NCBI GenBank assembly: GCA_029863065.1 | Contig: JAOTWE010000001.1 | Span: 1 to 53,394 of the forward strand | Length of the DNA: 53,394 nucleotides | From: Betaproteobacteria bacterium | GTDB taxonomy: Bacteria; Pseudomonadota; Gammaproteobacteria; Burkholderiales; SG8-39 | Reading direction: 5' to 3' | Shown: in pieces, positions 1 through 53,394 of the stretch | Numbering within the stretch: the first letter of the stretch is position 1 | Layout: each line of letters opens with the position of its first letter | Notes under the pieces: model-generated | What the model saw: only the letters and a program-made list of their open reading frames with translations | The model's database searches: none | Told to the model about the DNA's origin: nothing | Position numbers and translations under genes: made by a program

Positions 1-150
1 TCCTCCGGCCTGCACTCGTTTTGACACGGATCAACACGCCTTGATCGGTAAAGCGTAAACAGAATTTACTCGCTTCGCTTTGGCAAGGCTGTTGAAAGTT
101 GCCAAAAAGCCGGTTTGCCGAAGCCGGGCCGCGCGTTTGGCGGAGGAACA

Positions 151-498
151 ATGGAACTGAAGATTCGTCCGCGTGACATTCGCTGGTGGTTCTGGGCCGT
201 GACGCTGGCGTTCATCGTTGCCGCGATCGCGGGGTGGACGTGGGGCTATTTCTTCGTCATGGCCATCAGTGGGATACAGGTCCTCTTCTTTTGGGCGCAA
301 GAGAGGAGCTTTTCGGCGTTTCCGACCCAGGTTCGAATCGCGTATTTCGGCCTCACCCTTTTCGGACTATGGCCGGAAGTGCGATTGTTCATGTACGGCC
401 TGCTTCTCCTGGGAACGATCATGGTCACTTTTTTCGACCGTTGCTTCATCGCCCGTGTGCTCAAGGTGATGCCGTGGAATCGGAGTCCCCAGGTTTGA
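151..498 (+). CDS. hypothetical small integral membrane protein (115 aa)
   Basis: Lies within ORF 115-498. The ATG at 151 sits 4 nt after GGAGG (142-146). It has 3-4 hydrophobic helices (WWFWAVTLAFIVAAIAGW, LLLLGTIMVTFF). No family recognised. Confidence 0.5.
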   Translation: MELKIRPRDIRWWFWAVTLAFIVAAIAGWTWGYFFVMAISGIQVLFFWAQERSFSAFPTQVRIAYFGLTLFGLWPEVRLFMYGLLLLGTIMVTFFDRCFIARVLKVMPWNRSPQV

Positions 499-705
499 CG
501 CAACAGTCGCCTTGCGCCGGGCTGCTTGGCGCTTCGCACGAAGCGAACGCGTAGGCGCACCGGCAGCGAAAGCGGCGGGACTTCGACGAGCTTGCCGGCG
601 CGGAGGCTCATCTGAGCTCCTTTGCCGTGTCGGCCTCGAGGCGCGGGGACGCGCCGCGCCTGCGTTTCGCAGGCACTTCCAGGAGCGCCGACGGTAATCG
701 GTACG

Positions 706-1905
706 ATGGCGCCTGTGGGCACCGATCCTCGGGCAATCACGCTGGCGCGCGGGCTGCTGGTTGCGTTGCTGCTCTCGTTCGGCCCGGCGGTATCGAACTC
801 GTTCTCGCGCTTCGCCTACGCGCTCATCCTGCCCGCGATGCGCAGCGACCTGCAGTGGAACTACTCGCAGGCCGGCTCGATCAACACCGTCAATGCCCTG
901 GGCTACCTGTTCGGCGCACTGCTGACGCGTGCACTGGTGGCGCGCCTGGGCAACCGCGCGCTCTACGGCTGGGGCATGGTGCTCACCTCTGTGGCGATCA
1001 CCGCGACCGGATTCGTGCGCGACTTCGAGGCGCTGATGGCGGTGCGCGTGCTGGCGGGCGTGGGCGGTGCCGCGGTATTCATCTGCGGCGGCGCGCTCTC
1101 CGGCAACATCTTTCCAAAGCGCCCGCAGCTCGCCACCACCACGATCGCGATCTACTTCGCCGGTGGCGGCATCGGCCTGATGCTCTCGGGCGTCGCGCTG
1201 CCGCTGCTGCTGGAAGCGCAAGGCAGCACGTCGTGGCCGCTCGCCTGGCGCAGCATGGGCTACGCGAGCCTGTTAATGACCGTGGCTGCCGCCTGGTCCG
1301 CCTGGGGCATCGCCGAGCCGGGGAAGATGCCGGGGGAGGCGCGCTGGAAGTTGCGGCCGTTCGCCGCCGAGCTTGCCGCCTACGCCATGTTCGCGCTCGG
1401 CTACATCGGCTTCATGACCTTCGTCATCGAGTGGATGCGCCTCAATGGCGCGAGCACCGCGACGGTGATCGCGGTGTGGTTCGTTCTGGGGCTCGCGACG
1501 CTGCTTGCGCCGCTGGTGTGGCGCAAGCCCGCCGAGCACTGGCCCGGTGGCCGGCCGCTTGCCGCGGTCATGGCGGTGCTCGCTGCCGGCGCCGTGCTGC
1601 CGCTCGCCTCGACGCAACCCGCGGCGCTGCTGCTGTCGGCGGCGCTGTTCGGCGTCGCGATGTTCAGCGCGCCGTCATCGGTCGGCAGCTTCATCAAGCG
1701 CGCCCTGCCCAGTCCGGCCTGGGGATCGGCCATCGCCACCTTCACCGTCGTGTTCGCCGCCGGGCAGATCGCGGGGCCGGTGGCGATCGGCTGGCTCGCC
1801 GATCGCTCGGGCTCATTGCAGATCGGGCTTGCGGCCTCCGCCGGGCTGCTCGCGATCGGTGCCGTGCTCGCGCTCGTGCAGCGCGATCTGCGGCATCCGC
1901 AGTGA
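706..1905 (+). CDS. MFS transporter, YbfB/YjiJ-like
   Basis: Lies within ORF 622-1905; the ATG at 706 gives MAPVGTDPRAITLARGLLV. The N-terminal pattern SNSFSRFAYALILPAMRSDLQWNYSQAGSINTVNALGYLFGAL is typical of the YbfB/YjiJ MFS subfamily. About 12 hydrophobic segments. Confidence 0.8.
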   Translation: MAPVGTDPRAITLARGLLVALLLSFGPAVSNSFSRFAYALILPAMRSDLQWNYSQAGSINTVNALGYLFGALLTRALVARLGNRALYGWGMVLTSVAITATGFVRDFEALMAVRVLAGVGGAAVFICGGALSGNIFPKRPQLATTTIAIYFAGGGIGLMLSGVALPLLLEAQGSTSWPLAWRSMGYASLLMTVAAAWSAWGIAEPGKMPGEARWKLRPFAAELAAYAMFALGYIGFMTFVIEWMRLNGASTATVIAVWFVLGLATLLAPLVWRKPAEHWPGGRPLAAVMAVLAAGAVLPLASTQPAALLLSAALFGVAMFSAPSSVGSFIKRALPSPAWGSAIATFTVVFAAGQIAGPVAIGWLADRSGSLQIGLAASAGLLAIGAVLALVQRDLRHPQ

Positions 1906-1923
1906 CAGGATTCAGCTCTAAGG

Positions 1924-1979
1924 CGGCCCGTCCGCTCGGGGCAGGAGCACGATCTTGCCCTGCACCTGGCGCGTCTCGA
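1924..1979 (-). repeat. relic copy A of the 3' end of the quinone-oxidoreductase gene (authentic end at 14571)
   Basis: 1929-1979 matches 14564-14614 at 47/51 positions by hand alignment, including 35 identical nt (1939-1973 = 14574-14608). Read on the minus strand it gives [14 protein letters not shown], with the stop codon replaced by CGA. Confidence 0.7.
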
Positions 1980-1981
1980 CC

Positions 1982-2436
1982 GAGCCACAGACCTTTACCG
2001 AGCTGAACCGCTATGTCTACATCCGGGCTCGCCAACGATGCCTCGGGGGAGGCCGTTGTTCACCCAGCCCGAGGGTGAAGCACTCCTGCGTGATCTGCTC
2101 GCCAACTGGGGACGCTTCCTGAAGGACGAACAATTGCTCGATCCTTTGATCCGCATGGCCGCGGCGCATTGCCAGTTCGAGGCGATTCACCCCTTCACCG
2201 ACGGCAACGGCCGTGCTGGCCGTGTCCTGAATTGCCTGTTCTCCGTCGAATCGGGGTTGCTCACGCTGCCGATCCTCAATCTCAGCCGCTACATCATCAA
2301 CAACGAGTCTGACTACTACCGCTTGCTCTTGGCGGTCACGCGAGAGGGCGCCTGAAAAGCGTGGCTGCTTTACATCCTGCGCGGCGTTGAAGAGACGGCG
2401 ACGTGGACCACCGCCAAAATCGTCACCCAGGGATTC
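1982..2436 (+). pseudogene. Fic/DOC family protein, N-terminally truncated and disrupted
   Basis: The Fic motif [12 protein letters not shown] is present (ORF 2038-2355). An in-frame TGA at 2353-2355 sits where family members have Trp (REGA*KAWLLYILRGVEETA). Upstream family-like residues [12 protein letters not shown] are in a different frame, implying a frameshift near the G-run 2045-2049. The first ~100+ aa are missing. Confidence 0.7.
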
Positions 2437-2780
2437 CTGTTGCGGGCCGGCGCGCACGGGCCTTTCGCCCGGATCAAAGCGGGCCGGGCTCCCACGGACC
2501 CCAGATGGCGCAGGTCATCCCGGTCCCGAGGGCGTCTGTGCCCTGCATGTTGAGGCGGCTTTGTGACGGCAGGACGCAAAGATATTCATATCCAACGGCG
2601 AACAATAGATGAGCGATTCCAATAAATGCCGGACACTCTCTGTGTTAATACTGCCGGGTCCGCCACGAAGAGGTGGCATGCCAGGACTGGTTGGACTCGG
2701 TATGTTCATGCCGTCGCGGCTGCCATTGCGAATCTGAACTGCACGACCGCAGGGTCCTGTTCAAGAGGAGGAATGCCCTC

Positions 2781-4001
2781 ATGCCTTATCAAATCAGCGA
2801 AATCAACCCGGCCAAGACGGCGACCGGAATGACCTTGACCTGGGCGACACGACTGGCGGCCGCAGCGGCGGCCCTGGTTCTGGCCGTCGGACCCGCCGTC
2901 GCAAAAGACGACAACATCCTGAGACTCGACCACTACGTGCGCCACGTCTCGACCGTGCCGGTCAACGCCGGGCAGGTGGTCGATCTCTTCATGCGCGAGC
3001 GGGTGGCGGCGGGGCTCAACCATACGCTCCGCAGCACGGAGGCGACCGGAAAGGTCGTGCTCTTCATCCACGGTGGCACCGTGCCGAGTGTGCCGGACTA
3101 TGACCTGGACTATAAAGACTACAACTGGATGGCCTACCTGGCCAAGGCCGGCTTCGATACGTTTAGCTTGGACCACACGGGCTACGGGCGGTCGCCCAGG
3201 CTGACGATGGACGATCCGTGCAACATGAACCCGGCGGATCAGCCGCTCCTCATCCCGAACCCGCTGAGCGCGCCGTGCCCGCACTCGTATCCCTTCACGC
3301 TCACGACTAGCCAGTCCGACTGGGACGAGATCCACACGGCGGTCGAGTACATCAAGCGCATTCGCAACGTCGAGAAGGTCCACCTCGTCGGCTGGTCGGC
3401 GGGCGGCCCGCGCGCAGGCGGCTACGCCGGCCTTCACCCCGAAAACGTGGACCGCGTCCTGCTCTACGCGCCGAGCCCCCCCGGAAACGTCCCGAGCACG
3501 CCGCCCGCGGTCGTTCCGCGGCCCGGCTTCCCGATGAACACACAGACTCGCGAGGAGCTGGAGACGGGCCGCTGGGCCTCCGAGATCAACTGCGTGGACC
3601 AGCGCGACCCGGGCATCCTCGAGCCGCTCTGGAATACGATCATGGACTACGACGACCTGGGGAGCGTGTGGGGCACGCCGCCTGGCCTCATGCGTACCCG
3701 CACGGCCGTGTCGTGGGGCTGGAATCCCTCGCTGGCCTCGCAGATCACGGCTCCGCTGCTCCTCATCACCGGTGACGGTGACAGCACGCCTCCGTCCGTG
3801 CGGCGGGCGACCTACGACCTCGCGAACTCGGCCAGCAAGGTGTTCATCGAGGTGCAGTGCGCCTCACACTTCATGGTTTGGGAGTACCAGCACATGGTGC
3901 TCTTCGAGGGCTCGAAGCACTGGTTCCTGAACGGGTCGATCAAGGGGGTCAGCAACGGCGAGATCATCGTCGACCCCACCGGGAAGTACCACAAGCAGTA
4001 G
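2781..4001 (+). CDS. exported alpha/beta-fold hydrolase
   Basis: The ATG at 2781 is preceded by GAGGAGG (2765-2771). The signal-like N-terminus is MTLTWATRLAAAAAALVLAVGPAVA. The nucleophile elbow GWSAG is present and the overall length is typical of an alpha/beta hydrolase. Confidence 0.75.
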   Translation: MPYQISEINPAKTATGMTLTWATRLAAAAAALVLAVGPAVAKDDNILRLDHYVRHVSTVPVNAGQVVDLFMRERVAAGLNHTLRSTEATGKVVLFIHGGTVPSVPDYDLDYKDYNWMAYLAKAGFDTFSLDHTGYGRSPRLTMDDPCNMNPADQPLLIPNPLSAPCPHSYPFTLTTSQSDWDEIHTAVEYIKRIRNVEKVHLVGWSAGGPRAGGYAGLHPENVDRVLLYAPSPPGNVPSTPPAVVPRPGFPMNTQTREELETGRWASEINCVDQRDPGILEPLWNTIMDYDDLGSVWGTPPGLMRTRTAVSWGWNPSLASQITAPLLLITGDGDSTPPSVRRATYDLANSASKVFIEVQCASHFMVWEYQHMVLFEGSKHWFLNGSIKGVSNGEIIVDPTGKYHKQ

Positions 4002-4094
4002 CCCACTGGCCTGCCGGAGTCGCGGCGTGCCGCGCCGCGTCCCCGGCGTCCCGCACGTCGCCGTCCTGATTCCAGATCTCTCCGGCACAGGGTG

Positions 4095-4215
4095 TGGCTG
4101 GGAAGGTTTACCACAGCGCTGCGCGGCTTCTGGCGCGCGACCGGGCCTGATTCTGTTCGAGCAGACCTTCGGGGACCTGGCGAACTTCAACCCGTACGTG
4201 CATGTGCTCGCCGCC
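4095..4215 (+). mobile_element. short relic of an IS91/ISCR-type (rolling-circle, HUH) transposase gene
   Basis: The translation GLILFEQTFGDLANFNPYVHVLAAD resembles the conserved IQTFG....NPH.H.LV.DG block of IS91-family transposases as I remember it. There is no intact ORF, and the first His of the HUH-like PH.H is Tyr. Confidence 0.3.
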
Positions 4216-4285
4216 GATATCAGACGTTCGATTCCGGCGGTTCTCGACCAACGTCACAAAAGAGCCACGATGGGCGGGTAACCCG

Positions 4286-4314
4286 TTGATCTCGTAGGCT
4301 CGCTGCGAGATCAA
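4286..4314. repeat. strong hairpin (inverted repeat) next to the IS91-like relic
   Basis: TTGATCTCG (4286-4294) pairs perfectly with CGAGATCAA (4306-4314). The stem extends through a T-G wobble and two more pairs to about 12 bp with loop GCTCG (4298-4302). Confidence 0.6.
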
Positions 4315-4337
4315 AAGTCGCCTAGCCGCGCGCCCGA

Positions 4338-4391
4338 CGGCCCGTCCGCTCGGGGCAAGGCCACGATCATGCCCTGCACCCTGCACCTGGC
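4338..4391 (-). repeat. relic copy B of the quinone-oxidoreductase gene 3' end
   Basis: Aligns to copy A (1924-1970) at 43/47 positions and carries a 7-nt internal duplication (ctgcacc ctgcacc). It shares the 20-nt block cggcccgtccgctcggggca with copy A. Confidence 0.65.
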
Positions 4392-4418
4392 TAGCCTGGG
4401 AGGCAAAGCAGGGTTCGG

Positions 4419-5477
4419 TTACCTCAGCTCCAGCTCTGCCGTAACGACCGGCCCACTGATCCAGTGGGCCTTTTCAATATTGCCCTGGTATTGATCTGCC
4501 ACGTCATAGAACCTCAGCGTGATGGCAGCCTTGCGCATCTTGCCCTCTATCTTGGCAGGCAAGGCGTAGCTCATGGCGCGGGCCTCGAGGCTTTTTAGTG
4601 TGGTGTCCTCTATAACCACGGCCGATGGCATGGAGCCCAGCATCTCGGGGTACAACTCAAATTTTCTGTAGAACGTATCCACGACCTTGTGGAGTTCCTT
4701 GCCCTGATCGTCAGTGACGGATATCTCGAGAACAAGCACCCGCGAAGGACCTCCACTCGGCATGCCGTGGCCCTTGATCCGGTTCTCGACGACCATGCTT
4801 ATGTTTGGAAACGTAAGGTTGATATCCCTTAGGACAAGATCGTCTTCGTATATCCCGGGGTTGTGCATGATGGAATCAAAGCCGTGGTAGGCGATTCCGT
4901 CGACGGGCGCCATGTGGCACCCCTGGCACGTCAATCCCTCTTCGGCCGCTTTGCTTTCTAGCCACTGGCTGTAGGGCGACATCAGCGGCGGGAACAGCTC
5001 GTGGCACTTGGCACAGAAATCCTTCTCCTTCATTGCACTCAGGTCGGGCCGGTACGTCGTTTCATGCAGCTGCGTTATGGATAGTCCCGGTGCCGCCGGG
5101 CCGTGGCATATCTCGCAGTTAATCCCCTCCGCGCCACCCTTGATCCCGTGACAGGCATAGCAGGACTCCTCTCCCATCATCATGCCGAGGAAAAGATTGC
5201 CCTCTACGTAGTCCCTCGTACGCAGGAAGCTCTCGTTCGTCGTCGCGACAGCATGACGCGAGTGGCCAAGCCATTCCTTGTAAATCTTGCTGTGGCAGGT
5301 TCCGCAAACGGCGGCCCCGCGATGCTCGCCGAGCTCATACTTTGGCGTTTTCGTAGACATCATGCCTATGTACATATCACTGTTGATAAAGACAACGGCG
5401 AGGACCAGAAGAACAGCGACAAAAGCAGCCGGGACCAACCACCACTTGGAAACCGCACCCTTTTCGCCAAACGCCAT
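4419..5477 (-). CDS. membrane-anchored pentahaem c-type cytochrome (352 aa)
   Basis: Five CXXCH motifs: CGTCH, CYACH, CEICH, CAKCH, CQGCH. One N-terminal TM helix (WWLVPAAFVAVLLVLAVVFI). The ATG at 5477 has GAGG upstream. A C-terminal domain of about 160 aa has no haem motif. Confidence 0.85.
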   Translation of the reverse strand: MAFGEKGAVSKWWLVPAAFVAVLLVLAVVFINSDMYIGMMSTKTPKYELGEHRGAAVCGTCHSKIYKEWLGHSRHAVATTNESFLRTRDYVEGNLFLGMMMGEESCYACHGIKGGAEGINCEICHGPAAPGLSITQLHETTYRPDLSAMKEKDFCAKCHELFPPLMSPYSQWLESKAAEEGLTCQGCHMAPVDGIAYHGFDSIMHNPGIYEDDLVLRDINLTFPNISMVVENRIKGHGMPSGGPSRVLVLEISVTDDQGKELHKVVDTFYRKFELYPEMLGSMPSAVVIEDTTLKSLEARAMSYALPAKIEGKMRKAAITLRFYDVADQYQGNIEKAHWISGPVVTAELELR

Positions 5478-5546
5478 GACGCTACCTCGTCTTACCCTTG
5501 TAGCGTGGTCTGTGCCCACCCATCCATGTGCCGGCGACGGGTAGTG

Positions 5547-5843
5547 CTACATGCGCAACTGGGCGCCGATCTTGCGTATGAAGCTGGCCATCATCAACAG
5601 CATGATGCCCAGGAGAACGGATGCCGCGGCCACCAGCCAGACGAGGATCCCCGGCTCGATGACGATCAACACGCCGAGGACAATCAATAAGATGCCTGGC
5701 AGCATCGTCAGGACGCTTGGAAACCGTTTTTGTGTCATGCCCGCGCACATCTTCGCCATCGGACACATGGCCATCGCGCCTTCGGGTCGCCGGGTCCCGG
5801 CGGCCATCGACTCTGCGCTCTGCCTTACGCTGTCTTGGGTCAT
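5547..5843 (-). CDS. small membrane protein with Cys/Met-rich N-terminus (98 aa)
   Basis: The ATG at 5843 is preceded by GGAGG (complement of 5850-5854). MAMCPMAKMCAGM is followed by two hydrophobic helices (LPGILLIVLGVLIVIEPGILVWLVAAASVLLGIMLLMMA). Confidence 0.65.
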   Translation of the reverse strand: MTQDSVRQSAESMAAGTRRPEGAMAMCPMAKMCAGMTQKRFPSVLTMLPGILLIVLGVLIVIEPGILVWLVAAASVLLGIMLLMMASFIRKIGAQLRM

Positions 5844-5893
5844 GGTTAACCTCCTGCTGGCATGAATCGAGAAGGTTGAGTATTCGGCGCTGC

Positions 5894-6118
5894 TCAGCCC
5901 GGGTTCATCTGCTGGATCACCTTTTCTATGGGGCAGAGGTCAGCAAGAGTGACATACGCTCCCATCAAGGGGAAAAATGCCGCAATCACGAAGACCCAGA
6001 TCGCCAATATCCGTCCGAACTTCTGTATCGACCCGTCGGTCTTCGTGGAGGAGAAGAGAATGAAGTAACCAAGCGTTACCCAGATCGTGGCAGGCAGAAG
6101 ACTGAAAAAGAAACACAT
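5894..6118 (-). CDS. small integral membrane protein (74 aa)
   Basis: The ATG at 6118 has GGAGG 7 nt upstream. It has 2-3 hydrophobic helices, a Cys at residue 2 and a C-terminal DLCPIEK. No family recognised. Confidence 0.6.
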   Translation of the reverse strand: MCFFFSLLPATIWVTLGYFILFSSTKTDGSIQKFGRILAIWVFVIAAFFPLMGAYVTLADLCPIEKVIQQMNPG

Positions 6119-6240
6119 GGCATCACCTCCGGCGTCGTTTGGGCCCTTCTGGTGACTTCCTCAAGCATTCGCGTTCGAGAACGGATACTGCTAGCACAAT
6201 TCAATTCCGCGCTTGTTGACGTGGGTCAGACGAAATGCGA

Positions 6241-7116
6241 TTAAGAAAGGGGAATTTGACAGCGCGCTGGCGGGCACAAGCTGCTATCCGGGGCGTCGGC
6301 AGCCTTCGTTGCGCGAATGAAGGCGCTCAAGAACTTGCCATCCACCTGCGGACCGATCACGGTCGCATCCATGCCATTGTCCGCAAGGAAAGCTCTTGCA
6401 TCTTCTGCCCGGTAAATGCGCGTGGGCTCGATTTCCACGTTCTGGAACCCGGCAGCGGCGAGCTTCGCACGGTATTGATTCTCTTCCAGCGCGCCCGCCA
6501 CGCACCCCACCCAGAGCAGGATGCTCTCGCGTATCTCGGGCGGAATGTCGCCCCGCGTGACCACGTCCGATACGGCGAATCGGCCGCCCGGTTTCAGAAC
6601 CCGGAACGCTTCGCGCAGTACGCGGTCCTTGTCCGCCGAGAGGTTGATCACGCAGTTGGAGATGATCACGTCTACCGAGTCATCCGGCAGCGGGATGTGT
6701 TCGATCTCGCCTTTCAGGAATTCCACGTTCTGCACGCCGGCCTTGCGCTTGTTCTGATTGGCGAGCGCCAGCATCTCGTCGGTCATGTCGAGCCCGTAAG
6801 CCTTTCCGGACGGTGCCACGCGCTTCGCAGAAAGGAGAACGTCTATGCCACCGCCCGATCCAAGATCGAGTACGACCTCCCCCGGCTTCAATTGCGCCAG
6901 TGCCGTAGGGTTCCCGCAGCCAAGCGAAGCCAGCACCGCGGTATCGGGTAACTGGTCCGTCTGCCTCGCCTCATACAGGTTGCTGGTAATCGGATCGCCG
7001 CGCTGACCATCGGCCGGCGCTCTGCTGCAGCAGGAGCCCTTGGCGCCGCTCGTAACGTTTAAGGCGGCGCGCGCATACCTTTCCTTGACGACGTTCTTGA
7101 TATCGGTCTTTTCCAT
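6241..7116 (-). CDS. arsM: arsenite S-adenosylmethionine methyltransferase
   Basis: SAM motif [11 protein letters not shown]. The conserved ArsM cysteine contexts are present: [36 protein letters not shown] is also present. AGGAG overlaps the arsR stop. Confidence 0.9.
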
Positions 7117-7124
7117 GGCATCTC

Positions 7125-7469
7125 CTAGGCGCCGGCGTTGACAATCTTCTTGGGGCTGATCGCCTTACTGCGCGTGCAGCACTCGGAATAAAGGAATGCG
7201 AGCAACTGCTGCAACGCATTGACGTTCGCTGTGTACCTGAGGTACGTGCCCTCCCGCTGGACTTGTACCAGGTCTTCGTTCTTCAACTTGTCCAGGTGGT
7301 GCGAAAGGTTCGATCCGGACACATCCAGTTCGGCCTGGATCTCGCCGACCACCATGCCCTCGGGATGGGCCGCGAGCAGCAGCTGCATGATCCGGAGCCG
7401 CGATTCGGCGCCGATGGCGGCAAACATATCCGCGTATTGAATGATCTGTTCCGGACTGGCTGCTTTCAA
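7125..7469 (-). CDS. arsR: ArsR/SmtB family metalloregulator
   Basis: Winged-helix core ESRLRIMQLLL...VGEIQAELDVSGSNLSHHLDKLKNEDLV. C-terminal vicinal cysteines (YSECC). I prefer the TTG start at 7469, 9 nt after AGGAGG (7479-7484). The track's TTG at 7526 coincides with the -35 hexamer. Confidence 0.85.
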   Translation of the reverse strand: MKAASPEQIIQYADMFAAIGAESRLRIMQLLLAAHPEGMVVGEIQAELDVSGSNLSHHLDKLKNEDLVQVQREGTYLRYTANVNALQQLLAFLYSECCTRSKAISPKKIVNAGA

Positions 7470-7498
7470 GGCCAGCAACCTCCTATTTCGAGAGTTCA

Positions 7499-7526
7499 AT
7501 GATAATGAAAATAGCGAAGTTGTCAA
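7499..7526 (-). promoter_or_regulatory. sigma70-type promoter of the arsR operon with overlapping imperfect palindrome (candidate ArsR operator)
   Basis: On the minus strand the sequence reads TTGACA (7526-7521), 16 nt, TATCAT (7504-7499). The imperfect palindrome TTCAATGATAATGAA (plus 7495-7509, 5 of 7 arm pairs) overlaps the -10. Confidence 0.5.
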
Positions 7527-7625
7527 GACCCGGCTGAGGTGCGACGTGTAGAGCGCCGTGGTCAGCGGCTTCAGCTTCCCGCCGCCGGATCGTCGTGAAG
7601 CCTTTTCGCCGATAGCAGCTCGCCC

Positions 7626-8816
7626 TCAATACGAGCGTGGCATGCCGAGAATGTGCTCGCCGATGTATCCGAGCACGAGGTTGGTCGAGATCGGGGCGAT
7701 CTGCATCAGGCGCGTCTCGCGCCACTTGCGCTCGACGTCGTACTCGCGCGCGTAGCCGAACCCGCCATGGGTCTGCATGCAGGCCTCGGCGGCATGCCAG
7801 GCGGCTTCGGACGCCAGCATCTTGCCCATGTTTGCGTCATCGCCGCAGGGCAGGCCTGCCTGGAACAGGGCGGCAGCCTTCCTCAGCAGGATGTCGGCCG
7901 CCTCGATCTCGGCATGGGCGTGCGCGATGGGAAACTGGATGCCCTGGTTCTGGCCGATGGGCCGGCCGAATACCACGCGGTCCTTGGCATACGCGACCGC
8001 GGTCCTGGTAAACCAGCGTCCGTCGCCGATGGCTTCGGCCGCCACCAGGATGCGTTCTGCGTTCATGCCATCAAGAATGTATTTGAAGCCTTTGCCTTCC
8101 TCGCCGATCAGGTTTTCGGCCGGCACCCGTGCGCCGTCGAAGAACACTTCGGTTGTATTGTGGTTGATCATGGCCTTGATCGGCTTGATCTCCAGGCCTT
8201 TGCCGAGGCAGGCGCGGATGTCGAGCAGGAACACCGACAGGCCTTCGGTCTTCTTCTTCACCTGCTCTGCAGGCGTGGTGCGCGCGAGCAGCAGCATCAG
8301 GTCCGAATGCAGCGCGCGCGATGTCCACACCTTCTGGCCATGAATCAGATAGTGATCCCCCTGGCGGACCGCACGCGTTTTCAGTTGCGTGGTGTCCGTG
8401 CCGGTGGTCGGCTCGGTCACGGCGAATGCCTGCAATCTCAGCGCCCCGCTGGCAATCTTCGGCAGATATTGCGCCTTCTGCTCGGGGCTGCCATGGCGTA
8501 ACACGGTGCCCATGATGTACATCTGCGCGTGGCAGGCGCCTGCATTGCAGCCGGCGGCGTGTATCTCTTCCAAAATGGCCGCCGCAGCGCGCAGTGGCAG
8601 CCCCGCCCCGCCGTACTCCTCCGGAATCAGCGCGGCCAGATACCCCGCCTCGGTAAGCGCTTTGACGAACTCGGTCGGATACGCCGAGCGCTCCTCGAGC
8701 TCGCGCCAATAGGCGCCGGGAAAGCTTGCGCAGATCCGGCGCACGCTGGCGCGGATCTCCGGGAAATCCTCGCCCAACGCTACGCCGATGTCCTCAATTC
8801 TTGTCGTGGCAGCCAT
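7626..8816 (-). CDS. acyl-CoA dehydrogenase
   Basis: 396 aa and full-length ACAD-like: GYLAALIPEEYGG, TEPTTGTDT, QIAPISTNLVLGYIGEHILGMPRSY. Confidence 0.9.
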   Translation of the reverse strand: MAATTRIEDIGVALGEDFPEIRASVRRICASFPGAYWRELEERSAYPTEFVKALTEAGYLAALIPEEYGGAGLPLRAAAAILEEIHAAGCNAGACHAQMYIMGTVLRHGSPEQKAQYLPKIASGALRLQAFAVTEPTTGTDTTQLKTRAVRQGDHYLIHGQKVWTSRALHSDLMLLLARTTPAEQVKKKTEGLSVFLLDIRACLGKGLEIKPIKAMINHNTTEVFFDGARVPAENLIGEEGKGFKYILDGMNAERILVAAEAIGDGRWFTRTAVAYAKDRVVFGRPIGQNQGIQFPIAHAHAEIEAADILLRKAAALFQAGLPCGDDANMGKMLASEAAWHAAEACMQTHGGFGYAREYDVERKWRETRLMQIAPISTNLVLGYIGEHILGMPRSY

Positions 8817-8902
8817 GTCGTGTCTGTTTCCTCGCTGGACAATCTTGCGAAATCAGCTTCGGCGGCACATCTGTTCGTCCCAAGATGATGTTTCAGGCGC
8901 AC

Positions 8903-9700
8903 TCAGCGGCCCTTGAATACCGCTTTGCGTTTCTCGTTGAATGCCTTGATACCCTCATAACGGTCCTCAGTTTCAACCAGATGGTTGTACGCCTCGACCT
9001 CGAAACGGTACGCCGTCTTCAACTCCATCTGCATGCCGAAGCGCACCGACTTCTTCACCTGGCGCACCGACAGCGGTGCGTTGGCGGCGATGGTGCGCGC
9101 GGTTTCCAGCACCTTGGGCATCAGCTCCTGCGCTTCGCACAGCTCGTTCGCGAGGCCCCATTCGAAGGCCTGCTGCGCGCTGAACGGCCGCCCGGTCATG
9201 AGGATTTCCTTGGCGCGGCGCTCGCCCAGCGCGCGCGGCAGATTTTGCGTGCCCCCCGCGCCGGGCATGATGCCCAGCGTCACCTCGGTCAGGGCGAAGC
9301 GCGCGCTCTTCACGGCATAGATGAAATCGCAGGACAGGGCGGTCTCCAGGCCGCCGGCATAGGCGTGGCCGTTGATCGCGGCGATCACCGGCAGTGGCAG
9401 GTCGACCAGCGTCCAATATTGACGCTCGAACAACTGGTGCTGGCGCACCCACTGCTCCTTCGACATGCCATGGCGCTCTTTCAGGTCGCCGCCGGCGCAG
9501 AAGATCCTGCCGCCGGCTCCTGTCAGCACCACGCAGCGCACGTCGCCTGCGTCCTCGGTCAGCCGGGTCCACAGGTCGAGGAAATCGCGGCCCATCTGGG
9601 TGTTGATCGCATTGCCCACGTCGGGCCGGTTGAGGGTCACCACGAGGACATGCGGCTCGGCCATTTCCGTCTTGAGGGTTGCGTAGGTCGGCAGTTCCAT
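8903..9700 (-). CDS. enoyl-CoA hydratase/isomerase (crotonase family)
   Basis: 265 aa. Motifs: FCAGGDLKE, AAINGHAYAGGLETALSCDF, and the C-terminal EGIKAFNEKRKAVFKGR. Confidence 0.9.
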   Translation of the reverse strand: MELPTYATLKTEMAEPHVLVVTLNRPDVGNAINTQMGRDFLDLWTRLTEDAGDVRCVVLTGAGGRIFCAGGDLKERHGMSKEQWVRQHQLFERQYWTLVDLPLPVIAAINGHAYAGGLETALSCDFIYAVKSARFALTEVTLGIMPGAGGTQNLPRALGERRAKEILMTGRPFSAQQAFEWGLANELCEAQELMPKVLETARTIAANAPLSVRQVKKSVRFGMQMELKTAYRFEVEAYNHLVETEDRYEGIKAFNEKRKAVFKGR

Positions 9701-9704
9701 TGAT

Positions 9705-10871
9705 TTAGCCTTCGCCTTTGTCGATGAATTCGCCCGTGTGCTCGCCCAGTCTGGGCGGGCGGCTGCGTATGGCGGGACGCACGCCGTCGAAACTCAAGGG
9801 CAGGCCGATGAGCTTCATCGCGCTGCCGGGTACGTTTTGCAACAGGCCCAGCGCGCGCGTCTGCTCGTGCGCGAGCATCTGCGCAAGGTTCTGCACCGGC
9901 GCGCAAGGTATCCCCGCCGTCTCCAGCAGCGCGGTCCACTCGCTGTTGCTGCGCGCGGACATCTCCGCCTCGATCAGCGCATAAAGGATTACCTGGTGCT
10001 CGACCCGCTGCGGGTTGCTCGCAAAGCGCGGGTCCTGCGCCCATTCCGGGTGGCCCAGGACCTGCGCAAGCCGGCGGAACAAGCCGTCGCTGGCGGCGGC
10101 GACCACCAGATCGCCGTCCGCGGTGGCGTACGCACGGTAGGGCACGATGCCGGTCGCGCCGGAGCCCTGCTTCGGCGGTTGCTCGCCGGAGGCCAGATAA
10201 TTCGCGGCCAGCAGCGACACCAGGCTGGTCGCGGTCTCGAACAGGGAGACGTCGACGATTCCGCCCGCGCCGGTGTCGCGCCGCTGATGCAGCCGGGTGA
10301 GAACGCCAATGACGGCCCACATGCCGGTGCCCAAATCGACGATCGACGGACCGACCCGCACCGGCGGGCGTCCGGGCTCGCCGGTGGTGCTCATGATGCC
10401 GCTGAAGGCTTGCATCAGCGGATCGTAGCCAGGCTGCTCCTTGAGCGGGCCGGTACGGCCGAAGGCACCGAGATTGCAGTAGATCAGGGCCGGCTTCTCC
10501 GCCACCAGCGTGGCGCCGTCCAGGCCGAGTTGGTTGACCTGCCCCGGGCGCAGGTTCTGCAGCACGACATCGGCGCGCGCGTTGATCAGGCGCCGAAGCG
10601 CGGCAAGTTGGTGCGGGTCGCGCAGTTCGCAGACGGCCGATTTCTTGTTGCGGTTGAGCGGCTGAAAACTCGCCGCCGCGCCTTCCCAGAACGGTGGCCC
10701 CCATTTGCGCGCATCATCGCCATCGGCTTTTTCTATCTTGATGACTTCGGCGCCCAGGTCACCCAGTATCTGACCCGCGAACGGTGCTGCAACGCTGTTG
10801 CCAAGCTCCACTACGACGATGCCTGCGAGCGGGCCTGTGGTATTCGGTGCGGAATTTGTTCGGCTGGGCAT
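9705..10871 (-). CDS. family III CoA-transferase (CaiB/BaiF-like)
   Basis: 388 aa. The N-terminus GPLAGIVVVELGNSVAAPFAGQILGDLGAEVIKIE is the family hallmark. Confidence 0.9.
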   Translation of the reverse strand: MPSRTNSAPNTTGPLAGIVVVELGNSVAAPFAGQILGDLGAEVIKIEKADGDDARKWGPPFWEGAAASFQPLNRNKKSAVCELRDPHQLAALRRLINARADVVLQNLRPGQVNQLGLDGATLVAEKPALIYCNLGAFGRTGPLKEQPGYDPLMQAFSGIMSTTGEPGRPPVRVGPSIVDLGTGMWAVIGVLTRLHQRRDTGAGGIVDVSLFETATSLVSLLAANYLASGEQPPKQGSGATGIVPYRAYATADGDLVVAAASDGLFRRLAQVLGHPEWAQDPRFASNPQRVEHQVILYALIEAEMSARSNSEWTALLETAGIPCAPVQNLAQMLAHEQTRALGLLQNVPGSAMKLIGLPLSFDGVRPAIRSRPPRLGEHTGEFIDKGEG

Positions 10872-11029
10872 CGATGAATTCGGCTCTGCAGGAACTCGAG
10901 TGGCTGATGTCGAGGCATTTTATAGCGCTGACAGCAGGCCGAATAGCGCGCGCGGCAGCGATTGACTGGGGCGCGGCAGCCACTGATACTCGGCCGGACA
11001 ATCGCGTACCCATTGCATCGGACTTCGCC

Positions 11030-11797
11030 ATGACTCGCCTCACCATTCTCACGGGCGCTTCCCGAGGCTTGGGCGCCGCGATGGCGGAACAACTTCTTCA
11101 GCGCGGCGGTACGTTGCTGACCCTATCGAGAAACGTCAACGCCGGACTAATGGAGCGCGCGGCGGCGAGCGCTGCGACGCTCGAGCAGTGGACGCTGGAT
11201 CTCGCTCAGCCGGTGCAGGCGGCAGCACGTCTCGAGGCTTGGCTGGAGACGCTGGACGGAGAGGGCTTTGAGCAAGCCACACTGATCAATAATGCGGCGA
11301 TGATCACGGACATCGGGCCATTGGAGGATTTGGCAGCGGGTGAACTGTCGAGCGCGCTGCGCGTGGGATTGGAGGCACCCTTGCTGCTCACCGCCGCGTT
11401 CCTGCGCGCCACACGTGCATGGCGCGCGCGTCGCTTGGGAACGTGCAGGGTGCTCAACATCTCGTCAGGACTGGGGCGCTTTGCGCGGGCCAGCCAGGCT
11501 TGCTACTGTGCCGTCAAGGCGGGCATGGATCATTTTTCGCGCTCGGTCGCGCTCGATCAGACGGCCGACTCGCAACCAGCTCATATCGTCTCGCTGGCGC
11601 CCGGTGTCATCGATACGGATATGCAGACGCGGTTGCGTGCCGCCAACCCGGCGCGCTTTCCCGACCATGCCCGATTCGTGCACATGAAGGAGTCGGGGCA
11701 ACTTGACGCACCGGCGGTGGCTGCGGCGAAAGTGCTGGCCTTTCTTGAACGTGCGGACTTTGGGGAAAAGCCTGTCGCCGATATTCGCGACGCCTGA
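11030..11797 (+). CDS. short-chain dehydrogenase/reductase (SDR)
   Basis: The internal ATG at 11030 gives MTRLTILTGASRGLGAAMAEQL (TGxxxGxG). The YxxxK equivalent is CYCAVKAG. Confidence 0.8.
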   Translation: MTRLTILTGASRGLGAAMAEQLLQRGGTLLTLSRNVNAGLMERAAASAATLEQWTLDLAQPVQAAARLEAWLETLDGEGFEQATLINNAAMITDIGPLEDLAAGELSSALRVGLEAPLLLTAAFLRATRAWRARRLGTCRVLNISSGLGRFARASQACYCAVKAGMDHFSRSVALDQTADSQPAHIVSLAPGVIDTDMQTRLRAANPARFPDHARFVHMKESGQLDAPAVAAAKVLAFLERADFGEKPVADIRDA

Positions 11798-11924
11798 TGG
11801 TCAGATATACGTTGAGCGATGTGCGACGATCAACGCCTTGCATTGGGGGAAATCATGAAGCGCATGACCATCGTATCCGGCGCGCGCAAGCGGATCCGAT
11901 TCGACTAACGGGGAGTGACCAACG

Positions 11925-12917
11925 ATGAAAATCGCGCAATTCTCTGCTTTCGGAAAGCCCGACGAAGTCATTCGCTGCGTGGACGTCGACGATGTCGGTG
12001 CACCGGGCCCGGACGAGGCGGTGATCGATGTTCTGGCGTTTCCCATCAATCCTGCGGACTTGCTGACCATCGAAGGGCGCTACGCGCTGCGTCCCCCGTT
12101 ACCGGCGCGGCTCGGCGCCGAATGCGTCGGCCGGGTCATCGCGCGGGGGCGTGACGTCCGCGGTCTTGTCGAGGGCGATCTCGTCATTCCGCTCGACCGC
12201 GACAACTGGGTCCAGCGCAAGAAGGTCAAGGCTGCCCAGCTCGTGAAAGTGCCGTCGAATGTCGACCCGCTTCAGCTTGCCATGCTGAAGGTCAATCCGC
12301 CCACCGCGCACCTGATGATGACGAAGTACGTCAAGCTGCAGCCCGGCGAGTGGCTGATCCAGGATGCGGCGAACTCCGGCGTCGGTCACTGCCTTATCCA
12401 GATCGCCAAGGCTGCGGGCATCCGCTCGGTGAACGTCGTGCGCCGCGACGGGCTCGCCGACGAACTCAAGGCGCTCGGCGGCGACGTCGTGGCCGTGGAC
12501 GGCCCGGATCTCGGCGAGCGCGTGCGGGCGGCCACCAATGGCGCGGCGATCCGCCTCGCGATCGATGCGGTGGGTGGGGAGCAGATTGTCCGGCTCGGTG
12601 ATTGCCTGACCGAAGAGGCAGTCATCGTCAACTACGGCCTGCTCTCGGGCGAGAATCCTCAGCTCACCGGCCACCAGACGGTTTTCAAACGGCTTTGGCT
12701 CACTGGATTCTGGCTGATGCCGACGCTGCAGCGCATGGCGCCCGCAGAAATTCAAGAAATGTATGCAATGCTGGCCGGCCGGATCGCGGGCGGTTCGCTG
12801 CGCGTCCCGGTCGAGGCGACTTATCCGATCGAACAGATCGCGCAAGCGGTCGCGCAGGCGAATGCTTATCGCCGCACCGGGAAAGTACTCGTGACGCCGA
12901 ACGGACCGCTGGGGTAG
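11925..12917 (+). CDS. MDR-superfamily NAD(P)H-dependent enoyl/quinone reductase
   Basis: 330 aa. PINPADLLTIEGRY resembles the trans-2-enoyl thioester reductase / zeta-crystallin type. Nucleotide-binding site: ANSGVGHCLIQIAKAAG. Confidence 0.85.
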   Translation: MKIAQFSAFGKPDEVIRCVDVDDVGAPGPDEAVIDVLAFPINPADLLTIEGRYALRPPLPARLGAECVGRVIARGRDVRGLVEGDLVIPLDRDNWVQRKKVKAAQLVKVPSNVDPLQLAMLKVNPPTAHLMMTKYVKLQPGEWLIQDAANSGVGHCLIQIAKAAGIRSVNVVRRDGLADELKALGGDVVAVDGPDLGERVRAATNGAAIRLAIDAVGGEQIVRLGDCLTEEAVIVNYGLLSGENPQLTGHQTVFKRLWLTGFWLMPTLQRMAPAEIQEMYAMLAGRIAGGSLRVPVEATYPIEQIAQAVAQANAYRRTGKVLVTPNGPLG

Positions 12918-13214
12918 GCGATGCCGCCTGGGTGCGGCGGTTACTGGGAATGCTGGCAGGTGAACGACGGCTTTCGGCGGCGTGCTGCTGTGGCTCCCGC
13001 AAAACGATTCACGCCATGACGACGCGGCCTGAGCCCTCGCCCGACGCGCGATCGCCGGAGCGGCGCTTCGCGCCCTTGCGTCGCGGCGAGGCCCGATGAT
13101 CGCTCAAGCCGCGTTCAGTCTCCTGCTTACCGTGCTATTCCTGGTGGCGGCTGCGTCCTCGGCGTCTGGGGCGCGTCGATTTCGATAGAAGAGCGCGCCG
13201 GCGCGACGCTCAGC

Positions 13215-13607
13215 TTACTTGATGACCTCCCAGAACAAGCCGCCGACGCAGACGAATCCGAGCGTGAACACGAGCGTGCGTATGTACGGCAATCCGAGCC
13301 AGTACACGAGCGCATGCGCGGCCCGGAGCCAGAAGAAGGCCACCGCCCAGAAGGCGGTCATCTCGTTCAGCTTGCCGGTGAGGTGCGCGACGATGACCAG
13401 CACCGCGAATGGGGCGAATACCTCCACGGCATTGAGGTAGACGCGATCGGCGCGCTTGCCCCACAGGGGCACGGGCCGGGGGGTCGGATCGACGTAGTTC
13501 TGTGGCTTCAGCAAACCGTTCGTCATCACCTGGCAGACGACGTAGGGGATCCAGAGCGCCGCGGTCAGCATCGCGGTGTAGGCAAGGTACGTGAGCTCGG
13601 TCTTCAT
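13215..13607 (-). CDS. MAPEG family membrane protein (membrane glutathione-S-transferase-like)
   Basis: The ATG at 13607 has GGGAGG upstream. 130 aa with 4 TM helices. The patterns NAVEVFAPFAVLVIVAHL and RAAHALVYWLG are typical of bacterial MAPEG. Confidence 0.8.
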   Translation of the reverse strand: MKTELTYLAYTAMLTAALWIPYVVCQVMTNGLLKPQNYVDPTPRPVPLWGKRADRVYLNAVEVFAPFAVLVIVAHLTGKLNEMTAFWAVAFFWLRAAHALVYWLGLPYIRTLVFTLGFVCVGGLFWEVIK

Positions 13608-13716
13608 TCGGCCTCCCTTGATCGACGGTCCACGAAATGCTTCAGCACCGTGCAAAGCTACGCCAGGCCCGCTTCGCTGACAACGGGGCCGCGTAGCGTG
13701 CAGCGCGCTCGCCGCC

Positions 13717-14481
13717 TCAGCCCTCGTCCCAGATCTTGTCCGTCAGCGGCAGGTCGCGGATCTCTGCAGCGCCGAGCGGCTGGTCTGGCGCGATGCCGAT
13801 CGACTCGAGCAGCGCGGCAAGCTGCCGCACGTGCTGCGCCGAATGCCACACGGTGCGCTCGAGCATCTCGTGCCGGCTGGTGCCGCCGAAGTAGGTTTCG
13901 ACGGGCTGCGTGAAGTCCGCGCCGGCATTGCGCGCCCACCAGTCCGCGAAGCGTTCGCGCACCGCCTCGCCGAAGGCGGCGATCGACGCGTTCGACAACA
14001 TGTCATCAGGAGGCGCTGCCGTCATGACCTCATACTCGAGCCGCGTGCCCTTTTCCTCCATCTCGAGGAACGCTACGGGGATCTGGAAGACATGGTGCGC
14101 GAGCACGCGCCAGGAGCGCGGCCGGTTCGGCAGTACGTTGCCGAGCGCCGAATCCGGCAACTGGCGCACCAGGCGCACCGCTGTACCGAGCACGACATCC
14201 GCGCGTGCGGCGAGCGCAGCCGGCGCGAGCACTGGCCCGCCCGCTTCGCCCAGGCCGAGGAAGGCGATGACTTCCGTAATGACCTGCGCGTAGACGAAGC
14301 GCCCGTCGCGCGCCACCACCGGCACCGAGCGCGCGCCGAGCGCGCGCAACGCCGCCAGGCCCTCGGCGTCTTCGAGGACGTTGATCGACTGGAACCCGAT
14401 CCCACGGACCGAGAGATACTCCTTAAGCCGGAGGCAGCTGGTTCAGTGCGGCTGCCAGAAGACCTGGATCGATGCGCTCAT
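13717..14481 (-). CDS. glutaredoxin-like domain fused to a DinB-family domain, interrupted by an in-frame TGA at 14445-14443 (candidate selenocysteine, or a pseudogene)
   Basis: Hand translation from the ATG at 14481 gives MSASIQVFWQPH-TGA-TSCLRLKEYLSVRGIGFQSINVLEDAEGLAALRALGARSVPVV..., continuing in frame into track ORF 13717-14349. The DinB-like His pattern is HHVF...HSAQH. The TGA occupies the first Cys position of the Grx CxxC motif. Confidence 0.6.
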
Positions 14482-14570
14482 GGGGATGTCCTGTGTGCGG
14501 AAGGAGAAGCATACATCGCAGCCGCCCATGCGTAGGGATTGCGACGCACCATCGCCTCGATGGCGTTCGC

Positions 14571-15557
14571 TCAGGGCAGGAGCACGATCTTGCCCTGCAC
14601 CTGGCGCGATTCGAAGCGCGCCAGCGCCTCGGCGAAGCGCTCGAGCGGGTAGCGCGCCGTGATTTCCGGCTTCAACTTCCCCTCTCCGTACAGCGCGTAG
14701 AGTTCTTCCTGCACTCGCTGCACGCGCCCGGGCTCGCGCCCGCGGTAGTCGGTCCACTGCAGCCCGAGCACCGCGAGGTTCTTGACCAGCAGATAGCCCG
14801 CCTTCGCCTCGGGAACGCGCCCGGAGGCGAAGCCGATCGACACCAGGCGGCCGCACCAGGCGAGCGCGCGCAGCGCGCCGTCGAAGGCGTCGCCGCCGAC
14901 GCTGTCGAGCACGATGTCCACGCCGCGTTTGCCGACGGCGGCCTGCACCTGCGCGCGCACACTCTCGCGCAGGTCCGGCGCCGCGAGGTCGATGACGTGA
15001 TCGGCGCCGTGGCGCTTGCACAGTTCGCCCTTTTCCTTGCTGGTGACGCCGGCAATCACGGTGGCGCCGAGCGCCTTGGCGAGCTGCACGCCCGCCAGGC
15101 CAACGCCGCCCGAGGCGCCGGTGACGAGAACGGTTTCGCCCCTCTTGTAGGCGCCGCGCTCGAGGAGCGCGAAGTGCGCAGTCTGGTAGGCGAGTGCCAG
15201 CACCGCGCCTTCGTCGAAGGGCATCGCCGGTGGCATTCGATAGCAGATCGCCTCGGGCACGACGACCTTTTCCGCGAAAGCGCCGTACTCGGGCAGCGCC
15301 ATGACGCGATCGCCGAGACGCACGCGCTCCACGCCCGCGCCGATCGCGCCGACCACCCCCGCCACCTCCTTGCCCGGGCTGAAGGGCCGCGGCGGCAGCA
15401 GCTGGTAGCTGCCCTGCATCACCATCAGGTCGGGAAAATTGACGCCGAACGCGCGCGCCTCGATCAGCACCTCGCCGCGCGCGGGCACCGGGTCGGGGAC
15501 GGTCTCGAGCCGGTGCTGCGCGACGGGCCCGTGCTCGCGGACGATGACCGCGCGCAT
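14571..15557 (-). CDS. NADPH:quinone oxidoreductase (zeta-crystallin type MDR)
   Basis: 328 aa. Motifs: MRAVIVREHGP, GVNFPDLMVMQGSY, VTGASGGVGLAGVQLAKALGA, and the C-terminal [10 protein letters not shown]. Confidence 0.9.
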   Translation of the reverse strand: MRAVIVREHGPVAQHRLETVPDPVPARGEVLIEARAFGVNFPDLMVMQGSYQLLPPRPFSPGKEVAGVVGAIGAGVERVRLGDRVMALPEYGAFAEKVVVPEAICYRMPPAMPFDEGAVLALAYQTAHFALLERGAYKRGETVLVTGASGGVGLAGVQLAKALGATVIAGVTSKEKGELCKRHGADHVIDLAAPDLRESVRAQVQAAVGKRGVDIVLDSVGGDAFDGALRALAWCGRLVSIGFASGRVPEAKAGYLLVKNLAVLGLQWTDYRGREPGRVQRVQEELYALYGEGKLKPEITARYPLERFAEALARFESRQVQGKIVLLP

Positions 15558-15563
15558 CGGCGC

Positions 15564-16205
15564 CTAGGCGCGCAGCTTGGCGACGCGCGCGCGGCGCGCG
15601 GGCGCGTAGGCCGCATCGCCGAGCGCCTCGTAGAGCGCCTGCGCGACATCGAAGTGCGCCGCGAGCCCGGTGCGCTCGAGAAGCGCGATCGGGCCCTCGG
15701 GATAGCCGAGGCCGAGCTTGAGCGTGGTGTCCATGTCGTCGGCGCTGGCGAGCCCTTCGTCCAGCCGGCGCAGCGCCGCGTTGAGGTAGGGCCGGATCAG
15801 GCGGTCGACGATGCGCCCTGGAAGATCGTTGCACACCGCTACGGTGAGCCCTGCGTCTTCGAACACCTTCTTCGCGGCGGCGAGCGCGGCGGCATCGGTA
15901 TTGGGTTGCCGCACCAGCTCCACAAGCTTCGTCGGCTCGGCCGCGCCGAGGCGAAAGCGCGCAAAGCCGAGGACGTTCGAGCCTTCGGTGCCGCGCGATT
16001 CGCCCGTGTGCACCCCGAGGCATTCGGTGCCCAGCTCCACCACGATGGCGGTTTTCTTCTCGCGTTCCTGGATGCCCGCGAGGCCGCGCGCGACGTCAGT
16101 ACCGATGACGACGACCACGTCGCCCGCCGCCGCGGCGCCTTGCGTGAGCGCGTGCGCCGCGGGAAAGGAGCGGCTCTTGCCGGTGTCGATGAGGGAGTAG
16201 GGCAC
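15564..16205 (-). CDS. 3-hydroxyacyl-CoA dehydrogenase-family paralogue with degenerate N-terminal nucleotide-binding region
   Basis: The GTG at 16205 lies 2 nt downstream of the hbd-like stop codon (16210-16208). The C-terminal half is clearly HAD-like (DLPGRIVDRLIRPYLNAALRRLDEGLASADDMDTTLKLGLGYPEGP). The rest of the 495-aa track ORF is a shadow of the upstream gene. Confidence 0.65.
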   Translation of the reverse strand: MPYSLIDTGKSRSFPAAHALTQGAAAAGDVVVVIGTDVARGLAGIQEREKKTAIVVELGTECLGVHTGESRGTEGSNVLGFARFRLGAAEPTKLVELVRQPNTDAAALAAAKKVFEDAGLTVAVCNDLPGRIVDRLIRPYLNAALRRLDEGLASADDMDTTLKLGLGYPEGPIALLERTGLAAHFDVAQALYEALGDAAYAPARRARVAKLRA

Positions 16206-16207
16206 GG

Positions 16208-17083
16208 TCAGGCTCCGAATATCTTCGAGTCTTTGTAGACGTGAAAGCCGCGCCCGGTTTTCTTGCCCAGGTGCCCGGCGGCGATCATGCGCCTCACCAG
16301 CGGCGGGCACGCGGCGCGCGGCTCGTGCGTCGCGCCGTGCATCGCCTCGCATACCAGCAGATGCGTATCCATGCCGACGAGATCGAGGAGCTCGAACGGG
16401 CCCATGGCGTAGCCCATCGCGTCCTTGATGGCCTTGTCGATCTCGGCGGGCTCGGCGACGCCCGCCTCGACCAGCCGGATGGCGTCGTTGTTGAACGGGA
16501 TGAGGAAGTAATTGAGGATGAAGCCCGGGCTGTCCTTGGTCTTCACCGGGTGCTGGCCGAGCGCCTGGCAGAACGCCCACGCCGCCTGGAAGCTCGCCTC
16601 GCTCGTATTCAGGCCGGGCGACATCTCCACGAGCTTCATCAGCTGCGCCGGCAGGCAGAAATGCATGCCGACGAAGCGGTCGTCGCGCCCCGAGCCACCC
16701 GCGATCTCGGTGATCGAGATGGTCGAAGTGTTCGACGCGAAAAGCGTGTGCGCCGGGCAGATCTTGTCGAGCTGGGCGAACAGCGCGTGCTTCACCTTCA
16801 GGTCCTCGAACACCGCCTCGATGACGACGTCGCAGGCCTTGAAATCCCCGAGCTTCGAGGTGCCGACGAGGTTGGCGAGGATCGCACTCACCTGCTCGGG
16901 CTTCAACTTGCCGCGCTCGACCGACTTGGCGAAGAACGCCTCGCTCTGTTTGCGCGCCTTTGCGAGCGCCTCGGCGCGCGTGTCGTAGACGAGCGTGCGG
17001 AAACCCGCGCGTGCCGCGACGATCGCGATGCCCGCGCCCATGGTGCCGCAACCCGCGACGCCTACGGTGCGTATGTCAGCCAT
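16208..17083 (-). CDS. 3-hydroxybutyryl-CoA / 3-hydroxyacyl-CoA dehydrogenase
   Basis: 291 aa. Motifs: VGVAGCGTMGAGIAIVAARAG, SNTSTISITEIA, PGFILNYFLIPFNNDAIRLVE. Confidence 0.9.
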   Translation of the reverse strand: MADIRTVGVAGCGTMGAGIAIVAARAGFRTLVYDTRAEALAKARKQSEAFFAKSVERGKLKPEQVSAILANLVGTSKLGDFKACDVVIEAVFEDLKVKHALFAQLDKICPAHTLFASNTSTISITEIAGGSGRDDRFVGMHFCLPAQLMKLVEMSPGLNTSEASFQAAWAFCQALGQHPVKTKDSPGFILNYFLIPFNNDAIRLVEAGVAEPAEIDKAIKDAMGYAMGPFELLDLVGMDTHLLVCEAMHGATHEPRAACPPLVRRMIAAGHLGKKTGRGFHVYKDSKIFGA

Positions 17084-18254
17084 GCGTTCCCCTGTCGATG
17101 AAGCTGCGCCCGATGAGCTGGCGGTGGATCTGGTTGGTGCCTTCCCAGATCTGGGTGATCTTGGCGTCGCGCATCAGGCGCTCGACGCGGTAATCCTTGC
17201 AGTAGCCGTAGCCGCCGTGCAGCTGCACCGCCTCGGTGGCGATGCGCATCGCCAGGTCCGAGGCGCGCAGCTTCAGCATCGAGGCCTCGATGCCGATGTC
17301 CTGCGCGCCGCCGTCGACCAGGCGCGCGACATGCCACAGCCACGCCTCGCACTGCGCGAGCTCGGCGGCGAGGTCGGCGAGCAGGAACTGGATGCCCTGG
17401 AATTCGATGATGCGCCGGCCGGACTGGCGCCGCTCGTTGATGTAGGCCACCGCGTCCTCGAAGGCCGCGCGCGCGATGCCGAGCGCGTGCGCCGCGACGC
17501 TCGGGCGCGACTTGTTGAGCGAGGCGAGAAGAAGCGCGAGGCCGTCGCCCGGCTTGCCGAGGAGGTTGGCGCGCGGCACGCGGCAGCCGTCGAAGGCGAG
17601 GGTCGCGGTGCCGGAGGCGCGGATCCCCATCTTGTCCTCGGTGCGCACCACCGACAGTCCCGGCGTGCCCTTCTCGAGAATCAGGGCCGAAATGGACTTT
17701 CGCTCGTCGTCGATCTCGCTCCACTTGCCGAAGAGGAGCATCAGGTCGGCGAGATCACCGTTGGTGATGAAGGTCTTGCCGCCGTCGACGACGATGTGCT
17801 CGCCCTCTGGGCGAAAGCGCGTCTTCATGCCGGTGGCGTCCGACCCCGCGCTGGGCTCGGTGATGGCGAGCGCGACCAGGCCGCCCTGCGCGATGCGCGG
17901 CAGCAAACGCTTTTTCTGCTCCTCGTTGCCGAAGTCGACGAGCGGCTTGATGCCGTGGAAGTTGGTCGCCCAGATGATGCCGGTCGCGGCGCAGGCCTGG
18001 CTGATCTCGCGCACGCAGGCAAGGTACGCGGCGTAGGACACGGGGTGCCCGCCGTAGGCCTCGGGGATGAACATCGCGTTCAGGCCGAGCGCGTTGATCG
18101 CCTTCAGGTTATCGTGCGGAAACTCGGCCGTGCGGTCGTGGTGTTCGGCGCGCGGGGCGATGGCCTCGTGCGCGAGCGTGCGCACGGCCTCGACCAGCAT
18201 GCGCTCTTCGTCCTTCAGGGCAAGCGTGCCGTCGAGGCGCTCGAAGACGTTCAT
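17076..18254 (-). CDS. acyl-CoA dehydrogenase
   Basis: The ATG at 18254 overlaps the upstream stop (ATGA). Sequence: MNVFERLDGTLALKDEERMLVEAVR...ITEPSAGSD...IWEGTNQIHRQLIGRSFI. Confidence 0.9.
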   Translation of the reverse strand: MNVFERLDGTLALKDEERMLVEAVRTLAHEAIAPRAEHHDRTAEFPHDNLKAINALGLNAMFIPEAYGGHPVSYAAYLACVREISQACAATGIIWATNFHGIKPLVDFGNEEQKKRLLPRIAQGGLVALAITEPSAGSDATGMKTRFRPEGEHIVVDGGKTFITNGDLADLMLLFGKWSEIDDERKSISALILEKGTPGLSVVRTEDKMGIRASGTATLAFDGCRVPRANLLGKPGDGLALLLASLNKSRPSVAAHALGIARAAFEDAVAYINERRQSGRRIIEFQGIQFLLADLAAELAQCEAWLWHVARLVDGGAQDIGIEASMLKLRASDLAMRIATEAVQLHGGYGYCKDYRVERLMRDAKITQIWEGTNQIHRQLIGRSFIDRGTHG

Positions 18255-18976
18255 CAGTGCGCTATGCCCTGGCCGCCGTCGAGGTAGATCGTCTCGCCGG
18301 TGAGATACGGAATGTCCTCGGAGAACAGCATCGCCACCAGCCGCGCGACGTCCTGGACGCTTCCAGGTCCGCCGGTCGGCACGCGCGCTTCCAGAAAGGC
18401 GCGCAGCGGGCCCTTCTGCATCGCCTCGGCATTGAGCTCGGTTTCGATGTAGCCGGGCGCGACGTCGAGCACGCGGATCTTCTGCGGCGCCCACTCGACC
18501 GCCAGGCAGCGCGTGATGGCGCCGACCGCCGCCTTGGAGGCGCAGTAGGCGAGGTTGCGCTTGACGCCGAGCTTGTCGAAGAACGAGCCGATGTTGACGA
18601 TGGTGCCGCCGTCGCGCGCCAGGTAGGGATAGATTTCGCGGCAGACGACGAATACACCGCGCGCGTTGGTATCCATGACCTCGTCGTAGACGCCGGTGGC
18701 GAGCTCGTGCGATTTGCCGTCGAGGTGGATGCCGGCGTTGTTCACCAGTCCGGCGATGTTGCCGGCGCGCTCGGCGAGCGTCGCCAGCGCCTGCCGGACC
18801 GAGGTGACGTCGGTGACGTCGCAGGCGATGGGGATGCAGCGCTCGTGCTCGGGACCGCCACCTTTGCGCGTCAGGCAGCCGACGGTGAAGCCGCGCCCGG
18901 CCAGCTCGAGCGCGATCGCCGCGCCGATGCCCCGGCTCGCGCCGGTGACCGCGATGACGCGGTTCTCGCCGGCCAC
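18254..18976 (-). CDS. SDR family oxidoreductase (BadH-like position in operon)
   Basis: The GTG at 18976 lies 1 nt after the upstream stop. Motifs: VIAVTGASRGIGAAIALELA, NNAG, YCASKAA. Confidence 0.85.
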   Translation of the reverse strand: MAGENRVIAVTGASRGIGAAIALELAGRGFTVGCLTRKGGGPEHERCIPIACDVTDVTSVRQALATLAERAGNIAGLVNNAGIHLDGKSHELATGVYDEVMDTNARGVFVVCREIYPYLARDGGTIVNIGSFFDKLGVKRNLAYCASKAAVGAITRCLAVEWAPQKIRVLDVAPGYIETELNAEAMQKGPLRAFLEARVPTGGPGSVQDVARLVAMLFSEDIPYLTGETIYLDGGQGIAH

Positions 18977-18977
18977 G

Positions 18978-19745
18978 TCAGCGGTCCCTGAACGCGGGCT
19001 TGCGCTTGGCCATGAACGCCGCCATGCCCTCGGCGGCGTCCTCGGTCTGGAAGGCAAGCGTGGAGAGGTCGGCCTCGATCTTCAGCCCCTCGGCGACCGG
19101 CGTATCGAGCGCGCGCGTCACCGCCTCGCGCGCAAAGCCGAGCACCGGCAGGCTGTGGCCGGAAAACTCGCGCGCGAAGGCCATGCCCTGGGCGAGCGCG
19201 TCGCCCTCGACCACGCGGCTCACCAGCCCCCAGGAAAGAGCCGTTGGCGCATCGATGGGTTTGCCGGTGAGCACCATCTCCAGCGCGCGCGCCTCGCCGA
19301 CCACGCGCGGCAGGCGCTGCGTGCCGCCGTAGCCCGGGATGAGGCCGAGCTTGATTTCGGGCGTGCCGAGCCGCGCGTTCGGCGTGGCGAGGCGGAAGGT
19401 GCAGGCGAGCGCGAGCTCGAGCCCGCCGCCGAAGGCGTAGCCGTTGATGATTGCCACCGAAGGCATCGGCAGGCGCTCGAGCTTCGCGAACGTCGCCTGG
19501 CCGTGCTCGGCGCCGCGCTTTTTCTGCAAGAGCGAGCGGTTGGCGAGCTCGCCGATGTCGGCGCCGGCGCAGAAGGCTTTTTCGCCCGCGCCGGTGATGA
19601 GCAGCGCGCGCGCATCGCCCGCGGCCACCTCGTCGAAGGCGCGGCCGAGGTCCTTGATCAGCGCGAACGACAGCGCGTTCAGCGCCTGCGGCCGGTTGAG
19701 GCGGATCAGAGCGAATTCCTCGATGCGCGAGAGTTCTACGGACAC
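18978..19745 (-). CDS. enoyl-CoA hydratase (crotonase; BadK-like position)
   Basis: 255 aa. Motifs: FCAGADIGE, AIINGYAFGGGLELALACTF, EGMAAFMAKRKPAFRDR. Confidence 0.9.
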   Translation of the reverse strand: MSVELSRIEEFALIRLNRPQALNALSFALIKDLGRAFDEVAAGDARALLITGAGEKAFCAGADIGELANRSLLQKKRGAEHGQATFAKLERLPMPSVAIINGYAFGGGLELALACTFRLATPNARLGTPEIKLGLIPGYGGTQRLPRVVGEARALEMVLTGKPIDAPTALSWGLVSRVVEGDALAQGMAFAREFSGHSLPVLGFAREAVTRALDTPVAEGLKIEADLSTLAFQTEDAAEGMAAFMAKRKPAFRDR

Positions 19746-19746
19746 G

Positions 19747-21372
19747 TCATTTCTCCTTTGCGGGTTCGCTCCAGCGCACCGGCTGCGGCGCGATGCGGCC
19801 GTTCTTCGCCCATTCCTGCAGCTCGCGCTTCAGGATCTTGCCGCTCGCGGTGAGCGGGAAGGCATCCAGCGCGAGGAAGTATTCGGGCATGTCGTATTTG
19901 GAGAGGCCGACCGCGTGCAGGTGATCGAGCAGCGCCTCCCCGGTCACGCGCTCGCCCTCGCGGCAGATTACCGCAAGGCAGACCTTCTCGCCGAGGCGCG
20001 CATCGGCGACGCCGAAGGCTGCAGCCTTCTGCACCGCGGCGTGCTGGTGCGCGAGGTCCTCGATCCGCGCCGGGTGGATGTTGTGGCCGCCGCGGATGAT
20101 GAGGTCTTTCTTGCGGCCCATGATGCGCAGGCAGCCGCGCTCGTCGAGCGTGCCGAGGTCGCCCGACATGAACCAACCGTTTTTGTTGAACGAATCCTCG
20201 GTGGTCGCCTGGTTGTCGAAATAGCCGAGCATCAGCAGCGCACCGCGCGTGCCGATCTCGCCGACCGTTCCCGGCGGCACTTCGAGGTCGGGGTTCTCCT
20301 GGCTGAAGATGCGCGTCTCGTAGCCGTGGCAGGCGCGGCCGCAGGTCTCGACGATGGTCTGCGCGTCGTCGGTGGGCAGGGTGTACTGGTGCGAGCCGTT
20401 CTCGCTCATGCCGTAGATGTTCTGCGGCGTGATTCCCATGCCGAGGAAGGTCTGCGCCACTTCGCGCGGAATCGGCGAGCCCGCCATGTAAAAAAGGCGC
20501 ACCGCGCCGAGCTGCACCAGGCCGCGGCGCTTGGCCTCGGCGAGGATGTCGATGGCGTGCGTCGGCACGCCCATGATGTAAGTGGCGCCGCAGGCGATCG
20601 CCCAGTCGAGCGGCGTCATGCCCGCGGGCGGGTCTCTCAGCACCAGCTCGAAGCCCGCGGCCATCATCTGCTCGATCGCCACGGCGCCGATGTGGTGGCT
20701 CGTGGGCGAGAGGCTGAGGAGCACCGTCGAATGATCGTGATGCCAGTCGGTGACCATGGCGCGGCCATTGGCGAGCATCGTGTTGTCCGAGTGCATCACG
20801 CCCTTGGGCACGCCGGTGGTGCCCGAGGTGAAGGCCATGTAAATGATCTTGTCGGGGTCGTCGACCGGCGGCACGTCGCAGGCCGCGCCCGGCGCCGGGA
20901 ACGAAGTGCCGTTGACGTCGAATACAGTCTTCATCGGGGGGAGCGCCTGCGCGCCACGTGCGCCGGGCGCGCCGTAGCCCGTCTGCATCACCAGCGCCGC
21001 GGCGCGCGTGCGCTCCAGGAGCTGCACGATCTCGGCGGCGGTGTAGTTCTGGTGCAGCGAGGGCACGCATATGTATCCGTTCCTCGCGCAGGCAAGCAGC
21101 GCCACCACGCTCTCGGCGCGCGAAGGCAGCCACACGGCGACGCGCTGGCCGCGGCGCACGCCCGCCTGGTGCAGCCCTTGTGCCACCGCGTCGACCCAGG
21201 CGAGCAGCTCGTTCCAGGTGAGCCGCACGCGCGCATCGCGCAGCGCGTACCTTTCGGGGTGCCCGGCGGCGTGTCGTTGCAGAAGCGAATAGAAGGTGTC
21301 CTTGCGCCACGCGCCCGAGGCGTAATGGCGCGCCGCCTGCTGCGGGTTAAGCAGGGTCAGGACCGTGTTCAT
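19747..21372 (-). CDS. AMP-dependent acyl-CoA synthetase/ligase (AliA-like position)
   Basis: The ATG at 21372 gives MNTVLTLLNPQQAARHY. AMP-binding motifs: MAFTSGTTGVPKGVMH, YGMSENG, GWFMSGDLG, IIRGGHNI, SGKILKRELQ. Confidence 0.9.
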   Translation of the reverse strand: MNTVLTLLNPQQAARHYASGAWRKDTFYSLLQRHAAGHPERYALRDARVRLTWNELLAWVDAVAQGLHQAGVRRGQRVAVWLPSRAESVVALLACARNGYICVPSLHQNYTAAEIVQLLERTRAAALVMQTGYGAPGARGAQALPPMKTVFDVNGTSFPAPGAACDVPPVDDPDKIIYMAFTSGTTGVPKGVMHSDNTMLANGRAMVTDWHHDHSTVLLSLSPTSHHIGAVAIEQMMAAGFELVLRDPPAGMTPLDWAIACGATYIMGVPTHAIDILAEAKRRGLVQLGAVRLFYMAGSPIPREVAQTFLGMGITPQNIYGMSENGSHQYTLPTDDAQTIVETCGRACHGYETRIFSQENPDLEVPPGTVGEIGTRGALLMLGYFDNQATTEDSFNKNGWFMSGDLGTLDERGCLRIMGRKKDLIIRGGHNIHPARIEDLAHQHAAVQKAAAFGVADARLGEKVCLAVICREGERVTGEALLDHLHAVGLSKYDMPEYFLALDAFPLTASGKILKRELQEWAKNGRIAPQPVRWSEPAKEK

Positions 21373-21376
21373 GGCC

Positions 21377-22156
21377 CTAGTGGCCGAACTTGTCCGGGTC
21401 GGGCTTGCGCCTGGCGCGGAACGCCTCCGCGAGCTCGTGCGACTCGTCGGTCTCGAGGTAGGGACGCAGCAAAAGGTCGTGCGCCACGCGCGCCAGGCCC
21501 GAGACGCCGCCGTGGCGCGCGTTGAAGGCGGCCTTGATCGAGGCGAGCGCGAAGGCGCCGCGCTCGGCGAGCTCGAGCGCCATCTTCTTCGTCTCTTCAC
21601 GCAGCTGGTCGTCGGGCACCACGCGGTTGACGAGTCCGATGGCGAGCGCCTCGCGCGCGGAGAGCTTCGGGTTCAGCATCCACATTTCCTTGGCCTTCTT
21701 CTTGCCGACCAGGTCCTCGAGGTACCAGGTGCCGTAGCCGGCGTCGAAGCTGCCCATCATCGGCCCGACCTGGCGGAACACCGCGCTTTCCTTGGCGATC
21801 GTCAGGTCGCACATCACCTGCAGCACATTGCCGCCGCCGACCGCGAAACCGTTGACCGAGGCGATGACGGGTTTTTGCAGCCGGTCGATCGCTTCGTACA
21901 TCTCGAGCGTCGGCAGGACCCCGGCGTAGAGCAGCGTGTCCTCCATGCCTTCCTTGCGGCCGCCGATGCAGAAGAACTTGTCGCCGGCGCCGGTGATGAT
22001 GAGCACACGAGTGCGCGTCTCGCGCCGCACCTCGTTGATGCAGTCGCGGATCTCGTGACACATCTGCGGCGTGAACATGTTGCCGTCGTCGGGACGGTTG
22101 AGGGTGAGCCAGCCGATCGGCCCGTCCTCCTGGTAGAGAATGGTTTCAAAGCTCAC
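21377..22156 (-). CDS. MenB/BadI-type crotonase-superfamily enzyme (candidate 2-ketoacyl-CoA ring hydrolase)
   Basis: 259 aa. FCIGGRKEG, SVNGFAVGGGNVLQVMCDLTIA and GSFDAGYGTWYLEDLVGKKKAKEMW resemble the MenB/BadI subgroup rather than plain hydratases. Confidence 0.8.
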   Translation of the reverse strand: MSFETILYQEDGPIGWLTLNRPDDGNMFTPQMCHEIRDCINEVRRETRTRVLIITGAGDKFFCIGGRKEGMEDTLLYAGVLPTLEMYEAIDRLQKPVIASVNGFAVGGGNVLQVMCDLTIAKESAVFRQVGPMMGSFDAGYGTWYLEDLVGKKKAKEMWMLNPKLSAREALAIGLVNRVVPDDQLREETKKMALELAERGAFALASIKAAFNARHGGVSGLARVAHDLLLRPYLETDESHELAEAFRARRKPDPDKFGH

Positions 22157-22223
22157 GGCAGTCGCCTGTGCGGGTTGCGCAGGGCGATGATAGTCGCTCG
22201 GCGGGCGGAAATGAACGCCGGAT

Positions 22224-22853
22224 TCAGCCGCCGCGCGCGAGGATCAGCCGGTACAGGCGCGCGGGTCCCGGCGCCAGCAGATCCATGCCGATCTGCGCGG
22301 CGGCGGCGCGCACTGCGTCCTCCTCGTGGCCCTCGACCAGCACGAAGGGCGGGGGCAGCCGGTCGGGCGCGGCGCGCATCTTCGCTTCGGGATTCGGCAC
22401 CTGCGTGCCCTTGGTATCGGGGATCGCGAGCCGCACCCGGCCCGCACCGGCGTTCGCTTCGAGGATCGACAGCGCATCGTCGCCGGGTTGGGCGGGGAGC
22501 TCCACGCACGCCAGCACCGCGCCGGGCGCGCGCAGCGCGCCAAAGTCCGCCGCGATCTCGCAGGCGGCGCGCGTCATGTTGCGAAAGCGCGGCATGATGG
22601 CCTGGGTGCGCGGCGTGGGATTCGCCAGCCGCTCGAGGTAGGCGGGCGACGACAGCGCCGCGAGCGAGGCAGTGTCGTAGATCGCGGCGTAGCTGCGCGG
22701 CGCGGCCGCATCGCGGTAGCGGCGCGCGCTGAGGATGCCCGGAACGTCGAGGCGCTCGGGCACGTGCTCCTCGACGTACCAGGCGTTGAACTCGGCTTCG
22801 TCTTCGGCGGCGATGTCGTTCCACACCGCCAGCAGTCCGGGGCGCGCACTCAT
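22224..22853 (-). CDS. conserved hypothetical protein (N-terminal EthD/dimeric alpha-beta-barrel-like; tentative)
   Basis: The ATG at 22853 gives MSARPGLLAVWNDIAAEDEAEFNAWYVEEHVPERL. It is the first gene of the long minus-strand operon. The fold assignment is from memory only. Confidence 0.5.
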   Translation of the reverse strand: MSARPGLLAVWNDIAAEDEAEFNAWYVEEHVPERLDVPGILSARRYRDAAAPRSYAAIYDTASLAALSSPAYLERLANPTPRTQAIMPRFRNMTRAACEIAADFGALRAPGAVLACVELPAQPGDDALSILEANAGAGRVRLAIPDTKGTQVPNPEAKMRAAPDRLPPPFVLVEGHEEDAVRAAAAQIGMDLLAPGPARLYRLILARGG

Positions 22854-22932
22854 ACGCCGGACTATACCCGGCCTTCCCTTGACCGTCGGCGCGGTTTTGC
22901 TGCACCATCGCCGGGCCATCAAGGAGGAGCCC

Positions 22933-24210
22933 ATGCACGTCATGAAGAGAGCTATTGTCGCGGTCGCCGCAGCCGCATTGGTGCCGGCATTCGCCGCCGC
23001 CCAGGACGCGCCGCTCAAGATCGGCGTCGTCTCGTTCCTGTCGGGCGCGGCCGCGGGGCCGTTCGGCGTCCCGGCGCGCAACGGCGCGGAGATCATGTTC
23101 GAGATGCTGAATGCCGGCAAGGTGCCGGCGCCCTACGCCACCAAGGGATTCGGCGGCGCGCCACTGCAGATGAACCTGGTCGACGAGTCGGGCGGCACCA
23201 CCGTGCAGGTGACCGAGTTCCGCAACATGGTGCAGCGGGACAACGTCGATTTGATCATCGGCTATATCTCGAGCGGCAGCTGCCTGGGCATCGCGCCGGT
23301 GGCCGAGGAGCTGAAGAAGCTCACCGTGTTCTTCGACTGCGGCACGCCGCGCATCTTCGAGGAAAAGAGTTACAAGTACGTGTTCCGCACGGCGTCGACC
23401 GCGACCATGGACAGCGTCGGCGCGGCGCTCTACGTGAAGGACCTGAAGAAGGGCAAGATCAAGACCATCGCCGGCCTGAACCAGAACTACGCCTGGGGCC
23501 AGGACTCGTGGAAGGATTTCGAGGCGTCGATGAAGAACCTCACGCCGGGCGTGAAAGTCGCGACCTCGCAGATGCCCAAGCTGTTCGCCGGGCAGTACAA
23601 CGCCGAGATCTCGACGATCCTCGGGGCGAAGGCGGACGTCGTTCACTCGAGCTTCTGGGACGGCGACCTCGAGGCGTTCATCCTGCAGGCGGGACCGCGC
23701 GGCCTGTTCAAGAGGAGCACCGTGATCCTCACCACCGGCGAGACCGCGATGTACAAGCTGGCCGACCGCATCCCGGACGGCGTGGTGATCGGCGCGCGCG
23801 GACCCTACGGCCCATTCGCCCCGGATAACGAGCTGAACCAGTGGTTCTCGAAGACCTTCCAGGACCGCTACGGCGTGCCGCCCAACTACGCCGCGTACCA
23901 GATGGCGCAGGCGATCCTCGGCACCAAGGCGGCATGGGAGCGGGCGCAGGCCGCGAACGGCGGCAAGCGGCCCGACACCGACCAGGTGATCGCGGCTTTC
24001 GAGCGCCTGACCTTCATCAGCCCGGGGGGCAAGGTCGAGATGGCGATCGGCGGCGGCCACCAGGCGATCACCGAGACCGCCTACGGCGTGAGCCGGAAGG
24101 TCAAGGGCAAGATGACGGTTGCCAACGTCAAGCGCTATCCGGCCGAGATGGTCAATCCGCCGGACGGCGTCAAGGCCGAAGACTGGATCGCCAACGGCTT
24201 CAAGAAGTAA
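22933..24210 (+). CDS. ABC transporter periplasmic substrate-binding protein (LivK/branched-chain-amino-acid-binding type)
   Basis: AGGAGG lies at 22922-22927. The signal peptide is MHVMKRAIVAVAAAALVPAFAAAQDA. The type-I periplasmic binding fold pattern is LKIGVVSFLSGAAAGPFG. Confidence 0.9.
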   Translation: MHVMKRAIVAVAAAALVPAFAAAQDAPLKIGVVSFLSGAAAGPFGVPARNGAEIMFEMLNAGKVPAPYATKGFGGAPLQMNLVDESGGTTVQVTEFRNMVQRDNVDLIIGYISSGSCLGIAPVAEELKKLTVFFDCGTPRIFEEKSYKYVFRTASTATMDSVGAALYVKDLKKGKIKTIAGLNQNYAWGQDSWKDFEASMKNLTPGVKVATSQMPKLFAGQYNAEISTILGAKADVVHSSFWDGDLEAFILQAGPRGLFKRSTVILTTGETAMYKLADRIPDGVVIGARGPYGPFAPDNELNQWFSKTFQDRYGVPPNYAAYQMAQAILGTKAAWERAQAANGGKRPDTDQVIAAFERLTFISPGGKVEMAIGGGHQAITETAYGVSRKVKGKMTVANVKRYPAEMVNPPDGVKAEDWIANGFKK

Positions 24211-24268
24211 GCGATTCGCCTGACGAACGGCTGCCCGCGGGGCAGCCGTTCCTGCGTTTCGGGGGAGC

Positions 24269-25165
24269 GTGGACCAACTCGTAGCCGTCCTCATCGACGG
24301 CATCATCTATTCGGCCTGGCTGTTCGTTGCCGCGGTCGGCCTGACGCTGATCTACGGCGTCATGAAGATCGTCAACGTGACGCACGGCAGCTTCTACGCG
24401 CTCGGCGCCTACGCCGCCGCGTCCATTACCGGCTGGGCGCTCGCGCAGGGCATGCCGCCGTCGCTCTCCTACCCCGTGCTGCTCGGTTCGGCGCTGCTGG
24501 TGACGCTCGTCGTTGCGCCGCTCATCGAGCGCGGCATCCTGCGCTTCATGTACGTGAAGGACGAGGTGGTGATCCTGCTCATCACCTACGCCCTGTTCCT
24601 GATCCTCGAAGACGCCATCAAGCTGGTCTGGGGCGTGAACCCGTATTTCATCGCCGAGCCCTACGGCCTGCTCGGCAGCTTCGACGTCATGGACCTCACC
24701 TACCCCTACTACAACCTGATCCTGGTGGGCGTGGCGATCGTCTGCGGCGTGGGGCTTTTCTGGATGCTCGGCCACACGCGCGCCGGCAAGCTGCTGGTGG
24801 CGGTGATCCACGACACCGAGGTCAGCCGCGCGATGGGCATCAACGTCGAGCGCATGTATCTGTTCACCTTCACCTTCGGCTCGCTCCTGGCGGCGATCGG
24901 CGGCGCGTTCACCGCGCCTACGGTATCGGTCGTGCCGGGCCTGGGCATCGAGGTGATCGTGCTGTCGTTCGCGGTGGTGGTGATCGGCGGCCTGGGCAGC
25001 CTGCCCGGCGCGGCGCTCGGCGCGGTGATGGTCGGCCTGGTGCGCTCGGCCACCATCCATTACCTGCCGCAGGTGGAGCTGTTCGTCATCTACCTGGTGA
25101 TGGCGATGGTGCTCGCGTTCCGGCCGCGAGGCCTCTTCAGCATCGCCGAGGCGAGGAAGATTTGA
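24269..25165 (+). CDS. ABC transporter permease (LivH type)
   Basis: GTG start, 298 aa. GLTLIYGVMKIVNVTHGSFYALGAY is the LivH signature. Confidence 0.9.
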   Translation: MDQLVAVLIDGIIYSAWLFVAAVGLTLIYGVMKIVNVTHGSFYALGAYAAASITGWALAQGMPPSLSYPVLLGSALLVTLVVAPLIERGILRFMYVKDEVVILLITYALFLILEDAIKLVWGVNPYFIAEPYGLLGSFDVMDLTYPYYNLILVGVAIVCGVGLFWMLGHTRAGKLLVAVIHDTEVSRAMGINVERMYLFTFTFGSLLAAIGGAFTAPTVSVVPGLGIEVIVLSFAVVVIGGLGSLPGAALGAVMVGLVRSATIHYLPQVELFVIYLVMAMVLAFRPRGLFSIAEARKI

Positions 25166-26097
25166 GACCCGACCGCACGCCGCTCACGCTCCTCCTGATC
25201 GGCGCCGCGATCCTCGCCGTCGGCCCGTTCGCGCCGCAGTGGACGCTCTTTCTGCTCACCGTTGCGCTCGCCAAGGGGCTGGTGGTGCTCGGCCTGATGA
25301 TGCTCCTGCGCTGCGGCCTGGTGTCCTTCGGCCAGGCGCTCTACTACTGCCTCGGCGCCTACGCCGCCGGCATGCTCGGGCGCCTGTACGAGGTGAGCGG
25401 CGTCTTCACGCTGATGCTCGCCGGCATGGCGACCTCGGCCTTCGTCGCCTTCGTGCTGGGTTTTCTGCTCGCGCGCTACCGCAGCATCTTCTTCGGCCTC
25501 CTGAGCCTCGCCATCTCGATGATCCTGTACGGGCTGCTCGTGAAAACGGAAGCGCTCGGCTCGAGCGACGGCTTCAACGTGCTGCCCTCGACCCTCTTCG
25601 GCTGGCGCCCCGCGGATGAATGGGTGCGCTACTCGGTGCTGGCGGTCGCGGCCGGGGTGGCCGTCATCGCCGCGCTCGCCGTGCACCGCTACCTCGGCAC
25701 GCCGCTCGGGCGCCTCGCGCCGGCGATCAAGGACAACGAGATCCGCGTCGAGTACATGGGCGCCTCGGCCCGCCAGGCGGTCCACGTCAAGTACGTGATC
25801 GCCGCGGCGCTCGCCGGGCTGGGCGGCGCGCTCGCCGCCACCACCGTCGGCCACATCGACCCGGAGATGGCCTACTGGACCACCTCGGGCGAGTTCATCT
25901 TCATCACCATCCTCGCCGGCACCGGCAGCGTGATCGCGCCGTTCCTCGGCGCGCTCATCTTCGGCATCATCCAGACGGTGGCCTTCGACATCTCGCCCAA
26001 CACCTGGCAGATGGTGCTCGGGGCGTCGCTGCTGGCGGTGATCGTGTTCCTGCCGCGGGGCCTGTGGTCGCTGTTCCGGCGCCGGAAGGCGGCCTGA
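25162..26097 (+). CDS. ABC transporter permease (LivM type)
   Basis: The TTG start overlaps the livH-type stop. 311 aa, polytopic. Motifs: GLVSFGQALYYCLGAY and IRVEYMGA. Confidence 0.85.
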   Translation: MRPDRTPLTLLLIGAAILAVGPFAPQWTLFLLTVALAKGLVVLGLMMLLRCGLVSFGQALYYCLGAYAAGMLGRLYEVSGVFTLMLAGMATSAFVAFVLGFLLARYRSIFFGLLSLAISMILYGLLVKTEALGSSDGFNVLPSTLFGWRPADEWVRYSVLAVAAGVAVIAALAVHRYLGTPLGRLAPAIKDNEIRVEYMGASARQAVHVKYVIAAALAGLGGALAATTVGHIDPEMAYWTTSGEFIFITILAGTGSVIAPFLGALIFGIIQTVAFDISPNTWQMVLGASLLAVIVFLPRGLWSLFRRRKAA

Positions 26098-26098
26098 C

Positions 26099-26908
26099 GT
26101 GGCGGCGATCCTCGACGCGGCAGGCCTGAACAAGAACTTCGGCGCGGTCACTGCGGCGAACGACATCAACGCCGCCATCGAGCGCGACTCGGTGGTCGGC
26201 CTGATCGGCACCAACGGCGCCGGCAAGACCACCTTCATCAACATGATCACCGGGTATCTCAAGCCCGATCGCGGCCGCATCCACTACGAGGGCCGCGACA
26301 TCACGCGCCTCGCGCCGCGCGACATCACGCGCCTGGGCATCTGCCGCTCGTTCCAGATCCCGCAGCTCTACGCCTCGCTCACCGCGTACGAGAACATGAT
26401 GATCGGCATCGGCGTGGTGCTGCGCAACGCCGGGCGCGGCGGCTTCTTCTCGCGCGGCGAGCCGCTGGTGCCGGGCTACGAGCAGCCCGCCGCGGCGGTC
26501 GCCGACGGCTTGCTGCAGCGCTTCGGCCTGGCCGAGTACCGCGACAAGAACGCGCAGGTGCTGCCCGGTGGCGTGCGCAAGCTCCTCGACATCGCCCTCA
26601 CTATGGTGGCGCGCCCCAAAATCCTGCTGCTCGACGAGCCCACCAGCGGCGTCTCGGCGGAGGAGAAGTTCGCGATCATGGAAATGATAATGAAGGCGGT
26701 GCGCGCCGAGGGCATCACGGTGCTGTTCGTCGAGCACGACATGGAGGTGGTGAGCCGCTTCGCCGAGCGCGTGCTCGCCTTCTACGACGGGCGCATCATC
26801 GCCGACGGGTCGCCCGAACAAGCGCTAAACGACCCCGAGGTCAAGCGCTACGTGGTCGGCGGCGAGCTGCACCGCCTGGACGAAGAGAAGGCGCGGCCGC
26901 GTGCTTAA
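26099..26908 (+). CDS. ABC transporter ATP-binding protein (LivG type)
   Basis: Walker A GTNGAGKTT, signature LPGGVRKLLDIA, Walker B ILLLDEP. Confidence 0.9.
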   Translation: MAAILDAAGLNKNFGAVTAANDINAAIERDSVVGLIGTNGAGKTTFINMITGYLKPDRGRIHYEGRDITRLAPRDITRLGICRSFQIPQLYASLTAYENMMIGIGVVLRNAGRGGFFSRGEPLVPGYEQPAAAVADGLLQRFGLAEYRDKNAQVLPGGVRKLLDIALTMVARPKILLLDEPTSGVSAEEKFAIMEMIMKAVRAEGITVLFVEHDMEVVSRFAERVLAFYDGRIIADGSPEQALNDPEVKRYVVGGELHRLDEEKARPRA

Positions 26909-27545
26909 GCTCGACAACGTCGACGTCGCCATCCAGTCGGTGCAGATCCTGCGGCGCGTGTCGCTCGAGCTGCCCACCGGCACCATGGCGGGCCTGATCG
27001 GCCGTAACGGCGCCGGCAAGACCACGCTCATGAAGAGCGTGATGGGGATCCTCAAGGTTTCGAGCGGCACGATCAGCTTCGATGGCGCCGACCTTCTCGC
27101 TTCGCCCACGTTCAAGCGCACGAGCATGGGCATCGGCTACATGCCCGAGGACCGGCGCCTGATTCCCGACCTGACCTGCGAGGAGAACCTGCTGCTGCCG
27201 GCCTGGGCGGCAAAGCAGGCCGACGGCGCCGCGCGCCTGGAGCGGGTCTACCGGTTGATCCCGGAGCTGCGCGGTTTCGCATCGCGAAAGGGCTCGCAGC
27301 TCTCGGGCGGCCAGCAGAAGATGGTGGCGATCGGCCGCGCGCTGATGTGCGGCGACAAGCTGCTGCTGCTCGACGAGCCCTTCGAGGGCGTGGCGCCCGC
27401 TTTGGCGCACCGGCTGGTGGAGGTGGTGGCGAACCTGAAGCGCGAGGGCATGACGGTGATCCTGTCGGAATCCGACCTGCAGCATTCCGAGCGCATGGTC
27501 GATCGCCTGCTGGTCATCGATCGCGGGACGCTGACGGCGCGTTGA
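26901..27545 (+). CDS. ABC transporter ATP-binding protein (LivF type)
   Basis: Walker A GRNGAGKTT, signature LSGGQQKMVAIG, Walker B LLLLDEP. The GTG start overlaps the upstream gene. Confidence 0.9.
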   Translation: MLKLDNVDVAIQSVQILRRVSLELPTGTMAGLIGRNGAGKTTLMKSVMGILKVSSGTISFDGADLLASPTFKRTSMGIGYMPEDRRLIPDLTCEENLLLPAWAAKQADGAARLERVYRLIPELRGFASRKGSQLSGGQQKMVAIGRALMCGDKLLLLDEPFEGVAPALAHRLVEVVANLKREGMTVILSESDLQHSERMVDRLLVIDRGTLTAR

Positions 27546-27578
27546 CCTCGTTTCGCGGTTGGCGTAGCGTTTAGCCAT

Positions 27579-28010
27579 ATGGCCACCGTCGCGCAGATTC
27601 TGAAGTCGAAACCCGACCGGACCGTCCACACGATCGCCCCCACGGCATCGGTGTTCGACGCCGTCAAATTGATGGCCGAGAAGAACATCGGCGCACTCGT
27701 GGTCAGCGAGGGTGAAGCCGTCGTCGGCGTGCTGACCGAGCGCGACTACGCGCGCAAGATCGTTCTCATGGCGAAGTCCTCGAAGGACACGCCGGTGCGC
27801 GAGGTCATGACCTCGCAGGTCATGTACGTGAGCCCGGACCGCACCAGCGAGGAATGCATGGCGCTGATGACCGAGAGCCGCGTGCGCCACCTGCCCGTGA
27901 TGGACAAGGGCCGGATGGTCGGCCTGGTCTCCATCGGCGACCTGGTGAAGGACGTCATCTCCGAGCAGAAATTCGTCATCCAGCAGCTCGAGCAGTACAT
28001 CACGCACTAG
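27579..28010 (+). CDS. CBS-pair domain protein
   Basis: 143 aa with two CBS repeats (VFDAVKLMAEKNIGALVV... and ECMALMTESRVRHLPVMDKGRMVGLVSIGDLV). Confidence 0.85.
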   Translation: MATVAQILKSKPDRTVHTIAPTASVFDAVKLMAEKNIGALVVSEGEAVVGVLTERDYARKIVLMAKSSKDTPVREVMTSQVMYVSPDRTSEECMALMTESRVRHLPVMDKGRMVGLVSIGDLVKDVISEQKFVIQQLEQYITH

Positions 28011-28031
28011 CGCGATTGCCTCAGCCAGACA

Positions 28032-28502
28032 GTGCGAGTGCGCGACTACGCCGGACTGGCGGCGTTCATCGCGCTCAACGCCGCGGTGTCGGCGCTGGGC
28101 GGATGGGCGACGGCCTCGAGCGTCGGCACCTGGTACCCGGCGCTCGCCAAGCCCGCGTTCAATCCGCCCGACTGGATTTTCGCGCCCGTGTGGAGCGCGC
28201 TCTACCTGATGATCGCGATCGCCGGCTGGCGGGTTTGGCGGCGCGGCGGGCCGGAGCTGCGCGGCGCGCTGACCGTGTACGCGGTGCAGCTCGCGCTCAA
28301 CCTGTCGTGGTCGTTCGTGTTCTTCGGCGCGCGGGAGATCGGCGCGGCGCTCGCGGTGATCGCGGCGCTGCTGGCGGCGATCCTCGTCAACGCGTTTCTT
28401 TTCTGGCGCATCGAGCGCGCGGCCGGCGCGCTGCTCGCGCCCTATGCCGCCTGGGTTGCGTTCGCGATGGTGCTGAATGCGGCGCTGTGGCGGCTGAACT
28501 AG
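28032..28502 (+). CDS. tspO: TspO/MBR tryptophan-rich sensory protein
   Basis: 156 aa with 5 TM helices. Family pattern: WYPALAKPAFNPPDWIFAPVWSALYLMIAIAGW...APYAAWVAFAMVLN. Confidence 0.9.
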   Translation: MRVRDYAGLAAFIALNAAVSALGGWATASSVGTWYPALAKPAFNPPDWIFAPVWSALYLMIAIAGWRVWRRGGPELRGALTVYAVQLALNLSWSFVFFGAREIGAALAVIAALLAAILVNAFLFWRIERAAGALLAPYAAWVAFAMVLNAALWRLN

Positions 28503-28676
28503 GGGCATACCTGAGAAGCCGGCTTCCGGCCGCAAGCGGACTTTCAATCGACCGCCCTATGAGGCGGCTGATCGGATCGCTGTGCGCGTGGCGCCAACTT
28601 GACCCTTATCAATTCGACTGACAATGCGCGGAAGATACTCGTCGGCGATGTGCCCACTCTATCAAAGACAAATACC

Positions 28677-29309
28677 ATGACAACCTTTTCGGAGGACATC
28701 TACAGCGAGCCTTCGAACATCGACGTCGATACGCTGAGGAATCTTGGACCGCTGAGCGGCTTGGCGGGAATCTGGAAGGGAACACGCGGCCTGGATGTGA
28801 AGCCCAAGGCCGAGGGTCCAAAAAAGCAGGCGTATGTGGAGCGATTCGAGCTTCAGCCGATCGACCCGCAAACCAACGGCCCGCAACTATTCTATGGACT
28901 GCGCTATCACCAGCACGTGGTGAAGCCGGACCAGGTCAAGACTTATCACGATCAGGTCGGGTATTGGCTATGGGAGCCCGGCACAGGCACCGTCATCCAG
29001 ACGCTTACGATTCCGCGCGCCCAGGTTGCTATGGCCGTTGGCAAGGCTACGCCCGATGCAAAGTCATTTGAGCTCGTCGCGAGCCGCGGTCCGGAGACCT
29101 ACGGGATCTGCTCGACCCCATTTCTGGAATACGCATTCAAGACGGTGGAATACCGCATCAAGGTAAGCATCAACGCCGACGGCACTTGGTCCTACGACGA
29201 GGACACCGTTCTCATGATCAGGGGCAAGAGCGACCCCTTCCACCATACGGATCGCAATGTGTTGACCAAGATCGGTGAGCCTACGCCGAACCCCTTGGCG
29301 CGAAAATAG
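28677..29309 (+). CDS. haem-binding beta-barrel (nitrobindin/THAP4-like, DUF1794-type) protein
   Basis: The ATG at 28677 starts the ORF. LGPLSGLAGIWKGTRG ... YHDQVGYWLWEP fits the lipocalin-like nitrobindin pattern as I remember it. The gene appears to have lower GC than its neighbours (by eye, not counted). Confidence 0.6.
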   Translation: MTTFSEDIYSEPSNIDVDTLRNLGPLSGLAGIWKGTRGLDVKPKAEGPKKQAYVERFELQPIDPQTNGPQLFYGLRYHQHVVKPDQVKTYHDQVGYWLWEPGTGTVIQTLTIPRAQVAMAVGKATPDAKSFELVASRGPETYGICSTPFLEYAFKTVEYRIKVSINADGTWSYDEDTVLMIRGKSDPFHHTDRNVLTKIGEPTPNPLARK

Positions 29310-29342
29310 CGTCGACAGGGTTTCCTTGAGTGCCCGCCGCGA

Positions 29343-29360
29343 GCGACCGCCCAGGGTCGC
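29343..29360. terminator. possible bidirectional hairpin between convergent genes
   Basis: GCGACC (29343-29348) pairs with GGTCGC (29355-29360), leaving a 6-nt loop. There is no clear U-tract, so the call is weak. Confidence 0.25.
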
Positions 29361-29421
29361 AAACGGCCATTCGCCCGCATCGGCTTCCGGCCAGAAGCGG
29401 ACACTCGGCGTACGCCGCAGG

Positions 29422-30471
29422 CTAGTGGGTTGCCACAAACATGCAGTTCTGCGGTCGCGGCGTGTCCAGAACGCTGACATTTCCAAAACCCGCTTCGCCA
29501 AGCATTCGCCGTGCGGTTTGTTCGCCCCAGACCGTGCCGAGGCCTTGACCGCCCACCGCAAGGGACACCGGCATGCAATGCATCAGGCTGATGCCGTAGT
29601 ACATCGGCGCAAAGGGGTTGGCGACGTTCTCTTCTATGCGGCTGCTGAATTTGAACTCGATCATCAGGAAGGTGCCGCCGGGGGCCAACGCCCGCTGCGC
29701 GCTCCGCAATACGGAGTCGGGCGCCTTCTGATCGTGAATGGCGTCAAATGCAGTGATGAGTTGGAATGTCGGATCGCCCGGCAGATCTGTCACGTCGACC
29801 ACCTCGAACGTGGCGTTCGTGAGCCCCATCTCCTTCGCTTCGGCGCGCGCCCGGGCGATCGCGTCCTCGGCAATGTCGTAGCCAAGAAAGGTCGATTTCG
29901 GGTATTCGCGAGCAAGAACATTCATCGCATGCCCCGTGCCGCAGCCGATATCCAGGACGCGGATTCCCTGGCGCAACCGGTCGGTGAGCCCGTCGACGAC
30001 GCCGATGAAGCCGGAAACGAGCAGCTGGTCGAAAATCCGGCGCCACATATCGTCCATGCACTGCGTGAAAACCGGCCGATATGCCGAATAGGGAATTCCG
30101 CCACCTTGACGAAAGCACGCCGTCAACTTCGGCAGGTGGGTGCCGAAATGATTGATCATGCGGCTCATCGGCGAGAGGTTCTGCGCTGAATTGCCCGTGA
30201 GTAGCGCCGCATGCTCCTGCGGCAAGCTGTAGCGCTTTGACGCAGGGTCATACGAATAGATCCCGCTGGTCGCCATCGCGCCGAGCCACTCGCGGACGTA
30301 TCGCTCCTTCAATCCCAGGCGATCCGCCAGCTCGTCGGTCGTGGCCGGCCCTGCCCTTGAACCTTCGAAGAGCCCTACCTGAAAGCCGATCTCGATCAGC
30401 TTTGTCAGTACGGCCCCAGTGTAGATATTGAGGAGTTTCCCGCCGAACTGCTTTACCACGTCAGGATTCAT
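29422..30471 (-). CDS. class I SAM-dependent methyltransferase with N-terminal winged-helix domain
   Basis: The ATG at 30471 starts the ORF. SAM motif VLDIGCGTGHAM. The N-terminal ELADRLGLKERYVREWLGAMATSG resembles the Rv2258c-type wHTH. Confidence 0.85.
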   Translation of the reverse strand: MNPDVVKQFGGKLLNIYTGAVLTKLIEIGFQVGLFEGSRAGPATTDELADRLGLKERYVREWLGAMATSGIYSYDPASKRYSLPQEHAALLTGNSAQNLSPMSRMINHFGTHLPKLTACFRQGGGIPYSAYRPVFTQCMDDMWRRIFDQLLVSGFIGVVDGLTDRLRQGIRVLDIGCGTGHAMNVLAREYPKSTFLGYDIAEDAIARARAEAKEMGLTNATFEVVDVTDLPGDPTFQLITAFDAIHDQKAPDSVLRSAQRALAPGGTFLMIEFKFSSRIEENVANPFAPMYYGISLMHCMPVSLAVGGQGLGTVWGEQTARRMLGEAGFGNVSVLDTPRPQNCMFVATH

Positions 30472-30623
30472 GGTCCCCCCATTGTCGCCAGGAAACAGTA
30501 CCACCCACCATGCGCACCTGCTTAAGGTACGCACTCATGATCAACACCATGGCAATTCTAGTAGGACGTGCTTACCCCATGCGAATGTCCGCTTCGGGAC
30601 GAAAGCAGTGGTACGCCGGCAGT

Positions 30624-31799
30624 TCAGCGACGTGGGGCCGCCGCCGATTTCTGCAACCATCGCGCAATTGCAAACGCGCCCGCAGCGGCCGCAAGGCACG
30701 CGGCGGCCATCCAAATGGGCGCTGCGCTCGACGCAGTACGCAGTGCAATCACCCCCGCGATGGCCGGGGCCATCGCCATGCCGACGTAATTTACGGTGAA
30801 GAAGATGCCCATCCCGGCCGACCGCGACTCGGCATGCAGGACCTCGCCGGGCAGGGAAACGAGCACGCCGGCTGGCAGACCGCCTAACAGCCCTGCTGCA
30901 ATGAGCCATGGCAGCGGCGCAGTGGAGGTGACGAGTCCAATCGTCGCCAGCGCCCATCCGGCGAGGCCGGCATGGACAAGCAGATTGGCGCGCCCGTATC
31001 GTTGCACGAGAAGACCCCCGGCCTGGACCGACGCAATGGTCAGGATCGTATTGATCGCGGTGAAGCCGCCCGCCGCGACGAGCGACAGGCCGGAGTGCAC
31101 GAAGTAAATCGGCAGGAACGCCACGATTAGCACGTAGCCGGCGTTGTAGAGCATCCAGGGCATTGCAGTGGCGCCGATCAGAATCCATTCCTGCCTTGCA
31201 AATCTGCGCAGATCGACCTTTTGCGCAATCGGCGCGCCCGGCGAAGGCGTGTAGCCAAAAAACACACTGACCATGCCCAGCGCCGCCATTGCCGCGGTGG
31301 CGACAAAAGCCGCTTGCCAGGAAACGCTCTGCGCCAGCGCCCCCTGGGTCAATAGCGCGATACCGATGCCGATCGGCCAAGTGTTCACCAGGATCGACAT
31401 CGCCAGAACCAGTTCCTTGCCTGCGAACCAGTCGGTCACCATCTTGGTGAGCAGAACGCTCAGCACTGCCCCGCCCACGCCCATGACGGCGCGCGCGACA
31501 GAAGCCTGGACGATGTCGCTCGCAAACGCGAAACCGAGACCCCCGGCGATCATCAGGGTCAAGCCGGAGAGCACCATGCGTTTGTCGCCGAAACGCGCGC
31601 CCAGCATTCCTCCCGGCAGAGCGAACGCAATGCCGGGCAGCAGGTACAGGCCTACCAGCCAACCAATCTGCGCCTGATCGAATCCCAGGCTGTCGGATAG
31701 CAGCGGCGCGGTGGCGGCCACCGACTGGAACTGGAATCCCATGCCGACGCGCGCCAGCGAGAGCGCCGCCAGGACCCGCCAGCGCCGCTCAATGTTCAT
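30624..31799 (-). CDS. MFS transporter
   Basis: 391 aa and 12 TM helices. The start ATG directly abuts the upstream TAA (31800-31802). Confidence 0.85.
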   Translation of the reverse strand: MNIERRWRVLAALSLARVGMGFQFQSVAATAPLLSDSLGFDQAQIGWLVGLYLLPGIAFALPGGMLGARFGDKRMVLSGLTLMIAGGLGFAFASDIVQASVARAVMGVGGAVLSVLLTKMVTDWFAGKELVLAMSILVNTWPIGIGIALLTQGALAQSVSWQAAFVATAAMAALGMVSVFFGYTPSPGAPIAQKVDLRRFARQEWILIGATAMPWMLYNAGYVLIVAFLPIYFVHSGLSLVAAGGFTAINTILTIASVQAGGLLVQRYGRANLLVHAGLAGWALATIGLVTSTAPLPWLIAAGLLGGLPAGVLVSLPGEVLHAESRSAGMGIFFTVNYVGMAMAPAIAGVIALRTASSAAPIWMAAACLAAAAGAFAIARWLQKSAAAPRR

Positions 31800-32528
31800 T
31801 TACTTGAGCGTGGCCGCGATGCTCCGGATCTCCGCCGGCGTGTGCTCGCCCGCGAGCGGCGTTCCCGGCACCAGGTGCCGGCCCATGGTGAGCGGCCCGA
31901 TCAGCACCGGCTCGAAATTGATCTCGCGCATCAGGCTCGAGGCCACGGCGATGGCGTGGACGTCGTCGCCCGCCATCGGCATGCCGGTGCGCACGCCCCT
32001 GCGGCTCGCGATTTCCGGCAGCCGCGCGGCGCCGATGGCGTTGAAGGCGCGCACCAGTCGCGCTCCCGGCAGCAGCTCCGCCGTGGCGCGGCCGGCGCCC
32101 CGTTCCCGCGCCCAGACCGCGATCTCGCCGTCGCGCGACGGGAACGGATTGCACGCGTCGAGCACCAGCACCTTGGCGGCGAGCGCCGGTGCGTGGTCCT
32201 TGCCGATCTGCGGCAGCGCGCGATAGGGAACGGCGAGCAGCACCGCGTCGGCAAAGGCGATCGCCTCCGCCACCGAGCCGGCCTGCGCCAGCGGGCCGAG
32301 ATTCAGGACCAGGTCCTTGAGTTCCTCCGGATGGCGCGAGGAGAACATCACCGGGTGGCCCGCCTTCACCCACAGGCCGCCGAGGGCGCTGCCGATGCGC
32401 CCGGCGCCGACGGTGGCGATCTTCAGCGGCGCGTCGGCGGCGCGGGCGGCCAGCGGCGACATCGCGAGCAGCGCGGCGCCGAGAAGAAAATCGCGGCGCG
32501 AGCCGTTGATCACAGCGTGCGTTGCCAT
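31800..32528 (-). CDS. Tat-signal-bearing NAD(P)-binding Rossmann protein (NADPH-dependent F420 reductase / P5C-reductase-like family)
   Basis: Twin-arginine motif SRRDFLLGA, then a hydrophobic stretch and ARAADA. Rossmann motif KIATVGAGRIGSALG. Confidence 0.8.
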   Translation of the reverse strand: MATHAVINGSRRDFLLGAALLAMSPLAARAADAPLKIATVGAGRIGSALGGLWVKAGHPVMFSSRHPEELKDLVLNLGPLAQAGSVAEAIAFADAVLLAVPYRALPQIGKDHAPALAAKVLVLDACNPFPSRDGEIAVWARERGAGRATAELLPGARLVRAFNAIGAARLPEIASRRGVRTGMPMAGDDVHAIAVASSLMREINFEPVLIGPLTMGRHLVPGTPLAGEHTPAEIRSIAATLK

Positions 32529-32538
32529 GTCCGTCGCC

Positions 32539-33447
32539 TCAAAGGGTCTGCAGGAACTCGATCATCCGCCTGCGTTGCGCCGCATCGGGCAGGCGGCCGC
32601 GCATAGCGCCGATATTGTCGGCCATGTGCGCCGGGTCCGAGGTGCCGGGAATCGCCGCGGTCACCGCCGCATGGCCGAGGACGAACTTGAGGAAAAACTG
32701 CGCCCAGCTCGCGGCGTCGAACTCCTTCGCCCAGTCCGGCAGGGTCTTGCCGCGCACCGCGCGGAACAGCCGCGCGCGGCCGAAGGGCAGCGCGATCAGG
32801 ACCGCCGCCTTCATCTCCGCGGCGAGCGGCAGCAGGCGCGCTTCCACCTCGCGGTTGTCGAGCGAGTAGTCGATCTCGATGAAATCGCACTTTTCGCGCC
32901 TGAGCACCGCCTCGACCGCGGGGTAGTCGGGCTCGTAGGTCGAGGTGACGCCGAAGTAGCGGCACACGCCCGCGGCTTTCCAGGCGCGGAACTGTCCCAG
33001 GTCCTGGTTCGGGTCGCGCACGTTGTGCAGAAACAGCAGGTCGACCTGGTCGCTGTGCAGCCGCGCGAGCGAACCGCGCAGCTCCGCGGCGTCGGGAGAG
33101 CGCAGCTTGGTGGCGATGAACACCTGCTTTCTCAACCCGGCCTGCGCCACCAGGTCGCCCACGACCCCTTCCGACGAGCCGTAGGACGTGGCGGTGTCGA
33201 TGATCGTGCCGCCGCCGGCGAGCAGGTTGCGCAGCACCTCGGCGAGCCCGGCGCGCCTGGCCGCGTCGTCGCCGACGTTGAAGACGCGCGAGGTGCCCAG
33301 GCCGATCGCCGGCAGGCGCTCGCCGCTCGACGGAATCGACCGGGTGATGACGTCCGCCGCGGCGCCCTGCGCGAGCGACGGCAGCAAGCCGGTTGCGCCG
33401 AGCGCGGCGAGGCGCGCGGCAAATTCACGCCGGGATACGTTTTTCAT
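32539..33447 (-). CDS. Tat-signal-bearing aldo/keto reductase
   Basis: Twin-arginine motif SRREFAARLAALGATGLL...AQGAAAD. The AKR catalytic residues are in the expected contexts (IIDTATSYG, IATKL, FLHNV). Confidence 0.85.
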   Translation of the reverse strand: MKNVSRREFAARLAALGATGLLPSLAQGAAADVITRSIPSSGERLPAIGLGTSRVFNVGDDAARRAGLAEVLRNLLAGGGTIIDTATSYGSSEGVVGDLVAQAGLRKQVFIATKLRSPDAAELRGSLARLHSDQVDLLFLHNVRDPNQDLGQFRAWKAAGVCRYFGVTSTYEPDYPAVEAVLRREKCDFIEIDYSLDNREVEARLLPLAAEMKAAVLIALPFGRARLFRAVRGKTLPDWAKEFDAASWAQFFLKFVLGHAAVTAAIPGTSDPAHMADNIGAMRGRLPDAAQRRRMIEFLQTL

Positions 33448-34749
33448 TCAGCCTCCTTGTGCGGCGCGGCGCTCCTGCGCGCGCCCGAGCGCCATGGACA
33501 GCAGCAGCCAGCCGAAGGCCGCCGGAATCGCGCAGGCGGCGATCGCCGCGAGCTTCAGGCCGAGCCCCTGCAGGCTGTCGAACACCCAGCCGTAGAGCGC
33601 ATCCGATCCCCGGAAGACGACGACGTCGACCAGGTTCTTCGCCTTGTACTTTTCCTCGCGCGACACCACGGTATAGAACACCTGCCGCGCCGGGTTGGCA
33701 ATGGCGAAGTTCATGGTGCGCTGGATCGCCTGGAAGAAAATCACCGCGGCGAGGCCGGGCGCGAGCGCCAGCACGGCGAAGGCGACGACGTAGACCGCGG
33801 GCAGCGCGGCCGCCGCCGGCGCCGTGCCGAAGCGCTTGAGGAAGCGCGCGGTGATGAAGGCCTGCGTCGTCAGCGTCAGCAGGCCGACCGCGAGGTCGAT
33901 GCCGGCGAACAGGCGCGTCTGCTGCGCCGGGTCGTGCAGCGTCGTCGAGACGATGTGCGCCTGCTGGAAATAAAGGAACGTGCCGCCGAAAGACAGCAGG
34001 CTCACCCAGGCGGCGATGCCGAGGAGGTAGGGCGAGCGCGCGACCTCGGCGAGGCCGGCGAAGGCGCTGCCGCCGATGCGGTCGGTTTGTGCCGCGGGCG
34101 GGGCCTGGCTGGGCGCGCCGTGCGCCGCCCGCTCCAGCCGGTACGCGCACAGCACGGCGAATTCGAGGAACAGGGCGGCGACGAGCAGCAGGTTGACCGG
34201 GCCGAGCGGCACCGAGAGCCCGATCGTGACGGTGGGGCCGAGCAGCGCGCCGGCGGTGCCGCCGGCGCCGATGAAGCCGAACAGGCGCTTGCCCTGCTCG
34301 CTCGAAAACAGGTCGGCCATGAACGACCAGAAGACGACCACCGCGAACAGGTTGAAGACGCTCACCCAGACGAAGAACACGCGCGCCACCTGCGCTTCGG
34401 CGACGCGCAGCGTCAGCAGCAGCCAGAAGATCGCGAGGTTGGCGACGAAGAAGTGATAGACGATGGGAATGAAGCGCGCGCGCGGCAGGCGCGCGACCAG
34501 CGCGCCGTAGAGCGGCTGGGCGAGGAGCAGCACGACGAAGGTCGCCGTGAACAGCCACGGCAGGTTGCGCACGCCGCCGGCGATGCCCATCTGGTCGCGA
34601 AGCGGCCGCAGCACGTAGTAGCCGGCCAGCAGCGAAAAGAAATACGCGAACGACCAGAGCAGCGCGGCACGTTCCGCCGGCGCGACCGGCACCGCGCGCG
34701 CCACCCAGCGGTGCAGGGCCGGCGCCGGCGTGCTGCCGCTCGGGGTCAT
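33448..34749 (-). CDS. AAA-family (TLC / ATP:ADP-antiporter-like) transporter homologue, often annotated as MFS
   Basis: 433 aa, polytopic. FAYFFSLLAGYYVLRPLRDQMG and VFWSFMADLFSSEQGKRLFGFIGAGGTAG parallel the Rickettsia/Chlamydia Tlc blocks ([39 protein letters not shown]), recalled from memory. Confidence 0.7.
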   Translation of the reverse strand: MTPSGSTPAPALHRWVARAVPVAPAERAALLWSFAYFFSLLAGYYVLRPLRDQMGIAGGVRNLPWLFTATFVVLLLAQPLYGALVARLPRARFIPIVYHFFVANLAIFWLLLTLRVAEAQVARVFFVWVSVFNLFAVVVFWSFMADLFSSEQGKRLFGFIGAGGTAGALLGPTVTIGLSVPLGPVNLLLVAALFLEFAVLCAYRLERAAHGAPSQAPPAAQTDRIGGSAFAGLAEVARSPYLLGIAAWVSLLSFGGTFLYFQQAHIVSTTLHDPAQQTRLFAGIDLAVGLLTLTTQAFITARFLKRFGTAPAAAALPAVYVVAFAVLALAPGLAAVIFFQAIQRTMNFAIANPARQVFYTVVSREEKYKAKNLVDVVVFRGSDALYGWVFDSLQGLGLKLAAIAACAIPAAFGWLLLSMALGRAQERRAAQGG

Positions 34750-34784
34750 GCCGGTAGAATATACAGGTGCCCGGAGGTGGACCC

Positions 34785-35297
34785 ATGAAGACTTTCGCTC
34801 CTGCCTTGGTGGCTATCGTTCTGGCGGCGTGCGCCGCGACCGAGCCATCCCGCGACCCGGCCGACAAGGCGGCGCAGGCCGCCACGGCGCCGCTCAGCGA
34901 CCTGAACCTGGTGCGAGCCAATATCCCGCCGCCGCTGGTGGCTGCGCTGAAAGCGCCTTATGCGCGGCCGGCCGACGGGGCCTGCGCCGGCCTGACGGCG
35001 GAGGTCGAGGCGCTCGACGTCGTTCTCGGCACCGACCTCGACGCCGCGGACTCGGCGTCGAATCCAAGCGTGATCGAGCGCGGCGTGACCGCCGTCGGCG
35101 ACGCCGCGATCGGCGTGGTGCGCGGCGCCGCCGAAGGCGTGGTGCCCATGAGAAGCTGGGTACGAAAGCTGAGCGGCGCGGAGCGCCATTCGAAGGAAGT
35201 CGCCGCGGCGGTGGCCGCGGGCGTCGTGCGCCGCTCGTTCCTCAAGGGACTCGGCGACGCCGGCGGCTGCGAGGCGCCCGCCGCGCCGCGACGCTAG
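34785..35297 (+). CDS. hypothetical lipoprotein
   Basis: The ATG at 34785 follows GGAGGTGG. The lipobox is LAAC within MKTFAPALVAIVLAACA. No family recognised. Confidence 0.6.
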   Translation: MKTFAPALVAIVLAACAATEPSRDPADKAAQAATAPLSDLNLVRANIPPPLVAALKAPYARPADGACAGLTAEVEALDVVLGTDLDAADSASNPSVIERGVTAVGDAAIGVVRGAAEGVVPMRSWVRKLSGAERHSKEVAAAVAAGVVRRSFLKGLGDAGGCEAPAAPRR

Positions 35298-36166
35298 AAG
35301 CGCGGCCGGAAGGCGCCGCCGCGGCCCTCGATGCGGCAGGCGAAGGGCGCGCCGAAATGCGCCGGCATCAGGAGCGCGCCGCCGGCGCAGTGCTCGAGCG
35401 CCTTGCGCCGGCTGGCGCGGGCGTTGACGGTATCGGCGCAGGCGGCGCTGTTCCACTCCGGGTGGTAGACCTGCAGCGCGTGGTGCAGGATGTCGCCGCA
35501 AAAGAGCGCCCGCTGGCCGCGCGACTCCAGGTGGATGGCGATTGTGCCCGGCGTGTGGCCCGGCGCCGGCTCGACCGAAAGGCTTTCATCCAGCGCCGTG
35601 GCGCCCGAAACCATCTGCGCGAGGCCGGCTTCGACCACCGGCAGGATCGAGTCGCGGAACGCGCCCAGGGTGGCGGGCCCCTTCTGCGGATCGCGGTCGA
35701 TGGCGAGGTAGTGCTCGTAGTCCTCTTTGCTGAAGACGTAGCGCGCGTTGGGGAAGGTCGGCACCCAGCGGCCGTTCTCCAGGCGCGTGTTCCAGCCGAT
35801 GTGATCGACGTGCAGGTGCGTGCACATCACCATGTCGATCTGCTCCGGGCGCGCGCCGGCCGCCTCGAGGCGCTCGAGATAGGGCGTGTCCATCATGTTC
35901 CACATCGGCCGCATCGCGCGCGGCTTGTGGTTGCCGACGCAAGCGTCGATCAGGATGCGCTTGCCGCCGACGGTGAGCAGCCAGCTGTGGATGCTCAGCT
36001 TGAGCATCCCTGACGCGGGGTCGTAGTGATCGGGCGCGAGCCACTCGCGGTGCTCTTCGGCCACCGCTTCATCCCAGTCGGGAAAGAACTTGGCGGCCTT
36101 GAAATTCGGCTCGTAGGTTTCCTCGATCCGCGCCGCGACGGCGGCGCCGATGCGCAGCTCGGTCAT
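35294..36166 (-). CDS. MBL-fold metallo-hydrolase (lactonase-like)
   Basis: 290 aa. The metal motif is THLHVDHIGWN, and later His/Asp ligands are present. Confidence 0.85.
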   Translation of the reverse strand: MTELRIGAAVAARIEETYEPNFKAAKFFPDWDEAVAEEHREWLAPDHYDPASGMLKLSIHSWLLTVGGKRILIDACVGNHKPRAMRPMWNMMDTPYLERLEAAGARPEQIDMVMCTHLHVDHIGWNTRLENGRWVPTFPNARYVFSKEDYEHYLAIDRDPQKGPATLGAFRDSILPVVEAGLAQMVSGATALDESLSVEPAPGHTPGTIAIHLESRGQRALFCGDILHHALQVYHPEWNSAACADTVNARASRRKALEHCAGGALLMPAHFGAPFACRIEGRGGAFRPRF

Positions 36167-36573
36167 GGCCGGGCCGGCTTTTCGGCGAGGATCTTCCTGG
36201 CGATGCGAAAGCTGTCCAGCGCCGCCGGCGCGCCGCAGTAGGTGGCGACGTGGATGAAGATTTCCTTGATCTCGCGCTTGGTGATGCCGTTCCGGAGCGC
36301 GGCGCGCAGGTGGATCTCCAGCTCGTGCGGGCGGTTCAACGCCGAGATCATGGCGAGGTTCATGATCGAGCGGGTCTTCAGCGGCAGCACGCCGCGCGCC
36401 CAGCTCGCGCCCCAGCCGTGCTCGGTGACGTAGTGCTGCAGGTCGATCGTGAAGTCGTCGGCCTCGCGGAACGCCTTGTCGACGTAGGCCTTGCCGAGCC
36501 AGCGGCGCCGGATCTTGAGCCCCTCCGCGTAGGCCTTGCTGCGCTTGAACGTCCTGCTGGTTGATTTCGCCAT
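36163..36573 (-). CDS. carboxymuconolactone decarboxylase (CMD/AhpD-like) family protein
   Basis: The ATG at 36573 starts the ORF, and an ATGA overlap links it to the MBL gene. CMD pattern: LKTRSIMNLAMISALNRPHELEIHLRAALRNGITKREIKEIFIHVATYCGAPAA. Confidence 0.85.
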   Translation of the reverse strand: MAKSTSRTFKRSKAYAEGLKIRRRWLGKAYVDKAFREADDFTIDLQHYVTEHGWGASWARGVLPLKTRSIMNLAMISALNRPHELEIHLRAALRNGITKREIKEIFIHVATYCGAPAALDSFRIARKILAEKPARP

Positions 36574-36620
36574 GTGCCGTTCCCTCAATTTTTCGCCGGG
36601 GACCGCTACTATGCCGTCAA

Positions 36621-37892
36621 ATGCCTCGCTCCGGCACCCGCCATCGCCTGGTCGAGGCGCTCGCCGCGCGCCTGCCGTTCCATTACGGCTGGGTGATTCT
36701 CGCCTGCGTCTGCGCGGCGGGGTTTTCGCGCCAGGGCTCGGCGGTGGCGACGCTCTCCATCTTCGTCGAGCCGATGACGCGCGAGTTCGGATGGTCACGC
36801 ACCGCGATCTCGGCGGCGGTGTCGGTGGGCGGGGTGCTCGGCGCGCTGGTCGCGCCGGCGATCGGCGTTTTTCTGGATCGCAACGGCGCGCGCGCCGTGC
36901 TGTGCCTCGCGGTGCTGCTCACGGGGATCTCGACGCTGCTCTTGTCCTTCACGCAGTCGCTCGCGTTCTTTTTCGTCTTCTACTGCATCGCGCGCATGAG
37001 CTTCGCCGGGCCCTACGACCTCGGCATCTACGGCTCGGTGGTCAACTGGTTCGTGCGGCGCCGCGCCTTTGCCACCTCGATCGCGACGCTGGCGCAGATG
37101 TCCGGGCTGGTGGCGATGCCGCTGATCGCGCATTTCGTCATGCAGGCGGCGGACTGGCGCGCCGCCTGGGTGGCGATCGGCGTCACCGTGCTGTTCATCG
37201 GTTTCGTGCCGACCTGGGTGCTGCACCTGCGCCGGCCCGAGGATCTCGGCCAGCGGCCCGACGGCGAGCGCGCGCCGCACGCGGCCGCGTCTGCCACGGC
37301 GGCCGCGCCCGAGCCCGCCTTCACGCGGGCAGAGGCGCTGCGCACGCCCGCGTTCTGGCTGCTCGCGCTGTTCACGCTCCTCGTCTACCCGGTGCAGTCC
37401 GGCATCAGCCTGCACCAGGCGCCGCTGCTCATCGAGCGCGGGCTCGACCCGACCGTGGCCGCGACGGCGGTCAGCACCTTTGCCCTGCTTTCGGCGCTCG
37501 CCGGCTTCGCCTACGGCTTCTGGCCGCGGCGCGTGCCGCTGCGCTTCGCGCTCGCGCTGGTGGGCGCGACGCTCGCGGCGAGCGTCGTGCTGATGAACCA
37601 GGTGCACGCCGCGCCGCTCGCCTACGGCGCCGCGGCGCTCTTCGGGCTGGGCATCGGCGGGCTGCTCACCATGCTGCCGATCGCCTGGGCGGATTATTTC
37701 GGGCGCTCGAGCTACGGCGCGATCCGCGGGGTTGCGCTCACCGTCCAGGTCGCGGCGCAGGCCGCGGGGCCGGTGCTCTCGGGGGCGCTGCGCGACGCGA
37801 GCGGCACCTACTCGTTGTCGCTCGCCACGTTCGCCGTGCTCGCCTTCGCCGGCAGCGCGGCGGCGCTGTTTGCCCGGCCGCCGGCGAAATAG
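36621..37892 (+). CDS. MFS transporter
   Basis: The ATG at 36621 starts the ORF. LPFHYGWVILACVCAAGFSRQGSAVATLSIFVEPM is followed by about 12 TM helices. Confidence 0.8.
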   Translation: MPRSGTRHRLVEALAARLPFHYGWVILACVCAAGFSRQGSAVATLSIFVEPMTREFGWSRTAISAAVSVGGVLGALVAPAIGVFLDRNGARAVLCLAVLLTGISTLLLSFTQSLAFFFVFYCIARMSFAGPYDLGIYGSVVNWFVRRRAFATSIATLAQMSGLVAMPLIAHFVMQAADWRAAWVAIGVTVLFIGFVPTWVLHLRRPEDLGQRPDGERAPHAAASATAAAPEPAFTRAEALRTPAFWLLALFTLLVYPVQSGISLHQAPLLIERGLDPTVAATAVSTFALLSALAGFAYGFWPRRVPLRFALALVGATLAASVVLMNQVHAAPLAYGAAALFGLGIGGLLTMLPIAWADYFGRSSYGAIRGVALTVQVAAQAAGPVLSGALRDASGTYSLSLATFAVLAFAGSAAALFARPPAK

Positions 37893-37933
37893 GGCGTGCC
37901 CCGGGTCAAGGCTGCGCTAAAGTCGGGCGAATC

Positions 37934-39013
37934 ATGCGCAAGCCCTCGCGCAACCTGCTCATCGTGGTCGCGGTACTCGCCGCGGCGATCGCCTTTGCGG
38001 CGTACGAAGTGCGCCAGCGCGCGCTGTATCTCAGCGAGGAGGACGCGCGCATCCGCGCCGACATGGTCACGGTCTCGAGCCGCGTTGCGGGCTGGATCAC
38101 GCTTCGCCCGGTGACCGAGGGCCAGGCGGTCGAGGCCGGGGCGGTGCTGGTCACCATCGACCAGCGCGATGCCGAGCAGGCGCTCGTGGAGCTCGCCGCG
38201 CAGCGCGACGCGGTGCTCGCCGACAAGACGCGCCTCGCGGCCGATACCGATTTGGCGCGGGCGCAGACCGGCACCCGTCTGCAATCGGCGAACGCCGAGC
38301 TGGAATCGGCGCGCGTCACCGTGTCGAGCCTCGAGCCGCAACTCAAGCTCGCGCAGAACGATTTCGCGCGCGCCCGGCGCCTGTTCGAGCAGAAGATGGC
38401 TTCGCAGGCGGCGCGCGACCAGTCCGAGACGCAGCTGCAGCGCACCGAGCGCGAGTACCGCATGGCCAAGGCGCAGCTGCAAAGCGCCGAGGCCAAGGTG
38501 CAGGAGGCCGCCGCGGAGCGCGCGCGGCTCGAGGTGCTCGCCGCGCAAATGACGGTGCTCGACCTGCGCGCCGCCGAGTTCGACGCCAGGATCCGCCGCC
38601 AGCGCCTCGATCTCGAGGACCGCACCGTGAAGAGCCCCCTGAAGGGCGTCATCGACCGCACGTTCGTGGAGCCCGGCGAATACGTAGGCCCCGGCCAGCG
38701 GCTGCTGCTGATGCACGATCCGGCCGTGGTGTGGGTCGAGGTCAACGTCAAGGAGACGCAGCTGCGCCGCCTCGCCCTCGGCCAGAAGGTGCGGGTGCAC
38801 GTCGATGCCTATCCCGACGACGATTTCGAGGGCGCGATCGAGAGGATCGGCAACGCCGCCACCAGCACCTTCGCGCTCCTGCCGACGCCCAACCCGAGCG
38901 GCAACTTCACCAAGATCACGCAGCGCGTGCCGGTGAGGATCGCCATCGCGCAGCGCGAAGGCAGGCTGCGCCCGGGGATGATGGTGGAGGTGAAGATTGC
39001 CACCGGCGGCTGA
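37934..39013 (+). CDS. HlyD/EmrA-family membrane fusion protein
   Basis: The ATG at 37934 starts the ORF. It has an N-terminal TM anchor, coiled-coil repeats and the C-terminal NPSGNFTKITQRVPVRI motif typical of EmrA. Confidence 0.9.
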   Translation: MRKPSRNLLIVVAVLAAAIAFAAYEVRQRALYLSEEDARIRADMVTVSSRVAGWITLRPVTEGQAVEAGAVLVTIDQRDAEQALVELAAQRDAVLADKTRLAADTDLARAQTGTRLQSANAELESARVTVSSLEPQLKLAQNDFARARRLFEQKMASQAARDQSETQLQRTEREYRMAKAQLQSAEAKVQEAAAERARLEVLAAQMTVLDLRAAEFDARIRRQRLDLEDRTVKSPLKGVIDRTFVEPGEYVGPGQRLLLMHDPAVVWVEVNVKETQLRRLALGQKVRVHVDAYPDDDFEGAIERIGNAATSTFALLPTPNPSGNFTKITQRVPVRIAIAQREGRLRPGMMVEVKIATGG

Positions 39014-40568
39014 GGCGAGCCTCGCGCCCGGCGAGCGCGGCGGCGCCGCCGCGCGCTGGCTGGTCATCATCGGCGGCCTGCTCGGCGCCATGTCGACGGT
39101 GCTCTCGGCAACCATGGTCAACGTCGCGGTGCCCAGTGTCATGGGCGCGTTCGGCGTCGGCCAGGACCTGGCGCAATTCGCGGCCACCGCGTTCCTCGCC
39201 ACCATGGTGGCGAGCCAGCTGCTGAACACCTGGGCGGTGCGGGCCTTCGGCCTGCGCACCTCGTTTTGCGTCGCGCTCGCCATCTTCGTCGCCGGCTCGC
39301 TCGTCTGCGCGGGCGCGCCCAACATCGAGACGCTCATCTTCGGGCGCATCCTGCAGGGCTTCTCGGCGGGCCTGGTGCAGCCGCTGGTGTTCGCCGCGGT
39401 GGTCGCCGCGTTCCCGCCCGAGCGGCGCGGCATGGCGGTCGGCATCTACGGCATGGCGGTGACGCTCGCGCCGAGCTTCGGCCCGTGGTTCGGCGGCCTG
39501 GCGATCGACGCGTTCAGCTGGCGGCAGATGTTCCTCGTGCCGCTGCCGCTGGTCGCGGTGGCGTTCTTCATGGGCCTGCTGACCATGCCGACGACCAAAT
39601 TCTCCTGGCGGCTGCCGGCGTTCGACTGGGCGGGCTATGCGCTGGTATCGGTGGCGCTGCTGTGCGTGATGAGCGCCATCGGCAACGGCGCGCGCTGGGG
39701 CTGGTCCGCCGACCTGACGGTGAGCCTGTTCGTCGCCGGCGTCGCCGCGGCGCTGCTGTTCATGCACACGCAGCGGCGGGCGGCCAATCCGCTGCTCGAC
39801 GTCAGCCTGTTCGCCGACCTGCGCTTCACCTCGGCGATGTTCATCGCCTTTGCCTTCGGCGCCGGCAATTTCGCCACCAACTACGCCATCCCGCTGTTCA
39901 TGCAGACGGTGCAGGGCTTCACCGCCACCGACGCCGGCGCGGTGCTGGTGCCCGCGGGCGTGCTGCTCGTGGTGCTGATTCCGCTCTCCGGAAGGCTCGC
40001 CGACACGCTGCCCTCGCACGTGCCGATCATGGCGGGGTGTGTGCTGTTCGCGCTCGCCGCGTACCTGCTCTCGGACGCCGACGTCAACACCGCGTTCTGG
40101 AAGCTCGCCGTCTTCGCCGTCATCAGTCGCGTGGCGCTGGGCCTCGTGATGCCCAACATGGGCAAGGTGGCGATGAGCACCGTGCCCGCGGACAAGTTGC
40201 ACCAGGCGGCCGGCACCTACAACTTCATCCGCCAGCTGGGAGGCGCGCTCGGCGTCATCCTCACCGCGGTCGCGCTCGAGCTGCAGACTGCGCGCCACGC
40301 GGATCTCATCACCGCCACGCAGACCCCGGACAACGCGCAGAGCATGGAGCTGCTCGCGCGCCTGGGCGAGCTGCTGCATCGCAGCGGCGTGCCTGAGGCG
40401 GTGCTGCGGCCCGGTGCGCTCCACTACCTGGGGCAGGTGATCTACGCGCAGGCGCGCACTCTGGGCTTCCAGGACGCGTTCTTCTACATCTTCTTTGCGT
40501 TCGTGCTGGCGCTGATTCCAGCGTGGCTGCTCGGGCGGGCGGGGCGGGCGGCGCCGCCGGCGGCGTAG
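38997..40568 (+). CDS. DHA2-family MFS efflux permease (EmrB/QacA type, 14 TM)
   Basis: 523 aa. STVLSATMVNVAVPSVMGAFGV is present. The start overlaps the end of the MFP gene. Confidence 0.9.
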   Translation: MPPAAEASLAPGERGGAAARWLVIIGGLLGAMSTVLSATMVNVAVPSVMGAFGVGQDLAQFAATAFLATMVASQLLNTWAVRAFGLRTSFCVALAIFVAGSLVCAGAPNIETLIFGRILQGFSAGLVQPLVFAAVVAAFPPERRGMAVGIYGMAVTLAPSFGPWFGGLAIDAFSWRQMFLVPLPLVAVAFFMGLLTMPTTKFSWRLPAFDWAGYALVSVALLCVMSAIGNGARWGWSADLTVSLFVAGVAAALLFMHTQRRAANPLLDVSLFADLRFTSAMFIAFAFGAGNFATNYAIPLFMQTVQGFTATDAGAVLVPAGVLLVVLIPLSGRLADTLPSHVPIMAGCVLFALAAYLLSDADVNTAFWKLAVFAVISRVALGLVMPNMGKVAMSTVPADKLHQAAGTYNFIRQLGGALGVILTAVALELQTARHADLITATQTPDNAQSMELLARLGELLHRSGVPEAVLRPGALHYLGQVIYAQARTLGFQDAFFYIFFAFVLALIPAWLLGRAGRAAPPAA

Positions 40569-40577
40569 CCGGAACCG

Positions 40578-41432
40578 CTACAGGCGCGCGAGCAGACGCG
40601 CCCAGCCCTCGTCCACTTCACGCTGCAACGTTGCCACGACGCCCTCGTCGAGCTCGCGGTAGCGGCGCTGCCCCTCGAGGTAATCGCGCACCGGCCGCGA
40701 CTTGTGCGGCTCGTTGAGCGTGAAGCGGTACCCGTCCTCCACCTCGTAAAGTGGGAACACGCCCGTCTGCACCGCAAGGCGCGCGAGCGCGATACCCTGG
40801 TCCTCGGGCACGCCCCAGCCGTCGAGGCAGGGAACGAGCAGCGTGATGAGGCGCATGCCGCGGATCGCCCTGGCCTTTTCCACCTTGCGCAGCAGATCCG
40901 GCAGGAAGCCCGAGCTCGCAGTGGCGGCGTAGGGGATTTCGTGCGCCGCCATGATGGCGGTGAGGTTCTTCTTGCGCGTCGGCTTGCCGGCGGGCGTCGA
41001 GCCGGTGCGCGCGAAGTGCGGCGTCGAGGACGACTTCTGCGCGCCAGTGTTCATGTAGCCCTCGTTGTCGAAGCAGACGTAGAGGATGTTTTCGTTCCTC
41101 TCGGCGGCGGAAGACAGCGCCTGGAAGCCGATGTCGTAGGTGCCGCCGTCGCCCGCGAACACCACCACCTGCGTGTCCTTCTTGCCGAGCGCATCGAGCG
41201 CGCGCCGCAGGCCCGAGGCCGAAGCGGCGGACGTGGCGAGCGCCGGCTGGTACACCGGGATGCGCAGGCCCGAGAGCGGCTGCGGCCCGGCCATGATCGC
41301 GAGGCACGAAGGCGGAATCACCGCCACCGTGTCGGGGCCGAGCGCGCCGAGCACGTGGCGCAGCGACAGCGCCTCGACGCAGCCCGGGCAGGCGGCGTGC
41401 CCGGAACAGAGCAGGTCGGTCATCAGGCCCAT
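40578..41432 (-). CDS. 2-oxoacid:ferredoxin oxidoreductase beta (TPP-binding) subunit
   Basis: CPGCVEALSLRHV, GDGGTYDIGFQALS and ENILYVCFDNEGYMNTG form the TPP-binding motif context. Confidence 0.9.
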   Translation of the reverse strand: MGLMTDLLCSGHAACPGCVEALSLRHVLGALGPDTVAVIPPSCLAIMAGPQPLSGLRIPVYQPALATSAASASGLRRALDALGKKDTQVVVFAGDGGTYDIGFQALSSAAERNENILYVCFDNEGYMNTGAQKSSSTPHFARTGSTPAGKPTRKKNLTAIMAAHEIPYAATASSGFLPDLLRKVEKARAIRGMRLITLLVPCLDGWGVPEDQGIALARLAVQTGVFPLYEVEDGYRFTLNEPHKSRPVRDYLEGQRRYRELDEGVVATLQREVDEGWARLLARL

Positions 41433-42577
41433 ACGGCCTCCGGCACGATGTCCTCGATGCGCGCGCCCCGCGCGAGCTCAGCGATCATCGCCGCCGACAC
41501 GTTGACCCCGCCCACCCCCGCCAGCACGCCGCGCACGTCCGGCGCGTGCTTCATGCCGTAGAGCGCGCCGCGCAGCTCCTGGTGCAGCACGCCGCCGGCG
41601 CCGGGCGAGAAATTGCGGTCGAGCACCAGCACGTCGCGCACGCCGGCGAGCGCCGCGCGCAGCTCGGCCGCCGGCAGCGGCCGGAACAGGCGCACCTTGA
41701 GCAGGCCCGCCGCAATGCCGGCCTCGCGCAGCGCGTCGACCGCTTCGCGCGCGGTGCCGCACATGCTGCCGAGGCTGACGATGACCAGATCGGCGCCCTC
41801 GCAGCGGTAGCGCTCGGTGATGCCCCAACCCCGGCCGGTGAGTGCCTGCCATTCGCGATCGGCTTCCGCGGCGACCTCCGGCACGCGCGCCATGGCCTCG
41901 CCGAGGCTCTTGCGATGGCGGCGGTACATGTCCTGGGTGACGACGTTGCCCCACGATTCGCCGCGTTCGGGATCGAGGAAATGCTCGGGCGCGTAGGCGG
42001 GCAGGTAGGCATCCACCAGCGCCTGCGGCGGCACGTGCACCGGCTCGAGCGCATGCGAGACGTAAAACGCGTCGAGATTGAGCATCACCGGCAGGCTCAC
42101 TGCTTCGGCGATGCGGAACGCCTGCAGCACCGTGTCGAGCGCCTCCTGCGCCGACTCGACGTACAGCTGCACCCAGCCGGTGTCGCGCTGCGCGAGGCTG
42201 TCGGTCTGGTCGGGCCAGAAGGCCCAGGGCGAAGCCACGGTGCGGTTGACGTTCGCCATCACGATCGGCGCGCGTGCACCACTCGCGTAATGCAGCAGCT
42301 CGTGCATCAGCATCAGGCCCTGCGAGGCGGTGGCGGTGAACACGCGCGCGCCGGCGAGCGACGCCGGGATGCACGCCGCCATCACCGAGTGCTCGGATTC
42401 GGGCGTGAGGAACTCCGCGTCGAGACCACCGGCGGCCTGGAACTCGGTGAGGAGCTCGAGCACCGGCGTTTGCGGCGTGATCGGGTACACCGGCACCACC
42501 TTCGGGCGCGCAAGGCGCGCGCCCCAGGCGACGGCGTGGTTGCCAGTGAGCAGCGAGCGCGTCTCGGCGGCGCTCAT
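41423..42577 (-). CDS. 2-oxoacid:ferredoxin oxidoreductase alpha subunit
   Basis: The ATG at 42577 starts the ORF with an ATGA overlap. Motifs: LLTGNHAVAWGARLARPKVVPVYPITPQT and ESEHSVMAACIPASLAG. Confidence 0.9.
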   Translation of the reverse strand: MSAAETRSLLTGNHAVAWGARLARPKVVPVYPITPQTPVLELLTEFQAAGGLDAEFLTPESEHSVMAACIPASLAGARVFTATASQGLMLMHELLHYASGARAPIVMANVNRTVASPWAFWPDQTDSLAQRDTGWVQLYVESAQEALDTVLQAFRIAEAVSLPVMLNLDAFYVSHALEPVHVPPQALVDAYLPAYAPEHFLDPERGESWGNVVTQDMYRRHRKSLGEAMARVPEVAAEADREWQALTGRGWGITERYRCEGADLVIVSLGSMCGTAREAVDALREAGIAAGLLKVRLFRPLPAAELRAALAGVRDVLVLDRNFSPGAGGVLHQELRGALYGMKHAPDVRGVLAGVGGVNVSAAMIAELARGARIEDIVPEAVWA

Positions 42578-44163
42578 CGCAGCTCCTCCTGCATGACGAT
42601 CGACCCGGTCGGGCATTCGCGTACGCACAGGCCGCAGCCCTTGCAATAGTCCCCGGCAATGGCGTAACCGCCGTTCACCCGCCGCACCGCCATGTCGGGG
42701 CAGTAGTCGAAACAGTTGTCGCAGAAGGTGCACTCGCCGCAGGAAAAGCAGCGCGCGGCTTCCGCGAGCGCCTGCGCCACATCCTCGGCGGCCTCGCGGC
42801 CGCCGGCAATGCGCGGCGCCCCCGGGTGGTAGAAGGTGTTGATGGCGCCAAAGGGCACCGGCAGCGGCAAAGCCGCCGCCGCCGCTTGCTCGCGCCGCAT
42901 CCAGCGGTCGATCTCGAGCGCGGCGCGCTTCCCCATGCCGATCGCCTGCGTGACGAAGCGCTGCAGGCTCGCCGCGTCGCCGCCGGCGAACACGCCTTCG
43001 CTGCTGGTCGCGCCGTGCGCGTCGGTCCAGAGGAGCGTGCCCGCGGCGCGCAGCAGCGCGCGCAGCGGCGCGAGCTGCGGGTCCTGCCCGATCGCCGGGA
43101 TGACCGCGTCGGCGTGGAGACAGAACGCGATGCCCGGCACGACATCGACCTGGCCGTCATGGAATTTCACGCGCACGCAGTCCAGGCGCACTCGCGCGCC
43201 GGCGCGCGCCGCCGAGCGCAGCATCGCGCCATCGAGCAGCCGCACGCCTTCGTCTTTCGCCTCGAGCACCTCCTCGCGCTGCGCCGGCATCTGCGCCTCG
43301 GCCTCGAGCGACACGACGACCACCTCGTGGCCGGCGCGGCGCGCGGTGCGCGCGACGTCCATGGCGGCGCTGCCGCCGCCGATCACCACCACGCGCTTGC
43401 CGAGCGCGGGCGTCTTGCCGGCGTTCGCCTGCGCGAGAAAGGCCGCGCCGTCCACCACCCACGGCTGGGCGTAATCGAGCTGCGCCAGGTGCTTCGGCGC
43501 GCGCGCGCCGAGCGCGAGATACACCGCATCGAAGGTTTCGCGCAGCCGCGCGAACTGTGCCTCGGTGGTGAACGCGACCCCCAGGCGCACGTCGACGCCG
43601 AGCGCGAGGATGCGCTCGATCTCGCCGTCGAGCACCTCGCGCGGCAGGCGGTAAGGCGGAATGCCGTCGCGCAGCAGGCCGCCGAGCTGGCGTTGCGCTT
43701 CGAACAGCGTCACCGCGTAGCCGCGGCGGCGCAGCTGGTAGGCGGCCGACAGGCCCGACGGACCGCCGCCGACGATCGCTACGTGCCGCGCGCCCGCCGG
43801 CGCTTGCGGGTAGCGCCAACCCGCGGCGAGCGCGCGCTCGCCGATGTGGCGCTCGAGCGCGCAGATGGCGAGCGCGCTGTCGTAGCCGGCGCGGTTGCAC
43901 GCCGGCTCGCAAGGGTGGTGGCAGACCCGCCCAGCCACCGCGGGAAAGGGATTGTGCTCAACGAGTGTCGTCCATGCGCCATGCCAGTCTCCTGCCTTGG
44001 CCTGCTGCATCCAATGTGCGATGTCGCCGTTCACCGGGCAGGCCAGTTGGCACGGCGAAGGCGTTTTCCGGTACGCCGGCAGCGCGGCGCGCCAGGTGCC
44101 GGTCTTGATCGCCTCGGTGGTGCCGGTCGTCCAGGTGGTCGGCGGCAGCGCGGGCGAATTCAT
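42574..44163 (-). CDS. GltD/NfnB/SudA-like FAD- and NAD(P)H-binding iron-sulfur protein fused to a 2x[4Fe-4S] delta-type ferredoxin domain
   Basis: The ATG at 44163 starts the ORF with an ATGA overlap. N-terminal Cys clusters: CQLACPVNGDI and RVCHHPCEPACN. Two dinucleotide sites: VAIVGGGPSGLSAAYQL and VVVIGGGSAAMD. The C-terminus is CFSCGECTFCDNCFDYCP...YCKGCGLCVRECP. Confidence 0.85.
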   Translation of the reverse strand: MNSPALPPTTWTTGTTEAIKTGTWRAALPAYRKTPSPCQLACPVNGDIAHWMQQAKAGDWHGAWTTLVEHNPFPAVAGRVCHHPCEPACNRAGYDSALAICALERHIGERALAAGWRYPQAPAGARHVAIVGGGPSGLSAAYQLRRRGYAVTLFEAQRQLGGLLRDGIPPYRLPREVLDGEIERILALGVDVRLGVAFTTEAQFARLRETFDAVYLALGARAPKHLAQLDYAQPWVVDGAAFLAQANAGKTPALGKRVVVIGGGSAAMDVARTARRAGHEVVVVSLEAEAQMPAQREEVLEAKDEGVRLLDGAMLRSAARAGARVRLDCVRVKFHDGQVDVVPGIAFCLHADAVIPAIGQDPQLAPLRALLRAAGTLLWTDAHGATSSEGVFAGGDAASLQRFVTQAIGMGKRAALEIDRWMRREQAAAAALPLPVPFGAINTFYHPGAPRIAGGREAAEDVAQALAEAARCFSCGECTFCDNCFDYCPDMAVRRVNGGYAIAGDYCKGCGLCVRECPTGSIVMQEELR

Positions 44164-44717
44164 GCCGCTGCCTTGCGCAGCTGCGAGTCGATGCGGCCGT
44201 AGCCGTCGACGCAGGCGGCCGCGTTTTCGCGCCCGTTCTTCGGCGTCTCGGCGGCGATCGTCGCGGTCAGCGTCGCCAGCGCGGGCCCACCGACCGCGCA
44301 CGCCAGGGCGCCGAGCAGCGCCGAGTTGACGATGCGCCCGAGGCCGTTGCGCTGCGCGATCTCGAGCCCGTCGACCGGCAGCGTGCGGTAGCCGGGGAGC
44401 GCCTGCGCAAAATGCTCCGGCGGCCGGCGCGAATTCACCACGATGAGCGTGCGCGGGCCGGCGGTAGCGAGGAACTTTCCTTCCAGGAGGCTCGCGTCGA
44501 AGCAAAGGAGCGCGTCGGCCTGCTCGATGTCGCAGCGCAGGCGAATCGGCTTGTCGTCGACGCGGATGAACGAGCTCACCGGCGTGCCGCGCCGCGCGCC
44601 GCCGTAGGACGAGAAGCTCTGCACCTCGCGGCCTTCGGCGAAGAACGCCGTGGCCAGCAGCGTCCCCGCCAGCTGCGCCCCTTGGCCGCCCCGTCCCTGG
44701 ATGATGATCTGCAGCAT
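44160..44717 (-). CDS. 2-oxoacid:ferredoxin oxidoreductase gamma subunit
   Basis: 185 aa. MLQIIIQGRGGQGAQLAGTLLA is the gamma-subunit hallmark. Confidence 0.9.
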   Translation of the reverse strand: MLQIIIQGRGGQGAQLAGTLLATAFFAEGREVQSFSSYGGARRGTPVSSFIRVDDKPIRLRCDIEQADALLCFDASLLEGKFLATAGPRTLIVVNSRRPPEHFAQALPGYRTLPVDGLEIAQRNGLGRIVNSALLGALACAVGGPALATLTATIAAETPKNGRENAAACVDGYGRIDSQLRKAAA

Positions 44718-44803
44718 CCGAGCGGCCCAGCATGCGCGCCCGGGAGGGGGGTGGTTTGAGGCTGATCAAGGAAAGTGCGCGGCTCGGCGAGCCCAGCGCG
44801 CCT

Positions 44804-45901
44804 TCAGCGCGCCTGCCAACCCAGGCTCTTGAGGTGCAGGTTCTGCACGTAGATCCGGTCCGCGGTTTCGGTGACGCCGGTGGTCTGCGCGTAAACGCCG
44901 GTCGGGTCCTGCAGGTCGGCCACCACCCGACCGTCTTCGGCGAAGGCCATCACATGCCCGTAGGCCTTGGGCAGCGGCCACAGCGAGCGCGGCAGGCGCA
45001 GCGTGAGCCGGCGCAGGAACGGCTTGTCGGCCATCGCATCGACGTCCGCGCTGCGCGGCCCGGAAAAGCCCAACCAGATCTTGTCGTGCAGCCCGCGCAT
45101 CAGGTTGTCGGGGTAGCCGGGCAGGTTGTCGAGCAGCACGGTGGCCTGGGGCGAGTCTCGCGCGAGGTCCAGCTTGTCGGCCGCCACGGCGATCTTCCAC
45201 ACACGGTACTTGCCAGTCTCGGCAACGAACAGGGTCTGCTCGTCGCGGCTCAGGGCCACGCCATTGGCGAAGCTCAAGCCTTTGGCGACGATGCGGGTGG
45301 TCTTGGTGGCAGGGGCGTACTCGAGGATGCGCCCGGTCGACGATTGTTCGATGATGTCCAGGACCGCGGCCTCATAAGTGCCGCCCCACTCGGCGGGCGC
45401 AAAGCGGCCGGATGCATCGCTGAAATAGACCTTGCCGTTGCTCGCCACCACTACCGCGTCGGCATAGCGGATCGGGTCGCCGTCCACGTTGTCGGCCAGC
45501 ACCGTAACCTTGCGATCCGGGCCGATGGCCAGCAGGCCCTTGATGGCGTCGGCGGCGATCAGGCGGCCGGCGGCGTCGAAATCGAAACCCAGCACGCGCC
45601 CGCCTGTGTTGGCGAACACCTCCTGCGCCGTGCCATCGGGGTTCATGCGCAGGATGTTGCCGCTGGCCACCGCGGCGTAGAGCTTGCCATCGCGGGCCAA
45701 TACGATGTGCTCCGGCCCTTCTTCGGCGCCCAGCGAGACTATCTGCAGCCCTGCCAGCTTGTGGTTCACGGCATGCACTCCGGTGTAGCCGGGTGCGGCG
45801 GGCGCGTTCCAACTGACCGGCCGTATCGGCACCGGCCACAGGCTCAGGTAGGCGGCCAGGGCCAGCACGAGCAGCGCCAAGGCCAAGGCGGTCCCTTTCA
45901 T
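44804..45901 (-). CDS. strictosidine-synthase-like / SMP-30-type six-bladed beta-propeller protein, N-terminally anchored
   Basis: 365 aa. Signal/anchor: MKGTALALALLVLALAAYL. GPEHIVLARDGKLY, GRVLGFDFDAAGRLI and YFSDAS resemble the SSL family. Confidence 0.75.
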   Translation of the reverse strand: MKGTALALALLVLALAAYLSLWPVPIRPVSWNAPAAPGYTGVHAVNHKLAGLQIVSLGAEEGPEHIVLARDGKLYAAVASGNILRMNPDGTAQEVFANTGGRVLGFDFDAAGRLIAADAIKGLLAIGPDRKVTVLADNVDGDPIRYADAVVVASNGKVYFSDASGRFAPAEWGGTYEAAVLDIIEQSSTGRILEYAPATKTTRIVAKGLSFANGVALSRDEQTLFVAETGKYRVWKIAVAADKLDLARDSPQATVLLDNLPGYPDNLMRGLHDKIWLGFSGPRSADVDAMADKPFLRRLTLRLPRSLWPLPKAYGHVMAFAEDGRVVADLQDPTGVYAQTTGVTETADRIYVQNLHLKSLGWQAR

Positions 45902-45908
45902 CCAATGC

Positions 45909-46547
45909 TCACTCCGGAAACAGCACGTCGAAGAGCACCTTGGTCTTGGGTGTCAGATATTCGGGCTTCGGGCGAAGGAGCTCGGCCTCGGGGACCAGCA
46001 CCTTGATATACACCGCTTCGTATACGCGTTTCACGACCCCCGGGGCGACCATCGCCCGATCGGACCCGGGGAGAATCCCGACGAGCCGAAAGCCGGCGGT
46101 TTCCGCGACCGCCTGCATGTGCGGGCTGCGCAAGGTTGTGATGTAGTAAATCACTTCCATTCCCAGCGCTCGGCCCATTGTTTCCAAGGCCAGGGGAGCG
46201 AGGTTCGCCAGCTTTGCGCCGCGATGCTTCGGGGCCAGCACACCCAACCCGCAGTACAGCGTGAGATTGTGCTGGTCACGTTCGAGAGAAAGCATGCCGG
46301 CCAGCTCCGGATCTTTCCTGAGCAGGATCACCATCACTTCCTTCTCGGACTCCCCCTCGAGAAACACCTGGCGGAGGTAGAAATCCTCCTGCAAATAACA
46401 GCCCACGGCACCCACGATGATGTCCGGGTACCATTCTTTGACGCAGCCGATGAGCTCAGGAACGTCCGCGCGCCGCAGCTGTTCCAGCCGATAGCCTTGC
46501 GGAAGCGGCCAGTTCGCCAACAGGCCTTTAACTCCGGTCCAATTCAT
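45909..46547 (-). CDS. GNAT-like acetyltransferase (tentative)
   Basis: The ATG at 46547 starts the ORF. GVLAPKHRGAKLA fits the acyl-CoA-binding R/QxxGxA motif. Otherwise it is divergent. Confidence 0.5.
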   Translation of the reverse strand: MNWTGVKGLLANWPLPQGYRLEQLRRADVPELIGCVKEWYPDIIVGAVGCYLQEDFYLRQVFLEGESEKEVMVILLRKDPELAGMLSLERDQHNLTLYCGLGVLAPKHRGAKLANLAPLALETMGRALGMEVIYYITTLRSPHMQAVAETAGFRLVGILPGSDRAMVAPGVVKRVYEAVYIKVLVPEAELLRPKPEYLTPKTKVLFDVLFPE

Positions 46548-46599
46548 TCGAGCACCCTGACGTCGCTCTTCAGCCGGGACGGCATGCGAGATTTCTGAC

Positions 46600-47247
46600 C
46601 TACCGAAGCGAGGCCTCGGTTTTGACAACGCTGGGTCTCACGCCGACCGCCCTCCACCAGTTTGCAAGACGCGGGAGGGTTGGTGCCACCGCCTCACCCT
46701 CCGGGGTCTGGAGAAAGTACGCCCACATCGGCGCGAGGTACAGATCCGCCAACGTCACGGCCCCACCGATCAGGAACGGAGATCCTTCGACGAGCTGCTC
46801 GAGCACCCCTAATCCCTTGCGCAGGCGGCGCATGCCGATGTCGACGGCGCTCTGGTCCGCGGGTTGCCCAAGCACGGGCTTGATCAGCCTTTCGAAGAGA
46901 ATCTGACCGACCATCGGCGCGTAGATGTACGAAACCACGACCCCGATGACCTGGAGCATTCGGGCGCGTGCGGAAGCGTCCTTGGGCTGGAGTGGCGCAC
47001 CGGGGAACGCGCGATCGATGTAGTCGGTAATCGCACCGGTCTCGTAGAGCCTCAAGTCCCCGTGCTCGAGAACGGGAACTTTGCCGAACGGGTGACGGGA
47101 AAGGTGCTCGGGGGTCCTGTTTGCGCCTCGCAGGAAATCGACTTCGACGAGCCTGTAGGCGACGCCCTTCTCTTCCAACGTAAGCCGCGCTGTCCGGGTG
47201 TAGGTGCTGTACGCCGGACCGTACAGGATCAGGTCGCTTCCTGTCAC
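46600..47247 (-). CDS. glutathione S-transferase
   Basis: GTG start. Thioredoxin-like N-domain: LILYGPAYSTYTRTARLTLEEKGVAYRLVEVD...FGKVPVLEHGDLRLYETGAI. Confidence 0.85.
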   Translation of the reverse strand: MTGSDLILYGPAYSTYTRTARLTLEEKGVAYRLVEVDFLRGANRTPEHLSRHPFGKVPVLEHGDLRLYETGAITDYIDRAFPGAPLQPKDASARARMLQVIGVVVSYIYAPMVGQILFERLIKPVLGQPADQSAVDIGMRRLRKGLGVLEQLVEGSPFLIGGAVTLADLYLAPMWAYFLQTPEGEAVAPTLPRLANWWRAVGVRPSVVKTEASLR

Positions 47248-47440
47248 GGCTGATCCCAGGGCAGCTGTGTCCGAGCGGTACGACGCTTGAAATGAGCGGC
47301 CGACGCCGGCTGGCGACGCGAGCCGGGGCCGACCTCGCGGAAGAACGGGCCAAGCGGCTGCACTCGGGGTCCTCCGGTTATCGCGATGGGGTTAACGTCG
47401 CCGTTCACCCGGCCGAGGCACTGGCCAGGAGCGTCGCGCC

Positions 47441-47749
47441 TTACGCCAACGCTTTCACCAAGCCCTCGCTCATCGCCATGGACTCTTGGATCGAAATTAT
47501 CGGAGCGGTCTTGGTGGATTTGAAGAACCCGCCTTCGGCCATACGCCACATATCAAGCGACTTGACTACGTCGGTCGCACTCTGCTGCTCGCAGATGACA
47601 ATGCCCCAACCGTCCGGAGTGATATCCCAACGTATGACTTCGACACCCTTGGGAGGAAACAATCCTGAAGACATTATCTTCTGAACGAATTTATGGCGAT
47701 CCCCCTCGGGCATATTCTCATTGAGCTCCCAATACGTCAGAAAAAGCAT
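47441..47749 (-). CDS. DUF3303-type small protein
   Basis: AGGAGG lies 5 nt upstream of the ATG at 47749. MLFLTYWELNENM...VIRWDITPDGWGIVI matches my memory of DUF3303. Confidence 0.65.
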   Translation of the reverse strand: MLFLTYWELNENMPEGDRHKFVQKIMSSGLFPPKGVEVIRWDITPDGWGIVICEQQSATDVVKSLDMWRMAEGGFFKSTKTAPIISIQESMAMSEGLVKALA

Positions 47750-47868
47750 TTTGGCCTCCTTTCATTGAGCGACTGGACCGGCTTTGGCAAACCGGCGCAT
47801 TTGCGGCATTTGCGCTCGCTACTCGAAGCGGATCACGAGCTGCCTGGAACCGGCATCGATGTGGCCGC

Positions 47869-48276
47869 CTAGAACTTCGGAACGCCTTCTTCCACAGTAA
47901 ATTGACGAGACACGCCGTTCTCAACGCCAGTGAGCAAGATCTCGTTTCGGTTCTTGCTATGGCGCTTAAACCGATAACTATCGGGGGCGCCAACTTCGGT
48001 CGTAACGCAGATCTGATCGTTGCCCTTCACTTGCCATGTACGTGGAAACCGCCCGCCCGCATCGGTAATAACTATCCCCCTTCCGTCAGGACGATAGTGC
48101 CCAACCCACCCGTGGCCTCTGAATGTCTTGTTGGAATAAAGAGCTCGCAGCTCCTCGGGGTCCTTGATGTCGACCCAGTCGCCCGAGCTCTGCGCCACGG
48201 CAGGTGTAGACAGTGCGCAGATCAATACGCCGGTCACAAACGCGAATTGCCGTTGCAGGCTGCTTTCGGTAGTCAT
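47869..48276 (-). CDS. exported hypothetical protein
   Basis: The ATG at 48276 has GGAGG 5 nt upstream. Signal peptide: FAFVTGVLICALSTPAVAQS. Confidence 0.6.
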   Translation of the reverse strand: MTTESSLQRQFAFVTGVLICALSTPAVAQSSGDWVDIKDPEELRALYSNKTFRGHGWVGHYRPDGRGIVITDAGGRFPRTWQVKGNDQICVTTEVGAPDSYRFKRHSKNRNEILLTGVENGVSRQFTVEEGVPKF

Positions 48277-48557
48277 ACCTGCCTCCAAATCGAGCGATGA
48301 CGGAAAGCAAACGCCGCCGCAGCGGGACACGAATGCGGAAATGACGCCGCGTGCGGCCTCGCTTGCTGCTTCGCAGGGAGGTACAGGCCTGTACCGAAAG
48401 GGCGGGCCCCGCGTGCCCGAAGCCGAACTTGCAGGCCGGTTTTTGAGAGCCGGCCCGTTGCATCATTTCTCGAGCCTCGCCTAAGGCGAGCAAGGTCGCT
48501 CAAAATCCACCTACACCTTTCCGGTCAACGCGTATTGATCGTGGTCAAACCTTCGGA

Positions 48558-48577
48558 GGGGAGGGGGAGGGGTGGGG
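48558..48577 (+). other. canonical G-quadruplex motif G4-A-G5-A-G4-T-G4
   Basis: G-tracts at 48558-61, 48563-67, 48569-72 and 48574-77, separated by single-nucleotide loops. Read directly from the sequence. Confidence 0.7.
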
Positions 48578-48790
48578 AGAATCTTGATCCTCCCCGCATT
48601 GCCCAATTTTTCCGGCTCGATGCCGGTGCCGGCAATGCACCATACCCCTCCCGTTTGCTTTGACCTGCGCCCCCGGCAAAGCGTTCTCCGGGTCGCCACA
48701 ATTGAGCCCGGTCAACTCACGCCGGCCGGGGCGCGCTAATGTGGTTCATCATTGATCGGGCCGCGCCGGGTCGCGGCCGTACTCGCGAGA

Positions 48791-49981
48791 ATGGCCATGG
48801 ATACTTTCCTGTTTACCGGGGTGGTGGAACTTCCGTGGTGGGGCTACGCGCTCGCGGCCCTCGCGTTGACCCACATCACCATCGTCGCGGTCACGGTGTT
48901 CCTGCACCGCCACCAGGCGCACCGCGCGCTCGATCTGCATCCGGTCGTGAGCCATTTCTTCCGCTTCTGGCTGTGGCTGACGACGGGCATGGTGACCCGG
49001 GAATGGGTCGCCGTGCACCGCATGCACCACGCCAAGTGCGATACCGCCGAGGATCCGCACAGCCCGCGCTTCTTCGGCATCGCGCGGGTGCTGTTCGGCG
49101 GCGTGTTCCTGTACGTGAAGGCGGCACACGATCCGCATACCCTCGAGCGCTACGGCCAGGGCACGCCCGACGACTGGCTGGAGCGCCACCTCTACTCGAA
49201 GTACCAGAGCCTCGGCCTGATCCTGATGGGGCTGATCGACGTCCTCGTCTTCGGCCTCGGGCCGGGCCTGTTGATCGTGCTCGCGCAGATCGTGTGGATT
49301 CCGTTCTGGGCCGCCGGCGTCATCAACGGCATCGGCCACTACTGGGGCTATCGCCTCTGGTCGACGCCCGACTGGAGCACCAACATCGTGCCGTTCGGCC
49401 TCCTCATCGGCGGCGAGGAGCTGCACAACAACCACCACGCCTTCGCGACTTCGGCCAAGCTCTCGAACAAGTGGTACGAGTTCGATCTGGGCTGGGGCTA
49501 CATCCGCGCGCTCGAAATCCTGGGGCTGGCGAAGGTCAAGCACGTGGCGCCGACTCCGCATTTCACCGCCCCCAGGCCGGTGGTCGATCCGCAGACGCTG
49601 CAGGCCGTGATCACCAATCGCTACGACGTTCTGGCCAAGTACGCCCGCTCGCTTTGGCAGACCTACACCGAGGAAGTGAGGCTGCTGCAGCGCAGCCGGC
49701 CGCGCGATGCCGCGGCCCTGGAGACCGTGAAGCCCTTGCTCGATCGCGACGAGAAGATCCTGGACGAGGCCGAGCGCCGGCGGCTGGCCGAGACGCTGCC
49801 GAAGTCGCGCGCGCTCGAGACCGTGTATGCGATGCGGCACGAACTTTCTGCGCTGTGGGGGCGGTCCCTCGCGTCGCGGGACGAGCTGGTCGCGCAGCTC
49901 CAGGACTGGTGCCAGCGGGCGGAAGCGAGCGGCATCCGGTCGCTGGCGGAGTTCTCGCAGCGGCTGCGCTGCTACGCCTGA
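48791..49981 (+). CDS. membrane fatty acyl-CoA/acyl-lipid delta-9-type desaturase with C-terminal helical extension
   Basis: Three His boxes: HRHQAH, HRMHHAKCD, HNNHHAF. ATG at 48791 (or 48797). Confidence 0.9.
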   Translation: MAMDTFLFTGVVELPWWGYALAALALTHITIVAVTVFLHRHQAHRALDLHPVVSHFFRFWLWLTTGMVTREWVAVHRMHHAKCDTAEDPHSPRFFGIARVLFGGVFLYVKAAHDPHTLERYGQGTPDDWLERHLYSKYQSLGLILMGLIDVLVFGLGPGLLIVLAQIVWIPFWAAGVINGIGHYWGYRLWSTPDWSTNIVPFGLLIGGEELHNNHHAFATSAKLSNKWYEFDLGWGYIRALEILGLAKVKHVAPTPHFTAPRPVVDPQTLQAVITNRYDVLAKYARSLWQTYTEEVRLLQRSRPRDAAALETVKPLLDRDEKILDEAERRRLAETLPKSRALETVYAMRHELSALWGRSLASRDELVAQLQDWCQRAEASGIRSLAEFSQRLRCYA

Positions 49982-49990
49982 GGGCGGCGA

Positions 49991-50515
49991 CTAGCCGTCC
50001 GCTGGATTTCGCCGTTGGGCATTCATCCATCGTCCATCGGCAAGTACTACCGACGTTTCGACCTGTCGCGCGGGGATCGACCAGAATCTGCGCAGCAGAA
50101 AGTCCTTGTCGCGGTCCGGGACGACGGTGAATCCGTTGCGGCGATAGAACTCGATGGCCCAGGACGCGGCCGCCCAGGTACCAATCAGGACGGGCTTGCC
50201 CGTGAGACCCTCCACATGCCGCAGGAGCCCCGTGCCCACCCCCTGCCTCTGCGCGGTCGGGGCGACGTAGGCGTGGCGCACCAAAGCGACTTCCCCCTTG
50301 TCCTGAATCCCCATCACCCCTAGCAGTCGCCCGTCATCCTCCGCGACCCAGAATACGACGCCGTCCGCAATCTCTCCGTTCAGTTCATCGGGCGGCATAT
50401 AGGGATCGCGCCACCGGTCGGCCGGTATCACGCCTCGATAAGCCTGGGCCGCCTCGTTGACGATTGCCAGCATCGCTGCCAAATCCGCGTCCCGGCTCTT
50501 TCGAATTTGCATCAT
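49991..50515 (-). CDS. GNAT family N-acetyltransferase
   Basis: VAPTAQRQGVGTGLL provides the Q/RxxGxG acetyl-CoA motif. About 174 aa. Confidence 0.85.
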   Translation of the reverse strand: MMQIRKSRDADLAAMLAIVNEAAQAYRGVIPADRWRDPYMPPDELNGEIADGVVFWVAEDDGRLLGVMGIQDKGEVALVRHAYVAPTAQRQGVGTGLLRHVEGLTGKPVLIGTWAAASWAIEFYRRNGFTVVPDRDKDFLLRRFWSIPARQVETSVVLADGRWMNAQRRNPADG

Positions 50516-50580
50516 TGGCCTTCGATGGTATTCGAGCACGTTTGACCGAGTTGCAGGGTGAGCGTAGCGTCGGCCGTACG

Positions 50581-50811
50581 ATGCAACGCGCTCTAGCCGG
50601 CCGTATCGTCGCGCTCCTTGTCCTTGTGGCCCTTCCCGCGGTCGCGGGCGCGCATGGCGGCGAGCGCCTGGATTCGTACGGCTGCCACAAGAACCGCGGC
50701 GCGGGCGGCTACCACTGCCACAAGGGGCAGTTCGCGGGCAAGTCGTTCATGTCCAAGCAAGAGATGCTGAAGGAGCGTGCCCGGCGCAAGTTCGGGCCCG
50801 GCAAGCCGTAG
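50581..50811 (+). CDS. YHYH-domain-like small secreted protein
   Basis: The ATG at 50581 starts the ORF. A signal peptide is followed by HGGERLDSYGCHKNRGAGGYHCHKG, which fits the YHYH-type motif. Confidence 0.7.
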   Translation: MQRALAGRIVALLVLVALPAVAGAHGGERLDSYGCHKNRGAGGYHCHKGQFAGKSFMSKQEMLKERARRKFGPGKP

Positions 50812-50852
50812 CAGCAGTGCGCATCTGGGTCGACGCCGTCGACCCCTGACCC

Positions 50853-52067
50853 TCAATTCTTCCTTCGAAGCACCCTGAGCTGGCGGCGCCCGTCGATCCA
50901 ACTGGCGAACACCGCGACGTCGCCCCGGGCGGAGACGTCGAAGTCGCTGCACTGGCGGCACTCCGATAATGCGATAAGGCCACTCCGCGTCGAGTAGCGA
51001 AATACCGGATTGTGTCCCCGCTCGTAGGTCTCGCCGAGCCGCAGCAGGAACATCGCTTCCGTGCTCGAGCGGTAACGCAGCTCGAGCAGGGCCCGCTGCA
51101 GAATCCTCGGATAGCGCGCCAGGGGCTCCGGATCGCCTCTTCCGCTCCAGCGGAACAGATACGCGTGCGTGTCGTGCGCGACCGCGAACACGGTCTGGCC
51201 GCCGAGCGTAAATCCGCCGCCCAGCGCGCGCGTGTCCTGCGCGCCCATGGACAGGAGACGGGATCGCGTCTTTCTCTGCGCATCGACGAACCAGACGTCG
51301 TGATCGAAGCCCGCGTAGTCCCGCTGCAGGATGGCCCCGCGCCCGGGGACTTCGACGCAGACGTTGCGCAGGGCGCCCTCGAGGACTTCCGCGGACCAGG
51401 CCGGAAACGCCTCAATCAGCGCGGAGCGCAACGCCGCGAGCCGCGGCGAAGCCGTCAGCGGGTCTTCGTCTTCGCCGAGCTCGCGCGATCGCTCCGAGAG
51501 AATGGCGCCCGTGGCCGCGTCGAAGGCGACCTCGGTCAGTCCCACGTCGCCATCGGCAAGGCCGACCAGCACGCGCGCGCCGTCCAGCCACTCGATGCCC
51601 GATACGAACACCTTGGCGACCCGATACTTCTCCGCCGCCGCCGCACTGAGGAGCGTGCGCCTCGCCTTGGTCGAGAGGTCGACCAGATAGACGGCCGTCC
51701 CCTCGACGCCCTCGCGCACGAACGCATCGGCATAGACCAGGCGCTTGCCGTCGGGCGAGAGCCGGGGGAAAACGAGGTCTCCCTCGGTGACCGAGAGCAC
51801 GGTCCGGTCGAACAGGCTCTGCGCGCGCGCACCGCTGGCCGGTGCGCGCGCGAAGGGATCGTCCGCGGCGGCGATGGGAGCAAACAGGATCGAAGCCGAC
51901 AGGGCGAAATAGCGAATGGCGCAGCGCACGCCGCTCAGGCCCTGACCGAGGCGTCGGCGAGCGCGCGCTTGATGTAGACGGGGTCCTGCGACGGCACGCG
52001 CAGCAGCATCGTGGTCTCGGTGGCCTGCGCCCGCGCGCAGCTTGCTCTCGAGGCGGTTGGGTCGCAT
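50853..52067 (-). CDS. exported/anchored hypothetical protein with TolB-like repeat signature
   Basis: The ATG at 52067 lies 7 nt after GGAGG (52079-52075). An alternative GTG at 51929 sits directly before the hydrophobic signal FALSASILFAPIAAADD. SPDGKRLVYAD is beta-propeller-like. The rest of the 529-aa track ORF is rejected. Confidence 0.5.
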   Translation of the reverse strand: MRPNRLESKLRAGAGHRDHDAAARAVAGPRLHQARARRRLGQGLSGVRCAIRYFALSASILFAPIAAADDPFARAPASGARAQSLFDRTVLSVTEGDLVFPRLSPDGKRLVYADAFVREGVEGTAVYLVDLSTKARRTLLSAAAAEKYRVAKVFVSGIEWLDGARVLVGLADGDVGLTEVAFDAATGAILSERSRELGEDEDPLTASPRLAALRSALIEAFPAWSAEVLEGALRNVCVEVPGRGAILQRDYAGFDHDVWFVDAQRKTRSRLLSMGAQDTRALGGGFTLGGQTVFAVAHDTHAYLFRWSGRGDPEPLARYPRILQRALLELRYRSSTEAMFLLRLGETYERGHNPVFRYSTRSGLIALSECRQCSDFDVSARGDVAVFASWIDGRRQLRVLRRKN

Positions 52068-52147
52068 GCCATGGCCTCCGTCGGTGCGGCGACTATAGCA
52101 AGCGGCCTGGGCGGGCACCTGGTTATCACGGGTCCAGCCGCCGCGAA

Positions 52148-52771
52148 TCAGCCGGTGCGCGCCCGGGCCTGCGCCAGCGCGCGCGGCCGGTGCAGGTAGG
52201 CGTGGCTGCCGGCGTCGATCAGAGTCTTGAGCGCCACCAGCGCCAGCAACGCTGCCATCGGCGCATTCCACTCCTTCACCAGGAAGCCGCCCACGAACAA
52301 CCACAGGTGCATGACGACGACCCGGCCATACGGTCGCCCCATCAACGTCTTGTTGTTCGCCGCCAGGCGCTCGCCGCCGATCAAGTAGTGCGTGACGAAC
52401 GACAGGCCGTGCGATGCCGCGAGTGCGAGCAGCGGCCACCATAGGCGCGGGGGAAACAGCAGTTCCGGCATTGCGATCGCGTCGAATAGCGCGAAGCCGC
52501 CCCCCGGCGCGGGCCAGCCCGAAGGCGCGCCCGGAAAGCCGAAGACGTCGACCAGGAACACCATGTGCCCCAGGCAGAAGATCCCGTAGTGGGCCGCGAA
52601 GAACAAGCCGAGGCCCAGCTTTTCTTCGGCGCCGAGCGAGTGCGCCGCCGCGATGCGCAGCAGGTTGTAGCAGCCGATGACCAGGTTCTCGAGCCAGTAG
52701 CAGAACACGACGTCGGCCACGTCCCAGACGCCGGCGAAGACCAGCCCAAGCGGCAGCAGGTTGGCGAGCAA
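52148..52771 (-). CDS. polytopic membrane protein (DUF6498-like, from memory)
   Basis: TTG start. LLANLLPLGLVFAGVWDVADVVFCYWLENLVIGCYNLLRI is followed by several TM helices. Confidence 0.55.
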   Translation of the reverse strand: MLANLLPLGLVFAGVWDVADVVFCYWLENLVIGCYNLLRIAAAHSLGAEEKLGLGLFFAAHYGIFCLGHMVFLVDVFGFPGAPSGWPAPGGGFALFDAIAMPELLFPPRLWWPLLALAASHGLSFVTHYLIGGERLAANNKTLMGRPYGRVVVMHLWLFVGGFLVKEWNAPMAALLALVALKTLIDAGSHAYLHRPRALAQARARTG

Positions 52772-52857
52772 GAGCGCCGCAAGGCTCAGGCGGGTCGCGC
52801 CGCGCGCGCGCTCGACCGGCCGCGGAGGCCCACCAGTGGCGGCTTTCGACGTCTGGC

Positions 52858-53082
52858 TCAGGCTTCCAGCGGACGCAGGCGGGCGATCATGTCATTCCAC
52901 GCCTCGATGGCTTCGGCAATGGCGGCGGCTTCGTCCCTGCCCTCGGCCGGAATCGCGGGACCGAGCTGCCCGCAGGCGGGACAAGTCACGCGGTAGACGA
53001 TTTCGTCGCGTCCATCGGCGCCGCGGCGGGTGCCGCGCCGCACATCGGCTTCGGCGCCGCAGGTGCAACGTCGCTGTCGCAC
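52858..53082 (-). CDS. small zinc-ribbon protein (Lar-like; tentative)
   Basis: CTCG...CPACG provides four Cys, and the C-terminal AIAEAIEAWNDM resembles the Lar-family tail. It has a GTG start and no clear RBS. Confidence 0.3.
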   Translation of the reverse strand: MRQRRCTCGAEADVRRGTRRGADGRDEIVYRVTCPACGQLGPAIPAEGRDEAAAIAEAIEAWNDMIARLRPLEA

Positions 53083-53116
53083 GAATCAGCCCGTCGCCCA
53101 ATGGGCCGGCGCCGGG

Positions 53117-53314
53117 CTACTTGTCGGCGTTGGCGGCGCGTTCCTGCATCTGCTGCATCGCGCCGTCGATTCTCTGTTGCGCCCGCTGCATGGTTCTCTG
53201 GCCCTGCTGCAGCTCCTGCTTCTTGAGCGAAGCGGCGGTCGCCGCGGTGCTGGCGGTTTCCAAGCCGCATCCGGCAAGCGCGGCGGCTACGGCGGCTGCG
53301 ACTAGCATTCTCAT
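53117..53314 (-). CDS. small lipoprotein
   Basis: The ATG at 53314 is preceded by GGAGG. The lipobox is LAGC within MRMLVAAAVAAALAGCG. The mature part is Gln-rich. Confidence 0.55.
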   Translation of the reverse strand: MRMLVAAAVAAALAGCGLETASTAATAASLKKQELQQGQRTMQRAQQRIDGAMQQMQERAANADK

Positions 53315-53394
53315 GGCTGACCTCCGCAAAAGGGTAAGTCCGGACACGTTACGCCCCTGCGCGGCGTCGCGCTGCCAATTCATTCACACTGCGC

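Follow-up and report, generated by a model that had tools for sequence, protein, structure and literature searches.

A five-gene block on a betaproteobacterial contig raises the question of whether arsenic methylation and extracytoplasmic electron transfer belong to one genetic system. In the window (the whole stretch of DNA analyzed, 53,394 nucleotides), an arsR-arsM pair is followed by genes for two mini membrane proteins, orf74 and orf98, and for a pentahaem cytochrome c. The initial annotation read these genes as an ArsR-gated module coupling cytoplasmic methylation to haem electron transfer, a combination which it did not recognize from the literature. The latter point agrees with our search, as no paper was found describing arsRM with orf74, orf98 and the cytochrome, and the three downstream genes are uncharacterized. 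Its observations have been confirmed in part and its interpretation is partly supported.

Organization of the locus

The features of the locus are as follows.

7499-7526, minus strand: sigma-70-type promoter-like element TTGACA-16-TATCAT upstream of arsR, 11/12 matches
7125-7469, minus strand: arsR, TTG start at 7469, 9 nt after AGGAGG
6241-7116, minus strand: arsM, ATG 7116
6119-6252, minus strand: native orf74-upstream block, ~120 nt of which share ~80% identity with orf74-upstream DNA of locus L156
5894-6118, minus strand: orf74, ATG 6118
5547-5843, minus strand: orf98, ATG 5843
4419-5477, minus strand: pentahaem cytochrome c gene, ATG 5477
4338-4380, unstranded: 43-nt direct repeat, left boundary marker, 91% identical to 1924-1966

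The five genes are co-directional and each is preceded by a Shine-Dalgarno sequence, with coordinates and motifs matching the initial annotation, as do the intergenic gaps of 8, 122, 50 and 69 nt from arsR to the cytochrome gene. They sit on a foreign island of ~3.1 kb, with a GC3 of 0.71-0.75 against 0.85-0.95 in most host genes. The low G+C content described earlier is borne out (arsR 58.6%, arsM 61.4%, orf74 51.1%, orf98 60.6% and cytochrome 56.2%, for 66.9% in the window), while the ~70% ascribed to the acyl-CoA dehydrogenase gene has to be lowered to about 60-66%. At the left edge, the duplicated relic corresponds to the 43-nt direct repeat, present in two copies, and the segment between them is a mosaic carrying a Fic-domain fragment and an alpha/beta-hydrolase gene. 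The ORF at 4027-4281, previously called an IS91-like relic, has no Pfam match and no tblastn match in 72,556 plasmids, and this identity is therefore unverified.

The arsR-arsM pair

ArsR (114 aa from TTG 7469) is an ArsR/SmtB repressor which matches HTH_5 and scores 66.2 bits against NF033788 (cutoff 55). As annotated, it has C-terminal vicinal cysteines in SECC, which are its only two (residues 96-97). Repressors with solely this C-terminal pair have been reported to sense MAs(III), as exemplified by the MAs(III)-selective SpArsR from Shewanella putrefaciens, whose two-Cys site contains the equivalents of AfArsR Cys95/Cys96 without Cys102 (PMC11868830). Having the same pair alone, the ArsR of the window is predicted, by analogy, to be an MAs(III) sensor with an SpArsR-like site. 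The strong promoter-like element claimed upstream of arsR was recovered (7526-7499), and an inverted repeat, TTCA-N7-TGAA (7495-7509), overlaps its -10 hexamer and represents a candidate ArsR operator.

ArsM (291 aa) is an As(III) S-adenosylmethionine methyltransferase, matching NF008823 over model positions 3-269 with 366.5 bits (cutoff 263) and retaining the four expected cysteine contexts, GSCCS, LGCGNP, SNCVINL and VGCVAG. Judged from sequence, the two genes form a canonical pair and their ars identity holds. Similarly, in known arsR-arsM operons such as ArarsRMC from Arsenicibacter rosenii (PMC11868830), an ArsR/SmtB repressor is encoded directly upstream of an ArsM with four cysteine contexts. 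The window differs from these operons in that arsC, acr3/arsB, arsP and arsH were not detected in the vicinity or in the sampled genes of the window, in the ~20-aa C-terminal tail of its ArsM, and in the three non-ars genes that come next on the same strand.

The junction between arsM and orf74

The ArsM tail has no counterpart in aligned homologues and appears to be junction-derived. In the alignment, homology with L156, a locus without arsM, begins at CCCCTT inside the last four arsM codons, which marks the junction; the orf74-upstream block that follows contains GGAATTGAATTGTGC and the palindrome CGTTC-TC-GAACG. Since native orf74-upstream DNA starts within the arsM stop region, the arsM-orf74 boundary reads as a recombination joint and the locus as two units joined together. 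The initial annotation's proposal that ArsR gates the cytochrome is thus unproven.

A consensus scan of the 122-nt gap revealed neither a terminator nor a promoter match on the minus strand, and no unusual or stable RNA structure was found there (z = +1.1). The terminator, which had been named as an observation that would count against a shared module, was thus looked for and none was seen, so that read-through from the ars promoter into the cassette is possible. The conserved gap DNA might also hold its own promoter or operator, missed by the sigma-70 consensus scan. As the window is a MAG contig, the arsM-orf74 junction could in principle be an assembly chimera.

The cassette in other genomes

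The order arsM-orf74-orf98-cytochrome, whose recurrence had been suggested as a test, was found only in the window. Elsewhere, orf74 and orf98 occur together without cytochrome or arsM (L146-149, L156), orf74 accompanies the cytochrome without orf98 or arsM (L150-154), and all three genes are present without arsM in L001. None of the other orf74-bearing loci examined, L080 included, has arsM, even where the cytochrome is 71-75% identical to that of the window; the window arrangement may therefore be recent and unselected. Collectively, these sequence comparisons indicate that orf74, orf98 and the cytochrome constitute a separate, variable, autonomous and horizontally mobile module.

In other genomes, a conserved leader of its own usually precedes the module. 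An FNR-like box (≤1 mismatch) occurs at a fixed position, -137, in nine loci from three contexts, and a perfect one at -95 in L080; no such box is present in the arsM-orf74 gap of the window. The presence of an FNR/CRP-type box in the leader of most other copies implies low-oxygen induction. Direct repeats of the tRNA-Lys 3' end (43-53 nt) flank the cassette on both sides in L001 and L150, the L150 copy belonging to an array of such cassettes that begins at an intact tRNA-Lys(UUU) gene. This is reminiscent of tRNA-gene islets, which grow by tandem accretion at tRNA 3' ends, although a cassette measures only 0.8-2 kb and carries no integrase, and the window copy has no tRNA-Lys repeats. Other genes at these loci include TusA and DsrE genes near the orf98 copy of L155, multicopper-oxidase genes downstream of the cytochrome in L157 and, in L080, a gene for a Cys-rich 65-aa protein with four CC pairs.

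The mini membrane proteins

The product of orf74 is a 74-aa hairpin with two TM helices, from a family of >314 clusters (65-97% identity) whose invariant residues include C2, P9, W41 and L-C62-P. The conservation of Cys2 and of the C-terminal L-C-P, pointed out in the initial annotation, thus extends across the family, and the predicted location of both cysteines is periplasmic. The 98-aa orf98 product (>105 clusters) has a variable N-terminus, then M-C27-P-M-A-x-x-C33-x-G and two TM helices, whose E-P turn is conserved. This Cys/Met motif and the helices are conserved as described earlier, while the motif lies not at the protein start but at residues 24-36 from ATG 5843; it is predicted to be cytoplasmic.

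Neither protein has a Pfam or NCBIfam assignment. Small Cys-bearing membrane proteins include MerE, MerF, MerT and the 'PC'-motif proteins CcdA/DsbD, which provide a lead only. The orf74 and orf98 products presumably resemble them in size (70-100 aa), in their two TM helices and in having an invariant Cys-Pro near the membrane faces, but the Cys patterns differ, sequence and profile searches linked them to none of the Mer, Cop or Dsb families, and mer, cop or dsb genes are absent nearby. Mini-proteins found beside different members of the cytochrome family share no homology. In the window, orf74 and orf98 would encode thiol-bearing membrane partners of the cytochrome.

Architecture and relatives of the pentahaem cytochrome

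The cytochrome (352 aa) consists of a TM tether (residues ~11-31), a helical cap with five haems and, in its AF2 model (pLDDT 81.5), an Ig-like beta-sandwich (residues ~214-350) with the loop G-H237-x-x-P-x-G-G-P-S-R. The N-terminal hydrophobic helix of the initial annotation is thus present, and its haem-free C-terminal domain acquires a modelled fold. All 43 homologues compared keep the five CXXCH motifs, at C58, C106, C121, C155 and C184; H75, H138, H198 and H237 are invariant as well. In 27 of 97 relatives, a lipobox replaces the helix, so the N-terminus serves as a tether only and the anchor holds no conserved quinol site. NapC/NirT/CymA/NrfH quinol dehydrogenases likewise have one N-terminal TM helix followed by a compact periplasmic multihaem domain, whereas the window protein has five haems and an Ig-like domain. 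Its match to PF03264 stays below threshold (14 bits, for 24.1 required).

The best structural and sequence match is the low-potential pentahaem c552 from Thermochromatium tepidum (PDB 5ZE8; Foldseek E 3e-12, TM 0.55-0.60; profile against PDB sequences 2e-15). Both proteins have the five-haem helical cap, the Ig-like C-terminal domain, a G-H-x-x-P-x-G-x-P loop and a C-Q-x-C-H-M haem-5 motif, at only ~18% identity. According to the description in its paper, c552 is reportedly longer (435 aa) and soluble, unlike the cytochrome family, whose members are anchored through a TM helix or a lipid. Between its haem-4 and haem-5 motifs, c552 has a cysteine aligned at or next to C239 of MccSep, and at this position the family is variable (M/F/L/S/T).

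MccSep/ExtKL (GSU2937-2936) from Geobacter sulfurreducens is a multihaem selenoenzyme polysulfide reductase (PDB 9WT8/9WT9; bioRxiv 10.1101/2025.11.18.688581) that likewise combines a pentahaem cap with an Ig-like stem (profile match 2e-8). The position of its catalytic loop is kept (G-H-S-I-P-D-G-U-P versus G-H-G-M-P-S-G-G-P), with Gly taking the place of Sec325 or Cys. The window cytochrome also lacks C239, which in MccSep is the distal ligand of haem 2, and its family has no conserved non-haem cysteine, the catalytic C239 and U325 both being absent. Its NF040886 score stays far below the cutoff (41 bits, for 250 required); unlike MccSep, the window protein is membrane-tethered and its neighborhood is without extHIJ genes. 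Its relationship to c552 and MccSep makes reduction somewhat more plausible than oxidation, and the cytochrome would most likely be a low-potential electron-transfer protein or a reductase acting on periplasmic soft-metalloid or chalcogen species.

ArsM beside distant members of the cytochrome family

Although the complete linkage, with orf74 and orf98 in between, does not recur, ArsM beside the cytochrome family does. Beyond the window, ArsM genes were counted within ~2.5 kb of distant family members at 4 of 48 non-redundant loci and at none of 87 loci of control cytochromes which the same scans had retrieved (Fisher p ~0.015), a modest enrichment resting on 3-4 independent events. Two domains of life are represented among the positive loci (L002, L023, L027/L096 and L072), which fall into at least three clades. 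L002 and L072 are tight operons of the form arsM-DGC-small TM protein-cytochrome, the genes of L002 overlapping one another. About 90% of family loci have no nearby ArsM, and many members stand alone. Other neighbors are AhpD-like proteins (L004, L011, L088, L027, L096), Cys-rich SigZ-type sigma factors (eight loci) and Met/Cys/His-rich small proteins (L013, Met-rich, 124 aa; L002; L023; L026; the p62 group). The ArsM-cytochrome association is thus real, sporadic and undescribed.

Discussion

We favor, with about even confidence, a composite locus in which a canonical arsRM pair and a mobile redox cassette have entered an accessory, facultative partnership rather than a fixed five-gene system. 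A single dedicated, ArsR-gated arsenic operon, whose cytochrome and mini-proteins would carry out a step specific to arsenic outside the cytoplasm (for instance, oxidizing MAs(III)/DMAs(III) anaerobically or reducing As(V)/MAs(V) to supply ArsM), is unlikely. The common strand, a Shine-Dalgarno sequence for each gene, one strong promoter, gaps free of terminators, low GC3 across the whole block and a two-Cys ArsR suggestive of organoarsenical sensing are all consistent with it, as is the adjacency of ArsM and cytochrome in other clades, overlapping-gene operons included. It is opposed by a four-gene linkage unique to the window, by arsM-less cassettes at every other orf74 locus examined, and by the upstream DNA which the cassette brought with it up to a joint inside the arsM stop region. 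Moreover, elsewhere the cassette appears to be controlled by an FNR-type box and not by ArsR, and low-potential proteins or reductases as fold relatives would fit poorly with oxidation of arsenicals.

Conversely, an arsenic-unrelated, anaerobically induced electron-transfer or sulfur-type module may have landed by chance beside arsRM in a recombination-prone mosaic. This seems unlikely, even though the flank with its 43-nt repeats, Fic-domain fragment and foreign GC3, the mobility of the cassette between tRNA-fragment repeats, the FNR-type boxes and the scarcity of ArsM in the family would all agree with it. The only characterized relatives are also sulfur-linked, MccSep as a polysulfide reductase and c552 by its origin in a purple sulfur bacterium, and L155 has its TusA and DsrE genes. 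Chance accounts less well for the ArsM enrichment over controls, across at least three clades and two domains and partly in overlapping genes, and for the AhpD-like partners that connect ArsM and cytochrome contexts. Highly improbable, finally, is a thiol/soft-metal (Cu, Hg, Ag) module in which MerE/MerF-like carriers or a thiol-disulfide relay would exchange electrons with the cytochrome, arsenic being one trigger among several. Invariant C-P motifs in both mini-proteins, cysteines predicted on opposite membrane faces, the Met/Cys/His-rich neighbors, the multicopper-oxidase genes of L157 and the CC-pair protein of L080 point in this direction; the missing Mer, Cop or Dsb homology, the unrelatedness of mini-proteins between loci and a resemblance to MerE/MerF and CcdA that is no more than a lead speak against it.

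For the composite locus, a mechanism can be proposed in which the two-Cys ArsR would repress the sigma-70-type promoter until released by trivalent arsenicals, probably MAs(III), and ArsM would act in the cytoplasm, methylating As(III) and MAs(III). Recombination would have brought the cassette, together with ~120 nt of its native leader, right next to the arsM 3' end, and the cassette would probably also be read through from the ars promoter. The cytochrome, predicted to be exported and tethered at the outer face of the membrane, could then provide a periplasmic redox step accompanying cytoplasmic metalloid methylation. From the repeated recruitment of ArsM, AhpD-like, DGC, SigZ-type and mini membrane proteins beside the cytochrome family, we infer that the juxtaposition has been selected. 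The occurrence of ArsM next to this family in several unrelated microbes is a hint of a so far undescribed link.

Organization of the arsRM–cytochrome block

The block consists of five co-directional genes on the minus strand, with coordinates as initially annotated. Each gene is preceded by a Shine-Dalgarno motif, the intervening gaps measure 8, 122, 50 and 69 nt, and no terminator-like site is predicted on this strand in any of them. The promoter-like element claimed upstream of arsR is likewise borne out by the sequence. The features of the block and of its left flank are as follows:

7526-7499, minus strand: promoter-like element TTGACA-16-TATCAT, 11/12 matches
7125-7469, minus strand: arsR, TTG start 9 nt after AGGAGG
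6241-7116, minus strand: arsM, 8 nt downstream of arsR
5894-6118, minus strand: orf74, small transmembrane (TM) protein, 122 nt downstream of arsM
5547-5843, minus strand: orf98, small TM protein, 50 nt downstream of orf74
4419-5477, minus strand: pentahaem c-type cytochrome, 69 nt downstream of orf98
1924-1966 and 4338-4380: copies of a 43-nt direct repeat
2038-2355: truncated Fic-domain ORF with an HPFxxGNGR motif, inside the repeat-bracketed segment
2673-4001: secreted alpha/beta-hydrolase gene, inside the repeat-bracketed segment

All five genes are low in G+C, as had been noted (arsR 58.6%, arsM 61.4%, orf74 51.1%, orf98 60.6% and the cytochrome 56.2%, against 66.9% for the window), and their GC3 values of 0.71-0.75 compare with 0.85-0.95 in most host genes. 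The neighboring acyl-CoA dehydrogenase gene, credited with about 70% G+C, was measured at 60-66%. At the left edge, the duplicated relic corresponds to the 43-nt direct repeat, whose copies are 91% identical and flank a mosaic segment (1924-4380) that forms the left flank of the block and is probably an earlier insertion adjoining the ars/cytochrome island. No support was found for an IS91-like relic at this edge, tblastn against 72,556 plasmids giving no match. An Rfam search of window positions 4000-8000 at E<=1 was also without match, and arsR and arsM are the only ars genes seen among the sampled window genes.

A canonical arsRM pair

The regulator is recognized by the ArsR model NF033788 (66.2 bits, cutoff 55) and contains a winged-helix HTH_5 domain (E 2.5e-10). 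The vicinal cysteines of its C-terminal SECC motif, already noticed on inspection, are residues 96-97 of 114 and the only cysteines of the protein. As(III) sensing by ArsR proteins involves three-cysteine sites, which have been classified as type 1 (R773), type 2 (AfArsR, with Cys95, Cys96 and Cys102) and type 3 (CgArsR), while SpArsR, which has no third cysteine, responds to MAs(III) as its only inducer (PMC11868830). Because the window ArsR holds only two cysteines, a three-coordinate As(III) site is impossible and the protein is not an As(III) sensor of type 1, 2 or 3. Judged from the published site definitions, Cys96 and Cys97 lie in the C-terminal helix, at the place that Cys95 and Cys96 of AfArsR would lead one to expect. 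Since this pair is not completed by a third cysteine, the protein is predicted, by analogy with SpArsR, to be a sensor of MAs(III) or of another trivalent organoarsenical.

ArsM scores 366.5 bits against NCBIfam NF008823 (cutoff 263), its residues 2-273 covering model positions 3-269, and possesses a SAM-dependent class I methyltransferase domain (Methyltransf_31, E 8.7e-37). The four cysteine contexts attributed to it (the N-terminal pair region, G-C-G-N-P, N-C-V-I-N and G-C-V-A-G) are all retained, with C29/C30, C66, C154 and C204 aligning with the ArsM proteins of three homologous loci (L002, L023 and L072). The gene is thus identified as coding for an arsenite S-adenosylmethionine methyltransferase, with predicted activity on As(III) and MAs(III). 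The protein carries a C-terminal tail of ~20 aa (window 6244-6297) which is missing from the other ArsM proteins compared and seems to stem from an extension of the reading frame into junction or cassette DNA.

A self-standing cassette of variable composition

The initial annotation treated arsM, orf74, orf98 and the cytochrome as one module. This linkage is absent from L001, L080 and L146-156, as well as from 48 other non-redundant cytochrome loci. The gene order is unique to the window among the orf74/orf98 and cytochrome loci examined, and a conserved five-gene ars operon is therefore rejected. The survey of orf74 and orf98 surroundings covered about six distinct contexts, represented by the following loci.

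Gene content of loci related to the cassette (percentages, cytochrome identity to the window protein)
L001: orf74-orf98-cytochrome (71%); arsM absent; the 532 nt upstream contain a tRNA-like repeat and a leader
L150-154: orf74-cytochrome (~75%), orf98 absent; no arsM within 6 kb
L146-149: orf74-orf98, cytochrome absent, on a complete Burkholderiales MAG chromosome; arsM absent
L156: orf74-orf98, cytochrome absent; arsM absent
L080: orf74-cytochrome (40%)-p62, the latter a mini-protein; arsM absent
L004: truncated orf74 remnant 3' of the cytochrome; arsM absent

These differences in gene content support that the module is variable and self-standing. In nine loci from three contexts (L001 and L146-L153), an FNR/CRP-type box, TTGAT-N4-ATCAA with at most one mismatch, is located at exactly -137 from the orf74 ATG and precedes a leader of ~130 nt that is highly conserved; L080 has a perfect FNR-type box at -95 (5001-5014). 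Such boxes are not general, as they accompany only 2 of 56 family cytochromes without orf74, one of the two lying inside the orf98 coding sequence. A riboswitch in the conserved (type-A) leader finds no support, the RNAalifold covariation term being ~0. The window itself holds five FNR-like boxes, each with one mismatch, for 0.39 expected by chance (21-34, 5656-5669, 28599-28612, 44756-44769 and 48535-48548). The box at 28599-28612 lies where a THAP4/nitrobindin-like haem-binding ORF (28599-29309) begins; this ORF adjoins a low-GC3 Rv2258c-like HTH-methyltransferase (29422-30534).

Direct repeats of 43-53 nt corresponding to the 3' end of tRNA-Lys (..GGTCGGCGGTTCGAATCCGCCACGGCCTnCCA) flank the cassette in L001 (333-385, 2322-2374 and about 4283) and L150 (3900-7492), and are also present in L151-L154 and L066. 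In L150, the array, which has an intact tRNA-Lys(UUU) gene at its start, delimits small cassettes containing, in this order, GFA, CBS, and orf74 with the cytochrome. These cassettes have no integrase, and the array resembles tRNA-att islets placed one after another. Collectively, this organization shows that the orf74, orf98 and cytochrome genes travel as a small cassette between tRNA-fragment repeats. No tRNA-Lys 3'-end repeat is present in the window. In L080 (4019-4865), two genes diverge from the orf74-cytochrome-p62 unit, one for a sigma factor of the SigZ type whose C-terminal tail is Cys-rich and one for a metallothionein-like protein of 65 aa with four CC pairs.

Both mini-proteins define families of their own. 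That of orf74 comprises more than 314 clusters at 90% identity, with members 65-97% identical to the window copy, and the two features initially pointed out, Cys2 and the C-terminal L-C-P (L-C62-P), are family-invariant along with P9 and W41. The orf98 family (more than 105 clusters) is characterized by an M-C-P-M-A-x-x-C-x-G motif followed by two TM helices and a conserved E-P turn; the Cys/Met motif originally described is thus real, but it starts at residue 24 and not at the N-terminus. From the positive-inside rule, both orf74 cysteines are inferred to face the periplasm, and the orf98 motif the cytoplasm. Pfam and NCBIfam contain no family for either protein, including in scans of 46 and 39 members, the sole domain matches being weak ones of the sort that hydrophobic hairpins commonly give (DUF308, DUF373 and DUF7315). 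Searches of 72,556 plasmids by tblastn returned no match for orf74 or orf98, and hhalign revealed no relationship with mini-proteins linked to family cytochromes elsewhere (the 68-aa protein of L002, the SHOCT-TM protein of L023 and p62). Archaeal members of the cytochrome family are accompanied or preceded by proteins of extreme Met content or by small TM proteins with Met/Gly/Cys/His motifs (L013:3726-4100, L026:6695-6931, L023:3231-3542 and L002:5798-6004); several of these end in a SHOCT domain and none is homologous to orf74 or orf98.

The arsM–orf74 junction

The 122-nt gap between arsM and orf74 aligns over ~120 nt, with ~80% identity, with the region upstream of orf74 in L156, and this homology starts at CCCCTT, within the last four arsM codons. 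Together with the additional ArsM tail, this indicates that the ars pair and the cassette recombined at this point and that the gap is native cassette DNA. No FNR box is present in the gap, a sigma-70 consensus scan identified no promoter in it or in the homologous L156 block, and its folding z-score of +1.1 indicates no unusual RNA structure and no terminator. Transcriptional read-through from the ars promoter into the cassette is therefore plausible on sequence grounds, and it is just as possible that the conserved block hides a promoter or operator of its own. As all sequences derive from MAGs or metagenomes, the junction may also be an assembly chimera.

A tethered pentahaem cytochrome related to c552 and MccSep

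A word-indexed search places the cytochrome in a compact family of 111 clusters at 90% identity; an exhaustive profile search of 1.84 billion representatives returned only 34 proteins at E<=1e-30 and 949 at E<=1e-10. All family members originate from metagenomes or MAGs, and tblastn against 72,556 plasmids gave no match for the cytochrome. The five CXXCH motifs are confirmed and are invariant in 43 aligned members, as are H75, H138, H198, H237 and a G-H-x-x-P-x-G-G-P-S-R loop; no non-haem cysteine is invariant in this alignment. An AlphaFold model (pLDDT 81.5) agrees with the architecture deduced initially, a membrane anchor and a haem-free C-terminal domain, and consists of an N-terminal helix (11-31), a helical haem cap and an Ig-like beta-sandwich (214-350). 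The only strong fold match retrieved by Foldseek in the PDB is 5ZE8, the pentahaem cytochrome c552 of Thermochromatium tepidum (E 3.4e-12, TM 0.60/0.55, 404 aligned columns), while the family profile matches the PDB sequences of 5ZE8 at 2.2e-15 and of the Geobacter polysulfide reductase MccSep/ExtKL (9WT8/9WT9) at 2e-8. The modeled cytochrome thus qualifies as a member of the c552-type pentahaem fold superfamily. In L157, whose cytochrome is 58% identical, two genes with multicopper-oxidase domains and a 241-aa gene follow downstream on the same strand (2433-4005).

A NapC/NirT/CymA/NrfH-type quinol dehydrogenase was considered and rejected. The cytochrome scores below the thresholds of the corresponding models, with 14 bits against 24.1 for PF03264 and 19.2 bits against 134.2 for TIGR03153, and in 27 of 97 family members a lipobox (e.g. 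VTSC or LSGC) replaces the TM helix, implying that the N-terminus is a tether and not a quinol-binding anchor. Both observations argue against a CymA/NapC-type enzyme.

The cytochrome and MccSep have five CXXCH motifs and a C-terminal Ig-like domain in common. MccSep reduces polysulfide and also selenite, and its catalysis requires C239, the distal ligand of haem 2, together with Sec325, carried by a D-G-U-P loop reaching out of the Ig domain (bioRxiv 10.1101/2025.11.18.688581). In the window family, by contrast, the position of C239, between the haem-4 and haem-5 motifs, is variable (M/F/L/S/T), and that of Sec325 is occupied by glycine within P-[AS]-G-G-P-S-R (G243, conserved in at least 90% of members), i.e., by neither Sec nor Cys. 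With, in addition, an NF040886 score of 41.3 bits for a cutoff of 250, the MccSep fold is shared and the MccSep identity is not. Cytochrome c552 also possesses a cysteine, aligned at or next to MccSep C239, which has no counterpart in the window family. The next-tier relatives inspected (P0366-P0480, from the superfamily of 949 at E<=1e-10; ~380-400 aa) contain P-T-G-[M/L/V]-P-[T/S]-R at the MccSep Sec-loop position and are also devoid of the haem-ligating cysteine of MccSep and c552, which makes the characterized proteins exceptions in a large uncharacterized pentahaem superfamily. Without this Cys/Sec chemistry, the cytochrome probably works in electron transfer, or as a reductase with another active site.

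Sporadic recruitment of ArsM beside the cytochrome family

Beyond the window, ArsM does recur next to the cytochrome family, sporadically, in 4 of 48 non-redundant loci. These 48 loci were collapsed at 95% identity with the window excluded, and ArsM was counted within ~2.5 kb. The same scans also supplied 87 unrelated multihaem-cytochrome loci as controls, and ArsM is absent from all of these (Fisher p ~0.015); the enrichment rests on few independent events. Two further "arsM" matches (L019 and L006) are generic methyltransferases with ~30% identity and were left out of the count.

Loci with ArsM or ArsM-like proteins near a family cytochrome
L002, with archaeal neighbor genes (L40e, TYW2): PadR (Cys-rich), arsM, DGC, 68-aa TM protein and cytochrome, overlapping or abutting
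L072, bacterial: SigZ-type sigma factor, arsM, DGC, TAT-signal protein and cytochrome
L027 and L096, Gemmatimonadota: AhpD-like, ArsM-like, SigZ, 62-aa Cys/His TM protein and cytochrome
L023, Hydrothermarchaeaceae: arsM and SHOCT-type TM protein, 1.7 kb downstream of the cytochrome

The L002 and L072 proteins pass NF008823 (335 and 360 bits). The ArsM-like proteins of L027 (3093-3923) and L096 (5127-5957) have LGSGK instead of LGCGN and have thereby lost one canonical cysteine; as they keep both As(III)-binding cysteines, they may form a functionally distinct methyltransferase subgroup. ECF sigma factors of the SigZ type, with tails rich in cysteine, recur beside the family in eight loci, and AhpD-like proteins in L004, L011, L088, L027 and L096. 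DGC proteins are also repeatedly encoded nearby, as are mini TM proteins that have a high Cys, His or Met content without being homologous to one another. NCBIfam includes ArsM-AhpD fusion selenoproteins, which fit a functional neighborhood of ArsM, AhpD and the cytochrome. The searchable literature on arsM with multihaem cytochromes, DGC, Hydrothermarchaeota or ExtKL does not describe the association.

A neighbor-joining tree distributes the ArsM-linked loci over at least three clades, and the sisters of these loci have no arsM. For this repeated and independent recruitment, chance alone is a less likely explanation than a functional partnership between ArsM and the cytochrome. Such a partnership would be facultative, and the particular five-gene arrangement of the window looks recent.

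Proposed function and significance

The best-supported interpretation is a composite locus in which a canonical arsRM operon has been fused to a mobile periplasmic redox cassette. The cassette would normally be controlled by an FNR-type box. Its cytochrome, an exported and tethered protein of the c552/MccSep fold, would transfer electrons or serve as a reductase with an active site of another kind. Methylation in the cytoplasm would be accompanied by a redox reaction, in the periplasm, of a soft metalloid or chalcogen species. A more specific proposal, which we regard as quite improbable, is that the tethered pentahaem subfamily is a periplasmic reductase of oxidised or thiolated metalloids that would supply reduced substrate to ArsM, with orf74 and orf98 as thiol-bearing membrane partners. 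Candidate substrates would be arsenate, methylarsonate (MAs(V)), thioarsenates, selenite and tellurite, and the glycine replacing the MccSep Sec beside haem 2 might open a substrate pocket. If true, it would constitute a route independent of Arr and ArsC and a candidate for the MAs(V) reductase which is still sought.

Arsenic methylation is regarded as wholly cytoplasmic, needing just ArsM and a thiol reductant, and ars systems are not known to contain a c-type cytochrome. ArsM has nonetheless been recruited repeatedly beside this cytochrome family, in Betaproteobacteria, Gemmatimonadota, another bacterial lineage and Hydrothermarchaeota, and AhpD-like proteins, DGC proteins and sigma factors rich in cysteine are recruited along with it. 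This pattern suggests that metalloid methylation in uncultured anaerobes and microaerophiles goes together with a redox reaction outside the cytoplasm. Three uncharacterized families are also defined, orf74, orf98 and a c552/MccSep-like clade without Cys/Sec, two of which are abundant and well conserved. If the cytochrome acts on As, Se or Te species, by reduction or oxidation, it would represent a new enzyme class in metalloid cycling; if it has no such activity, the locus would exemplify how mosaic islands create functional-looking, operon-like arrangements.

Follow-up and report, generated by a model that had tools for sequence, protein, structure and literature searches.

The locus analyzed here raises the question of whether the in-frame TGA of a glutaredoxin (Grx)-DinB gene is a stop codon or a codon for selenocysteine (Sec). 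The window, the whole 53,394-nucleotide stretch of DNA under analysis, contains on its minus strand a frame that opens at ATG 14481-14479 with MSASIQVFWQPH, meets a TGA at 14445-14443, continues with TSCLRLKEYLSVRGIGF... and closes at the stop codon 13719-13717 (Table 1). Translation agrees with an earlier sequence-only reading in placing the TGA at position 1 of the redox motif (U-T-S-C from 14445) and in running without a break from ATG 14481 into the DinB-like open reading frame down to the stop at 13717; a single frame is used throughout, with 254 sense positions once the TGA counts as decoded. The same reading had pointed out that the listed open reading frame had to start at a TTG, and the mechanical list does offer only a 210-amino acid piece (13717-14349). 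The start column is ATG in 66 of the 80 aligned copies of the gene.

Table 1. Positions in the window of the Grx-DinB gene and of its protein and RNA features
Feature	Position	Strand	Basis or remarks
Full coding sequence of the predicted selenoprotein	13717-14481	(-)	254 residues, Sec at position 13, stop codon 13717-13719
AGGA, ribosome-binding-site-like	14489-14492	(-)	7 nt 5′ of ATG 14481; read from the sequence
UGA codon 13, read as Sec	14443-14445	(-)	TGA in 80/80 copies; Cys codon in P0048 and distant relatives
Redox motif U-T-S-C, codons 13-16	14434-14445	(-)	Opens helix 1 in the Grx fold
SECIS-like 17-nt hairpin	14396-14412	(-)	Stem 14412-14407 with 14401-14396, loop CGUGG 14406-14402
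Possible weak helix	14433-14456	(-)	GGCAG 14456-14452 with CUGCC 14437-14433; UGA in 14-nt loop
Glutaredoxin/NrdH-like domain, about residues 1-72	14266-14481	(-)	Pfam, AlphaFold2 secondary structure, 7c12 match
DinB/YfiT (STL) four-helix-bundle domain, about residues 87-227	13801-14223	(-)	Foldseek; Pfam sub-threshold
His130 codon, proposed first metal ligand	14092-14094	(-)	Invariant in A1 and A3; His129 adjoins
His213-x3-His217 (W-H-S-A-Q-H), proposed metal ligands 2 and 3	13831-13845	(-)	Conservation, BstA spacing

The window copy was aligned with 79 related loci that retain the TGA region, from Alpha-, Beta- and Gammaproteobacteria and Planctomycetota MAGs, with protein identities of 55-93%; by tblastn, residues 1-254 are matched across the TGA in 70+ loci. 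Codon 13 is TGA in all 80 copies, with no TAA, TAG or sense codon among them, and on this alignment the conservation of the TGA is far beyond chance. Codons 7-12, immediately 5′ of the TGA, show nearly synonymous-only change, the sole exception being Phe8 to Tyr in four copies; Val is encoded by four codons, Gln by two, Pro by four and His by two, with Trp fixed. On the 3′ side the codon alignment of 80 sequences shows no variation in Thr-14, Ser-15 or Cys-16.

Cysteine replaces the putative Sec in more than one group of relatives. A natural Cys form, P0048, has TGC at the Sec column, and 47 distant full-length relatives (29-45% identity) carry a CxxC motif in which each Cys is at least 90% conserved, the codon being TGT in both of the two distant Cys-form relatives whose DNA was checked. 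The UGA therefore aligns with Cys homologues, the Sec/Cys pair that serves as a criterion for selenoprotein genes (applied in PMC1088965 and PMC12013277). The sequence-only reading had posed the question of whether orthologues have Cys or TGA at this column, and the answer is TGA in all 80 copies and Cys in P0048 and the distant relatives.

That reading also set a Sec-containing Grx-DinB fusion against a pseudogene, in which a TGC- or TGT-to-TGA mutation would have killed a Cys-type Grx-DinB gene and at most a shortened DinB fragment would be made. The TGA is indeed one step from TGC, as comparison with P0048 illustrates, and no Sec machinery was found in the window. Against a pseudogene, the TGA is shared by every copy in several classes, the codons upstream of it are under purifying, synonymous-only change, a dedicated conserved hairpin follows it, and the window copy retains all 49 family-invariant residues with dN/dS values of 0.11-0.36 relative to its relatives. 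Decay of the gene is extremely improbable, and for the family the pseudogene reading is effectively refuted; the universal TGA, the synonymous upstream change, the hairpin, the Cys homologues, linkage to sel genes and the lack of decay together favor the Sec-containing fusion.

Automated annotation takes the UGA as a stop, and consequently only a "DinB family" or "NrdH-redoxin" fragment is annotated. Among the matches listed (the best 120 of 833 and the best 120 of 1,856), all public gene calls except P0048 begin after the TGA, and the shortened calls bear the names "DinB family protein," "NrdH-redoxin" or "hypothetical protein." Gene callers and PGAP give the first two names to products of 202-240 amino acids, in line with a DinB-only product initiated at an internal TTG or ATG, the upstream 12 codons being a leader or untranslated. 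The called starts, however, differ between orthologues (residues 18, 24, 33, 42, 45 and 53), and all of them interrupt the Grx fold. That domain is conserved as protein, strand 1 and redox motif included, and the Cys-form relatives are translated at full length, all of which leaves a DinB-only product with an exceedingly low probability.

Within the coding sequence a 17-nt hairpin, UCGGUCCGUGGGAUCGA, begins 30 nt 3′ of the UGA and follows the family consensus UCGGUC-CGUGR-GAUCGA; RNAalifold independently predicts exactly the helix given in Table 1. Pairing is kept in 99.1% of cells, with compensatory changes at two pairs (UA-to-GC and GC-to-AU), and since the hairpin hardly varies, such events are few (4 cells). 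Among the loop sequences CGUGG accounts for 66 copies, CGUGA for 11 and CGUGC for three, with an invariant G and U. The underlying codons 24-28 (Ser-Val-Arg-Gly-Ile) have synonymous-codon entropy ratios of 0.05, 0, 0, 0.07 and 0.37 and form the lowest five-codon window of the gene (0.10 against a gene-wide mean of 0.85). This is the only entropy collapse in the gene, and the freezing of these codons is attributed to the requirement for the RNA hairpin. A SECIS-like 3′ stem-loop with a small G-containing apical loop, a criterion for selenoprotein genes, is thus present, and it lies within the UGA-to-loop distance of 16-37 nt that the bSECISearch model reportedly allows.

In the diverged Cys-form subfamilies the S-V-R-G-I segment is not conserved and the hairpin is missing from their DNA, whereas P0048, a recently converted Cys form, still has it. 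The proposal that the hairpin would be conserved only in TGA-bearing genes accordingly holds for the diverged Cys forms; P0048 is uninformative in this respect because it shows a one-nucleotide difference (TGC) and has retained the hairpin. Two stems had been picked out by eye in the sequence-only reading. The first, a 4-bp hairpin (14433-14419), is present in the window, but over the whole family no more than 63% of its cells are paired, for which reason it was rejected as a family feature; the second, at 14410-14393, overlaps the real conserved element but in the wrong register.

The hairpin is small, with 6 bp and about -7 kcal/mol, and single-sequence MFE folding recovers it in only 44 of the 80 copies; a 75-nt segment of the window folds no better than shuffles (z = 0.69). 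The family has no conserved lower stem, and an Rfam search of the entire window gives no match at the gathering threshold; with E relaxed to 10 over 14300-14520, nothing beyond noise appears. Between -39 and +93 nt no other conserved structure was found apart from the weak helix flanking the UGA, which is paired in 95.7% of cells, yet conserved codons dictate four of its five pairs. The fifth, which is free to vary, is GC in 53 cases, AU in seven, GU in two and broken in 13 (Fisher p 5e-4, a value without phylogenetic correction).

The SECIS of Escherichia coli fdhF has a minimal 17-nt upper stem-loop bound by SelB, with a spacing of 11 nt. The hairpin described here is likewise a 17-nt in-frame coding hairpin 3′ of the UGA whose small loop has a conserved G and U; unlike that of fdhF it has no bulged U, is spaced 30 nt rather than 11 nt from the UGA and has no conserved lower stem. 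The long spacing and short stem, the weak second helix around the UGA and the K-Q-R-G-I segment of the marine GOS members considered below, which cannot encode an identical hairpin, would suit a selenoprotein whose SelB signal is different or diffuse, the 17-nt hairpin having some other RNA role in stability, pausing or regulation. This is very unlikely given that, the weak helix aside, the hairpin is the only conserved structure around the UGA, that G and U of its small loop are invariant, that the diverged Cys-form genes lack it and that its position is inside the bSECISearch range.

Genes for Sec synthesis and insertion adjoin Grx-DinB in some members of the family. At five Hyphomicrobiaceae loci selA (TIGR00474, 592-597 bits) lies 94-235 nt 3′ of Grx-DinB on the same strand, and in L084 and L085 the order is a UGSC-family selenoprotein gene, Grx-DinB, selA, selB (TIGR00475), a Prx-like selenoprotein gene and an ndh-selD fusion (TIGR00476), the UGSC-family and Prx-like genes being two further TGA-containing selenoprotein genes beside Grx-DinB. 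Within the 53-kb window no selA, selB, selC or selD was found. Its ten largest genes, considered as sel candidates, include no SelA, SelB or SelD and were rejected; they are assigned to CoA/fatty-acid metabolism, an MFS transporter, a PorA-like protein and DesA or are unassigned. ARAGORN detects no tRNA-Sec; the window yields a single tRNA-Leu and 60 loci likewise one, and the relative L086 (84% identical) has no Sec machinery within 10 kb of the gene.

A lineage without Sec machinery might read the UGA as Trp or Cys through a near-cognate or mis-charged tRNA, for which the lack of sel genes in the window and the fact that Cys works at the Sec column in relatives would speak. Without Sec decoding, however, nothing would hold TGA over TGC or TGT or freeze the hairpin in 80 lineages, and Sec genes do adjoin the gene in some members, so that read-through of this kind is highly improbable. 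Taken as a whole, the sequence comparisons indicate with near certainty that the TGA in this frame encodes Sec, in a glutaredoxin-DinB fusion enzyme.

In the window the gene is flanked by an MDR/quinone-oxidoreductase-type gene at 14571-15557 and by a MAPEG gene at 13215-13607. Both had been named in the sequence-only reading as a thiol/quinone detoxification setting and both are present, but neighbor clustering over 79 loci shows that the setting is not shared family-wide. No neighbor is widely shared in these loci, the largest cluster being an amidase at 10 of them, and the quinone-oxidoreductase/MAPEG setting was dropped as a family-level clue on account of being lineage-specific. No promoter or terminator consensus was found between the three window genes and a terminator-like site lies 3′ of MAPEG; the three genes may be co-transcribed.

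The N-terminal domain matches Pfam Glutaredoxin PF00462 over residues 6-63 (E 3.7e-10, 40.3 bits against a cut-off of 22.9), the TGA position being modeled as Cys in the Pfam searches. The Grx part of the AlphaFold2 model (pLDDT 86) has the arrangement beta-alpha-beta-alpha-beta-beta-alpha, with the CxxC of the Cys form placed between strand 5-9 and helix 14-25, and the best PDB match by sequence is the glutaredoxin 7c12. None of the NCBIfam equivalogs for Grx, NrdH and mycoredoxin is reached (best 37 bits against cut-offs of 86-131). In a difference from classic glutaredoxins, in which the motif is of the C-P-Y-C type, the window motif is U-T-S-C. Stand-alone Sec glutaredoxins (PF00462), exemplified by the Clostridium oremlandii Grx (cited in PMC13188914), share with the window protein the Trx-like fold and a Sec placed first in UxxC at the start of helix 1; unlike them, the window Grx module is fused to a DinB domain of roughly 170 residues.

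A sequence search of the DinB half against the PDB gave nothing meaningful, and a fold search was therefore needed. The best Foldseek match is DR0053 (6iz2; E 2e-5, target TM 0.83), with further DinB/YfiT matches to BH3987 (2f22), 3di5 and YfiT (1rxq). In the window protein Pfam DinB_2 PF12867 covers residues 102-221 with E 8.4e-5 and 23.5 bits, below the gathering threshold of 24.8, and several orthologues have precomputed PF12867 or PF05163 matches. The four-helix bundle is shared with BstA/YfiT, DR0053 and BH3987 at target TM values of 0.61-0.83, and the sequence identity to STL members is only 9-19%.

Three histidines are proposed to form a metal site in this bundle. His130 corresponds to H128 of P0048, a position conserved to at least 90% in the Cys and Sec subfamilies alike, and in 48 diverse Grx-DinB proteins H211 of P0048 is at least 90% conserved and H215 invariant. 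The STL metal triad of BstA consists of H67, H160 and H164 (PMC5815605). In sequence, the window protein shows a matching His...His-x3-His pattern, the H-x3-H spacing being that of H160/H164, and at the sequence level His130, His213 and His217 are conserved with STL-like spacing.

The domain combination sets the protein apart from characterized relatives. Characterized STL members are single-domain proteins that use free bacillithiol or mycothiol, whereas the window protein has its own redox domain and belongs to glutathione-type Proteobacteria. EgtB and LmbV have, besides their DinB domain, another domain thought to set specificity (PMC5815605). The window DinB domain is also joined to a second domain; unlike in EgtB and LmbV, this partner is an N-terminal Sec-glutaredoxin and not of the FGE-sulfatase type, and no conserved pathway context accompanies it. 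Canonical GSTs likewise pair an N-terminal Trx fold with a C-terminal helical domain and give weak whole-chain Foldseek matches, but in the window protein the helical part is a DinB bundle carrying a putative metal site, there is no real structural equivalence (rmsd about 14 Å, TM about 0.27), and homology to GSTs was rejected.

The comparative evidence bears out UGA recoding itself, and from it we infer the mechanism. Codon 13 would be decoded as Sec, giving Sec-Thr-Ser-Cys as the active-site motif of the N-terminal Grx-like domain, with SelB, carrying Sec-tRNA(Sec), binding the 17-nt mRNA hairpin inside the coding sequence and being tethered by it, 30 nt 3′ of the UGA, to the oncoming ribosome. 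In the protein the selenolate at the N terminus of Grx helix 1 would attack a disulfide or an electrophilic substrate, Cys16 would resolve the Sec as a selenenylsulfide, and the DinB domain with its proposed three-histidine metal site would bind and activate a co-substrate, by analogy with the metal-dependent bacillithiol and mycothiol S-transferases. With a selenolate and a co-substrate-activating DinB domain, the fusion would therefore be a thiol/selenol-dependent transferase or reductase. A SelB-hairpin-decoded protein of roughly 27 kDa that combines a Sec-containing Grx with a putative DinB metal site and has this predicted activity is highly probable.

A further-reaching proposal, on balance unlikely, is that of a self-contained selenol-dependent transferase or reductase, with the tethered Grx(Sec) in place of the free low-molecular-weight thiol on which other DinB/STL enzymes depend, that has a role in selenium handling in some lineages and is decoded through a distinct compact class of bacterial SECIS. 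The role in selenium handling is suggested because the gene heads a selA-selB-(Prx-like selenoprotein)-ndh::selD island, and the distinct class because of the 17-nt hairpin, the 30-nt spacing, the lack of a lower stem and the nucleotide-level conservation across classes.

In the sequence-only reading a Sec-containing Grx-DinB fusion would be a new selenoprotein family member. The family was already, and independently, predicted as a selenoprotein in the GOS survey of 2008 (Zhang & Gladyshev, PLoS Genet, PMC2398784), in which Table 2 gives "Grx-like" as pfam00462 with a UxxC motif, 42 Sec sequences and 255 Cys homologues. The supplementary sequences read ...FWQPHUTSC...LPNRPRSW...HHVFQ...RTVWHSTQH..., WQPHUTSC occurring 26-29 times in the file, and an alignment of 252 residues (E 1e-101) gives the window protein 53% identity to JCVI_READ_735691. 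The two proteins resemble each other from end to end, have their U at one and the same place in the motif and belong to the same family, and by sequence the window gene is a new, routinely mis-annotated member rather than a new family. The GOS members come from marine plankton and encode KQRGI at codons 24-28, whereas the window comes from a high-GC, Burkholderiales-like organism, in whose clade the hairpin-encoding SVRGI is found. The main text of the 2008 survey contains no mention of a DinB domain, the selenoprotein inventories of 2022 and 2026 have no entry of its own for the Grx-DinB family, and NCBIfam has no model for it; in the literature no published report of selenium incorporation was found for any member. 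For the "Grx-like" family, no earlier description appears to exist of the DinB domain, of the hairpin or of the near-universal shortened annotation.

Because gene calls start after the TGA, no NCBIfam model exists and the inventories hold no entry, the active-site domain is invisible to users of the annotation; a protein HMM combined with the hairpin motif would correct the Grx-DinB records. The family is a predicted, widespread selenoprotein of soil, freshwater and marine habitats in which Grx and DinB/STL, both modules of thiol chemistry, are united. More than 30,000 proteins make up the STL superfamily, few of them with a known natural substrate, and the built-in selenol together with the occasional sel operon link would offer a concrete route into these enzymes. 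The sharply delimited freeze of synonymous sites, in turn, would be a clean natural case of an RNA element constraining protein sequence.

The reading frame of the window gene opens with MSASIQVFWQPH, reaches the in-frame TGA and continues without frame change as TSCLRLKEYLSVRGIGF... up to the stop codon (coordinates are collected in the table), agreeing to the base with the sequence-only reading, which had placed a TGA at the first motif Cys of a glutaredoxin (Grx) domain fused to DinB. With the TGA taken as Cys, Pfam finds both domains, Glutaredoxin (E 3.7e-10, residues 6-63) and DinB_2 (E 8.4e-5, residues 102-221; 23.5 bits, gathering score 24.8). NCBIfam has no full-length model for the protein and gives generic Grx/NrdH matches only, all sub-threshold. 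An AGGA lies 7 nt 5' of the ATG, and the mechanical ORF list holds only a TTG-started piece of the gene. No promoter or terminator consensus is found between the three minus-strand genes MAPEG, Grx-DinB and MDR/quinone oxidoreductase. A quinone-oxidoreductase and a MAPEG gene do flank the Grx-DinB gene as had been described, but the arrangement is lineage-specific. Acyl-CoA metabolism accounts for most of the remainder of the window, with acyl-CoA dehydrogenases, an acyl-CoA ligase, a CaiB-type CoA-transferase and ORFs resembling 3-hydroxyacyl-CoA dehydrogenase; a DesA-family desaturase and the alpha subunit of a PorA-like 2-oxoacid:ferredoxin oxidoreductase are also encoded there. Several window genes (365-491 aa) match no NCBIfam model.

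Features of the window and of homologous loci (L-numbers)
Sequence	Feature	Position	Strand	Remarks
Window	Mostly acyl-CoA metabolism genes; also PorA-like and DesA-family genes	7626-10871, 16208-21600, 41423-42733, 48752-49981		
Window	MDR/zinc-ADH-type oxidoreductase	11925-12917	+	
Window	Terminator-like hairpin	13209-13195		3' of MAPEG
Window	MAPEG	13215-13607	-	
Window	Grx-DinB	13717-14481	-	ATG 14481; TGA 14445-14443; stop 13719-13717
Window	TTG-started ORF	13717-14349	-	210 aa
Window	Conserved 17-nt hairpin	14412-14396		
Window	Hairpin first proposed	14433-14419		
Window	Candidate 5-bp helix	14456-14433	-	UGA inside 14-nt loop
Window	MDR/quinone-oxidoreductase-type (zinc-ADH-type)	14571-15557	-	
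L077	5' region of the Grx-DinB gene	1-200		first ~19 codons, including TGA, replaced by unrelated sequence
L084, L085	Island gene 1, UGSC-family selenoprotein			in-frame TGA, ...SGIGD*GSCSSC...
L084, L085	Island gene 2, Grx-DinB			TGA and hairpin
L084, L085	Island gene 3, selA			
L084, L085	Island gene 4, selB			TIGR00475, 428 bits
L084, L085	Island gene 5, Prx-like selenoprotein (AhpC/TSA)			...FYRGHW*PYC...
L084, L085	Island gene 6, pyridine-nucleotide oxidoreductase-SelD fusion			TIGR00476, 289 bits
L084	Two selenoprotein genes	1219-1743, 7191-7670		each mis-called as two pieces split at in-frame TGA; likewise L085
L084	Pyridine-nucleotide-disulfide oxidoreductase + SelD	7754-10018		754 aa; TIGR03169 + TIGR00476

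A protein search returned 833 relatives, and among the 120 of these that were listed, 119 are N-terminally shortened calls of 187-240 aa with starts scattered just 3' of the redox motif, the only full-length call being the 252-aa protein P0048, which reads WQPHCTSC. Eighty loci were fetched from species-representative genomes (Burkholderiales and other Betaproteobacteria, many Alphaproteobacteria including Hyphomicrobiaceae and Rhodospirillales, Gammaproteobacteria and two Planctomycetota), and nearly all align by tblastn over residues 1-254. L077, a 1,951-nt Acetobacteraceae contig without the first ~19 codons, is either a shortened copy or an assembly join and was left out of the codon count. 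The aligned codon is TGA in 80/80 copies (79 loci and the window), all reading ...VFWQPH*TSCLRVKEYLSVRGIEF... around the stop. Codons 7-12, directly 5' of the TGA, vary near-exclusively synonymously in the 80-copy alignment (four codons for Val, two for Gln, four for Pro, two for His, with Trp fixed and Phe8 replaced by Tyr in 4 copies), and therefore the region is translated in the same frame as the downstream sequence. Neither a pseudogene nor a leader followed by a short DinB gene accounts for this pattern. The window copy keeps 49/49 residues invariant in the other 79 copies, has a dN/dS of 0.11-0.36 against relatives and retains the hairpin described below with a closing U-G instead of U-A pair; nothing suggests decay. 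Between the two options raised earlier, selenocysteine (Sec) and one-step pseudogenisation, the TGA in all 80 copies, the translated upstream codons and the intact window copy favour the former, and the selenocysteine reading of the window TGA is supported at the level of comparative sequence.

An RNA alignment of the TGA and 72 nt downstream (80 copies) gives with RNAalifold one helix only, columns 34-39 with 45-50 (UCGGUC-CGUGR-GAUCGA). The 17-nt hairpin is paired in 99.1% of cells, clearly better than slid-register controls, with compensatory double changes in two pairs (UA to GC and GC to AU) and a loop of CGUGG (n = 66), CGUGA (n = 11) or CGUGC (n = 3). The codon-entropy profile is stronger evidence for an RNA element than the helix pairing: across 138 conserved codons of the whole gene, synonymous entropy (observed/expected) has a mean of 0.85 (sd 0.21), but codons 24-28 have values of only 0.05, 0, 0, 0.07 and 0.37 (Ser TCG 72/73, Val GTC 71/71, Arg CGT 80/80, Gly GGG 65/66, Ile ATC 74/80), while equally conserved flanking residues drift freely at synonymous sites. 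The stem begins 30 nt and the loop 36 nt from the UGA, which would fall within the 16-37 nt range allowed by bSECISearch. Rfam has no match for the hairpin region of the window. The hairpin first proposed is paired in only 63% of cells and does not count as a family-wide feature. A further 5-bp helix is possible around the UGA, joining GGCAG (Trp9-Gln10) with CUGCC (Ser15-Cys16-Leu17); it is 95.7% paired, with four pairs fixed by conserved codons and the single free pair showing 7 compensatory and 13 broken cells (CAA-AGT co-occurrence, Fisher p = 5e-4, a statistic that ignores phylogeny).

Pairing of Sec and Cys forms is the standard comparative signature defining selenoprotein families (PMC1088965, PMC12013277). 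An exhaustive representative search gave 929 relatives, many full-length (250-276 aa, 30-46% identity), and in an alignment of 47 full-length relatives the Sec-position Cys and the resolving Cys are each present in at least 90%, with Cys-form motifs such as WQPGCSSC, WQPGCTSC and RPHCSSC. Codon 13 is TGC in the P0048 DNA, and the position is TGT in 2/2 diverged Cys-form relatives checked. The S-V-R-G-I segment encoded by the hairpin is variable in Cys-form subfamilies (IDNGI, TEHGI, TKQGI and others). The hairpin is absent from the two diverged Cys-form genes examined as DNA; the only close Cys form, P0048 (loci L081-L083), retains it intact. The closest TGA relative of the P0048 gene among the loci is in a Rubripirellula (Planctomycetota) MAG, and the P0048 sequence fits a very recent switch from TGA to TGC that left the hairpin as a relic. 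In P0255 (721 aa) the entire Grx-DinB unit occupies residues 470-718, so the module also occurs C-terminally within a larger fusion protein.

No tRNA-Sec is present in the window, whose larger genes include no selA, selB or selD, and no Sec machinery lies within 10 kb of the gene in the closest long-contig relative (L086). Neighbour clustering places a 472-aa gene on the same strand 94-235 nt downstream of Grx-DinB in five Hyphomicrobiaceae loci, and this gene is selA (TIGR00474, 592-597 bits, cut-off 268). In two metagenome contigs, L084 and L085, Grx-DinB lies within a co-directional sel island (see table), and therefore Sec machinery is demonstrably present in at least some carriers. The oxidoreductase-SelD protein of L084 is of the Ndh-SelD fusion type, common in marine samples in the GOS 2008 ocean-metagenome survey (PMC2398784).

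The 119 prokaryotic selenoprotein families inventoried in 2026 include neither a DinB nor a Grx-DinB entry, a 2022 review lists no such family, and the papers searched contain nothing relevant that links selenocysteine to DinB. GOS 2008 includes a family named 'Grx-like' (pfam00462, UxxC, 42 Sec sequences, 255 Cys homologues; PMC2398784), and the '#Grx-like' block of its supplementary file is mainly the Grx-DinB family at full length with U at the same position, one sequence being 53% identical to the window protein over 252 residues. The family had therefore already been predicted computationally and is not new; to it the window gene adds a new member of different habitat and lineage. The block also holds sister subfamilies of like architecture with QPGUSSC and QPGUTSC, and one read with two adjacent U (HUUSC). 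Its marine clade has K-Q-R-G-I in place of the hairpin-encoding S-V-R-G-I of the 80 genome loci, which requires a different SECIS sequence in that clade. As far as seen, four points were undescribed before: what the C-terminal domain is, that a 17-nt hairpin is frozen, that the gene can be linked to a sel island, and that current pipelines truncate nearly every family member. Grx-DinB is a genuine, already catalogued predicted selenoprotein family.

In the AlphaFold2 model of the Cys form (pLDDT 86, pTM 0.72), a linker joins a Grx fold (1-72) to a helical bundle (85-225). The Foldseek matches of this bundle are DinB/YfiT proteins, namely DR0053 (6iz2; E 2e-5, target TM 0.83), BH3987 and YfiT/BstA (1rxq); GST matches reflect architectural likeness only (rmsd ~14 Å). 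The DinB/YfiT fold together with three metal-binding His (BstA H67, H160 and H164) defines the STL (DinB/YfiT) superfamily, of which those members that have been tested are metal-dependent thiol S-transferases (PMC5815605). H130, H213 and H217 are conserved in both Sec and Cys subfamilies of Grx-DinB with the same H...H-x3-H spacing as in BstA. Neighbour clustering across the loci reveals no conserved genomic context hinting at a substrate. Because of the fold match, the conserved His triad and the activity of STL members, we infer that Grx-DinB may be a redox or transferase enzyme, in which a putative metal-dependent DinB active site would work together with the Sec/Cys16 pair of the Grx module.

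Follow-up and report, generated by a model that had tools for sequence, protein, structure and literature searches.

The window, a stretch of 53,394 nucleotides from a Betaproteobacteria bacterium (contig JAOTWE010000001.1), carries four tightly packed minus-strand genes, whose reading frames and junctions were confirmed, as first annotated, from the ORF list and by direct reading. We show that 31800-34749 is a conserved three-gene module, with one gene for an inner-membrane carrier and two for soluble oxidoreductases of the NADP(H) type. The features of the locus are as follows.

34750..34784, no strand: spacer of 35 bp from the carrier start codon to a divergent lipoprotein-like ORF (sequence reading)
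33448..34749, minus strand: MFS carrier of the NTT/TLC superfamily, 433 aa, 12 TM helices (ORF list, profile and structure matches)
33452..33458, minus strand: AAGGAGG Shine-Dalgarno sequence of the AKR gene, within the 3' end of the carrier gene (sequence reading)
32539..33447, minus strand: aldo-keto reductase (AKR) with a Tat signal, 302 aa (PF00248)
33355-33447, minus strand: predicted AKR signal peptide, residues 1-31, proposed cleavage between AAA and D
31800..32528, minus strand: Tat-signal NADP Rossmann oxidoreductase, FNO/STEAP-N-terminal-like, 242 aa (PF03807)
32439-32528, minus strand: predicted signal peptide of the Rossmann protein, residues 1-30
30624..31799, minus strand: ordinary MFS_1 transporter, 391 aa (MFS_1), not a conserved module member

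Read directly from the sequence, the carrier stop codon (TGA, 33450-33448) abuts the AKR ATG (33447), 10 nt (ggcgacggac) lie between the AKR stop and the Rossmann ATG (32528), and the Rossmann TAA (31802-31800) abuts the ATG of the MFS gene (31799). Since the AAGGAGG of the AKR gene falls within the closing stretch of the carrier reading frame, translation of these two genes appears to be coupled. No promoter consensus was seen in the 35-bp spacer, and the operon promoter must therefore overlap the neighbouring gene.

The fourth gene is a lineage-specific local passenger that stands outside the mechanism. Its product is an MFS_1 protein (E = 1e-40), which the first-pass annotation had moving the substrate or product of the system. 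That role fell away, as did the candidacy of the gene for module membership: no homologue lies beside the module at 82 other loci (L002-L083) or in the nearest relative (L169). Among 80 metagenome loci there was one weak match (27%), on the opposite strand and ~750 bp from the carrier gene.

Both enzymes belong to recognizable families. The AKR (PF00248, E = 6e-23) keeps the Asp/Tyr/Lys/His contexts noticed at the outset, its tetrad D84/Y89/K114/H141 being invariant in 105/105 family members. The Rossmann protein (PF03807 F420_oxidored, E = 1e-14) has the GxGxxG motif already pointed out (VGAGRIGSALG) together with an NADP-type SSR motif, and of the 68 homologues with that region captured, 61 have SSR or ASR. 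Several classical cofactor contacts of the AKR are substituted (N160 by S/T/H, Y209 by A/N, K262 by G/A and R268 by H/Y). The best PDB matches of the Rossmann protein are 4huj, FNO (1jax) and the N-domains of STEAP3/4 (2vns, 2yjz), and it shares with the STEAP metalloreductases and with archaeal FNO (F420H2:NADP+ oxidoreductase) the FNO/STEAP N-terminal fold and NADP motif. Unlike STEAP, it stands alone, is predicted to be exported and has no haem membrane domain; unlike FNO, it scores 35.6 bits against the NpdG equivalog, whose cut-off is 149.8 bits. To our knowledge, F420 is not to be expected in most module hosts.

The AKR and the Rossmann protein carry N-terminal twin-arginine-type signals (SRREFAA... 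and SRRDFLL...) and are predicted to be exported. The Pfam TAT_signal model gives a sub-threshold match to the Rossmann N-terminus (E = 0.01) and none to that of the AKR, but the original assignment is borne out by orthologues from other species, which keep the motif in 59/61 cases for the AKR and 69/71 for the Rossmann protein. It is also present in much more distant orthologues (35/41 and 11/12, respectively), a conservation far beyond chance.

Carrier homologues at 40-100% identity from several phyla were surveyed with a distance limit of 2.5 kb. Of 79 species-level genomes, 75 had at least one AKR, FNO-like or extended SDR gene within that distance, as did 56 of 58 informative metagenome contigs. 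Among the 79 genome loci, the AKR gene adjoins the carrier gene in ~60 and the Rossmann gene in 67; the AKR gene does so in 43 metagenome loci as well. Cultured hosts include Cupriavidus (C. metallidurans CH34), Azotobacter (A. chroococcum, carrier gene Achr_RS23180), Variovorax and Pantoea. Gene orders are permuted (Ross-carrier-AKR, carrier-AKR-Ross, AKR-Ross-carrier, carrier-Ross), and reverse look-ups from enzyme homologues led to the carrier in three of three cases; no further conserved gene was found near the carrier in the neighbourhoods surveyed. Conserved linkage in other genomes, on which the first-pass annotation had staked its proposal, is far broader than foreseen, extending across phyla to three unrelated families of NADP-type Tat-signal oxidoreductases. 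Their folds are a TIM barrel (AKR), an FNO-type Rossmann fold and an extended SDR; the SDR partners have the NADP-type motif GGTGFxGP...FNRGK, with an RR motif in 9/9 extracted sequences, and a second, DkgA-like AKR subfamily beside the carrier also bears a Tat-like signal. What the partner families have in common is an NADP-type dinucleotide site and, in nearly all enzymes, a twin-arginine signal. Partner types are mixed within carrier clades of >55% identity; the carrier is the constant core common to all module versions, and the partners vary.

Linkage to exported enzymes has an exception. On plasmid pPAT9B03 of Pantoea sp. At-9b the carrier gene overlaps by 20 nt a DkgA-like AKR gene without a signal, and its neighbour on the other side encodes a membrane PQQ dehydrogenase. 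This AKR is predicted to be cytoplasmic, and such a layout would fit a carrier that takes up an oxidised sugar or acid.

Could the partners be subunits of the carrier, docking on its periplasmic face as redox-sensing or substrate-delivering proteins instead of acting as free enzymes? Kv-beta AKRs on Kv channels and the binding proteins of TRAP/TTT carriers offer analogues. The PDB relatives of the AKR indeed include Kv-beta subunits, STEAP has an FNO-like domain joined to a membrane domain, and the genes are in tight translational coupling. However, the strictly kept tetrad in all 105 AKRs argues for catalysis, one carrier would need to accommodate three different folds, and no fusion proteins occur among the best 150 family representatives, so that we consider such an arrangement very improbable.

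The carrier does belong to the NTT/TLC superfamily. Taken alone, the window protein matches only MFS_1 in Pfam (33.9 bits), with no match to Pfam TLC even at E <= 10. Yet the TLC-type blocks first noticed in this gene are real at the level of the family, in which Pfam TLC is matched by 9/24 close and 24/40 diverse members (best E = 2.9e-15). The carrier-family profile finds solved NTT1 structures in the PDB at E = 5.7e-22 and 3.6e-17, and a Foldseek search with the AlphaFold2 model (pLDDT 93.1) returned as its best three matches the AtNTT1/CpNTT1 structures 9j3m, 9j3n and 9j3l (TM 0.76), the E-values of the NTT matches being three orders of magnitude ahead of those of other MFS proteins. With the NTT/TLC carriers (TC 2.A.12, PF03219; AtNTT1, Npt1/Tlc1 of Chlamydia/Rickettsia and the Protochlamydia NAD+/ADP exchanger PamNTT4) it shares a 12-TM MFS fold and the blocks YxxLRxxRD (TM1), FWxF...KRxF, SPY and KxKxxxD (TM10-11), and the equivalent of R46 of the Rickettsia NTT is kept as R48. 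It differs from them in being shorter (~430 aa versus ~500) and in coming from free-living soil and water bacteria, nearly always beside predicted exported oxidoreductases.

The substrate site is another matter. Mutagenesis of AtNTT1 identified four charged residues, K155, E245, E385 and K527, as needed for ATP/ADP binding or exchange (PMC3306366, PMC4776705). In the alignment their equivalents in the window carrier are F67, S130, Y260 and D383; Y260 and D383 are invariant across the family, whereas the position of F67 is aromatic or hydrophobic and that of S130 is S, G, A or N, never charged. With all four replaced, the carrier is no ATP:ADP antiporter and its binding site no canonical nucleotide site. 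The automatic names of close homologues in IMG and PGAP ('AAA family ATP:ADP antiporter', 'NTP/NDP exchange transporter') would nevertheless make it a canonical antiporter that supplies ATP to the environment or takes it up, next to functionally unrelated enzymes; given the replacements, the free-living soil bacteria that host it and the highly consistent linkage to predicted exported oxidoreductases, which it leaves unexplained, this is hardly credible. On the other hand, in no transporter family but NTT/TLC has a bacterial NAD+ carrier been demonstrated (PamNTT4); NAD is carried by Npt1 too, and the family includes dinucleotide (NAD) carriers as well as uncharacterised members in free-living bacteria (PMC5381601). 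The suggestion that the carrier moves a nucleotide or dinucleotide is thus favoured by kinship and opposed by the four replacements, and such transport can only be inferred. Invariant in the TM helices of 40 diverse members are R51, W141, Y260, Y368, R380 and D383.

The best reading, in our tentative judgement somewhat short of an even chance, is that the carrier may link the cytoplasmic NADP(H) pool to the exported reductases. It would connect these enzymes with the pyridine nucleotides of the cytoplasm, in the simplest form by exporting NADPH and retrieving NADP+ by exchange, the mode typical of the family; the membrane potential would favour outward movement of the more negatively charged NADPH, and the reductases could run through many cycles on carbonyls, quinones or similar substrates in the periplasm. 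We propose that differing periplasmic substrates account for the variation of the enzymes by lineage (AKR, second AKR subfamily, FNO-like, extended SDR), and a shared cofactor for the constancy of the carrier. Tight linkage, unrelated partner folds with an NADP site and RR, an invariant carrier and NTT kinship speak for this link; the replaced AtNTT1 residues, the substituted AKR cofactor contacts and the pPAT9B03 locus, with its signal-less AKR and PQQ dehydrogenase, speak against it. A free dinucleotide of ~745 Da could, moreover, leak via porins, and nucleotidases of the periplasm could hydrolyse it. Use of Tat alone, and not Sec, also counts against it: enzymes that find no cofactor outside and so have to bind it in the cytoplasm should take this route, as in the paradigm of Zymomonas glucose-fructose oxidoreductase (GFOR; PMC4628093).

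GFOR and the aldose-aldose oxidoreductase (AAOR) of Caulobacter are, like the present enzymes, soluble NADP-type oxidoreductases with twin-arginine signals; they are periplasmic and exported via Tat with bound NADP, a precedent for export of NADP enzymes as holo-proteins (PMC4628093). They differ in having the Gfo/Idh/MocA fold instead of AKR, FNO-like or extended SDR folds, and recycle their cofactor by ping-pong between two sugars. We know of no dedicated carrier gene associated with them. By this precedent, the module enzymes may be exported with permanently bound NADP(H) and act on a carbonyl compound or alcohol in the periplasm through redox-neutral or dismutation-type reactions, the carrier importing (or exporting) the substrate or product, probably an anion, with recognition by R51/R380 and proton coupling by D383. 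The Tat-type signals predicted in all partner families are consistent with this, as are the absent canonical NTT residues and a weak resemblance of the carrier-family profile to the oxalate:formate antiporter; the order PQQ dehydrogenase - carrier - DkgA-like AKR on pPAT9B03 resembles periplasmic oxidation, import and cytoplasmic reduction, and AKRs and SDRs, both generic carbonyl reductases, could be isofunctional. Yet three or four unrelated enzyme families would have to share one transported compound, with carrier TM-helix residues invariant across phyla, turnover of a lone exported reductase in one-enzyme loci would be unexplained, and by sequence as by structure the carrier is closest to nucleotide carriers. 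We regard this explanation as deserving weight but rather unlikely.

A metabolite redox shuttle would explain the missing nucleotide-binding residues and reconcile Tat export of holo-enzymes with continuous turnover: the carrier would swap a small metabolite in its reduced form for the oxidised one, and the exported enzymes would oxidise the reduced form, reload their bound NADP+ and then reduce periplasmic targets in ping-pong fashion. The mitochondrial malate and glycerol-phosphate shuttles are analogues. NTT-family carriers are typically obligate exchangers (PMC3306366), and ping-pong chemistry with a bound cofactor is known from GFOR/AAOR (PMC4628093). However, every partner family would have to accept one shuttle metabolite besides its own substrate, the surrounding genes include no conserved cytoplasmic partner enzyme, and the scheme, wholly inferential, seems to us quite improbable.

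The literature itself treats the supply of reducing power to periplasmic NAD(P)H-type reductases as an open question. CerR, a periplasmic NDUFA9-like (SDR) ceramide reductase of Caulobacter, combines a conserved NAD(P)H site with an unknown source of reducing equivalents (10.1101/2023.11.08.566215). The third partner family here is likewise a predicted exported extended SDR, a likeness of class and not of compared sequences; CerR differs in that no carrier is known to be linked to it. The thiol-disulfide relay of DsbD/CcdA is an established route for reducing power derived from cytoplasmic NADPH into the periplasm, but there electrons pass via cysteine pairs in a membrane protein, and neither a pyridine nucleotide nor an NAD(P)-dependent enzyme of the periplasm takes part. 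An NTT-like carrier together with exported NADP enzymes could answer how such enzymes gain reducing power outside the cytoplasm. The first-pass annotation was aware of no description of such a system, in agreement with our literature search, which found no paper on a module of an NTT-like carrier and Tat-signal NADP enzymes. The hosts of the module are free-living soil and water bacteria, and relatives of the ATP/ADP transporters of parasites and plastids are encoded beside Tat-signal NADP-type enzymes in many free-living bacterial species ('hundreds').

ORF calling returned exactly the four closely packed minus-strand genes that the first-pass annotation had read as an operon for a periplasmic NAD(P)(H)-dependent redox system:

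33448-34749, minus strand: carrier gene (433 aa; Pfam MFS_1 alone, 33.9 bits)
32539-33447, minus strand: aldo-keto reductase (AKR) gene (302 aa; Pfam Aldo_ket_red PF00248, E = 6.2e-23)
31800-32528, minus strand: Rossmann (FNO-like) gene (242 aa; F420_oxidored PF03807, E = 1.1e-14)
30624-31799, minus strand: fourth gene, MFS (391 aa; MFS_1, E = 1e-40)

The tight junctions it had described were likewise read directly from the sequence. The TGA of the carrier gene abuts the ATG of the AKR gene at 33448/33447, with an AAGGAGG ribosome-binding site for the AKR inside the 3' end of the carrier gene; a 10-nt gap separates the AKR gene from the Rossmann ATG at 32528; and the Rossmann TAA abuts the MFS ATG at 31800/31799. 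A scan of the operon for a promoter and a terminator gave nothing informative.

The linkage between the carrier and its enzymes extends far beyond this contig. A scan of species-representative genomes found at least 572 species with a carrier relative, and the best 80 loci were retrieved; all but one are alpha- or betaproteobacterial, the exception being a gammaproteobacterial Steroidobacteraceae MAG, and their cultured hosts include Variovorax robiniae, V. ureilyticus and Xenophilus. By tblastn, an AKR gene lies immediately downstream of the carrier in approximately 60 of the retrieved genome loci, and an FNO-like gene adjoins it in about 68, usually immediately upstream and in several loci with a 4-bp overlap; gene order is permuted from lineage to lineage. 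In reverse look-ups, the two Rossmann homologues and the single AKR homologue used as starting points each proved to lie next to a carrier gene. Metagenome contigs were scanned with divergent family members, and the 80 loci returned encode carriers 40-61% identical to that of the window, on contigs with a GC content of 0.43-0.71; an AKR homologue adjoins the carrier in 42 of these 80 and an FNO-like gene in 12. Neighbour clustering brought out a third partner family, a Tat-signal protein of about 380 aa with the motifs GGTGFxGP...FNRGK that matches Pfam Epimerase (PF01370), the extended SDR family. When genes within 2.5 kb of the carrier were tallied, the synteny expected from the first-pass annotation proved to be conserved, with a partner in 75 of the 79 genome loci and 56 of the 58 informative metagenome loci.

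Partner enzymes within 2.5 kb of the carrier gene
AKR + FNO-like: 52/79 genome loci; 9/58 metagenome loci
FNO-like only: 12/79 genome loci; 3/58 metagenome loci
AKR only: 7/79 genome loci; 29/58 metagenome loci
FNO-like + SDR: 3/79 genome loci; 0/58 metagenome loci
SDR only: 1/79 genome loci; 10/58 metagenome loci
AKR + SDR: 0/79 genome loci; 5/58 metagenome loci
No partner: 4/79 genome loci; 2/58 metagenome loci
At least one partner: 75/79 genome loci; 56/58 metagenome loci

The partner types are mixed even inside carrier clades of >55% identity. A second AKR subfamily, DkgA-like and 28-31% identical to the window AKR, lies downstream of the carrier in two loci (L033, 7474-8355; L038, 7295-8026), with a Tat-like N-terminus in both. 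Apart from a TctC/Bug-like binding protein in 13 loci and some antisense artefacts, neighbour clustering found no conserved neighbours beyond the three enzyme families. The module, as we call the carrier with its enzymes, is widespread and robust, and it occurs in cultivable, genetically tractable bacteria: Cupriavidus metallidurans CH34 has a pair of Tat-AKR and carrier, Azotobacter chroococcum a pair of carrier and Tat-FNO-like protein, and plasmid pPAT9B04 of Pantoea sp. At-9b a pair of carrier and FNO-like protein. In C. metallidurans CH34 (chromid NC_007974.2, locus 2252-7349), two further ORFs follow the pair on the same strand, which we take from a look at their sequences to be a putative class III alcohol dehydrogenase (FrmA/AdhC-like) and an S-formylglutathione hydrolase; they possibly hint at aldehyde detoxification, or their presence is a coincidence. 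The carrier gene of C. metallidurans CH34 spans about 1,426,863-1,428,224 of NC_007974.2; that of A. chroococcum is Achr_RS23180, and PAT9B_RS27860 is a carrier gene of Pantoea.

Both soluble enzymes of the window carry the twin-arginine signals ascribed to them, as defined by an N-terminal S/T-R-R-x-F-L-K motif, a hydrophobic h-region and an AxA cleavage site. Each protein opens with S-R-R-x-F, followed by a hydrophobic stretch and an Ala-rich cleavage region, and all three elements are present in the AKR (SRREFAARLAALGATGLLPSLAQGAAA/D, the slash marking the cleavage site) and in the Rossmann protein (SRRDFLLGAALLAMSPLAARA/A). Among the orthologues of the genome set, 59/61 AKR and 69/71 Rossmann sequences contain the RR motif, and so do 35/41 AKR and 11/12 Rossmann sequences of the much more divergent metagenome set, where the sequences without it are mostly contig-edge truncations or R-K variants. 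Searched with the short N-termini, the Pfam TAT_signal model gave sub-threshold matches only (E = 0.01). Taken from the sequences, Tat export of the AKR and Rossmann proteins is strongly predicted. On pPAT9B04, the FNO-like gene (4712-5452 of locus L174; WP_223300542.1) is annotated from a start that excludes the Tat signal. Its reading frame stays open for another 60 nt upstream, where it encodes LMSLSRRQLIKLAAITGAMSMS, and translation probably begins 57 nt before the annotated start. Other misplaced starts of this kind may conceal Tat signals of the FNO-like family in databases.

The carrier itself is a distant member of its superfamily. Alone, it has no match to Pfam TLC (PF03219) even at E ≤ 10; among its relatives, 9 of 24 close and 24 of 40 diverse members match this model, the best with E = 2.9e-15. 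A PDB sequence search with the single carrier or a shallow profile gave no match, and the profile of the 40 diverse members alone reached the solved NTT1 chains, over their full length (9j3n, E = 5.7e-22; 9j3j, E = 3.6e-17). A first AlphaFold2 model, built from close homologues only, was discarded (pLDDT 54.8); the one based on the diverse alignment has 12 long helices (pLDDT 93.1, pTM 0.91). In a Foldseek search, the top three matches to this model were 9j3m, 9j3n and 9j3l (AtNTT1 and CpNTT1, the latter being Chlamydia NTT1; E ~5e-10, TM 0.76), followed by MFS proteins at E ~4e-7, about three orders of magnitude weaker, so that the predicted fold is nearest to the solved NTT structures, in line with the TLC-like character first suggested by conserved sequence blocks. 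Given the TLC matches in the family, the profile matches to NTT1, the 12-helix model and the Foldseek ranking, assignment of the carrier to the NTT/TLC superfamily (TC 2.A.12) is solid. The family comprises 11,379 clusters at 50% identity (E ≤ 1e-3), with members also in Gammaproteobacteria and Flavobacteriaceae; the top 150 clusters are all single-domain proteins, and the full-length ones among these have about 410-500 aa. Free-living bacteria have previously been noted to encode NTT homologues without an assigned function (PMC5381601).

Close homologues bear automatic names such as 'AAA family ATP:ADP antiporter' (IMG) and 'NTP/NDP exchange transporter' or 'MFS transporter' (PGAP). In AtNTT1, mutagenesis has shown ATP/ADP binding or exchange to depend on K155, E245, E385 and K527 (PMC3306366, PMC4776705). 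These residues align with F67, S130, Y260 and D383 of the carrier, so that none is kept; among the 40 diverse members, the F67 site is occupied by F, Y, L, W or M and the S130 site by S, G, A or N, and Y260 and D383 are found in 40/40 each. The mapping relied on HMMER alignment to the PDB chains and was repeated with an AtNTT1 sequence. In that sequence, the K, E, E and K stand at 156, 246, 386 and 528, in each case one residue beyond the published position; its relevant segments are also present in the output of the profile search against the PDB. The TM1 arginine is the only one of the tested NTT residues to be retained: R48 (YYVLRPLRD) is matched in the alignment by the R of NYTILRDTKD, and its site has R in 33/40 and K in 4/40 members. 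It presumably equals R46 of Rickettsia Tlc1. With all four charged residues replaced, the carrier is not a canonical ATP:ADP antiporter, and true ATP/ADP exchange, although it is what the family names imply, fails this residue test and appears extremely unlikely. The names 'ATP:ADP antiporter' and 'NTP/NDP exchange transporter' are very probably wrong for thousands of proteins.

The enzymes have kept the motifs that the first-pass annotation saw in them. In the AKR, D84, Y89, K114 and H141 align with D43, Y48, K77 and H110 of AKR1B1, and this Asp/Tyr/Lys/His tetrad is intact in 105/105 family members; conservation within the family is highest in the segments that correspond to the cofactor-binding ones of other AKRs. 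The NADPH contacts of AKR1B1 (S159, N160, Y209, P211, K262, S263, R268, E271 and N272) were compared at ~20% identity, and since hmmalign covered the N-terminal half only, the C-terminal ones were placed by MAFFT add-alignment and are approximate. On this alignment, T168, P221, T269, D277 and N278 represent kept or conservative contacts, whereas N160 is changed to S/T/H, Y209 to A/N, K262 to G/A and R268 to H/Y. An invariant GRxR loop (R224, R226) might stand in for the 2'-phosphate contacts. Because the tetrad and the cofactor segments are conserved yet classical contacts are substituted, the AKR pocket appears modified, not obviously degenerate. The Rossmann protein has the expected GxGxxG motif (VGAGRIGSALG) followed by FSSRHPE with an NADP-type Ser-Arg motif, and of the 68 homologues whose captured sequence covers that region, 61 have SSR or ASR. 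Its PDB relatives are the uncharacterised 4huj, FNO and the N-domains of STEAP3/4. It is not an equivalog of the F420 reductase NpdG (TIGR01915, 35.6 bits against a cut-off of 149.8), and the PGAP name 'NADPH-dependent F420 reductase' borne by its homologues is generic.

The strongest pattern in these data is a constant carrier, with invariant residues in its transmembrane helices, alongside variable enzymes that appear to be exported. As far as can be judged from their sequences, an NADP-type site and a Tat signal are the sole traits that the partners have in common. On the simplest reading, the carrier would handle what these enzymes share, a pyridine dinucleotide or reducing equivalents of some kind. 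The repertoire of the NTT family includes NAD transport, as exemplified by PamNTT4 and Npt1 (PMC5381601). The periplasm is held to be without free NAD(P)H, and how periplasmic enzymes of the NAD(P)H type, such as the ceramide reductase CerR, are fuelled is an acknowledged open problem (10.1101/2023.11.08.566215). On account of the common enzyme trait, this repertoire and the fuelling problem, we rank first, tentatively and at somewhat below even chances, that the divergent NTT-family carrier moves NADPH/NADP+ or other pyridine-nucleotide reducing power; NADPH/NADP+ exchange across the inner membrane would power Tat-exported NADP-dependent reductases, whichever of them a given locus encodes. 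Several observations speak against such a supply. The canonical nucleotide-binding residues are lost from the carrier, the AKR cofactor pocket appears modified, and dinucleotide could leak from the periplasm. By analogy with GFOR and AAOR, export by Tat alone would also fit holo-enzymes that retain their cofactor, and a carrier that moves an organic solute beside enzymes with bound cofactor is a serious, if rather unlikely, alternative. GFOR has the Gfo/Idh/MocA fold, whereas the window enzymes are an AKR and an FNO-like protein, and family model searches found no Gfo/Idh/MocA match in them. On plasmid pPAT9B03 of Pantoea sp. At-9b (NC_014840.1, 200698-205406), a membrane-bound PQQ dehydrogenase, the carrier and a DkgA-like AKR follow in this order, and the AKR, which overlaps the carrier gene by 20 nt, is without a signal peptide. 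This is the clearest case found of a cytoplasmic partner enzyme (the AKR N-terminus of locus L134 is unreadable), and its gene order suggests that an oxidised product is taken up and then reduced in the cytoplasm, which again speaks against cofactor supply. We regard a metabolite redox shuttle as improbable, and an accessory-subunit model as highly improbable.

All proteins of the module fall into known superfamilies, and NTT dinucleotide carriers and Tat-exported NADP enzymes provide partial paradigms. Literature searches on periplasmic or Tat-dependent AKRs, periplasmic NAD(P)H, NTT1 structure and antiporters with AKR or F420 enzymes found no description of the module, in which NADP-type enzymes with predicted export are tied by tight genetic linkage to a carrier whose family is the sole one known to transport NAD through bacterial membranes. 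Its linkage spans three enzyme folds and several phyla, with 80 of the at least 572 species-level genomes examined. Cofactor supply by the carrier, if true, would give the periplasm its first dedicated supply line of this kind, and relatives of nucleotide transporters in free-living bacteria a new physiological role. Should the carrier move NADP(H), the periplasm would become a compartment with its own supplied redox cofactor, the free-living NTT homologues, called puzzling in 2017, would gain a function, and periplasmic biocatalysis would gain a tool. Should it move an organic solute, the module would still represent a new widespread periplasmic reductive or oxidative pathway, as well as a new substrate class for the NTT superfamily. 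Periplasmic NAD(P)H-type enzymes are being found increasingly, and the module makes the question of their electron source directly testable.

The fourth gene, proposed earlier to move the substrate or product, does not belong to this system. By tblastn, no homologue lies beside the module in the other genome loci, and the gene is absent from the nearest relative (locus L169, proteins 86-88% identical), where DctP and BLUF genes come after the module, ahead of TspO and CBS genes that the window has as well. Being absent from these loci, it is a local passenger, and as a substrate carrier it was ruled out. The two contigs differ in the insert that separates the Rossmann gene from the shared TspO/CBS genes (window 28599-31799; L169 3242-5534): that of the window consists of the MFS gene (30624-31799), a methyltransferase gene with a WHD_Rv2258c domain (29422-30534) and a THAP4/nitrobindin-like gene (28599-29309), and L169 has its DctP and BLUF genes at the matching place. 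On the other side of the module, a lipoprotein-like ORF (MKTFAPALVAIVLAAC...; 34785-35297, plus strand, 170 aa, no Pfam family) diverges from the carrier gene, 35 bp from its start codon, and genes for an MBL-fold hydrolase and a CMD-family protein, overlapping by 4 bp, lie just upstream of the module (35294-36573, minus strand). In A. chroococcum and Pantoea, the carrier also has MBL and CMD genes as neighbours. In tblastn searches with the window proteins, however, the sole recurrence of the MBL-fold, CMD-family, lipoprotein and methyltransferase genes beside the carrier in other loci was one CMD-family match, in locus L140, and they were rejected as module members. Elsewhere in the window, G+C falls to 0.59-0.61 at 4001-8000 and 46001-48000, against 0.67-0.72 across most of the contig, and these two stretches may be acquired islands.
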